A DNA stretch of 46,727 bases from Reclinomonas americana ATCC 50394 (GCA_048213135.1 PS015194.1:73234-119960), one strand, 5' to 3'; counted from the first letter of the stretch, positions 1 through 46,727 are shown. Numbers and translations are program-made. Notes: a model not told the origin generated them from the letters alone.

Positions 1-3000
1 CGGCGAGGGGAATCTCTCTCAAGAGACATTCGGTGACTACTGCAACATGGATGGTGCAGTGCCGCGGCTCGCCCGCCCGGAAATGGTGATGCTGGCGCTG
101 ATTTCTTACATCCATTGTCGTCGTCGTCCTCGCTGTTGGTTGCTCACGAAGTGCTGACGCAGAGCCTGGATGAGCTGCATCGCCTGATCGGTGTCAACAT
201 TCCGGAGGACTATCCCAACATGACCGACGGTGAGTGTGCTTTAATGTCATGACCGCGGTATACGTTCTGTGTGTGCAAGTGTTCACAATACCGCACCTCT
301 GCTTGTGGGTATCCTCCCAGGCATCACTCGCAAAATGCGCGAGTTTGCACGCGACCTCTGTGCAAGGTTCCCGATTCTGGAGGTCACTGAAGACTTCCAG
401 GCTCGCATCGAAGGTCGCATTCCCATGACGGTGTGTATGCTAGCTTTGCCACTGCGCGAAAGCGGCCTAGTTTGCTTACCGCTCGTGTTTGTAGAGCCGA
501 TTCGAACTCGAGGAGTTTGTTCACGACTTTATCCATTTGCAACCGCGTCAAATCTTCTTCAAGACGACCATTGTTGCGTGTGTCGACGAGTGCTTTCATT
601 GTCGGTTGCTTTGCTGACAAGTGCGATGCTGCGCAGCACGAGGGCATTACCGCGTCCACCTTTGTGGAGTGGCTGCGCAGTGGACCCATTCGAGCGGCCG
701 AGGATATGCCCGGCACCGTGATTGTGTGTTTCATTGACGAGGAGAACACGTCGCACATTCACGGCGCAGCAAAAGAGGTGTGCCTGCCCCGCTATCGATG
801 GCGAAAGTTGCTGTTGCTGACACGAGCTTGTACGTGATGTAGGCTATGGTGGATGGCATGCTGGACGGCGAACCGCTGCCTGCCAATATCTTCTTTGTGG
901 CTGCAATCAACCCGCCGCGTCTTCGTCGAGCCGATGAGCGAGACCAACTGCGGTCGCAAAGCCGCATGGCGGACGTGGACGAAGCAGCTGCTGCCAATGC
1001 GCCACGCAACGTGCTCAGTGACAGTGACCGCGACTTTGTCACGTACGCACTGCCGGCGTCGTTGGAGTCGCTGACACTCAATTACGACGAACTGACTGCC
1101 GCACAAGAGCGTGCGTAGCATATGTGTGTGTGTTTATATCTTTCGGTGGTTAGTTGCTCACGTATTCTGCAGATGCCTTTGCGGAGCGCCTCATTGAGGA
1201 GCGCGCCCTCCCGCTGTCAGATGAGCTGCCGAGTCCTCGGTATCGCGAGTTGCAGCAGCTGCAGCGCACGGAGCGTGAATCGCTGCTTGCCATGATTCTA
1301 GTGGGCCAGAAATTTGTTCGCACCGACGCCAAGCTGCACCGTGTTCGTGTCTCCATTCGCGACCTGGTCCGCGCCGAGACACTGTATCGGTGGGTGTTTA
1401 CACATATGTAGTGTGTTTTTGTGTCTCGTTTCTGACAACGGTGCAGATTTTTCGTCGCCGGTATACCGCCGGTGCTGTCGCCTGGAGACGATGTGCTGAA
1501 CGAGTACGAACTACGCCAGCAGCTGCACTGGAAGGCGGTCACCATGGCTGTCAGTCTCACCTACTACTTGCGGCTGACACCGGAGCTTCGTATTCAGTTC
1601 GAGCACAAGATCAACGACTGTGCGGCGCGTCTCCGTGGTCGCCCACAGAACTACAACTTTTCGGAGTGGGAGAGGGATGAGATGACCTACTTCTGCAGTC
1701 AGATGCACGTGAGTGATGGACAGTGTCGTCGGTGTGCGTGTTTGCGTTCATGCGATTGGTGGTGTCTCACTCGTATGGGTTCGACGATCAGCTTCCGCCC
1801 GGTATTGCGCTCACTCGCGGTTTGAAGGAAAATGTTGCGTCTGCATGCCGAGATGTGTGGTGTGTGTGCCGCTAATATGGTGATTATGTGCGCGACACAG
1901 CTTTTTGCGTGCTGCGTGTGCATGGAAGCAGGCCTTCCGCTCAACATTGTCGGCGAGCCGGGCACCGCGAAGACACTCTCGTTTGGTGTGGCCGTCAGTA
2001 ACATGGGAACTGTCGGTCGCGGACAGACCCTCCTTTCGGCGTTCCGTCGCGTGAAGCCATTCCACTACCAAGCGAGGTATGCATTTTGCGTTCCTGCCAA
2101 CAAAATAATGGAACCCGCCGCTGACTCGCTCCGTGTGTCTCGTGTGCAGCAAGGACAGCTCGGCCGCTGAGATCGAATCCGTGTTCCAGAACGCCATTGA
2201 TCTCCAGCGCCGCATGCGCAATCTCAATGGCGAGCAGTGCGTGGTATTCCTCGACGAAGCCGGTCAGTTGTGCCGTACCCTACCCCCCGATGTCCAAGTT
2301 CTTGCTGAGTTGGCTTGTTTTGTTGTTTCAGGTCTGCCGTCACAGCGCAAGCAAGCACTTAAGGTCACCCATGCCTATCTGGACCATCCGGTTGTGTCTT
2401 CTGTGTTCTTGTCCAACACGACACTCGACGCAGCGTGAGTAATTGTGTGCGCCCGCTGTCTCTTTTGTGGTGCTCTCGTTTCTCAACAGTTTTGATATTA
2501 CAGCAAGACGAATCGCATGATCCAAGTGCTGCGCCCGCTCTCGTCGGAGGCCGAACTACGCGAGCTCGCGCACGGCTTCCTCACAGACAACTCACCGCAG
2601 GCGGCCACTCCGTACCTCGAGGCGCTTGCGGAGGGGCTGTGCAGGGGATTCAAGCGTGTGGTTGAGTTTGCCGATAACCTCTTCCACATGCGCGATTTCG
2701 TGTACTTTTTGCGGTATCTGCGACGAGCCGCCTCTCGTGACGGCGCTCTGGGCGATCAGGTGCGAGTGTGCATTTGCTTGCGGTGAGAGGATTGCCCCGC
2801 TGTGCTCAAGAATGGCTCTTGGATTGCGCAGTTTGTCGTGTCGGTGGAACACTTTGTGGCCGGCGTGTATCGCAACTTTGGTGGCATTCCGTCTCACCGA
2901 TTGCGCCAGGTGCTCCTTTTTTGTTGTGCGCACATGATAGTTGCAGTGGCGTTGGTGGCTTACCGAGTCGTGTGCAACATTGCCCAGCTGTGTGACATGT

Positions 3001-6000
3001 TTGTTGACGAGGTGAACCGCGCAATCGTGGAAAGGTTCGACCCTCCTCCAGAGCACATGCTGCTGCTGATCGACGAGCGGCGTATGCAAGACTTCTCGGT
3101 GGTCAACGCCCTGCGTGGCAGCCTGGAAGAAAGGCTGAAGGAGGACGAGGACCCGAATCAGGTGTGCAATGTGATGCGCACGCGTGTGTGTGTGCGCCGT
3201 TGACGACTGACGATGTGTGTTGCTCGTGTTCGTCCACGTAGGCCCCGTTCCGCTACACCCTGCTTATCGATCCGACCGAGTCGCAGCTGTCGGTGCAGCT
3301 GCTGTACGACCTCAAGAGTGCGTGTAAAACTGAAACTGTAGCTAACAAGTGCGTACTGACCAGGCAAGTCTCTCTCTCTCTCTCTCTCTTGTGTCAGTTG
3401 TGGATCCTGATCGCACGGTGGTGCGATGTGTCACTGCGGATTTCGAGCGTGATGACGATCAGCTTGTCAATCGGCCTTTGGTTCTTGCTCGCATTGTCGA
3501 CGCCATGCTCAAGGGTCAGACGGTCGTCCTCATCAACGTTGCGACTCTCTCTGTGGTCGTCTTGTGGATTCCTGGCTTGCCAACGAGTCTCTAAACAATC
3601 ACACAGGGTGCGACCATCTTTACATCGTTGTACGATGTCTTCAATCGGCACTTCATGTGCGTCAAGGGCCAGTACTATGGTGTGTCACCAACGGTGCGCA
3701 ATGTCTTAATTGTTGATATTAACCTCCTTTGTTCCTCGCAGCCAATGTGGCCATCGGAGCCATGTCGCGCTACGTTGTCGGTGAATATCACTCTTGTCTT
3801 ACACTTCTTCGTGTTGTCCACTACTGACACTGTCCGTTGGGTGGCTAGTGCATCGCGATTTCCGTGTCATTGTCCACTTGCCACTCAAGTCGTTGCCGAC
3901 TACGCCGCTGCCGTTCTTGAATCGGTGTGTATGCGTGCCCTGTTTTTGTGTGAGTGCGAATTTGCGTGCGCTAACTCTCGCCACCTCGTCAGCTTTGAGA
4001 AATTCGTTCTTGGTGCCACCGATGGTTTGTAATGCAAGAGGCACCATCCGCGATGTTTGATGCTGATGAAAGCTTCTATTTGATACTTCACTTAGTGCTG
4101 GACGAGATGCTGCTTGATCCACGAGTCGCACGCATCCCGACCGTGGACGGTGGATCGGCGCCGCTGTTGCGCGCAGTGTCTGAGGGATGCCATGTTGCGT
4201 GTGACTGTACTTGGTTTTCGTGCGGTGCGGAGAGCTGACTTGCGCGGGTGTGACGCACAGGAATTCGTACGCCAGGTTGATCCTACCGCATTCTTTGGCC
4301 TGCATGCTGCAGAGACGGTTGCCGCTCTCTTCATCAGCGTCGCTCGTCAGAGCGCTGGCGGACTGCCGCTAGTGACTCCTCCGTTTGCCATGCCCCCTCT
4401 CAGCCGGCAGGCAGCTGCGCTGGCCGCTGCCAGTCGCTCAGATCTCGATCCCGATCAGTTGCAGACTCTCATCCGCCTCGCCAATTTCCACCTGCTGCAA
4501 TTGGTGCGACCGGAGACGCTGTACAGCTTGCGACACCGCCTGCCGGTGGTATACTTGTCGGAGGTTGGTGTCCATCCTATGTGCATCTGCTTGTCAGAAG
4601 ACGACACATGCTTATTCACTCTCCTCACTCTTCTTGGCGTGCAGTACCTGGTCACACAGGAGCACCTCTCAGTGTACGCACTGCTGTCGCAAGTGCTGCG
4701 ACTGCGACTGGCTCCCAATGGCGCTGCGGAGGCTCGTGATCAGACGCCATCCAAGTGGGTGATTTACACTCGCTCGTCGTACGAGCTGGCGCAGTTGCAT
4801 CAGCGCCCATCGCTGCTGCGAGTGCTCCTGGCGCCGATGCAAATGGAGCCCGGGCAGGATGTCGCTGATGTGGCGCAGGTTTGTTTTCGCTTCGTCTCGA
4901 ACTGTGCATGTGCCATTTGCATGCGTGCTCAAGTGTTGTGATGTGNNNNNNNNNNNNNNNNNNNNNNNNNNNNNNNNNNNNNNNNNNNNNNNNNNNNNNN
5001 NNNNNNNNNNNNNNNNNNNNNNNNNNNNNNNNNNNNNNNNNNNNNNNNNNNNNNNNNNNNNNNNNNNNNNNNNNNNNNNNNNNNNNNNNNNNNNNNNNNN
5101 NNNNNNNNNNNNNNNNNNNNNNNNNNNNNNNNNNNNNNNNNNNNNNNNNNNNNNNNNNNNNNNNNNNNNNNNNNNNNNNNNNNNNNNNNNNNNNNNNNNN
5201 NNNNNNNNNNNNNNNNNNNNNNNNNNNNNNNNNNNNNNNNNNNNNNNNNNNNNNNNNNNNNNNNNNNNNNNNNNNNNNNNNNNNNNNNNNNNNNNNNCAG
5301 ATTTCCGTACTCGGTTCCTTCATGTCGCAAGAGGACTGCGCAGCCTCGGTGCGCGATTTCTTTGCCAGTCGTCGACGCCTGCTGTTGGTGACAGCGGACA
5401 TGTTGCGTAGATCTCGCACTGGCTTCGGTCGAGAGAGATGATGCATACTGAAAGCACTTATTATTCCTCTGCTGCAGGTCGGTCGTGTCCACTCGCCAAG
5501 TCAACTTTTGGCGCTTCCAAGTCGACGAGCAACTGCGCCAACTGGCCGGTGCTGCTGCTGAGGGCGAGAGAGCACCGGTCGTGGTCCTCATTCAGCATTT
5601 GCCGCCGGAGCTCGTCTCCAACCAGTTTGGTGCGTGCTCACTGGACGCCACACCACTGATCAACAACTGGACGTATACGTACGTGGACTCGCTCGGTAGG
5701 TTGAATTTGTTTGTTCAAAGCGCTGCGTTGAAGCATTCGCGTCTCATGTGACCATCAAGGCTTGTCGACTGGATCTGCACATGACGACGCAATCGTCGCC
5801 GCTGATGCACAGGGTGCTGATGGCGAGCAGCCGGCCGCAGTCATGGGCGCAGTTCACGCACGTCAGTGGATGGCTGTGGCATTCGGCCTGACGCAGCGAG
5901 CGGTTTGTTTGTTTGTGTGGTTGTTGTTGTTTGATTTGGCTCTGTTGTGTGTACTGATGCGCTGCTGTGGACTCGGCAGGCCGCCGATGACGGACAACTG

Positions 6001-9000
6001 GGCGAATTCGACAGCCTCTTTGAGTCCTCGCTTAATGCCGTCTTCAACGTCTGCAATGTCACTGCCGTGCGGCTTCCGCAGTCGCTTGTTCTCCGCCATG
6101 CGTCGGCGTTTTACAAGGCGCCCATGCCGACTGCAGCCATTCCTCCGGCAACTCGACTGGCCGTGTTCCGCAAGGTACGTCTGTGTGACCACTCTTCGAC
6201 AGCAGAGATGTAATGTATTGATTGCTTGTTGCGTAGGTCCTGGAAAAGCACCCGCAGCTCAAGGAGGATGTCGTGCAGCGCTTCGTGAGCATGTGGAACT
6301 TGATGATGCTGTCGCGCATTGTGGACTCGAGCTGCAAGGTCCTCACGCGCTTCCTTCTCCGATTTTGTCGCATCTGTTGTGCCTGCTGACACGAGAGTGC
6401 CGCTGTTGCAGAGCATCTTGCGTGGCGACATTGTGCGGTCGTTGCTGGATGTCATCCTGTCGAGCATGCAAGAGATGATGCAGGGTCAGCTGTCCAACAT
6501 TGTTCGGGCCTTCTGCGAGCATCTGTCATTGGAAAGCGTACTTCGCGTGCTGTTTGACGACGAAGCCAACTTGGCGGTGCACGCCGAGTGGCTCACAGTG
6601 TGCATTCGCTCCCTCGAATCGTCGCGTCCGACCGGCACCGGCAGCGGCACCGGTGCATTGACATGCTCAGTGCCAATGGGCAAGGACCTCATCGCTGAGC
6701 CGCCCCGACTGCCACTATACGATGTTGCGTGCCCAGGCGTGATTGTGAACAGCGCACACCCGAGCCTTGTGAGAGGTGGCCAGCTCAAGCGGTGTTTTAT
6801 TTCTCTGCGTTGAACACAGTACCTCGCGTCTCGCATGCGTACTCTGGTGCGACGAGCTGTTCGACGTGTTCCGGAGCGTCGCGACGATCCTGAGGCTCTT
6901 GCCGAGCAGCTCGACTTGCTGCTCCGCAAGAGCACTGTGGCCCCGCTGTGCGCTACGATCGAGCAACGCGACTGTTGCGTGTGTTCTTCGCAATTCATGC
7001 AGATTAAGTCTTGCGGAGCTCACCCAACACTCCTCCTTGCTTCACACGCAGTGCTGTGGAACAACTGCCTGTACGACTTCCTCACTCGCAGCTTGGGTCT
7101 GCCTCTTCGCGGCTTGCCTGAGCGCCTGTTCAACGTGTTTGCGCATCTGCTGGAGCTCCTCGACTCGCGCCGTGGCAAGATGTGCTCCATGTTCGTCTCG
7201 CTGCATCTGCAGCGCCCGCTCTTCGCATTCGCGTTTGCGTCACTCCGACCACTGTTGGAGATCGCGCCGGGCGAGTGCGTGCAGCTGTTTGCGGATCTGG
7301 AGCGCGCAGGCACTGTGGAGGAGTTCCGGCGGACACTCGTTGGTCGCGATGTGGGAGTGCTGTTCAATGCCCTCGTCGACATTGCTCACGGCCACGCCGC
7401 CGATGCCGACTTGCAGAAGCGCATGACGGCGCTGGAAAGCACGCTACTCTTCTACTTTAGTCGAGTCGGCAGTCGTGAGAAGCTGCTGCCCATGGTGGCT
7501 GACGCGCACGAACGCGCCAAGATTGACGTGCTTACGGTTCGCTTGGACGTCCTCGGTCAATGCGATCACTTCTCCCAAGCAAGGTTCTGACCGCACGCTT
7601 GCTTGACGTGTTTCAGGTTGTACATCTGTGGCTCCATCAGCTGCAGTTCGGCAACGAGTCTGCAGAGGTGCTTATTCGAGATCTGTCGCGCATTATCGAC
7701 GACGTCGAGCGTGCGGTGCGCGAGGCGCGCCTGGTAAGCTGTTACAGCTGAATCATTCCGTCCGTCTGCGGTTGTCTCACTAACACGTGTCGCAATAGCC
7801 CTTCGGAGGCGTGATGGAACTCGTGCGGCAGCTGATTCGCGCCGAGTATGACCGCCGTCATGGAGTGATTGATGGACAAGTGGTGGCTGGATTCCTCTTC
7901 GAAGTTCTGCAAACATTTGTGTCTGCACCGTTGTTGGAGGCAGGTGTGCGCGAGGACCCGGCCGTCCAGGCTCAGTGGCTCGACGGTCAGGCCAGTGCCA
8001 TGAGACTGCTGAATCCGGAGCAGGCCGATCACTCTCGCTTCGTGCGTAATCAGGAGCGCACTTGTCGCCGCTCACGCCGCTGTCGCCTTCTCAATCATGG
8101 TTTTGTGTGTATAGTTCTTCAACGAGTTGCCGCGCGATCTGCGCGCTCAGATGCTGCTGAAGATCGTCCGCGAGGCACTCTCGTCGCCCCATCACGAGGC
8201 CAAGGAACAGCTCTTCAGCGCCATGAGCGACGAGATTCGCATGGGTATTGCCAGCCCGGAACAAGGCGCAGCTGCAGGTGCTGCCGCGCCTGCCTTTGTG
8301 CCGTTGGATCTCTGTGCGGCGGACGTGCTGGCGGATGCGGCATTTGTGTCGCGCTTCGACGTACTGTGCTACGAGGTCAGCTGTTCTGCCTCTTGCTGCC
8401 TTTTTGTAATGCGCACACTTACCGATTCTGCTTCGTGCAACAGGTGTTTGCAGAGTATATTCGTGGGTTCACCGTGCGCGACTGCGTGCAGTACATTCTC
8501 TCGATTGAGCAGCAAGTACTGCGCGACCCAGGCGCCAAGGTACACTACAATACCGTACGCGTTCAACATGGCAAAAACAGTTGAGCCTCACCCGCTGTTT
8601 CTCTCTGTCTCTCGCTTGCGTGTTGCACAGTTGTCTGGTGACGTGTTCGGGGCCGCACTTCGTGTCCAACTCTTGCGAACATTTGCCTCGACGCTCGGCA
8701 GCGATCCACGACCACCCATCGAAGTTGCGTCGTGCGACGAGTTGAACTCTCTTTCCGTGCTTCCCCTGGTTGCTCATTGTGACCGCCAGTTGCTACGTGA
8801 TGTAAATGTGGTCGGCGATGTCGCTACCGCCGAACGCCTGTTGCGCCAGGCGCTGGCTTCCGGCCAACCGGCTCAGTTGTTCTTCTTCGGCTCCATTCCG
8901 GTGCGACTCCTCGCGTGTGTCTTCGATTGGTTTTAGGCATGGTCTTTACCGCGGCTTTCGCTTGTCACATGCATATGCAGACACAAGACCGGCTGGTGAC

Positions 9001-12000
9001 CGTGCTGCGTTCGCGTGAGTTCCTCGACGCGCTGGGCATGGTGCAAAACTGGTTCGTCGATTCGGAAGTTGGCGCCGCCTCCTCGCACCAGATGCCATTC
9101 ATGCTCGATCCGACGCACCCACACCATGCGGTCTTCACGGCTCTCCGCACTGCGATTGCCAACAATAACCCTCAAGTTTGTGCACTCGACTAGCTGCCTA
9201 CTTCAATGGAGCCACACACTCATTTATCGCACAATGTTCTTTGGTGCAGGCGGTGGTGCAGCTCGTGACCGAGCGAGTGAATCAGGCCGGTGGCGACGCT
9301 TCAGCGATCCTGGAAACGCGCCACGTGCTCCGCATGTGCGTGTTGGCTGTCGCGTACCACGATTACTTCTGCCGCTGCCGCGAGAGTGCTTGCCTCGTCA
9401 CACTGCTGGACGACGCCGCCTACCAGGGCGTCCGAGATGCGCTGCTGCTGGATTCGCACGCGGGTTCGGCGGGCCGTGAGCGTCGCATGTTCCGCTTCTT
9501 CTCGGTTATGCCACCCGACGTTCCCGATCGCTACGCCAACGCATTCGCGTACATCTTTTCTCTCCAGTTGTGTTTCCTCTGTCTCTCATGCCACTTCTCG
9601 GCACAGTGGTTAACGCACTTGCTTACCATTGCAGTGCTGTGCAAAACGATCCGGCCCTTGCGATCAAGCGCCACTTCTTGTTCAACTTGCTGCTCACCGC
9701 TGTCAGCCTGCCGCACGATAGGAGCCATTTGTACCCACGCATCTTCTGTCCGACGGTGAGATCGTCGCTGCGGCGTTGACTGCCGTCGTTTTCGCTTCTC
9801 ACAGTGGTGGTTTACTGATGTGCAGGAAATCGACGGTGCCAGCGAAATCGGCATTGGCTCTGCCAACTGTCACCGCAAGATCTGGGACTGCGGCTACCAG
9901 TATGACGTGCAGACTGGTTTGCAGCAAGGTCATACGTTTGACGGCAACACGCTGCACCGGTTGACCATGAACGCCATTACCTGTGCGTTTGCTTGTTGCA
10001 TGTGCACCATCGTCGAGGGAGACTGACAACTAGAATGCGCATCCTTGCAGGGGGCTCCACTGCCATGTGCTTCCTCATCGACCCGGAGGTTCACGCGGAA
10101 AATATTCGAGACGGCCGGTATGTGTGTGTGTGCACCGCTGGTATGTATAATGCACGACAGATTGCTGACAGAATGTTCATCGGCAGGCCGTACCATTACC
10201 TGAGTTGAGTTGCATCGTGCTGCCGCGCCATGTGCGACTGAGCTCACGAATTGCTCCTTGTTTTTATTGTGGCATTTTGTAGACGCCTACGGAGAGTTTG
10301 CACGTGAGCGAGTCGATGGTATCGAGGTCCAGCGCAACCTGTCGCAGCAAATCGCCATTTACGCCTGGACGAAACCTTCAGTGTTCTTTGATGAAGTCTC
10401 TGCGCACGGTCTGCATCTCCTATGCTGGCGCTGTTGTCTTTTGCGGTGCTGCTGACGTGACGCTTTGTGTCTGGTAGCTGCGGTCACCGATGTGTCGTTC
10501 TACATGACGCAGGCGTTGGATCTGTGGCGAACAGAGGCGTGGCGAGCGATTCGTGCGGGCGGCGCTGATGTTCTGCGTGCGCACTTTACGACAGAGCCGC
10601 AAGGTGAGTTGCTGGATCGTGTATGTGAAGTAAGAGGCGACACGAGAGCTTATTCGTGAAACCATCATAGCCAAGGGCTATGAGAATTCCTGGCGCGATT
10701 GGTCATTCGCGCATTTGGTGGGTGCCGACTACGTGGCACTGAAGGCGCCGTACGAGGGCGCAGCCCGCCGCGCGGCTGAGCCCGTCGACCGTGCGTTGGA
10801 GTGGCATAACAGGAACATTGCAAATGTGGGCCTCCACCGACTGCGCTTCCCATCCGTTGACTCATTCCGCGATGCGCTTGGTAAGTGTTGTCATCAAGAA
10901 GGCGATGTCATGTGAAGTAACTGGCCTCATGATCACCATCGTGTGCCGGTTTGCAGGAGCGCAACGACCCGCGTTTGTGTACAAGTTCTTTGGCAAACGG
11001 CGCCATTTGTCCATGTTACAGCACATTCCGCTGTTGGTGCACTTCTACAATGCGATCCACCAGCTGGTGGACCACCGTTGCGTTGGGCGCTGCTCTGCTG
11101 CTTCTCGCATCGTGTTGACTGTGGGTCACAGGCCTTACCGAGGAGCAAGCCTGTTCCATGACTGTGCGTACCGTCATTGCTGAGCTCGAAGAGCGCGCCG
11201 ACATGCGTCGCGAATTGCTGGAGCTGTGGAACCAATTCCGAGCGGCCACGACGGAGATTGCGGAGGTGTTTGCTCTGTTGCCTGGTTGCGGAGAAGACGA
11301 CGATGGTGGCGATGAAGACGGCGGCGCCGACGATGGTGCACACCGCGGGCAGGCCGACGCAGCTGCGCGGACAATTCCACTCATCGACGACGAGACGCCG
11401 TTGATGGTGCTCTTATCGGTTTGTCAACAGTTTGCTTGCATACTATTGTGATCATCATGTCTTGGGTGGATATTGACTGGACGTTCTCTACTTGTACATG
11501 TAGTGGGCCGACGAAAACATGCATGATGCAATCTTGCAGATTGTGGAGATGTTGGTTCGCTTGCAGAACTCGATGCTCCGATCGGCACACGACGCGCTTC
11601 CGCAGCTGGGCGTGACACGCGTGTCGGATGTGGCCCATCTGCATCTCATTGACGTCCACAAGGACTTCACGATGCAGCAGTCGCTGTTGACTGGCGACCT
11701 GGATAACTCCTTGCAGGCGTACGGTGTCACCTGCGTGAGTGTGGCGGATGATGGGCAGCTGGTGGTGGACTGGCCTCGCCTCAGTCGATATGTGCGTATC
11801 TCTTGTCCCTTTTCTCACTGTGATACGCGTGCTGACTGTGTGTACTTGCAAATGATGCAGCTCGTGTATCGCCATGTTCTCGGTCGCGCGTCAATCGTCA
11901 GCAGCAGAGATTCTACTGGTGGTGTGCGGCGAGTGTGGGAGCCCAAGACTCAACAGGCGCAGGCCGCGCACGCCGGTGCTGCGGTTGCTGCCGAGGGTGC

Positions 12001-15000
12001 AGATGCTCAGTCGGGTGGCGACGGTGCCATGAGTGCACTGGTCGAGTTACTCCCCCGAGTCACTGACCAGTTGTGTCCACCACTTGAGGGGCGCCAGGAG
12101 GACGAGTTGCAGAGAATGTGTGGCCGCGCAACTAGCGCGCAGCTGTCACAGGTGGCAGAGCAGCTGGTCAGTGTCCTCCGCAGTTGCCTGGCCGAGCGGC
12201 TGTTCTTGGACCGCCATTCGCGTCTGGTTTGTATTCGTGTGATCCACTGCAGCTGTGCAGGAAAAGTCCACTAATTGGCGAGCAGACGATTGAGGATGTG
12301 TGCAACGAGTACTGCGGAGTCCCTGTCACCGGCTTCCTCACGCTTGCGTGCGGCCGCCCGATCAGACATTTGCGCAGTCTGTGCAACGTGGTGGTCGAAC
12401 TGTTCGCCGACATGGCGGAACTCGGCGAGCAAGCGGCTGGAGGCAATTTGTTTGGCGGCGTCGGTCAACAGCTCGATCGCCCATTCTCCCTTCAGTGTCG
12501 AGTTTCGTTTTTCACGAGCTGCCCATAGGCGTGTTATCTCGCAGCTGACATGTGAATCTTGCAAGACTGCGCTGGACGCAGCACGACAGCGCATTCTAAT
12601 CTCCAGCGACAGCATGGAGGCGCGGCGTACGGTGGCGTTCTTGCAACGTGTCAGTCAGGCGCTGCGCGAGGATTACATTGTCGAGGCACTGCAAATGCAG
12701 CCACAGATGTCTCTTTGCGAGGCTCTGGGACAGGAGTTGGACCGGGAAGCGCACGGCGACATGATTGATATCTGGCTGCCTGCATCGCTGCTTGCCGAGC
12801 ACTATTCGACGTACTTGCGCTTCCTGCGCAAGGTCATTGGCGTTTTGTCTCTGCGCTTCCTGCGCGCCAATACGCAGCAGTATGCCGAACATCCACCGCC
12901 GTGGTGCGTCCCGGATCGTCCTCTGCAGCAGATGGCATTCCTGTCCGAGGAGGAGCCTCCGACGCCCGCAAATTCCGAGGCAAGCTCTGCCGATCGCCGC
13001 CGCCCTCGCCACGAAAGCGGCGACCTCGGCGTGGACGAAGATGCGGTGGAGGACGATGTGGAGATGGTTGAATTCCCCACGGCCTTCAACCGCGGTGGCC
13101 GAGGTGGCGGCGGGCAGCAGCCGGCTGGTGCACAGGACTTCTTCCTGCATCAGGCACGCCGCATGCACTTGCTGCAGAGTTTGCAAGATGCCGTGGCTGT
13201 GGGAGACATCGAGGTTTGCGACACTTGTGCTATCTCGTGTGCTGCTGCTGAAGCTGATGTTAACGGCTGCATCAGTCCATGTTCGCCGTTCTTCAAGAGG
13301 ATGTGACTCTGCTCGAGATGCGCAACTCGGACGGCCTCGGTTTGTTGCACCTGGCCGCCTGGCACAATCAAGCCGACCTATTCCATGTGCTGGTCGAGCA
13401 AGTGCCAATGGACCCGTGGATGAGAAATGCCGACGGAATGACAGCGTTGCACTTTGCGTTGCGTAGTGCCACCTCATCCTTGTCCTTCTCCACCTCGACC
13501 ACTGCTGCTCACAAGAGAAAAATCTGAAAACAGGTGCTTCCGCAACGCCCAGGCTGTCATCGGAGCTCTTGCTGAAATGGGTCCCCTCGACTTCACCATC
13601 GAGACCGAGGACAAGAGAACGCCGCTTTCGCTTGCGGAGGAGGGTGGTCACGTTGAACTGGTTGGCAAGATTCAAGCCGTGCTCCATGGGTGCGCCTATC
13701 ATGTATTTGTTTTTCCTCGCTGTTGCACAATGGTCATCACAACTGACTCTTCTGCGTGGCCGTGGCAGCGACTCTGCGCCGTCAGACGATCCAGTGGAGC
13801 TGATGCCCATCGGCGTTGCTACATTGGATGTGGTGTGGTCCCTGCTTGCTGAAGGCGTCGGCGCGTCGCCGTTGCCGGCAGATTCTGCAGTTGGAGACGA
13901 CGTCCAGTACCTGCAGAGTGCCGTATTGGCGCTGGGACTGCAGCCGCGATCCACGCAGAGTATGTCTGTGATCGAGGTCGTGCAGAGTGCGCTGGGAGAC
14001 GAGAGCGGAAGCTCGTGGCGCTGCGATGCGGCGGCTGAATGGAGCATGAGTGCAGAGGGCACCATCGCCGGTCACCCTGTGGACTTTACGGCTTTGGCGG
14101 AGGAGATTGTCGCTGGCCGAGTCGACCCGTCTCGTGATCTGGCCGCTCTGTGGGCTCTGCTGGTGGCTCAGCCACCTTCGGCGGATGCTGCACGGCCTTC
14201 ATGGGTTGTGCTTGTCACCTCCAGTCGTCGCGTTCCTGCCGCATTGTTCCGAGTGGGTGCAGATCTGGCGGAGGCCAGCCAACTGGCCGCCTTCGAAGCC
14301 GACCCTCCCAAGTCTGCTGACGAGTGCTTGTTTGTGGGCCTGCTTATGTCCAGTCGGGAATTCTTTGCTCTGGAGGTCGCGGATGAAGGGCTGCTGCAGG
14401 CTGCTCTTCTGCAGCGGTGGCAACCGCCACCGGTTGATACCGCAGCCGCAGATCAGCAGTCGACGTTGATGGAACCGAGAGAGCTTGTGGCACAGTTTCG
14501 CACACTCGTCCTTGTCTTCTTGCTCATCTATTGTTAGAAAGAACTGACGGTTTGGAGTATTGCAGCTGTGTGCTGAGCACTCCGCTCTCGCTCGTCGGTG
14601 TGCTGCCAACAGAGGGCGTGGCCGATGTTCCTGCCGACCAAACTACGGCGGCGGCGGCGGCAATTGAGCACGCCGTTACTCAATTTGGCCTATCCATCGT
14701 CTCAAGTCACGGCTCTTTGCTACATGCACTGTGCGCTCCTCAGCCGCCAGAGTCTGCTGGGCCCTCTGCGGAGGTCAGTATTATGGGTGCATGCTGCGTA
14801 TTGTTGAAGTTTTCCCCCATTCTCAATCAAGTCGCTGTCGAGTGCAGATCATGACGGCAGAGGCGGCCGCGGATTGCATCGGCGAGTGGACTCTGCTGAG
14901 CGAGAGCACCGCCGTTCTGCCAGTCAGCCCATTCTTTGATGGCGACAAGCCAGATGGCGTTCAAGTCTCGCACGTGTTGCAGCAACTCGGTACGGTCGTC

Positions 15001-16763
15001 GACGACTTTTGCCCGACTTCACTGCTGCGCTCCGATGCTGCGTTGGCGTGGGTCGCGGCGCAACGGCTGGCAGTCAACCTCTTGATGCTGGTGTTCTGCA
15101 CCGATGGTCGCTTGATGTGCGTCCGATTCAATGCTGGCGAGGTGGAGCTGGTGGGCGAGGATGCGCCGGCCCGTTTGATCCCGCTGGCGTACATTGAGGC
15201 GGACCGCGTCTTCTGCCGCCTTTGTGGTGACTACCATTGTGTTAACAAGCTTATTTTCCGTTGTGAATGATCTTGTCGCTCACTGCACGTGCACGGCAGA
15301 CGACGGGACGGAGCGCATGTCTCGTGTGCTGGCTGCTTTGTTTGGTGAGGCGGAAACAGGTGGTGTGTCACTCGTTGATCCTACTCATGTTGTTATTGTT
15401 GGGTGTCTTCACGTACACAGGCACTGAAGACGAGGAACAAACGGAGGTCGTGCCTGTTGCTGCTGCTCTGGAGGAGATGGATCAGTCGGTGGCAGTCGAC
15501 ATTAATTTTTGGCGATTGCGTCACAATTCGGTGCAGATCATGTGGGGTGGAGTGGGTGTCCCAGGCGTGTCGTACGTGGTGTACCTTGGAGACGAGATGA
15601 TTGGAGGTGAGTGTCAATGTATGCTCGCCACATTCGTCGCTGCAGATAGGGTGGCTCATTGTGTGCGCACGTGCAGAAACCGACCGACATCAAGTGCCGT
15701 TTAGTTTGCCCGCAGAGCGCCTGCATTCAGGCGCTGAGCTGGCGATTATTGTGCGAGTGCGTTGTGGAGACACGCTGTGGGCGCCGTCGCCTGTGCTTCG
15801 CACTGTTGTTCCGAGTGCGTGACCGCTATGTATATATTCTGTAGATGTGCAGCCTGTGCACTTCCACTCAACGTGACATGCACAGATCCGCCTCCGTGGA
15901 CCTCGGAACGCCAAGAGGAGCTGGAGCGCAGTGCCAACCTGGTGTTGAAATTGCGCTGCAAACCGTCGGTGAAACCGCGTTCGAAGAAGCAAGCCGAACC
16001 ACTGTTGGCCAAGGTGCGCTCTTGCTCTGCGGGAGATTTCTTTGTGTTGACGTGTGTTCCTCATTCGCGCATACTGCAGGCCGCGAGCAGTGAGTGTGGA
16101 GCATACCGCCTGTTGGACGGTTACTTTGAGTTTGTGTGGGTACGTTCTGGCATGTCACCGCCAGCGAATCACATCGTGAGCTTCTTCTAACATCCTTCGG
16201 CAGTCACACGCGACAAATGGCATCTCGGAGCCGGTGCCGGAGGAGTACCACACGTCAACTGCGGCCGCACTGGCTGAGATTGCATACACTCTCACGCTTC
16301 CTGGACTGGACTGTTGCGTTGAGCTGCTCGCAGTTTGTCGCACTTGCCAGCTCCACTCAATCGTGTTTTTTGTGTCCCTCCCCCGACACCTCCAGGTGCT
16401 CATGATGTGGTGCGCTGGGTGCTGGCTGCCGACGACGTTAGCTGGACAGAGATTGTGCAACTGCAAGCTGGTGAGACGGTCGGGGCCATGGCGACGGCGA
16501 TTGCGGAAATCCTGATTTCCATCCGCGAGACCGCGCCTGGTGCGTCCGCCCTTTTGCAGAGTTTAAGCTTGCATAATGTCTTCCACTAACTCACTCTTGC
16601 AGGAGGATCGTGGGTCACCAACGCTCCCGAATTCGTGCGCGGAACGTGGTCGACACTGCGCGAAAAATGTGTCAACCACGCCGGCGATGAGATGCACGAT
16701 ACACTTCTCGAGCTGTGCGACTTTGTGTTGAGTCTGGTGCCGCCACCACCACCACCACAGTAA
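1..16763 (+). CDS. RNF213: RNF213/mysterin-like giant AAA+ ATPase / E3-module protein. Multi-exon, 5' end upstream of the window, with a C-terminal extension carrying ankyrin repeats and an FN3-like domain
   Basis: Spliced exons give RNF213 motifs in the expected order: FIDEENTS (Walker B, ~730-753), NIFFVAAINP, YALPASL, VSIRDLVR, GLKENLFACCVCMEAGLPLNIVGEPGTAKT (Walker A, ~1952-1975), CVVFLDEAGLP, LSNTTLDAAKTNRMIQV, FHMRDF, RNFGG, MLKGQTVVLIN..SLYDVFNRHF..VHRDFRVIV..PLPFLNRFEK. Later come CTD-like LQHIPLLVHF, LVRLQNSM and RHVLGRASI. The last exon (16603-16763) follows a ctaac...ttgcag acceptor and ends PPPPPQ-TAA. An N gap at 4946-5297 lies inside the gene. Confidence 0.9.
13150..13690 (+). 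other. Ankyrin-repeat domain (about 3 repeats) within the RNF213-like gene
   Basis: Spliced: DGLGLLHLAAWHNQADLFHVLVE / NADGMTALHFACFRNAQAVIGALAEMG / EDKRTPLSLAEEGGHVELVGKI, matching the ankyrin G-x-T-P/A-L-H-x-A consensus. Confidence 0.85.
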
Positions 16764-16845
16764 TGTACATCGTGCTGTTTTGTAGCAATTGAGGACGATT
16801 ATCATGATTGTTTTTACCACTCGTGCCGCATTCCGGTCGGCCTTG

Positions 16846-18121
16846 TCACGCAAATGTGCGATGCACCGCCTTTTGCGGTCTCTGCTCTGCAAACGGTGCA
16901 AACTGGTAGCCCTCGTAGCCCAGCTCCGCCAACTTGAGATTGCGCTTGCGTTCCCTAGACAAGAGTCTTGTCACGCGCCGCTCAGCCTGCACAGGAGTGC
17001 GCTCCGCGTCGTGGCGCAGTCGCTCCATTTTCCGGCGAGGCAGGCGCACAAACTTGCGCCCGGCGTTGCGGAACAGATCAGGATGAATGCGATCCGGCGT
17101 CAACAACTCGCACTTCAGCACGCGATCGAACATGATATAGTTGTGCATGGCCTCGGCCGCCAACTCGGCCACCTACAATGACCAGGTAAGCACACGCCGG
17201 CTTCACGAGTGCGCACCAACAAATGACAATCCCGTCACCTCTTTCCTGGCAAACTCGACAAAGGCATAGAAGCGCGACTTGCCCGTTCGCCGCGCCTTGG
17301 CCATGCGCACATTGGTGATGCGTCCAAACTGCTTGAAGAAGCCACGCAGCTGGTTATCGTAAAAGCCGTGTGGCAGATGACCAATGTACAACACTCCGCG
17401 CTCGTCCTACACGCAGAAGGAGAGCAAGACGTACAGAATCAGCACGCTAGCTGTCTCTCAAGCTGTCGCCTCCTGCCACTGCGTAACCTTGTCGACTTGC
17501 ATCGCGCCATCATCGTCTTGCTTCTTCGCCTTGGAGAGAGGCAGCGGCACCACCGCTTCGTCGCCATCATCGTCGTCCTCCGCACTCGCAAGGGCCTTTT
17601 GCAAACCCGCGGGAGCCGGCATTGTCGGCACCAGCTCGACATCGTCGGGCAACTCACCCTCGTCGGATGAGTCATCGACCACGGCCGCCGCCTTCTTGCC
17701 CTTCTTGCCCGGTGCCAGTCGCCGCTTCTTCTTTGGTGACTCTCCCTCGCCCTCTTCCTCCACGGCGACAGCCTCCACCTTCTGCACGGAGCAACAAAAG
17801 GGGGGGCGTGTAAGGGCTATGTGCACATTCACATCATCAACGACATGCCCAGCACACACGCACACACACACAAACCTCCTCTTCCTGCGGCGCATCCTTG
17901 ACAGAGGGTGCGCGTGCTCTCTTTCGTGAAGGCTTGCTGCTTGCGGCGGCTGCGGGAGCGGGACTGGCAGCAGCAGCAGCCTTGGTCTTGCGCGCAGGAG
18001 GCGGCGTGCTCTCGCCCTTCTTGTTCAACGCATCGAATACCTTTTGTGAGGCGGCAGACGGCTCACGTGAGAGGAGAGCCTTCTTCTGCGGGCGGCGCGC
18101 GGGCGCCTTCTTGCGATCCAT
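16846..18121 (-). CDS. NIFK: Nucleolar RRM protein NIFK/Nop15 (60S biogenesis). Predicted exons 18121-17876, 17781-17488, 17406-17239, 17172-16846
   Basis: GVLYIGHLPHGFYDNQLRGFFKQFGRITNVRMAKARRTGKSRFYAFVEFARKEVAELAAEAMHNYIMFDRVLKCELLTPDRIHPDLF is the NIFK/Nop15 RRM signature. The N-terminus is Lys-rich and acidic, and all introns are GT-AG. Confidence 0.92.
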
Positions 18122-18280
18122 GAGTGCTGTGTGTGATTGATGTGTCCCGTGAGTCTGCGCGCGACGTTCCTTCGTTGTTGCTTTCTCCCCTCCAAGTCAA
18201 GTCAGTGGAGCCTTCCGCCCTTCTAACATCAATGTTCTCAAACACTTCCCCACTTCCCGCACGAACGCGAATCACTTTAT

Positions 18281-18985
18281 TCACCATTGCCGACTTCCAA
18301 CTTCTCGACCTCTCGCCGGAAACCCTGCTTGCTGAACAGAGTCAGCGTCGTTCCGGCTGTGTGTCATGCCACCGCACACAGTCAGCGACTCCACAGAACA
18401 ACGAAAAAGAGAGGAGAAGAAGAACAAAGGAAAGCGCAACGTGGAGGCTTCTTGTCGGAGTACCGACTGGCATTCGCCACAGCCAAGCTCACTGCACGGC
18501 AGCACAGGTTGCGCATGTGAATGAGAGAGAATGCAGCGAAATGGAGAAACGCCTTCCAGCTCGAACCTGCTTCCCGGTCGCGCTTTCGCGGGTGCTTCCT
18601 GCCCGACGAGTCCATGACCGCAGTCGACGCTGCTGATCCACTTGCTGTCGACATTGACGAGAAAGAGGAGGCCGCGGCTGCTGCTGCTGCTGCTGCGCCT
18701 GCTGCTGGTGACGACGCAGCGACAGGTGACTGTGGTGACATTGGAATGTCACGCCCTCCAGCAGCACCACTGTACAACTCCAGTGGGTTGGCGGTCACAA
18801 TCACGTTCTGTCGTCGCCGGTGTCTCTCTTGTTGCATCTGCGTGAGCGTGCGGGCGGGCGGGCGAGATGAGCAACGAAGGGAGAGGAAGAGTGATTGCAT
18901 GTGTGTGTGTTGGCAACGCAACGACGATCTCATTGGCGGTGCGTTGCAGCTCGCTGAGCTGTCTGTTGGGTCGTGCAGCGGCCAT
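18281..18985 (-). CDS. Hypothetical low-complexity protein (Ala/Ser-rich, basic RKHPRKRDR motif); exon structure uncertain
   Basis: ATG at 18985 (MAAARPNRQLSELQRTANEIV), then a CT/CA-rich intron ending acgcag, then an exon MQQERHRRRQNVIVTANPLELYSG...GRKHPRKRDRE. The 3' exons are ambiguous and no family is recognised. Confidence 0.4.
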
Positions 18986-19152
18986 TCACGGTGTGGTGTG
19001 TGTCTGCGCAACGACGGCCGGCACTGATGACGATGGACAGGATATATAGGACGCACAAAACAGACAACTTCGACCTCTTCATTCCCGTTCACCCATGCGG
19101 CAGGCGGTGCTCTATAACACAAATACACACGCCGCCTCTCTCACAGTCGCAC

Positions 19153-22100
19153 TCAGTTGTGCTTGCGACGACTCTTCTTGCTGTTGTTTCCGTGGCTGCA
19201 GCGGGCCGTGATCTGACGGACCAGCTTCTCCGCTTGCTTCGCCTGTCGCTCGTCGCGCTTGGCCAGACGGCGTTGGTGGATCGACTTGGCGTCACGAACC
19301 GACTTCTTGGCTTGCTCCAGCGCCCGCTTGGCGGCAGCAACGGCCTTGCGGACTTCGGCGTTGGCTCGCTGAAGAGCGTTCTGGCTCGCCGCCGTCTCCT
19401 GCGTGTGTGAGAAAACAAGAGAGCAAGTGAGTGACAGAGGATGATATGCGTTGTGGGTTCGCTCCACGAACCTGCTTCACGCGTCGCTTCCACGTTGGCG
19501 ACACGCATTCGCACTGCTGTTGATACCGCCGCCGGAGGGCCTTGATTTTGTTGACGAGCAGCTGGCATGGCCGGCTCTGCTGCGTGGAACTTGCTTCCGC
19601 CAAGGACAGCAACGGTAGCGATCCGGAATCACCGTCTGGTGGCGTACCATCGGCGTGCAGAACACCATCGGCAGGCGGAGCGCCATCGTCGGCAGGCGGA
19701 GCGCCATCGGCAGGAGGAGTGCCATCGGCAGGAGGAGCACCATCGGCAGGCGGAGAGCTATCGCTATCATCGGCCGGAGTGACATCGGCAGGAGGAGCGA
19801 CATCGGCAGGCGGAGCATTATCGGCAGGAGGAGTGCTAACATCGGCAGGCGGAGCGCCATCAGCAGGCGGAGCGCCATCAGCAGGAGGAGCACCATCGGC
19901 AGGCGGAGCGCCATCAGCAGGAGGAGCACCATCGGCAGGAGGAGTGCCATCGGCAGGAGGAGCACCATCAGCAGGAGGAGCGCCATCAGCAGGAGGAGCA
20001 CCATCGGCAGGCCAGGCAGCATCGCCATCGGCAGGCGGAGCGCCATCGGCAGGAGTGCCATCGGCAGGCGGAGCACCATCGGCAGGCGGAGCACCATCGG
20101 CAGGCGGAGCGCCGTCGGCAGGCGGAGCGCCATCGGCAGGCGGAGCACCGTCGGCAGGCGGGGCACCATCAGGAGACCAAGCAGCATCGGCAGGAGGAGC
20201 GCCATCGGCAGGCGGAGCGCCATCGGCAGGCGGGGCACCATCAGGAGTCCAAGCAGCGTCGGCAGGCGGAGCGCCATCGGCAGGCGGAGCGCCATCGGTA
20301 GGCGGGGCGCCATCGGCAGGCGGAGCGCCATCGGCAGGCGGAGCGCCATCGGCAGGCGGAGCGCCATCGGCAGGCGGAGCGCCATCGGTAGGCGGGGCAC
20401 CATCAGGAGACCAAGCAGCATCGGCAGGAGGAGCGCCATCGGCAGGCGGGGCACCATAAGGAGTCCAAGCAGCGTCGGCAGGCGGAGCGCCATCGGCAGG
20501 CGGAGCGCGATCGGCAGGTGGCACTCGCCCATGCGGCTGCGCCGGCTTATACGGCTGCGCTGGCTTCGGCTTCTCCGTCGACTTGGGCTTCGGCTTCTCC
20601 GTCGGCTTGGGCTTCGGCTTCTCCGTCGGCTTCGGCTTGGGCTTCTCCGTTGGCTTGGGCTTCGGCTTCTCCGTTGGCTTCGGCTTGGGCTTCTCCGTCG
20701 GTTTCGGCTTGGGCTTCTCCGTTGGCTTGGGCTTCTCAGTCGGCTTCGGCTTTGGCTTCTCCGTCGGCTTCGGCTTCGGCTTCTCCGTCGGCTTCGGCTT
20801 CGGCTTCTCCTTCGGCTTCTCCGTCGGCTTCGGCTTCTCCGTTGGCTTCGGCTTCGGCTTCTCCGTCGGCTTCGGCTTCGGCTTCTCCGTCGGCTTCGGC
20901 TTCTCCGTTGGCTTGGGCTTCTCCGTTGGCTTCGGCTTGGGCTTCTCCGTCGGCTTCGGCTTCTCCGTTGGCTTCGGCTTGGGCTTCTCCGTCGGCTTCG
21001 GCTTCTCCGTTGGCTTCGGCTTCTCAGTCGGCTTGGGCTTCGGCTTCTCCGTCGGCTTCGGCTTCTCCGTTGGCTTGGGCTTCTCCGTTGGCTTCGGCTT
21101 GGGCTTCTCCGTCGGCTTCGGCTTCGGCTTCTNNNNNNNNNNNNNNNNNNNNNNNNNNNNNNNNNNNNNNNNNNNNNNNNNNNNNNNNNNNNNNNNNNNN
21201 NNNNNNNNNNNNNNNNNNNNNNNNNNNNNNNNNNNNNNNNNNNNNNNNNNNNNNNNNNNNNNNNNNNNNNNNNNNNNNNNNNNNNNNNNNNNNNNNNNNN
21301 NNNNNNNNNNNNNNNNNNNNNNNNNNNNNNNNNNNNNNNNNNNNNNNNNNNNNNNNNNNNNNNNNNNNNNNNNNNNNNNNNNNNNNNNNNNNNNNNNNNN
21401 NNNNNNNNNNNNNNNNNNNNNNNNNNNNNNNNNNNNNNNNNNNNNNNNNNNNNNNNNNNNNNNNNNNNNNNNNNNNNNNNNNNNNNNNNNNNNNNNNNNN
21501 NNNNNNNNNNNNNNNNNNNNNNNNNNNNNNNNNNNNNNNNNNNNNNNNNNNNNNNNNNNNNNNNNNNNNNNNNNNNNNNNNNNNNNNNNNNNNNNNNNNN
21601 NNNNNNNNNNNNNNNNNNNNNNNNNNNNNNNNNNNNNNNNNNNNNNNNNNNNNNNNNNNNNNNNNNNNNNNNNNNNNNNNNNNNNNNNNNNNNNNNNNNN
21701 NNNNNNNNNNNNNNNNNNNNNNNNNNNNNNNNNNNNNNNNNNNNNNNNNNNNNNNNNNNNNNNNNNNNNNNNNNNNNNNNNNNNNNNNNNNNNNNNNNNN
21801 NNNNNNNNNNNNNNNNNNNNNNNNNNNNNNNNNNNNNNNNNNNNNNNNNNNNNNNNNNNNNNNNNNNNNNNNNNNNNNNNNNNNNNNNNNNNNNNNNNNN
21901 NNNNNNNNNNNNNNNNNNNNNNNNNNNNNNNNNNNNNNNNNNNNNNNNNNNNNNNNNNNNNNNNNNNNNNNNNNNNNNNNNNNNNNNNNNNNNNNNNNNN
22001 NNNNNNNNNNNNNNNNNNNNNNNNNNNNNNNNNNNNNNNNNNNNNNNNNNNNNNTTCGGCTTCTCCGTCGGCTTCGGCTTCTCCGTCGGCTTGGGCTTCG

Positions 22101-22883
22101 GCTTCTCCGTCGGCTTGGGCTTCGGCTGCTCAGTCGGCTTGGGCTTCGGCTGCTCAGTTGGCTTCGGCTTCGGCTGCTCAGTCGGCTTCGGCTTGGGCTT
22201 CTCCGTCGGCTTCGGCGGCTGCGCTGGCTTGGGCGGCTGAGCTGGCTTGGGCGGCTGCGCTGCCTTGGGCGGCTGTGCTGGCTTCGGCGGTGGCGGTGCT
22301 GGCTTCTGAGGCGGTGGCGGCGCTGGCCTCGGTGGTGGAGGCGGTGGGGGCGCTACCCTCGGAGGTGGAGGAGGTGGTGGCGCTGCCCTCGGAGGTGGAG
22401 GTGGTGGTGGCGCTGCCCTCGGAGGTTGTGGTGGTGGTGGCGCTGGCCTCGGTGGTGGTGGAGGTGGTGGTGGCGCTGGCCTCGGTGGTGGTGGTGGTGG
22501 TGGTGGTGGCGCTGGTTTCGGTGGTGGTGGTGGTGGCGCTGCTCTCGGAGGTGGAGGTGGTGGCCTCTTTGCTGGCCCACCAGTTGCTGCTGCGAGACTG
22601 ATCACAGCTGCATCTTCCTTGTTTTCGCCGTCGAACAAGTGCCCATAGTCAGACTGCAAGAGGCTCCACTGGCCCTCTTGGTCATCGTTGAAGGTGACGT
22701 CGACGGTGTCGCTCTCCAAGGCTGTGTAACAATACACGGATTGGCGCGGAACGCAGCGTGAGCGCGGGAACAGCACAAGGTATGAATGTTTTTTGTACAA
22801 CACGCCATACCATGCCCTTGTAGCGCCAGAACCGTCACGGCCAATGCCGCGAAGAGGAGGAGAAGCAAGAGAGGGTATCTCAT
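19153..22883 (-). CDS. Secreted Pro-rich tandem-repeat (extensin/mucin-like) protein with a basic, helical C-terminus
   Basis: Signal peptide [20 protein letters not shown] at 22883, an intron (gtatgg...acacag), then [26 protein letters not shown]. Repeat blocks follow: poly-Pro, KPAQP, TEKPKP(KP) and PPADGA. Then [25 protein letters not shown], an intron, and a final exon [32 protein letters not shown]...RRKHN-stop at 19153. N gap at 21133-22054. Confidence 0.8.
19665..20520 (-). repeat. Coding tandem repeat, 18-bp unit (ggcaggcggagcgccatc on +) encoding PPADGA, with interspersed DAAW(S/T)P variants
   Basis: Directly visible; tens of near-identical copies. Confidence 0.95.
20560..22215 (-). 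repeat. Coding tandem repeat of 18/24-bp units (ggcttctccgtcggcttc...) encoding TEKPKP / TEKPKPKP; spans an assembly gap
   Basis: The same repeat is present on both sides of the N gap at 21133-22054. Confidence 0.95.
22280..22565 (-). repeat. Poly-proline repeats (P)5-9-R-(A/P/V)-A
   Basis: (ggt/gga)n runs separated by cgctg(g/c)cctc on the + strand. Confidence 0.9.
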
Positions 22884-23475
22884 GCTGGAAAGCACTTGGC
22901 CTTCTCTCACCGAATCGCTTTGAGGTGAATTCATGAACTTTGACATTCGGGCGGGAAATAACGGTAGGTATACAGAAACGGCTACACAAGACGATTTCAG
23001 TGAAGAAATGAAGAAAAATGCTTTTTTTTGCATCTGATGAACTTGAGTCTCGGTGTAAAACACGAAGAATATCCAAGAGGAAATGCCGATCAAAGCTGGC
23101 ATGCGCAGCTGCAGCACCGAGTTCCGAGAATCGGGATCCTGACCGTGGCTTGCCCATCTCAACATTGCCCACCGACCGACGTCAGTGCATGGGTTACGCC
23201 AGGTCCGAAAACATGTGGCTCTTCCACAGCAGGTCCCGATCAACTTCGAATTCAATTCGCTTTAAATTTGCCGCGAAGCGTGTTTCCGTTTTCCATTCCC
23301 GAGTTGCATCAAAGCGCTGCCCCGTGCCGTATGGACATGGCACGCACAGGCCTTCTTTTCATGCAGCCATCAAGGAAAAGCGTACCTGGCAACGGCGTGC
23401 ATACACAGCCGCAAAAAAGCACTGTTTAGTAAATCCGACGAATCAACAAAAACCACTACTCTTATCTTCCACGCA

Positions 23476-24193
23476 ATGGCTTCGTGGCTGTTCGACAAGC
23501 TGCGGGGTGAGTGTTCCCTCCCTCCACCCTTCCCTCTCCTCCCTCCCCCTCTGTCTCTCTCCCCCTTCTCCCTCACACACGCACACACACACACACACAC
23601 ACACTCACTCTCACAGCCTGGTACAACTCCTCGCTCCCCGGTGAAGGCGGACTGGAGGATGCGACCGACCCCGACTCCAAGATGGTGCGACGAGAGGTCG
23701 CCGATGTTGTGGCCCGCGAGGTGCGCATGTGTGCGAGAGAGAGGGAGAGAGAGCATTTTGATGTGTATTTTCTGCTGTTCCTCATCACATTGTGTGCAGG
23801 TGCTGGCCGCACGACGAGCGGAGCAAAAGTTGGAGCACGCACTGACGCACTTTCGTGAACAGTTTGTGGAGATGGAGGAGCGGAGAGATGAGTTGGAGCG
23901 ACTGTACGAGGAGCTGTCGGCGGCGGCGGCTCGCGGCGACGATTCCATCTCGGAGGCCGAGTTGGAGTGGCTGAGCAGCGAGTTCCCGCAAGTGATGGGC
24001 TCTGTGCTGGAGCGCGTGCAGGAGTACGCCGATCGGTTAGAGATCATGGAGCAGAAGCTGGAGGTGCTGCGCGGCAATCGCATCGATGCGGAGATTGCGT
24101 TGCGGGGCACTGGGCTCGAGCCGGAGCGGCAGTGGGAGCAAGAGGATGTGGAGGAGCGTGCGCCGCTCACCAGTATGATGCTCTTGCCGGAGG
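23476..24193 (+). CDS. Hypothetical coiled-coil protein; 3' end lost in the gap
   Basis: Spliced MASWLFDKLR|AWYNSSLPGEGGLEDATDPDSKMVRREVADVVARE|VLAARRAEQKLEHALTHFREQFVEMEERRDELERLYEEL.... Both introns are GT-AG, and the product is Glu/Arg/Leu-rich with heptad character. Confidence 0.7.
23573..23606. repeat. (CA)n microsatellite within an intron
   Basis: cacacacgcacacacacacacacacacactca, in intron 1 of the coiled-coil gene. Confidence 0.85.
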
Positions 24194-24213
24194 NNNNNNN
24201 NNNNNNNNNNNNN

Positions 24214-24849
24214 GGCCGGCCTGCGTGGTCCACGGATGGAACTCGCCCAGCATGAGCCCGCGCTCCACAAAGCGCGCCTTGAGCTCCTGCTGCGTCTCGT
24301 CAATCAACTCGGGCGTCGCACGCGGAAACACCGTAATCAGCGCCTTGAGCTGCACATACACACAAAATCGAACATCGACCCCCATGAGAACACTCTCTTA
24401 CTCTCTATTTGCTTGTGAGGGCGTCCACGCACCAGTGGTCTCGCACACGGCATCTCCTTCTCAAACAGATGCAGCGACTGCATCATCTCACGTCGCATCT
24501 GCTCCTCCAGCACTGATGCACCTCTGCTCTTCTCCAGCGCCACCACGCGCACGCGGATCGCATCCCGACGCATCGCGGCCGGCACAAACGGGCACACCAC
24601 GCCCGCACGTCCCAACGCCGGATGCTCCTTGGCCAGAAACTGCTCAGCAAACACCGCCACGCGCTGCAACACTCCATTCACATCATCATGATCTCCACTG
24701 GCAGCACTCTCCTCGTGCAACCGTGGAGGACGTGCGCTCGTCACGTCCACGGAGAACACCGCGGCGCGCTTGTCAGTGACGAGTGCGCGGCATTCGGAGA
24801 TGGACCAGCCCCATGACGGAGATGAGGAAGTGGAGCGTGCGGCTGACAT
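24214..24849 (-). CDS. DUF6875-like protein (bacterial-type, putative heme-dependent oxygenase). Exons 24849-24433 and 24349-<24214; 3' end in the gap
   Basis: FAEQFLAKEHPALGRAGVVCPFVPAAMRRD (~24570-24655) and LITVFPRATPELIDETQQELKARFVERGLMLGEFHP (24236-24340) match the remembered bacterial consensus FL.xPHPxLGRxGxVCPFV ... LKxxFVxxGLMxGEFHP. An 83-bp GT-AG intron at 24350-24432 joins the two blocks in phase 0. Confidence 0.75.
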
Positions 24850-24960
24850 GTGCCGCTGTGTGTGAGAGAGTAGTCGGAGCATTGGCCACCGCACGACGAC
24901 AAACAACAAAACAAAAAGGTTTGTCCAACTCTTAGTCAGACTGCGTCATCGGAGTTGGAG
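24850..24960. promoter_or_regulatory. Probable bidirectional promoter / 5' UTR region (111 bp) shared by the DUF6875-like and SLC18 genes
   Basis: Lies between the divergent ATGs at 24849 (-) and 24961 (+) and contains an A-rich tract (aaacaacaaaacaaaaagg). Inferred from geometry only. Confidence 0.5.
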
Positions 24961-26824
24961 ATGAGTGGGTGTGTGGAGTGGTTGCGTCGATGTAGGCAAC
25001 GCGCTGGCACTGTGTTGCTGCTCACCACTGCGGCGTTGTTAGTGGTGAGCCATATATACACAGAGTCGAATGGAAAACCACACGCCTTGTCATGCAACTC
25101 ATCTGTCTCTCATGCAGGATAACCTTGTCATGACGTGCGTTCTCTCTCTCTCTCTCTCCCGTACACCCCACTCTCTCTCATATTGTCTCGCTCACATGCA
25201 GCATCATTGTGCCCATCATTCCCGATTACCTCGACGAGAAGGGCTACTCGGCGACCCTCGTTGGCGTTCTCTTCTCCTCCAAGGCCATGGCGCAGCTGCT
25301 GGTACAGGTCGGTGCTTGCGCTCACGCGTGCTCTCTTGCTCTGCTCACTCTTCTGTGCGGGAAACAGCCACTGGTGGGCTTGGTGACGGATCGTGTGGGC
25401 CGTCTGGTGCCACTGCTGTTTGGCATGCTGATTCTCACGGGCGCCACGCTGATGTATGCCTTTGGTGGCTCCTACGCGTTGCTGTTGACCGCACGAGCGA
25501 TTCAAGGTGTGGGTTCCGCCTGTTCCACCACGGCGGGAATGGCCATGTTGGCGGATCAGTATCACGATGATGCGGCGCGTGGGGCGGCGTTTGGCAAGGC
25601 GCTGGGCGGGCTGGCGGTGGGCATCCTGCTGGGACCGCCGCTGGGTGGTGTGTTGTACCATGCGGGTGGCATCAAACTGCCGTTCCTGCTGCTGGCGGGC
25701 ATGTCGGGTTTGGTGTTGGTGCTGCAGGCGGTGTTTCTGCGGTACGATGCGCCTCCGCGGCGACGAAAGCAACAGGCGGGAGAGGTGATGTTGCTTGGCA
25801 GCGTCACCGACTCGGAGGGTGGCGACAACAACAAGACGGCGGTGGTGGTGGAGAAGGAGCGGTCGCGCCAGATGCACATGCTGCACATGCTGCGCGATCC
25901 GTACATTCTGCTCATCTTTATCGAGCTGATTGTGATGACCACCAGTGTGGCGTTCCTCGAACCCTGTTGCGTCGCGCGTCATTTGCTTTTGAGTACCGCT
26001 GCGGTTGCTGACGTGAGAGAGAATGCGGCAGGCCTGCCGACTTTTATGAAGGACCGCTTCAACTCCTCGTCGGTGGCGACGGGTCTCATTTTCGCGGCCG
26101 CCACTGCTTCGTACGCCATCTTCAATCCGATCATGGGTGCACTCGGTGAGAATCTTGCCCGCAGAGTGCGTGTGCGTGTGTGTGTATAGCACAGAACTGA
26201 CACGTATCTCGGCAGGGCATCGACTTGGTCGCTGGCTGTGTGTCCTGATTGGCGCGCTGCTGCTGATGCTGTGGCTGCCACTGCTGTCGGTCGGCAACTC
26301 GCAGTACTGGCTCATCTTCCCGCTCTTTGGCTTCGGCTTGAGTTTCGCTCTCATCGACTCGAGTGTCATGCCCATGTTGGCGTTCCTGCTCGACGTCCGC
26401 CACAACTCGGGTTCATACGGCAGCGTCTTTGCGGCGGCCGACATGGGCCAGCAGCTGGGTTTTATCATCGGTGTGTGCGTGTGTGTATAGCATACCTGGC
26501 AGTTCCTGGAAGAGACTGACACTGCTGGCAGGCCCATTGCTTGGCACGGCCATTTATGACAACACATCGTGGTTGACTGCCTGCCTGATTGTCGGCGGCA
26601 TCAATGTGATTTCCGCGCCCTTTATGCTTTTCCTCCGAAAACCCACGCAGTACTTGGATGTGGCCGACAAGGATGCGGACGGCCGCACCGAACTGGACGG
26701 CAATGCCACGCCGATACTACCTGCCGGCATGAGATCACAGGTGCGTACGAAACTCGTGTTCAAGACCACAGCGTGCGTGACTGCTCATTTCTCCGCTGTG
26801 CAGAGCTCGTCAACGATACAATAA
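24961..26824 (+). CDS. SLC18A: SLC18-family (VMAT/VAChT-like) vesicular amine:H+ antiporter, MFS. Exons 24961-25044, 25118-25134, 25202-25307, 25368-25965, 26032-26145, 26216-26470, 26532-26740, 26804-26824
   Basis: Spliced protein: ALLVDNLVMTIIVPIIPDYL, VGVLFSSKAMAQLLVQPLVGLVTDRVG, SYALLLTARAIQGVGSACSTTAGMAMLADQYHDDAARG, GILLGPPLGGVLY, LRDPYIL, LEPCLPTFM, GHRLGRWLC, IDSSVMPMLAFLLDVRH..SYGSVFAAADMG..GFIIGP. These are colinear with VMAT motifs LLDNMLLTVVVPIIP, VGLLFASK, KDPYIL, LEPALPIWM, GRWLC and VDSSMMPIMGYLVDLRH..YGSVYAIAD. All seven introns are GT-AG and keep the frame. Confidence 0.93.
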
Positions 26825-26849
26825 AACAAGCAATCATTATATTCTATCC

Positions 26850-29800
26850 TCACTGATGAGGGGGTGCAGGTGGTGGTGGCGTTGGAGGTGGTGGAGGAGG
26901 AGGAGGTGGTGGTGGTGGCGACTGCACGGTTCCTCGACGGTGACCACGGGCAGAGGAGCTTGACCTGCCGACAAGTTCCAGGACCACCTCGTGCTGCGCC
27001 TGCTGCAACGAGAGGTGCAGGCGGCGAAGCATCTCGGAGTTGCTGTCGCGCAGCACGTGATGGATTCGACCGAGGAGCTGCTCGACCTCTGCGTGTGCCA
27101 TGCAGTGTTAGCGCACGGGAATCAGCAGGCGAAGAGCATGCGTGCACAACGTGCCTTGAGCGTAATTCTCGGAGGTCGGCGCTCGTGCACCCCCACTGAT
27201 CGAGGTCGCTGTCGCAGTTGCTGTGGTGCTAGTTGTTGTTGCTGTCGTGGTCGTCGTGGCGGTACTGGTGCCGCGCAAAACCGATGGTGACCGCGAGTGC
27301 GAGCGGCGTCTGTGTGGGCGACAGAATGAGAGGTTGATGTGAGTCGGTAAGCACGAACTGCACGCAACTCCCGATCCACTCGGCGTCCGTGAAAGCTCCA
27401 CAGCGCACTTCGCACAACCTCAACGTCTGCTCAGTTGGTGAGAAGAAGAATTATAGTATTCGACACAGGTGATATCAACGCCCCCACTCGAACACACCTC
27501 GCGGGACCACGCCTTCCAGCTGCGCTGCAGAGACACGCGCGAGATCGCCAATGGTGGCAAAACGTGCACACAACATCTGAAACACGGACGTATTCTTGCC
27601 ACGAGCAGACACTGCCAGCACCGACAGCGGCTCGGTCGACTCCACCAGCCGCACACACAGTGGCTCCTCTGTGACAGTTTTTGTCAGAAAACAAACCGAC
27701 ATGAGATACTCAAGAGACGGAGTGTGCTGACCCGCTGTGCCATCCACCATCATGGCATCCGACGAGTCGCTGTCGCCATCCGACATGTCGGCCACCAATG
27801 TTGAGCTACCGCTCTGCATGTCGGGTGGCAGCGCGGTGTCGGGATTGGCGGCCAGTGTCGCCGCCCACTCGGCCAGTTGCTTGTGCCGCAAGCGAGTTCG
27901 TTGGCGCGCTGTCCCCATTTCCCCCCCGTGCGTGGTGAGTCTATATTCCGTCGCGGAGAGCAGGCAGCAGTACTCACCGGCACGTCGGCGGCGCACGGGT
28001 TCAGTCGACTTGGAGGCCTGGTGAAGGGTGGTGAGGTAAGAATGAACATGGTCTCTCGTCATCCACGCACCCTCGACTCCTGACTCTCGGTGAGATTGAA
28101 TTGCACGCGATGTGGCGATCGAGCAGACATGGATGACGACGACGAGCCTGGCGACGACGTTGATCTTCCTGCGGCGATATTCAGCACGATGTGCGCACGG
28201 CTAGTTCTTCTCTCATGCGACGCAACTCATGGCTATTGCATCCTTGCTGTCTTCTTCGCTGGCCGACGACATCCCCGATCGGTCGCCAAGTGGCAGTGGT
28301 GCTGCCGGTGGCGGGGGTGGGGGTGGTGGCGGCGGCGGCATGGGTGGTGTACCATCCACGGTTTCTGGACTCGACGCTGTGATGGGAATGAAGAATGAAA
28401 ACACGAGCAGCCGCAACACAACATGAGAGCTCTGGGTGCGACGAAACGGGACGATAGCGGAAGCGTCACTGTTTGCTCCTCCACTGCGGGCGCCGAGACG
28501 GGCCAGACTTGCAGGGAGAGAGACTCCGACAACTCTGCACTGGAAAAGATGGTGTACGGAAGGTGGTGCTCGACCGCCGTCGCGGCAGCAGCAGCAGCCG
28601 GCGCGGTGACGGTGAGGAGCGGTGGTGTCAGGTCGACGGGCATTTCTCGTTCCTCAGCCGCTTCCTCCGTCACTTGCGGCTCATCGCTCTTGCGCTCGGT
28701 GGTGCAAGTCTCCATCGGTTCCACCACCTGCTCCTCTTCTTTCTCTTCTTCGACAATCGCCTCGGCAAAGTGTTCCACAGGCGGCGGCTGCGGTGCTTGT
28801 GGCGAAAAGGCCGCCGGCGATTCTGTGCGCACAATGTGCGTGAGCTTCCCCGTCTTGTTGTATTGACGGAGGCCAATATGCGAACGCACCCGGCAACTGT
28901 GAAATCGGAGCCTGCGAGGCCGGATCCAGTTCCGTATACGTGACCGGCGCTTGTAATCTCTGCCACAGTACGTACCGGTTTTGCAGTGAGCGAAAAGAGC
29001 AAAAAACACTTTCATCAACCCCCCCACAACAAACCTGCTGCGCCGCCTTCTCGCGCTGGTGATCGGTCATTAACTTTCGGCGCTTGCGAGCTCGCGTGTC
29101 GATGGTAACAAATTCGGTACTGCCGCTCGACGGTGTGCGCGAGAGCGGCTGATACTTTTCCTGCGTCGGAGTCTCGCCTCCCGACACAGTGGTATCTGCA
29201 GCCGTGTGCGTGAGCAATCGGGTTGAAGGGCAGAGGTGCGGTGCGTACACAACCTGTAGGGCGCTTGCGTGAGTCGCTCGAAACCGCCGACAGCTGCGAG
29301 AGGCTGGAGAGTGGCGAGTCCTCGTCAAGCAGCGATCGGCGACGACGACGCGTGTGCGTTGATGACGAGGCCGACGACGACAGCAGTGGAGGAATGAAGC
29401 TGCCCACAGACGACGCTTCTTCCTGTGTGTTGTTGCCCATGAGCACTCCGAGAATCACCACCGGCGCCGCGCCTCCAGCCGCAGCCTCGGCAGACGAAGC
29501 GGACAGCGGGAGAGAAACGGACGACGGCGGCGCCGGTGGTGGAGGTCCGGGGAAATTGGGAAGTGGCAGTGTTGGTGCCACCAGCTGCACGGCGCATCGA
29601 TGAGGAAGGAACGGCTTTCAAGCGGGGACGCGATAAAACAAAACTCGGATCTCTCGGAGCACACGCTCGAGATCGGGTGGATACTGCAGCGTGCGCACGG
29701 CGCGTTCACCGAATGTCATCCGCCACCACTGCAGCGTGTCGTCCACGAGGTGCTGTCGACGGGACCGCTCGAACACAGCCAGCAGGACCGGTGCGAACAC

Positions 29801-32800
29801 CGACAGGTGCTACAGAGGCGCAACATTGTCAGGGCGATACATCGCAATCGTGCACACAAACACGTAACGACGAACCTCACTGGTGAGTTCCGTGGACTCG
29901 GTGACAGAGTTGAATAGTGAGGCCAGGTTGAGCCAGCACTTCTCCACCGAGGAACGCAGCACACTGTGTGGCGATTGCAAAAATGGCAGAGGGCTCGGCA
30001 GCGAGCTGCTCAGCGATCCGCGTTCGAACACCGACAGCTCTGGTGCGCGTAAGACAATCAGAGAAATGGGGTGTACTGCAGAGACGACATGCACATGTTC
30101 CTCAACCTGTCATTCCCTCCGGCACGGGCTCGATCAACTGTGCCAGTGCACTGCACGTACCACTGGCCAGACACATGAGGTCGGTGGCGCTGCGTTTCAT
30201 GGACTGCATTCGATGCACATGAGTGGACCGGCGAGGCGCAGAAAAGGAACGGGAAGTGCCACCTACTTCCATCAGAGAAAAGTACACGTCGAGAATGGCC
30301 TCGTCAAGCGCCACTGTGCGTGGCTCTTGCACAACGCAACGCAGCAAGCGATCCATTATCGTCGATAACGAACGAACCACACTGCGCAGCAGAGTGCTGT
30401 CAGACGCCAGCAAGCACAAAGCAGACAGAGACACAATGACGCACCAGTGTTCGGGGTGGGTGACGGAGAGAGGCGCCGACACGGACGAGTGGTGCAGGTC
30501 TCGACTAATGTCCTTCAGGCTGACATCGTGTCGGAAACATTCACGCAGACCAGCGCGCACCGCCGAATCCGGAGACGCCAGGAGCGACTTGGAGCACATG
30601 CTTGCTGTCAGGAGTGACATGACGGAGACAACGAGGCGGGTGTTTGGACTGTGCGCACACCAACAGTAATTCAGCATCCGCAACACATTTGCCGTCACAA
30701 GCCAACGCAGTACGCACCACGCCTGAAGAAGTTTCGCACACACGTGGAGCGTGATGTTGGCAATGTCGCAAGCCGCTTGCACATCCGCAGCCATGATCAC
30801 ACGCAACAGCTCCAGCAGCACCGACTCCACGCGGGCTAGCAGCATCTCGTGGAAGTCGACTGCGAGCGGCCACAACACGAAACGAAGCACGATCGAAAGG
30901 CCTCCGCTACGTGGCGTGTGGTGTCGAATGTCGGTGCCGAGTACTGACGCGTATCTGCCTTCGTCGAAAGCGTGCACGAGAATATCGCCTGCAACGCCGC
31001 GGGGGATATGAGCAATCGGAAAAGCAGGAGAACAGCGCAACAACTCACCAAAGTACGCCCACAAGCACACGGCTCGCGAGACCCCGTCTTGCTGCTGCGC
31101 GATGCTGCTGGTGTAGTCGGTGAGACACTCCAACAGCTCCAACTGCGCCATCGTGGTGTCAGCCATTCACACGCATGCACACGTGATGATTGAAAAAAAG
31201 ACAAACCGCGGGAAACGCCGAGAGTGCATGCTGCAGAATACCGTGCAGATGGTCTGCAAACATCGCTGTCGACAGCGTGGAGTCGACGTCGACCTCCCAC
31301 GTTTCACGCAGCGTCTTGTCAAAAACGCACAGCGCTACCAATGCGCACACCTCTGCACAACTCGATTCGAATGAGTAGCGCCGTATGAGTGACGCGCGAG
31401 AGGCGAGCAGACAGTCCGCACCGTAGAGAGAGAACACTGGCATGGCTTTCGCCTCGGCGCTCCACCCGCGACATGAGCTGCACGTGAGATTCGCATCAGC
31501 AGACACGCAGACGAGGTCGAAACCTACAAGAGTGCGACATCACTCAACGATGGCACATCCTGCGGCGCAAAGAGGAACAATGACGAGGCGCCCGCGTGTG
31601 CCGGTATCCGCCGGGTCAGCAAGTACAACAAGTGCGCCAGTGAAGGCGATCGCTTCCCTTCCAGTTCGATTGGTGTGAGCTCTGCTCTCTTGGTGGTGAG
31701 CCACGGTTCGCTACCCGCGCAAGGCGACAACATCAAAACCTGAAAACATCGGCAGCAGCCACTGCATGAATGCGCTGCTGCAGGCACGTCGCAAGTTGAT
31801 AACCTCGTTCTCTGATGGTGGGCGGCGACCTGGAGCCAGCAGGAGCACAAGAGCCGGGAAGATGGAGGCCGTGTATCGAATGACGTGATGCGTCAGTGTC
31901 TCCACATGCTGAGACGAAAAGGACACGTTGAGCGATGACAGGACGCACACACAAGCAAGGTTGTGCAGCAGCACACCTGTGGATGAGTGCCACGTTGAAT
32001 CAAAGAGTGCAGCGACGACATGATGGGGATGGGAGCCTGAATCAAGCACTGCCAGGTGTCGCCCAGGAAGGCAATGACGTGCACAACATTGGCGATGGTG
32101 CCTGGGGCGCGCTGTTCCATGGAGGCGCCAGGAACTACGGCAATCGCAGTTGCAAGCGCACTCCGCTGGGCAGCCACCGACTGGTCTGCAGGCATTGGCG
32201 GTGAGTTTTCACGACGGCGTAACGAGAAAAAGAGAGAGAGAGAGGCGCTAACCATCTGACGGTTTGCTCTCAAACGCCACCGAGGCGAACGTCTCCAACG
32301 CCCCGAAAATCTCCTCCGCCAGCGCCCGGCTGGCCACGCGCAGAGCAATACGAGACAGCACCACCACTAGGTGATGTACGTTCTGTGGTGTGACAGCATT
32401 CAGAGAGACGACGGACTGACATGCCACGGGCGGGAGGCTCACCGATTGTGCATCCACGGTCGTCCACTTGTACTTGCGATCCATCAGCTTCCGAAAGAGT
32501 AACCTGGACGACATGGTGGCCAACATGTGGCCAAACAAGCGTGCAACCGCCGTGTACAGCGGTGACGGTTCCAGCGGTGCACCTTTCGCGACAGACACGA
32601 GAGATAATCTGCAGTCGCGGATTAGAAGAAATACAACTTGTTTGTGTGGGTCGGTGACATCAGTACCTCTTGAGCGCCTGTATGGGCGGACCGAGCGAGC
32701 ACTCGCACTTGACGGTATCCATGCGGTCATTGTTGCCGCTGTTGCTGCCACTACCACCGGTGCAGTCGCTGTTGAAGACGTCGAACACGAGGTGCCAGAT

Positions 32801-34475
32801 GTTAAAGATACACACAGCGGCCTCTGGCGACAGGGGCGAAGAGCCGCCACTGGCCGCGACGCCCTTGTCCTTCACGCCGTTGACGACGCCGCCACCGCTG
32901 GCCTCAATCATCACTTGGTGTCCCATGAGCAGTAGCCGATTGGCGAGTTTGCTCGAGGCCATTCGGCTGCCCAGCAGAAACACCAGGTAGCCCCACATGC
33001 GCACCCGAGTGACATCGTCGCCAATGGCCTGCAGAAGCGTGAGCATGCGCAGCGGTGCCTGTGTCACCACCGCAGTCAGCACCACACAACCATCCCTCGA
33101 TTGCCATGATACACCACGCACTTCAGCATCGCTCTGCAAGCGCTGGCGCATTTCATCAAACGAGACGCCTTCCACAGACTGCACAATCGCATCGGCGAGG
33201 GTTCGAAGCGGACCCGTGCGGTGCGACATGGCCACTCGACGATACTCGAGACACATATGCTCGATCGCGGCAGCAGTGGAGCACAACTCTGCTGCTGTTC
33301 CGGCAGCCACAGAAAACACGGACGCCTGCGACTCGTCGGCACCACCACCACCACCAGCGACACCACCGCCACTGCCTCCTCCTGCTCCCAGACTCTTCAA
33401 GTGTCGCGTGAAGAGCGGCGCGAGCCACGTATGAGCACTGGAGAACATGACGGGAGAGTGTCGTCGGAAGAGTGCCAAGAGAGCCTGCGAGTGATCGGGT
33501 GGGTGGGTGGGTGGAGAGGGAGGACTTTGGATGGTGGCAGCGCGCAACATTGACCGCCAGATTCTCCACCATTGGTGTGGTGGACGACGACTGTTCGCCC
33601 ACAGCCAAGCGCACGAGCGCGTGTACTATGCCGTCGAGAAACTCCTCCTCCACCGCCGGTCGCAGGCGCATGTAGTACACTGCGAGTGCTGCCGAGCACA
33701 CCAATCTCTGCTTGCAAGCACATGAAACGAGGCTTGTGTCATCCGAACCCCCTGGCGATGCACACATACGACAGACACAACACACTGACCGTCACCGACG
33801 ACTCCAACAGCTGCAGCAGCGACGCCGCAAACGATTGTTGCAAGTCGTCTGCAACATGCGCAGCACAACAGTCAGATCACGTCGCCAGTAGACATTGCCG
33901 ACGACCACTGCACCTGATACGAGACACTGGGGACCATCGGTCACCTGCGCACAGCAGACGACCTGCGAGAAGACGAGAACCGCCCGCGAGGTACTGCGTG
34001 CAAGGAACACAGTTTGGTGGTGAACGACGATCGGCGTGGGATCCCACGGCGACATGCATGCTCACCAGAACACCTGCGATTCCATGTCGTGCTTGATCGA
34101 CTTGGATGTGGGCGGCCTGACAGTGTCACGCACTCGCTGCAGTGCGTCCGCGTGCAGATCGCCCTGCAACAGAGTGCGACACAGTTGTGGAAAGAGATCA
34201 CGCATGTGATCCGAACTGTGCGAGGCCGCGCATTCCAGCAACTCGGGGAGCCACTCGAGCTGTGCGATCGCGGTCGGAGTGGCGAGTCAAGGACACACAT
34301 GCGTGAGTGAGACGAGAGAGCGAGGAGGAGAGAAGGGAAGAAGGATATGAGTGGCGAGTGTTGTGTACTCGGCGATGCGTGCGGCCGAGGTGGTGGTTGC
34401 CGTGCTGCACACCTCGATGGCGCGCGTCAGGTGTGCGACGAGGGAGTCCACAGAGTGTGGATCCTCGTCGCCCAT
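26850..34475 (-). CDS. RIF1: Telomere-associated / replication-timing protein RIF1 (N-terminal HEAT repeats, disordered middle, C-terminal RVxF motif and CTD)
   Basis: ATG at 34475 (MGDEDPHS) and helical HEAT-like exons including RMWGYLVFLLG..LANRLL. EFVTI...LMTDHQRE...PVTYTELD resembles metazoan Rif1 DFVFI...LTDHQKE...PAMYNNLD. SPHRVQF (RVQF at 28098-28109) is a PP1 motif, and ARFATIGDLARVS resembles IKTIGDLSTL. A final helical exon ends at 26850. Confidence 0.85.
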
Positions 34476-34673
34476 GCTCGATGGTCGAGCAAGAGTCGAA
34501 GAGGGATGTCGATGTGGGACAGGATGACGTCGGCCATCGAAAGACACGAGAAGGCGCACTTGCGCATGTTTCGGCAGGCATTGTTCAACCAATTCACTTG
34601 CTTCAAAAAGAAACCCATCACCAAACTTCCTCTATGACCTAAAAATAAAATGCAACACGTGCGTTGCTGTTGC

Positions 34674-37600
34674 TTACTTCTTGATGCCGTGGAAGTCAGT
34701 GATGTAGTTGATCCACTCCTGGAAGTTCGGGCTGCCGAGACCAGTCACTGTCACACGCACACAGAACAGGTGAGTGGATTGGCGGAGCACATGTCATGCC
34801 GTGCTGCTCAAAACTAACCTGGATCCCATCCGGCAGCAGCCTCGAAACCGTACTGGCAGCACCACTGGCGATTGCACTTGTTGTTGCCGGAGGTGATGTC
34901 GTTGAAACTGCACGAGTCGCAAGACGAGGTAAGCGTCAACAAATGATCACTTGAATTGTGTAGTGATGTACGCAACGCGGCAGGGTGATCCGTGGCCATC
35001 TGGTACAGCATCGGGTTCAGGTAGCCGACCACCGGCTTGCCATTGGCAATCAGCACTTCGTTGACCAGCGAGACGAGGCCGGCCAGAGCGGGGCTCGAGC
35101 ACGACGTGCCGTCGACGGCAATCTATGACAGCCAGCAACAGTCAGCACACACGCACACACACACAAAACATCTCCGCTCATCTTCCTCGCACACACACAC
35201 ACACCTGCTTGCAGGGGCAATCATCGCCGGAGCTGTTGGAGATGAAGATGTTGTAGTGGTGGCCGTTGAACGCCAGATCGGGGTAGCCACGCTTGGAGCT
35301 GTCGAAAGTGCTCGACGGCGGAAGCGACACACCCGAGTTGACGTACGAGTTGACAAACGAGGTCTGGAACGACGGCTGCGGGTTCATGGCCGAGAAGCCG
35401 CCACCGGTGGTGATGATGGCACCGGTCAGAATCGAGGCGGCCACCTCGCTGGTGATGGTGGAGCCGGAGCTGATGAACTGGGTGGCACCGACCGAGGTCA
35501 CGTACGGCGACGAGGTCGGGTAGTCGGGGTTGAGGGCGCGACCGCCGCTGGGCGAGTAGCCGGCGTAGGCCGAGATGGTGATGTCGCCGGCGGAGGCCGA
35601 CTTGAGCTTCGAGCACGTGCACTTGGAGGCGATGTGGTAGCCCTGGCGCGAGTCCTGATCGAGGTTCACGTCGCACGACGGGTTGGCGTTGACAAAGGCG
35701 TTCAGCGCATCGTTCACGCTCGAGTCCTGCAGAATGGTCGAGCAGGCGTTGGAGCCGAGGCCCATCGGGAAGTAGCAGTTGCCGGTGGTCGAGGAGGAGG
35801 TGAAGGTGAGCTGGTGGGGAGGAGAAGGTGAGTAATGGGCGAGGGCGATAAGAGAGAGAGTGTGTGTGCAAGACGTACCATGCCGCACTTGGTCGACGTG
35901 TGCTGGCAGCCACCAATCGGGCAGTAGTGCGAGTCATCAATCGGGCAGTTGCCGTCGGCGCCTGCAGCAGCAACGCGGTCAGACGAGTGGGCACGAGATA
36001 CGAAAAAATGAAAACACAGTGAGCTCACCGCCAAGGCCTGGGGAGCCGTCGTCACCGTCGGAGACGAGGATGGTGATGCCGCGAGTTCTACACGACACGG
36101 CGGAATGAGCGCAGAGCAGCAAGGACGAGACGACGTGGAGAGTTGCACAACATACCCGAGCAGCTTGAGGTTCTGGTCCGTGCGGGCAACGTACTGCGCC
36201 GAGTCGTAGCCGAGAGCTGCGGGGAGGAGTGAAGATTTGAGCGCGGATGATAGCTTATCCAAACAGACACAAATACACACGCACCCTGGCACTGCACGGT
36301 GGCGATCTGGCACTGGCCAAACTCGCTCCAGCCGTACGACACCGAGTTCACCAGCGGCGTCTTCGGGTCCTGGATCAGCTCGTCGGTCCATTGCAGAATC
36401 CACTGTGGAGGGACGGTGGTGAGCAAGCAGAAGGGCGACGGAGAGGCGACAAAGGCACGCAACGTAGCCGTCAGCGTGGTTGTTGAAGGTGGTGGTGACG
36501 TTCACGCCCATGGCGGAGATGTACTGGACTGTGCGGGGTGGAGAAAAAGGCGGTGATGAGCAGAGAGTCGCGGTTAGGAAAAGCAGAGTCACAAACAAAC
36601 AACACACCATCGAGATCGCTCTCGCCCTGATCGCAGTTCGGGAGGCCTGTGTCGCACATGTGAGCAAACGAGACCGCGCGCTGCAATGACAGTCACACGC
36701 AACAGTCGGGGCCGATCTTGGCGACCGGGTTGTGCGCGAGGTGGTACAGCGTCTGGAAGTTAGTCAGCGCGCCCTGTTGTACGCATCTGGTAAGCAAAGC
36801 TCCATAACACCGCAGCAAGCAAGGCACCGCGCAGCAGCACGCAACGCGAGAGTAGTAATCGTTAAAAGCGGCAATGCTCTGCGTGTTGTTCGGCTGCGTG
36901 CCCGTCAGCGACGACGGCACATTGTAGTAGCCTGTATACGCAAATCAGCAAGCAGAAGCTGGTGGGCGCAGCGATACGACTTGCCAAAACCAGCACGCAA
37001 CTGCGCAGCACGTCGGGCGTGATCAGCAGGTTGGTGTCGGCCAGCGGCTCCGTGTGCCGCTGCGCCACATGGCGCGTCTCCGAGATCATCTCCGAGAGGC
37101 CCAGAATCAGTTCCACGTGCGCGGCCAGATCCGCCGGAATCGACAAATCGCCAATGTGTCGCGCATACGTGCGCCCCGACGGCGTGTGTCGCACATCGAC
37201 GAGCGTCGTCTCAAACATGGTCTCCACGCGCGCAGCCGTCGTGCGCACCTCCAGCGAGTGCAGCGTGCGTCGGAACTCACTCACGCCGTGCGAGCGCAGC
37301 CACTGCTCAACGGCCGCAAACGAGGCCTCGCTCGGCCCATAACGGGCGGCCGTCTCCTCGCGCGTCAGGTACTGTCCGTACACCGCCGACTTGGGGTTCG
37401 ACACGGACCAGAAGAACGACTCGAGGTCCTCTGTGTGTTTGAGGAAAATGCTCAGTGATCATGCACGACAAGAACTGCAGCGTGTACACGTGTCAATGTG
37501 CAGCAACGAGCGAAAAGACAAGGGCGGGACAAGGGAAGAGGGAGAGAGAGAGAGCAAGTTTGGGGGTCTCATGCGCCATGTGTGATCTACTACTACGCAA

Positions 37601-37874
37601 AAAACGCACCAGTGTTGCGCATAAAGAGCGCAATGTTGAAGGCGACGGGTGTGAGCGGGTGTGTGGGTCGCAGGAGGGACCAGTTGGGTGGGAGTGAGTC
37701 GGAGGCGCGCTGGCTGCGGAGGACGCGGTGGGGGGCCAGTGGCGGAGTTGAGCTGGTGTTGGAGGCGAGGTTGACCTTGAAGGCGGAGGCAGTGGAAGCT
37801 GAGGCCAGAAGCAGCGCGGTCGCCAGCACAGTGGCGATGGCGGCCACGAGGGCAATGTGTGTGCGAGCGCTCAT
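34674..37874 (-). CDS. Secreted/lysosomal serine-carboxyl peptidase, family S53 (sedolisin / TPP1 / physarolisin-like), with prodomain
   Basis: Signal peptide MSARTHIALVAAIATVLATALLLASA and prodomain VSNPKSAVYGQYLTREE. Catalytic motifs: GESDLDVQYI, SVSYG, GDDGS, SPYVTSVGATQ, GGGFS, RGYPDLA, VDGTSCSSP, GYLNPMLY, FNDITSGNN, GWDPVTGLGSPNF. Stop TAA at 34674. Confidence 0.95.
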
Positions 37875-38264
37875 GGAGATGAGGAGAAAAGCGAATGGGG
37901 GTCGTTGAAATCCGGCGCGCGGACGAGATTCGAATCCGGCAACAACTTCGCCGCCAAACGTTGACTGCTGCGCGGCATTGACCCCCGTCCGGGAGGTGGC
38001 AGTCACTGCGACGGAGTTGACACGAGTGTGTGGCTGTGTCTGCGTCTGTGCACGATCATGAGAAACATGCATGCAGCGGTCGACGTCGTGCTCGTGCTCG
38101 GATTTGATCATGCATGCATGCATGCAAACAGTTTGAGATTACAGCAGCGCTACTTGTACGTTTGCACGTGGTAGGGATTGCCATGGAGTAGAACACACAA
38201 AGTCAGTGTCTTGCCTTCCCGCGGTGTGTTGTCATGGGACACTCGTCGTTGTTGTTGTCGCAAG

Positions 38265-38866
38265 ATGCCCGCGCACGAGCCTCCATCGCTGCGCCACCGA
38301 CCACCACCTGCCCACGAAGAGCATCACCATCAACAGCAGCATCACAGTGGCTCCACACACATGACAGCAGTTGCATTCGAACTCATCATCGCTCACTGTC
38401 ACTCCGACTCACACGTCAACGCACACACAGTCACACGCATGGGCGCATGAACCCTGCAAAGGTTGCTCTTTCTGTCTCTCTCTCTCTCCCGCGTGCACAC
38501 NNNNNNNNNNNNNNNNNNNNNNNNNNNNTGAGGCGCGCGGCTTGCCCGACGACTACAGTTTGCTGCGGGAGCAGGAGGTGCTGATGGACGTGATCAAGGG
38601 CGTGATGATTGGCAGTTGCGTGCTCCCTCCCTCATAAGTTGCATTCCTTTTGATTGGCGCTCATCTCTTTTCGCCCAGCCATCTCGGGACTCATCTATGC
38701 CTCGCGCGTTCCGGAGCGCCTCTTCCCCGGCCGCTTCGATCTGGCCTTCAACTCGCACAACATTTTCCACGTCCTCTCGGCCTGGTCCGTGTGGGTGCAC
38801 TACTTTGCACTGCGCGACTACATGCAGTGGCGCTTGAATAGTCCTTGTCCATTCGCCCCCGAGTGA
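38265..38866 (+). CDS. PAQR / adiponectin-receptor (haemolysin-III) family membrane protein; most of the middle is lost in the gap at 38501-38528
   Basis: The last exon GLIYASRVPERLFPGRFDLAFNSHNIFHVL...HY...CP is the AdipoR/PAQR C-terminal signature. The start at 38265 (MPAHEPPSLRHRP) is tentative. Confidence 0.82.
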
Positions 38867-38917
38867 ATGGAGGAGGATCTCAATTATTCACCTTGTATAT
38901 TTTTCTCCACCGCCACG

Positions 38918-41395
38918 TCAGGTGACTCCCACCGCGGCGAGTTCCTCCCGCAGTCGCGAGAGGTACGTGGGATCGGGGTAGCCGTAGCTTGCCGTGCCGC
39001 CTTGCATGTTGGTGCGATGGTGAATGCACCACACCACCTGGTCGTCGCGACCTGTGGTCACCGACTGGCCCACGGTGAACACCAGGCGTCGGTCGAAGGC
39101 TCGTTGCAGCAGCTGTGCACACTCGCGACCCTCGTCGGTGGCCGGAATGTAGGCCGTGCGCCGCGTGCCGCGATACGGTCGACCGGGATGCGGATGCTCG
39201 GGACCCTGTCTGCCGTCGGGGAACACGTAGTCGATCACAATGGTGCCGACTCCGGGGTGGCCGGCGCACGACTGGGAAATCTCGCGCATGTGACACGTGC
39301 CGGGCGGTTGCGTGCCCGTCTGCTCGCCGTACACACGCGTGCACACCGGGCACTTGACGAACTCTGTCCGTGTGTGTGCGATGCCGACAAAATTGAGAAC
39401 GCACACTTTCTCTCGCGACTGCCGTCGACCCTCTGTGACTCACCATTCGACGCGAGCGACTTGCACATGGCCTTCATGCACTCTGCGTGCACGTGAAAAT
39501 GCGCGGTGCACTCAGCCAGCGACGCCGTCTGATCTCCTCCCTCGAATTCGCACATGCACAACGCGCAGTCCTTGCAGTCGGCCGGCCGCGACCATGTCGA
39601 CCACACCCAGAAGGGCGGCAGATCGCCGGCGATTTCGAGAACGTGACACGGTCCGTGATTCGAGTCCACCAACGGCTGAATATCCGGATCGTATCGCAGC
39701 TCGTTGTCGACCAGGAACTGAGAAGCGGCCGTGAAAATCAACGACACACACCACACACAATCCTGTACGCCTCAACAAGCGCCGCACCTGATACACATGT
39801 CTTCCCGGCGGCATGTCTACGCGGAGTGAATACACCAGGGGGTCGGAGGCGCTCTGCACCATGTCACCGGTAAAGAGCGTAACACCTGCATCGTCAAAGA
39901 AGACGATCTTGACGTCTGCTTGCGCTCCATAACGCCACACCGCCATCCACTCGGTCAACACCGCCGGTGTGGCTGCGGTGGCCTCCGGGGCGGCAGCAGT
40001 CGCGGTGGTCGTCGTGGTGGTGGATGAGGAGGAGGAAGAGCCGCCAGTAGGTGACACAGTCGACCGCGTCGAATGGCTCTGCAACGAAAGTCAGGGAAGC
40101 AGTTCAAGGGGTTGGCACGATGGAAATCAACACGCAACAGCGCTGCCATTGCTGGTTGGTTGGTGAGTGGTGCCCTCCGGAGATCTCCTTCGCAGCAGTC
40201 GGCAAGTGTTGGTCTCCAGATTGCGCTGCTCCAACTGGCGGACGTCAACCAAGTACCTGAGCCATCAAAGAGTCAGTGCCTGCACTCACTCTCGCGCCAG
40301 CGGAGAGGAGGAGGCGACACGCACCGATTGCCCGCAAAGTTGCACACCATGCACGACTGCACCACCGTGCCGCTGTTGAACGCCAGCAGGAGCCACTCGC
40401 AGAGCAGCACCGCATCGTCAGAGCACGCGGTCCACTGACCACGGCCCGTCTGGAACTCCCACACGCCGGGCGGCGCCGTCAGCAGAGGCACTGCAGCGCA
40501 GCGGCACACTCACATGAGCACGAGCGTACGCCCAGACAAGTCGACAACATTATGCGCACTCACCGATAACCTCCACGTCCGGCGCAAACACACACGATGT
40601 GCTCTGCAGATCCCACTGCGCGCCATTGGACACATCGACCGCAACATTGGCCGCAAAGTCCACAGAGAAGGCGACTGGTGACAATAATGCGCCTTGTGTA
40701 AGCAGCGCCTGAGGCGGACAGACAAGAAACGCACTGTTGCTGCTCGTACTGCTGCTGTAGCCACTCTGGGGGGTACTCTCGTCACCGCTCTCTCCCTTAT
40801 CTCTCTCTCAGCGACTCACGGGGGTGGTTGTCTTGGACTCTCCTCGCACTCTCTTCCTCATGCTCTCCTCATTCTCTGTCTTCCTCGCCTCACTCTCACC
40901 TCCACTCTCCAACACAACCATCACTGGCTGCGCCTGTGGCACTCCCGGGGACGCGTTGCCTAGCTCGGCAGCCATGAGAGTGCGACAATCGTTATCACTC
41001 AGTGCCCGCCACTGCTTTGCTCCTCGACCCCTGCCCCCTCGCTGGCGCATCTCCCACAGCTCCCCGCACATGATTGCAGGCATCGATGAAGGAGGCAAGT
41101 GCTGCATGCGTGCTGTGCCACTTGGAACGCGACTTGAAATCGATCCTGCTGACAGGACACATCCTGCGGGGGGGTTTGGGCTCTTTAATGTACCGCCACG
41201 CCATCCGACGCAGCTTGCACATCCATGAGGCGGCAGAGCGATATCGATATCATGGCCGGCACCACATCGTGCTGATCAAACTGAATGGCCATCTGTAGCC
41301 GCCGCGCGCACCGCCACATCAAGGTCGGCAAAGGGGCATCGCACCACCTCGGCCTGTGCTGTGGTTTGATGACCGATTAATATTGCAGTCCGGTG

Positions 41396-41441
<46 letters not shown>

Positions 41442-41843
41442 GATCGAAGGGAGAGAAACGGAGAGTCACTGGGCGACTGTGCGGGTGCGGCACGATATCG
41501 ATATCTCCTCCGGATCCGATGGGCCATTTCGAATCAGCTTGACTTGGAGTTGTTGAGCATCTTCAAGTGATGCCCGCAGGTCCAGGAGCAGTGGCATATA
41601 ATTGTGACGGAACACTCCCATCAGCCGGTCGACGACAGCAATCGAGCGTTCAAACTGGACGTCTGAGTATGGCTGGCAGAACCAGCTGGCTGCGGTTGTG
41701 TCCAGGGTCTCGCACAGCATCGACTTGACAAAGCCGGTGCAGTTGAACAGCAACTGGCGGTGCTCTTCGGTGAGGGTATCACTGCTGGCTGCAGCCGAGT
41801 CTACACGTGCCCCCAAAAGGACTGAGTTACTGATAGTGGGAGA
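38918..41843 (-). CDS. DTX: Deltex-type E3 ubiquitin ligase: N-terminal helical region, degenerate WWE, WWE, Ser/Thr linker, CBM48-like domain, RING-H2, DTC. 5' part runs into the gap
   Basis: DTC: YGEQTGTQPPG..TIVIDYVFPDGRQGPEHPHPGRPYRGTRRTAYIP..EG..LLQRAFDRRLVFTVGQSVTTG..VVW.IHHRT..YGYPDPTYLSRLREELAAVGV. RING-H2: CALC..C..H.H..C..CPVC. WWE: VWEFQTGRGQWTACSDDAVLLCE..RYLVDVRQLEQRNLETNTCRLLRRR. CBM48-like: VDMPPGRHVYQFLVDNELRYDP. Confidence 0.9.
41401..41441. repeat. (GA)n microsatellite within an intron of the Deltex gene
   Basis: gagagagaga... run, directly visible. Confidence 0.9.
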
Positions 41844-42739
41844 NNNNNNNNNNNNNNNNNNNNNNNNNNNNNNNNNNNNNNNNNNNNNNNNNNNNNNNNN
41901 NNNNNNNNNNNNNNNNNNNNNNNNNNNNNNNNNNNNNNNNNNNNNNNNNNNNNNNNNNNNNNNNNNNNNNNNNNNNNNNNNNNNNNNNNNNNNNNNNNNN
42001 NNNNNNNNNNNNNNNNNNNNNNNNNNNNNNNNNNNNNNNNNNNNNNNNNNNNNNNNNNNNNNNNNNNNNNNNNNNNNNNNNNNNNNNNNNNNNNNNNNNN
42101 NNNNNNNNNNNNNNNNNNNNNNNNNNNNNNNNNNNNNNNNNNNNNNNNNNNNNNNNNNNNNNNNNNNNNNNNNNNNNNNNNNNNNNNNNNNNNNNNNNNN
42201 NNNNNNNNNNNNNNNNNNNNNNNNNNNNNNNNNNNNNNNNNNNNNNNNNNNNNNNNNNNNNNNNNNNNNNNNNNNNNNNNNNNNNNNNNNNNNNNNNNNN
42301 NNNNNNNNNNNNNNNNNNNNNNNNNNNNNNNNNNNNNNNNNNNNNNNNNNNNNNNNNNNNNNNNNNNNNNNNNNNNNNNNNNNNNNNNNNNNNNNNNNNN
42401 NNNNNNNNNNNNNNNNNNNNNNNNNNNNNNNNNNNNNNNNNNNNNNNNNNNNNNNNNNNNNNNNNNNNNNNNNNNNNNNNNNNNNNNNNNNNNNNNNNNN
42501 NNNNNNNNNNNNNNNNNNNNNNNNNNNNNNNNNNNNNNNNNNNNNNNNNNNNNNNNNNNNNNNNNNNNNNNNNNNNNNNNNNNNNNNNNNNNNNNNNNNN
42601 NNNNNNNNNNNNNNNNNNNNNNNNNNNNNNNNNNNNNNNNNNNNNNNNNNNNNNNNNNNNNNNNNNNNNNNNNNNNNNNNNNNNNNNNNNNNNNNNNNNN
42701 NNNNNNNNNNNNNNNNNNNNNNNNNNNNNNNNNNNNNNN

Positions 42740-43375
42740 AAGGAGTGGCAGCGATCACATACGAACCGAGAAGCTGCACCACACTGCGCGCTGCCTGTAA
42801 GACTGGGAGGCCAGAGTGATTGACGGCCTCCCGTGGCCAGCGTTTGATGTGAGCCGGCACTGATGATGCAAATGAGCGCGCGCGCACACACACACAGTCG
42901 CACAAACGTGAGCAACCAAACCTTTCGCCAGTATGTTGCCGATGGTCAGCGAAAACGCTTCATATCGATTCTGTGAACAAGAGACTGCGTGAACATGCAC
43001 CACCAAGACACACGGCGTGTGTCTCATTGTTGCTCTCTGTGTGACAAGCATGCTACACACATAACGCGGACAGCGGCAAACGACACGACAAGCATGATCA
43101 GCAGACCAAATACAGCCAGCTGCTTACCATGGCGACCGTCGACTGAGACACGGAAAGGGGATTCGATCGCGAGCGAGTCGTATGGGAAGCGCCTTGTGAC
43201 CGCGTGTGTGTGGTGGCAGTTTCAAGTGCGTGCGCGCGGCGGTCTACGGTACGGTACGAATTTTCCGGATCCTGCTGTGCACGTGGATGACACTGACCTC
43301 GGTATATGGAACTCGACAACGTATAGACCACTGTGCTGATCGTAGTCGCTCAAACGCCACCGGTAACCGTCTACT
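42740..43375 (-). CDS. Probable coding exons of unresolved gene membership (possibly the 5' part of the Deltex gene), with a filamin/Ig-repeat-like segment
   Basis: GT-AG-bounded blocks: DYDQHSGLYVVEFHIP...GKF, RFPYDSLAIESPFRVSV, NRYEAFSLTIGNILAK, VPAHIKRWPREAVNHSGLPVLQAARSVVQLL. No convincing ATG was found. Confidence 0.35.
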
Positions 43376-43418
43376 GTGTGTATAATAGTGCTCTCTTGGC
43401 GACATACGCCAGAGGAAT

Positions 43419-44240
43419 TTACACCTTGAGGATGCGTGCCAGTGCATCCTCGTCGATCCACGCGCCCTCCTGATCGCGATCCAGCAAGTAGAAGCCACGC
43501 TGCTCCTGCACCTTCAGGTACGCAAAGCGAGGCACGGATTCGTTAGCTGCCCGCTCCTTTTGCTTCAGCTGCGACGACACCACAGTGGTGGAGCCGGCCG
43601 CAAAGGGCGCCGACACGGCCGACACCGGCACTGCGGTCTCCACAGTGTTGCGACCGGCGAAGGAGTAGCAGGTGAACAGTAGCTCCCGAGTGCGCGGTGA
43701 GAACGCCAGCTGCGACGATCAGTAGTGAGCGTTGGCACAGAAGCAGGCGACTCTGCTGTGCACCCGCGTAACCTGTCTCACGTATCGCTTGCCATACAGT
43801 GAGGAAGCATAGGCTGTCGCGATTCCGAGAATGCCAAACGAGGCGACGAGAAGACCACGGATCCACACTGGATACAACTCGTGTGTCTTGTCGTCTGCTC
43901 ACACAGCGCGTCCACAGTGTGTGAGCGAAAAGGGCATCTTGCGCTCTCACTCTTCTTGCACAAACAACAAACCACGCAGATCAAAGGCCGCAAAGGTGCC
44001 CACCGCACCCAGGGTGACCACAAAGCCCAGCGACGCATACCCGAGGAGCCGAGGGACGCGATCCTGTGTGCACGCAGATGAGATCACCGCAGAATGCATC
44101 ACATCGTCTGTCACACACGCTCGTCGACGCACTTGCGGGTTGCGGAAGAGAATGACTGGGGACGAAGAGGGAGAAGGAGGAGACACACTCGTGGCATTGC
44201 TGCTCCATAGTCTCCGCGACAGTGTGCGAATCCACAACAT
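43419..44240 (-). CDS. TMEM223: Mitochondrial inner-membrane protein of the TMEM223 (TMEM70/186/223) family, 4 exons
   Basis: Presequence-like MLWIRTLSRRLWSS and two TM helices (LLGYASLGFVVTLGAVG; WIRGLLVASFGILGIATAYAS). Then KRYVRQL, LLFTCYSFAG and YLKVQEQRGFYLLD..G.W.D, comparable to TMEM223 LKVKGRRFYFLLDKTGHF. Confidence 0.7.
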
Positions 44241-44386
44241 ATCGCTCGGCAACAAACAACAAGAAACGAGCAAGTGATGGAGGACAACGAAGTCTCGAAG
44301 GTGCAACTATGTACAATGCCCACAACTAGCAGCTCTGCTATAGCTATACACAACAACGCTGCTGCTTATATGCGGTAATCGGCGGC

Positions 44387-46288
44387 TTATCTGCTGGGAG
44401 CGTTCATGGACTCGGTGCCGGTGACCACCGATTGCACGAGATGCTGCTGTTGCGTCCACAGGTGCTCGCCGCTGAGACGCTTCAGCGTCTGGCGCCACTC
44501 TTCGGCGGTCAGTGGGAGCATGGCCAGTACGTCTGCGGCTCGGTCCCTTGGTTTCAGGAACCCAGAAAACAAACGAGTGAGTGTCAGAATGCGCAGCTTG
44601 CGAAGCACGTCCGTCCGCACGCAACAATCCTTGCCAGTGCACCATGGCTCCCATGCTGGTGGCGCCAGGCACGCACCGTGCAAACTGCAGGTCGTTGCCT
44701 GTTGGTACTGCCACCAGCCGTCCTGCATGGCGCACCCCTCAAGTCAGTGACGATCGAGAAGACGATCGTGTTGCGACGGCGCACTCACCAGTCACACCAA
44801 ACGGCACCGTAGCGTATGCGTGCACTCGGAGTTTGGCTGCCGCATCAAAGATTGTCATCCAGTCGCCGTCCACCTGCTGCCACATCTCGGTCGCGGCCTG
44901 CGTCTGCCACGCGGTGAAGGGCAATCGGATGAACCTGCGCATCGAAAAATTTGTCAGATGGTTATCGGTCGCCCCCTCGCTCCGACAGCATACACGCACC
45001 GCAGTCCGTGCGACTCGCCACTCCCGGCAGCCTCCTGCGCGGCCTTGACACAGTCCTGCAACGAGAGATAGGCCACGGGCGGATCGCCGGCGCGCGGGGT
45101 CGGTCGGATCTCGCCCCGAACAGGCGGCGGCCGCGTGCAAAAGCTAGTGGTCGTCGACAGGCCGTAGTACTGCAGCACGCCCTCGTTGCGGCGCTCCTCG
45201 AGGAAGCGGAATGCGTCTGTCAGGTACTCCATGTAGCGCTCCCGCCCCAGCGCCACCACCAGATGCTCGCACGAGTTGTGCAGGTACGCCGCATCGAGGC
45301 AATCCACTCCTGCCACGCGGTCAAGTCGTGAGCATGCGGCACAGAAGAACGCCATCACTGCCAGACGCACCGAGGTTATTCATCGCGTCTTCCAGCTGCG
45401 CCTCCAGATTCTCTCGCGAAAGCTGATACGGGACCTGGGCGCAGGCGACGAGTCAGCCGCCGAGTGATTCTCTTTTTTTACTTCTCCGACTCACCTTGCC
45501 GGCCACCGGAGCGGGCGAGTCTTTGGGAGCAAAGCCGACTGCCACCATAGAGAGAGAAAACGGCGAGTGAGCGACGTGCATGCGTGCGAGTGCGAGCGGA
45601 ACAGGCGCAACTCTTGGAGCTGAGGAACAATTCATCGCGACCGGCCAGCCCCTCATCAAACGCCAGTCGCAGTCCTTCACCCACCGCTCTGCATCGCGAC
45701 TCAACAAAGGCACACACAACGGAGGAGGCTGAGCAGACACCACTCTCTCTCTCTCTCTCACCGCTGCGTGTCGCGCCCACGAAACGTGTTGGACGAGTCG
45801 ACGACATTGATTCCACCTGCACTACTTGTCAACTGATGCACCACAGCCGGCGCCAACAAATCGCCCCCGGCCTTCGCAACTGTGCACCGCCGTGGCCACC
45901 GCCAACGCCACCCACTTCTTCGACTCAGGCGTCACCTCGCCCAACGCCGTGGCGATACCTGCCACAGCCATCAATCAGAAAAACGCAATTAGAAAAACGA
46001 TTCCCTCCCGCGCGCTGCGGCACCAATCGTCGACAATCGCAGCGATCCGGCCTCCGGCATTGTATCTCTCCAGAAGCCGGCGACCGCGCGCACTCGCGGC
46101 TGATGCTGCGCCACAGCACGCACCATGGCCGCAGCATCGATCGACCACCACGAGGCGTGCACAGGTGGTGGTGTCACCAGTGCCTCCTCCATCGGCGCCA
46201 GCATCACCGGTCGACTGAGCACGCCATCGACGAAGCGACGAGTGCCGTGCATCGAGCTGCGCACGAACGCCGTGCAACACGAGGCCAT
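44387..46288 (-). CDS. Aldo-keto reductase family protein (prokaryote-like subfamily) with the catalytic Tyr replaced by Phe
   Basis: Spliced: LRLSTIGIATALG, SGINVVDSSNTFRGRDTQRAVGEGL, GRDELFLSSK, VDCLDAAYLHN, AFRFLEERRNEGVLQYYGLST, YLSLQDCVKAA, GLRFIRLPF, TIFDAAAKL. ATG at 46288, stop at 44387. Confidence 0.85.
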
Positions 46289-46727
46289 TTTGCGCTCCAC
46301 ACAACGATTGTCGCGCGCTGATATCGATCGGAAAATCCACTCTGTGTGTCAGTGTGTCAGTGTGTGTGTGTGATGGAGAGCTACCTTGCTGTGTGGGGTG
46401 GTGTGCGACGACGCGATGCGCGCGTTCGATATGCCACTGTGCGCGGATTCAAGGTGTACCTCTTTGCAGAGTACAAGGTCTCTCTCTCACTCGCACACAC
46501 ACTCTCTCTCTCACGTTGACTGATGAGCGCGTCTCTCTCTCTCTCTGTGTGTGTGTGTCGATATGCATTACTAGGATACTGTGTGCGAGGAGAGTGTGTT
46601 TCTGCAGTGGTGCACACTGCAGACGCCGTTGCATAGTGAGACTGTGTTTGAGTTGGTGTTGACTCCGGGTGAGTCGCCACCAGTCACGTACAGGTGAGCA
46701 AAGAGTGTGTGTGTGAGAGTGTGAGAG

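Follow-up and report, generated by a model that had tools for sequence, protein, structure and literature searches.

A cytochrome P422-family gene and a VMAT-like transporter gene lie head to head in Reclinomonas americana

Results

Two divergent genes of distinct families share a short spacer

We analyzed a 46,727-nt stretch of DNA from Reclinomonas americana ATCC 50394 (GCA_048213135.1 PS015194.1:73234-119960), referred to here as the window, and found a gene for a DUF6875/cytochrome P422 family protein on the minus strand (gene A) head to head with a gene for an SLC18A-type transporter on the plus strand (gene B). We judge the chances to be about even that these are two separate, native and probably functional genes that are neighbors owing to a gene-dense genome, not to a demonstrated joint pathway. 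This reading is favored by the short spacing that is typical of the locality together with the lack of a conserved context for DUF6875 genes. The original prediction placed the start codons of the two divergent genes at 24849 on the minus strand and 24961 on the plus strand, 111 bp apart, and our gene models, built solely on homology and canonical splice sites, confirmed this arrangement (Table 1).

Table 1. Positions of the two genes, the spacer between them, and the neighboring assembly gap, counted from the first nucleotide of the window
Feature	Position	Strand	Description and basis
Assembly gap	24194..24213		20 N; gap list
Gene A exon 2	24215..24349	-	45 aa; Pfam PF21780 E 9.6e-12
Gene A intron	24350..24432	-	83 nt, GTGCGT...CAG, phase 0; read from sequence
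Gene A exon 1	24433..24849	-	139 aa; Pfam PF21780 E 1.4e-11, residues 62-115
Divergent spacer	24850..24960		111 bp between start codons, GC 0.51
Gene B exon 1	24961..25044	+	N terminus and start of TM1; spliced model, alignment to VMATs
Gene B exon 2	25118..25134	+	17-nt micro-exon; D-N of TM1, equivalents of VMAT2 D33/N34
Gene B exon 3	25202..25307	+	Rest of TM1, short TM1-TM2 loop, TM2 with K138 equivalent
Gene B exon 4	25368..25965	+	End of TM2 to TM7; R189 and E312 equivalents; most VMAT2-like part
Gene B exon 5	26032..26145	+	TM7-TM8; spliced model, alignment
Gene B exon 6	26216..26470	+	TM9-TM11; D399 and D426 equivalents
Gene B exon 7	26532..26824	+	End of TM11, TM12, C-terminal tail; stop codon 26822-26824

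Gene A encodes a protein of the DUF6875/cytochrome P422 family

Gene A consists of two visible exons. An in-frame ATG at 24882, upstream of the start codon that we modeled, is also a possible start. Exon 1 encodes approximately 60 N-terminal residues without a recognized domain, after which the DUF6875/P422 domain begins, carrying GRAGVVCP as its heme-binding motif, and exon 2 carries the substrate-binding motifs SBR2 (DETQQELK) and SBR3 (MLGEF), with the frame still open where it reaches the assembly gap. When searched alone against the Pfam DUF6875 profile (PF21780), exon 1 scored 45.3 bits and exon 2 scored 45.8 bits, both above the cut-off of 24.5. The intron lies between the part of the match at profile positions 2-55 and the part at 78-124, and the exons jointly span positions 2-124 of the 178 in the profile. 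The only other Pfam match was a sub-threshold one to Flg_hook. The expected DUF6875-like character of the minus-strand product thus withstood the profile check, and the two enzyme motifs quoted for it were present as EHPALGRAGVVCPFV and GLMLGEFHP. By sequence, the gene A product is a member of the DUF6875/cytochrome P422 family.

Relatives of gene A are distant. Among 1.84 billion representatives searched with exon 1, we recovered 77 homologues, the best with an E value of 2.4e-7, and all 77 contained the pattern R.G.[VTI]CP. In alignment with its relatives, gene A is slightly shorter, by a few residues, near the intron junction. A word-indexed homologue search with exon 1 returned 265 candidates, none of which scored, and an ESM Atlas search with the same exon gave an uninformative top score of 0.75. 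Neither gene A nor a bacterial DUF6875 profile found a P422 structure as a query against PDB sequences. Literature searches on DUF6875 and Luz15 found no study in eukaryotes.

DUF6875 was renamed cytochrome P422 in a recent preprint, which in its passages on the characterized enzymes describes cysteine-ligated heme proteins with hydroxylating activity on free tryptophan, at N1, C6, or C7, whose fold differs from those of TDOs, P450s, and histidine-ligated aromatic oxygenases (HDAO) (bioRxiv 10.64898/2025.12.11.692455). According to the same account, the axial cysteine (Cys58 in Mc170) lies in a heme-binding region, RxGxVCP, and C58S and C50S mutants lost heme and activity; SBR2, Dx2(Q/H)x3K, anchors the tryptophan carboxylate; SBR3, MxGxF, acts as an indole clamp; and ThnD requires the arginine of SBR1, Rx(M/L)x3Dx2F, to bind heme and be active (bioRxiv 10.64898/2025.12.11.692455). 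The biochemical hallmarks of the family are a b-type heme, a CO complex at 422 nm, and tryptophan hydroxylation supported by Fdx/FdR. The 84 soluble P422 proteins obtained were all bacterial, no characterized member described there is eukaryotic, and rotifers are the only eukaryotes named in the relevant parts of that text (bioRxiv 10.64898/2025.12.11.692455).

The heme-binding region, SBR2, and SBR3 were all found when gene A was tested for the P422 motifs. Gene A therefore shares the Pfam domain, RxGxVCP, DxxQxxxK, and MxGxF with the bacterial proteins Mc170, Ba855, Ss890, and ThnD as they are described in the preprint, and like them it appears to be small, soluble, and single-domain. Unlike the bacterial genes, it is eukaryotic, is interrupted by a spliceosomal intron, and lies outside any NRPS, TDO, or tryptophanase cluster. 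It also differs by the additional N-terminal sequence of approximately 60 residues, by its distance from the bacterial members (no homologue below E 2.4e-7 in the search described above), and by having its SBR1 region hidden by the gap.

By analogy with the bacterial members, the gene A protein would hold a b-type heme through the cysteine of RxGxVCP, receive two electrons from a redox partner, and activate O2. Its predicted reaction is oxidation at the indole ring in free L-tryptophan or a closely similar analogue, with DxxQxxxK supplying the Gln and Lys that anchor the substrate carboxylate and MxGxF the Met and Phe that clamp the indole. The product expected on these grounds would be a 1-, 6-, or 7-hydroxy compound and not 5-hydroxytryptophan. 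In the preprint's account, the characterized P422 enzymes lack C5 activity and form 1-, 6-, or 7-hydroxytryptophan or a C-S bond (bioRxiv 10.64898/2025.12.11.692455). A serotonin route is consequently not what the P422 family predicts, since no member described makes 5-hydroxytryptophan.

The original prediction also counted heme-dependent tryptophan hydroxylases such as Luz15 within DUF6875. The family does include bacterial tryptophan hydroxylases, namely the P422 enzymes (bioRxiv 10.64898/2025.12.11.692455), but Luz15 itself is described as TDO-like, with an N-terminal YxxY motif (PMC13091554). The gene A family and the TDO-like tryptophan 5-hydroxylases of the Luz15 type have in common the heme-dependent hydroxylation of free tryptophan. 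We ruled out gene A as a Luz15-type enzyme, as DUF6875 is its only Pfam domain and the P422 fold is described as different from that of TDO. Luz15-type enzymes are reportedly histidine-ligated, a property attributed to work by Shi et al. in 2023.

Gene A is compatible with a protist DUF6875 clade

Gene A was proposed to be a horizontally acquired hydroxylase. We found recent import from bacteria to be unsupported, because the gene contains a spliceosomal intron with the host GTGCGT donor, which recurs in one gene B intron; has a host-like GC3 (0.73, compared with 0.75 and 0.76 in two further window genes); and can be placed within a protist clade without rejection of the tree (p-AU 0.667). Bacterial contamination and very recent transfer were rejected on the host-type intron and native GC3. 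The clade in question is a large group of protist DUF6875 proteins (Ancoracysta, Prymnesium), often with an AhpC-TSA_2 fusion. The tree constrained to place gene A inside it was the better tree found, at 9.56 log-likelihood units above the free quick search, whereas the unconstrained tree left gene A outside the clade among unresolved deep branches. The highest identity of gene A, 43% over 122 columns, was to a member of this clade (P0031).

Gene A has the DUF6875 domain and the FLAKxHP..GRxGxVCPFVP signature in common with the AhpC-TSA_2-transmembrane-DUF6875 fusions of Ancoracysta twista (EukProt P0026) and of P0021, P0057, P0002, P0051, and P0068. It differs from them in lacking both the AhpC-TSA_2 domain and the membrane anchor, and no AhpC-TSA_2-like gene or domain was found anywhere in the window. 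These comparisons are compatible with membership of gene A in the protist clade, where it would represent a soluble, stand-alone P422 protein.

Gene B encodes a VMAT-like transporter with a complete charged core

Gene B encodes 488 amino acids in seven exons separated by six GT..AG introns of 60-73 nt, and its micro-exon lies between a ..CAG acceptor and a GTGCGT donor. An extra in-frame intron of 63 nt is possible within exon 7 (26741-26803). The expectation that the plus-strand product is an SLC18 transporter was well supported: the best 16 of 30 PDB matches (phmmer) were to VMAT2, VMAT1, or VAChT, with E values from 1.9e-36 to 1.2e-23, and the first match outside SLC18A was EfpA at 7e-8, a gap of about 28 orders of magnitude from the top match. 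Exon 4 gave the top match to VMAT2 (1.9e-36), matched MFS_1 at 4.6e-33, and was 38-57% identical to animal VMATs. Overall identity to vertebrate VMATs was approximately 39% (39.4% over 426 columns for fish VMAT2) versus 25-26% to bacterial DHA1 pumps, and the named homologues were animal VMATs. Judged from its sequence, the gene B product is clearly an SLC18A-type (VMAT/VAChT-like) transporter.

Gene B has equivalents of each of the six titratable residues in the human VMAT2 cavity (D33, K138, R189, E312, D399, and D426), and also of N34, Q142, and Q192; residue roles and numbering follow the structural account in PMC10959523. Gene B differs from VMAT2 in having Leu at the N388 position, Phe at the position of the W318 gate, and approximately 30 additional residues in the central cytoplasmic loop. 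It also lacks the large glycosylated lumenal loop 1 of VMAT2, VMAT1, and VAChT, with a TM1-TM2 loop of about 10 residues compared to 60-150 in the aligned animal proteins. Because this loop is missing, the disulfide between LL1 and LL4 that is described as important in VMAT2 (PMC10959523) is absent from gene B.

Gene B appears to be of the same kind as the SLC18 genes found before Bilateria, in sponges, choanoflagellates, and other holozoans, which form outgroups to bilaterian VMAT and VAChT in the analysis by Goulty et al. (Nat Commun 2023, PMC10244343). The relevant passages of that paper give no function, substrate, or gene neighborhood for the pre-bilaterian genes (PMC10244343). Gene B is predicted to be a 12-helix proton/organic-cation antiporter with the VMAT2 charged core but without lumenal loop 1. 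Given its SLC18A type and the completeness of that core, it would most likely exchange lumenal protons for a cytosolic cationic amine, carrying the amine into an acidic compartment.

Short spacing is the local norm

The spacer between the two genes would shrink to 78 bp if gene A starts at 24882. The head-to-head layout makes it possible that the 111-bp spacer serves as a shared promoter or otherwise permits shared regulation. The original prediction cautioned that the genome is compact, and the surroundings of the pair agree with this caveat: an opposite-strand ORF ends 26 bp past the gene B stop codon, and another ORF converges on gene A within the gap, so that short spacing is the norm in this region.

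Pfam families in the window's 150 longest clean ORFs (at least 118 aa) were limited to MFS_1, DTC, Pro-kuma_activ, and DUF6875, and these ORFs included no aromatic amino-acid decarboxylase, in line with the earlier remark that no decarboxylase was visible. Pfam searches with the 10 ORFs flanking the pair and with 10 of the longest window ORFs gave only a sub-threshold, tropomyosin-like coiled coil. The window also contains a Deltex-like ORF with 73 matches at 38-60% identity, mostly in animals.

DUF6875 and SLC18A-like genes show no general linkage in the loci surveyed

We scanned contigs for DUF6875 loci with an alignment of seven sequences and counted linkage on the seven eukaryotic contigs with DUF6875 that were 7 kb or longer, with the window locus left out of the count. 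An SLC18A-like neighbor was found on one of the seven, contig L139. The suggestion that the two families might be neighbors in other eukaryotes therefore held for L139 but failed for the other six contigs, which lacked an SLC18-like gene even in tblastn searches at E <= 0.5 with six SLC18 queries. The large neighboring ORFs on these six contigs encoded a kinase/PP2C protein, Serinc, an ion channel, Dus, Mss4, and an fn3 protein, and they included neither a recurrent neighbor nor an amine-pathway enzyme. Overall, approximately 75 kb of DNA flanking 22 eukaryotic loci contained one SLC18A-like gene. At 80 bacterial DUF6875 loci, no similar MFS gene was found within 6-kb flanks at E <= 1e-3. Linkage of DUF6875 with SLC18A thus appears not to be general.

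L139 derives from an unrelated eukaryote (GC 0.42) and carries an AhpC-TSA_2-DUF6875 fusion with the SLC18A-like gene 2.3 kb downstream on the same strand. All 16 of the PDB matches to the L139 transporter were VMAT2, VAChT, or VMAT1. Between the two genes lies an unrelated one, fucosyltransferase-like and on the opposite strand, and no decarboxylase was found among the L139 ORFs examined. The window and L139 transporters are not mutual closest relatives, since their identity is 38% over a region in which the window protein reaches about 55% with VMAT2.

Discussion

Some of our observations weigh against the view that genes A and B are neighbors merely through gene density. L139 pairs the two families independently, and this pairing would exceed chance if such transporters are few per genome; the expectation, approximately 1%, is a rough estimate and not one computed from genomes. 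Furthermore, with start codons only 111 bp apart in a head-to-head layout, the genes very likely have regulatory DNA in common.

These same observations favor the possible, if on balance doubtful, alternative that the pair makes and packages an amine. Under this alternative, the P422 enzyme would hydroxylate tryptophan at N1, C6, or C7, the product would be converted to a hydroxytryptamine-like cation by an unlinked decarboxylase, and the co-regulated SLC18A-like antiporter would load this cation into an acidic vesicle for storage or release. The divergent layout with closely set start codons, the tryptophan-carboxylate and indole-clamp motifs kept in gene A, the retention in gene B of all charged residues described for amine and proton handling by VMAT2 (PMC10959523), and a second, independent proximity in a eukaryote of very different composition are all consistent with it. 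However, six of the seven long eukaryotic DUF6875 loci lack an SLC18-like gene, the L139 pair is split by a gene on the other strand, and the two transporters are not closest to each other. In addition, a decarboxylase was found neither among the 150 longest window ORFs nor among the L139 ORFs examined, and P422 products bear a carboxylate and so are not SLC18 substrates as such. The adjacency in the window cannot count as a test of this alternative because the window was selected for that adjacency. We regard as rather unlikely the broader proposal that hydroxylated indole amines are made in microbial eukaryotes by a pterin-independent route, in which a thiolate-heme P422 enzyme acts at C6, C7, or N1, decarboxylation follows, and a pre-VMAT SLC18A protein loads vesicles, with the genes joined at least twice (here and in L139).

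The proximity in L139 bears identically on an improbable variant in which the genes form a self-protection or export pair without a role in signaling, the transporter acting as a DHA1-like pump that removes or sequesters a reactive oxidized indole or a downstream cationic metabolite. SLC18A lies within the DHA1 lineage of multidrug pumps, EfpA, NorA, and EmrD follow next among the PDB matches to gene B, and gene B lacks the animal-specific lumenal loop 1, all of which would fit an export function. The linkage statistics are equally weak for this variant (one of seven contigs), however, and none of the 80 bacterial loci has a similar MFS gene in its flanks. The complete VMAT2-type charged core also favors an amine/proton mechanism over that of a generic pump.

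A point against a functional gene A, and thus against our preferred reading of two native and probably working genes, is that the 3' end of gene A is concealed by the assembly gap, with a loss of about 55-70 residues that include the SBR1 arginine motif. The frame enters the 20 N directly, which leaves the assembly without the C-terminal third of the domain and the function of gene A not assured; by alignment, SBR1 would be expected approximately 25-30 residues past the last residue before the gap. We detected no DUF6875 match beyond the gap in the three minus-strand frames and no further DUF6875 piece elsewhere in the window by tblastn with seven DUF6875 proteins. Together with the divergence of gene A from even the best of its 77 homologues and the few residues missing around its intron junction, these findings would fit a truncated or decaying copy, or an artifactual join across the gap, with no working enzyme at this locus. 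We consider this very improbable, as the reading frame is open in both exons and the splice sites are canonical, every visible motif is intact, the composition is native, and a coiled-coil ORF converging on the plus strand loses its 3' end in the same gap, which fits missing sequence and not decay.

Two separate, native genes remain our preferred reading. If a link between them is not real, the family assignment is still corrected, to P422 and not to a Luz15-type or C5-hydroxylating enzyme, and the case for recent transfer is removed. The window locus, L139, and the large protist clade of AhpC-TSA_2-P422 fusion proteins together show that eukaryotes possess P422 enzymes of their own, which are unstudied. 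Vesicular monoamine transporters are usually regarded as part of the toolkit of animal nervous systems, and oxidized indole amines now provide a concrete candidate class of ligands for a VMAT-like transporter that predates animals. If the link is real, it would bear on the origin of amine storage and signaling before neurons, and a pterin-independent route, if true, would provide a first function both for non-animal SLC18A genes and for eukaryotic P422 enzymes.

Gene models and gene content of the window

The window DNA is eukaryotic, with a GC content of 0.59, five N gaps, and numerous short GT..AG introns. Gene models and Pfam searches confirmed in every particular what the original prediction had observed, namely two genes with their placement and spacing: a minus-strand DUF6875 gene (gene A) and a plus-strand SLC18A-like transporter gene (gene B) with 111 bp between their start codons. 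The gene A ORF starts at 24849, with an alternative in-frame ATG at 24882. Each of its exons alone exceeded the Pfam gathering score for DUF6875 (PF21780), and jointly they covered profile positions 2 to 124 of 178. Gene B was modeled as seven exons running from 24961 to a stop at 26824, with six introns of 60 to 73 nt, and its 488-aa product is an MFS_1 protein by Pfam.

We scanned the 150 longest clean ORFs (at least 118 aa) out of 307 that reached 80 aa, contained no X, and had an entropy of >3.6. The only Pfam families among these were MFS_1 (3), DTC, Pro-kuma_activ, and DUF6875, and no decarboxylase, TDO, kynureninase, or ferredoxin was found among the 150. One ORF contains a pro-kumamolisin activation domain (sedolisin-type peptidase; E value of 5.5e-29). 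One ORF matched DTC. The ORF at 38921-39439, selected by a motif as a presumed Deltex C-terminal region, has DTX3L-like homologues (38 to 60% identity), mostly from animals with one EukProt entry, and no close relative on record.

Features of the window and of the metagenome DUF6875 locus L139
Feature	Position	Strand	Remarks
Very long open frame	Window 19477-23157	-	Across 922-N gap 21133-22054; proline-rich (PPPPPPRxAP), PKPTE-repeat, and Arg/Ser-rich repeats; long ORFs also in several other frames; low-complexity repeats, coding status uncertain
Coiled-coil-like ORF	Window 23476-24193	+	Sub-threshold tropomyosin match (E 0.043); converges on gene A
Assembly gap	Window 24194-24213		20 N; interrupts open frame of gene A
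Gene A exon 2	Window 24349..24215	-	45 codons; frame still open at gap
Gene A intron	Window, between 24433 and 24349	-	83 nt, GTGCGT...CAG
Gene A exon 1	Window 24849..24433	-	139 codons, read from sequence
Gene B micro-exon	Window 25118-25134	+	17 nt; conserved Asp-Asn of transmembrane helix 1; easily missed by automatic prediction
Opposite-strand ORF	Window 26850-27101	-	Poly-proline tail
Deltex C-terminal ORF (presumed)	Window 38921-39439	-	One DTC match among the 150 scanned ORFs
AhpC-TSA_2-DUF6875 fusion gene	L139 ~1111-3406		Same strand as transporter
359-aa ORF	L139 3891-4967		Opposite strand; fucosyltransferase-like clusters, Atlas score 0.93
MFS gene, SLC18A-like	L139 ~5700-8170		Intron-containing; 2.3 kb from fusion gene, same strand
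ERGIC3-like gene	L139, after MFS gene

Gene A encodes a predicted cytochrome P422

The available part of bioRxiv preprint 10.64898/2025.12.11.692455 renames DUF6875 cytochrome P422 and describes a b-type heme bound via the cysteine of RxGxVCP, in a fold that differs from those of TDOs, P450s, and histidine-ligated oxygenases. In that account, ferredoxin, ferredoxin reductase, and NADPH support the hydroxylation of free L-tryptophan by 74 bacterial members, at N1 (41 members), C7 (18), or C6 (15); no C5 hydroxylase is reported there, and ThnD and ThdM catalyze C-S bond formation rather than hydroxylation. The substrate pocket consists of three motifs, Dx2(Q/H)x3K, MxGxF, and Rx(M/L)x3Dx2F. The available text of a JACS paper presents ZigI as a probable C7 hydroxylase (PMC13307353).

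The gene A product carries GRAGVVCP, DETQQELK, and MLGEF; the third pocket motif is hidden, as it is expected 25 to 30 residues past the 20-N gap. The originally suggested link between DUF6875 and Luz15 proved wrong, since Luz15 combines a TDO-like domain with a YxxY motif according to the accessible portion of PMC13091554. The predicted gene A product belongs firmly to the cysteine-ligated P422 family and not with Luz15-type enzymes.

Gene B retains the charged core of vesicular amine transporters

With the largest exon of gene B as the query, 30 sequences were matched across all PDB sequences at an E value of ≤0.001. The first 16 were 12 VMAT2 constructs, VMAT1, and three VAChT constructs (1.9e-36 to 1.2e-23), followed by EfpA (7e-8), SLC18B1 (1.3e-6), and then NorA and EmrD. 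Named homologues in a large protein collection were animal VMATs with 38 to 57% identity. In a MAFFT alignment, the spliced gene B product shares 39.4% identity with a fish VMAT2 over 426 columns and 25 to 26% with bacterial DHA1 pumps. Using human VMAT2 numbering from a HMMER alignment with the PDB and residue roles from the available text of PMC10959523, all six titratable cavity residues (D33, K138, R189, E312, D399, and D426) are kept in gene B, as are the equivalents of N34, Q142, Q192, and Y182. At the VMAT2 position N388 gene B has Leu, and at the gate residue W318 it has Phe. Unlike animal VMATs, gene B lacks the large lumenal loop 1, having approximately 10 residues instead, and carries approximately 30 inserted residues in its central loop. 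We are confident that the charged core of the predicted gene B product is complete and of the VMAT type, and that the animal loop is missing. In the available portion of Goulty et al. (PMC10244343), SLC18 sequences outside animals are outgroups to the bilaterian VMAT/VAChT clade, and gene B appears to fit the non-bilaterian SLC18 genes reported there, a match by description and not by a tree.

Proximity of DUF6875 and SLC18A genes in other loci

Because the window was chosen for the pairing of genes A and B, it cannot itself test that pairing. We searched 160 loci with the spliced transporter, comprising 80 bacterial DUF6875 loci and 80 loci retrieved from metagenomes by means of a eukaryote-clade alignment. 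At a tblastn E value of ≤1e-3, only L139 and, weakly, L136 were matched, and six SLC18 queries at ≤0.5 added only two marginal matches (L043 and L058). The match in L136, which lacks an AhpC-TSA_2-like part, is a generic MFS gene (8569-9066 and 10001-10531; 28% identity; E value of 2e-4) approximately 1 kb upstream of the DUF6875 gene, the sole MFS neighbor besides that in L139 at ≤1e-3.

An AhpC-TSA_2-like domain lies upstream of DUF6875 in 22 of the 160 loci, which identifies these as eukaryotic fusions. Seven of the 22 span 7 kb or more (L082, L087, L102, L125, L127, L130, and L139), and an SLC18-like gene was found in L139 alone (10.4 kb; GC content of 0.42). All 16 PDB matches of its MFS gene were VMAT2, VAChT, or VMAT1 (best, 2.9e-12); its ORF pieces keep the equivalents of D33, K138, R189, E312, and D426, and that of D399 is kept across a GTAAGT..CAG splice. 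Of ten large ORFs scanned in the other six long loci, four had no Pfam match; others included a kinase/PP2C protein, Serinc, an ion channel, Dus, Mss4, and an fn3 protein, and no neighbor recurred among the ten.

Proximity of DUF6875 and SLC18A thus occurred in one of seven independent long loci, or once in the flanks of the eukaryotic loci, roughly 75 kb in total. If a genome has a few SLC18A-like genes among >10,000 genes, rough arithmetic puts the chance expectation at about 1%. The L139 arrangement is suggestive of a link between the two families, a suggestion weakened because it is a single case, because the two genes are not adjacent there, and because gene B and the L139 transporter are not each other's closest relatives. 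The apparent significance is also inflated, since other amine-related neighbors would have counted as support.

The reading we favor, to which we give an even chance, is that genes A and B are two native genes that lie side by side through gene density, with each product acting as expected of its family. The 111-bp divergent spacing is unremarkable in so dense a genome, where an opposite-strand ORF ends 26 bp past the gene B stop; should that ORF prove to be a real gene, hardly any space would separate the 3' ends. A make-and-pack unit, to which the L139 proximity lends its suggestive support, is a tentative second possibility; it would have to yield an N1, C6, or C7 hydroxyindole and not serotonin, as first proposed, and would need an unlinked decarboxylase. 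An export or self-protection pair seems improbable. Least probable is a truncated gene A. In favor of truncation, no DUF6875 match was found in three frames beyond the gap or elsewhere in the window; against it, the 20-N gap also cuts the converging coiled-coil ORF, so that the 3' ends of both genes are missing, which suggests that a longer stretch of sequence is absent there.

Gene A and a eukaryotic clade of P422 proteins

Returning to two native genes as the favored reading, gene A has a GC3 of 0.73, close to those of gene B (0.75) and the Deltex-like ORF (0.76), and its GTGCGT intron donor is shared with one gene B intron. These features indicate a settled eukaryotic gene, and the horizontal acquisition originally proposed is unsupported as a recent bacterial import. 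Gene A is firmly native to a eukaryotic genome; an ancient transfer into eukaryotes is possible.

A word-indexed homologue search with gene A found nothing. When 1.84 billion representatives were searched exhaustively with HMMER, 77 proteins matched at an E value of ≤1e-3, none below 1e-10; gene A thus has no close relative on record, the best value being just 2.4e-7. The cysteine motif is present in all 77. Five of 20 homologue clusters looked up carried an organism or EukProt name, three eukaryotic (Ancoracysta twista, Prymnesium polylepis, and one EukProt single-cell assembly) and two bacterial (Rhizomicrobium and Kitasatospora).

Besides the window protein, the 59 rows of a quick IQ-TREE analysis comprised 43 of the 77 homologues and 15 of the 80 bacterial loci; the 34 omitted homologues were those with a domain of <150 aa or without the M.G.[FL] motif. 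A 22-member eukaryote-type clade was recovered (SH-aLRT of 96); the window protein fell outside it, among deep branches that were not resolved. When the window protein was forced into this clade, the likelihood was 9.56 log units better than in the free search (p-AU of 0.667), and its highest identity, 43% over 122 columns, was to a member of the clade.

Many homologues are 540 to 715 aa long, and all six long ones scanned (P0002, P0021, P0026, P0051, P0057, and P0068) have an N-terminal AhpC-TSA_2 domain (PF13911; CxxC thioredoxin fold) and a C-terminal DUF6875 domain, with hydrophobic segments between them as judged by eye. Counting these six proteins and the 22 loci among L081 to L139, the fusion is widespread in eukaryotes; we found no mention of this architecture in the available part of the P422 preprint (10.64898/2025.12.11.692455). 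The fused AhpC-TSA_2 redox domain might take over the role of the ferredoxin partner. These observations firmly establish a large, uncharacterized protist clade of P422 enzymes, most of them AhpC-TSA_2 fusions.
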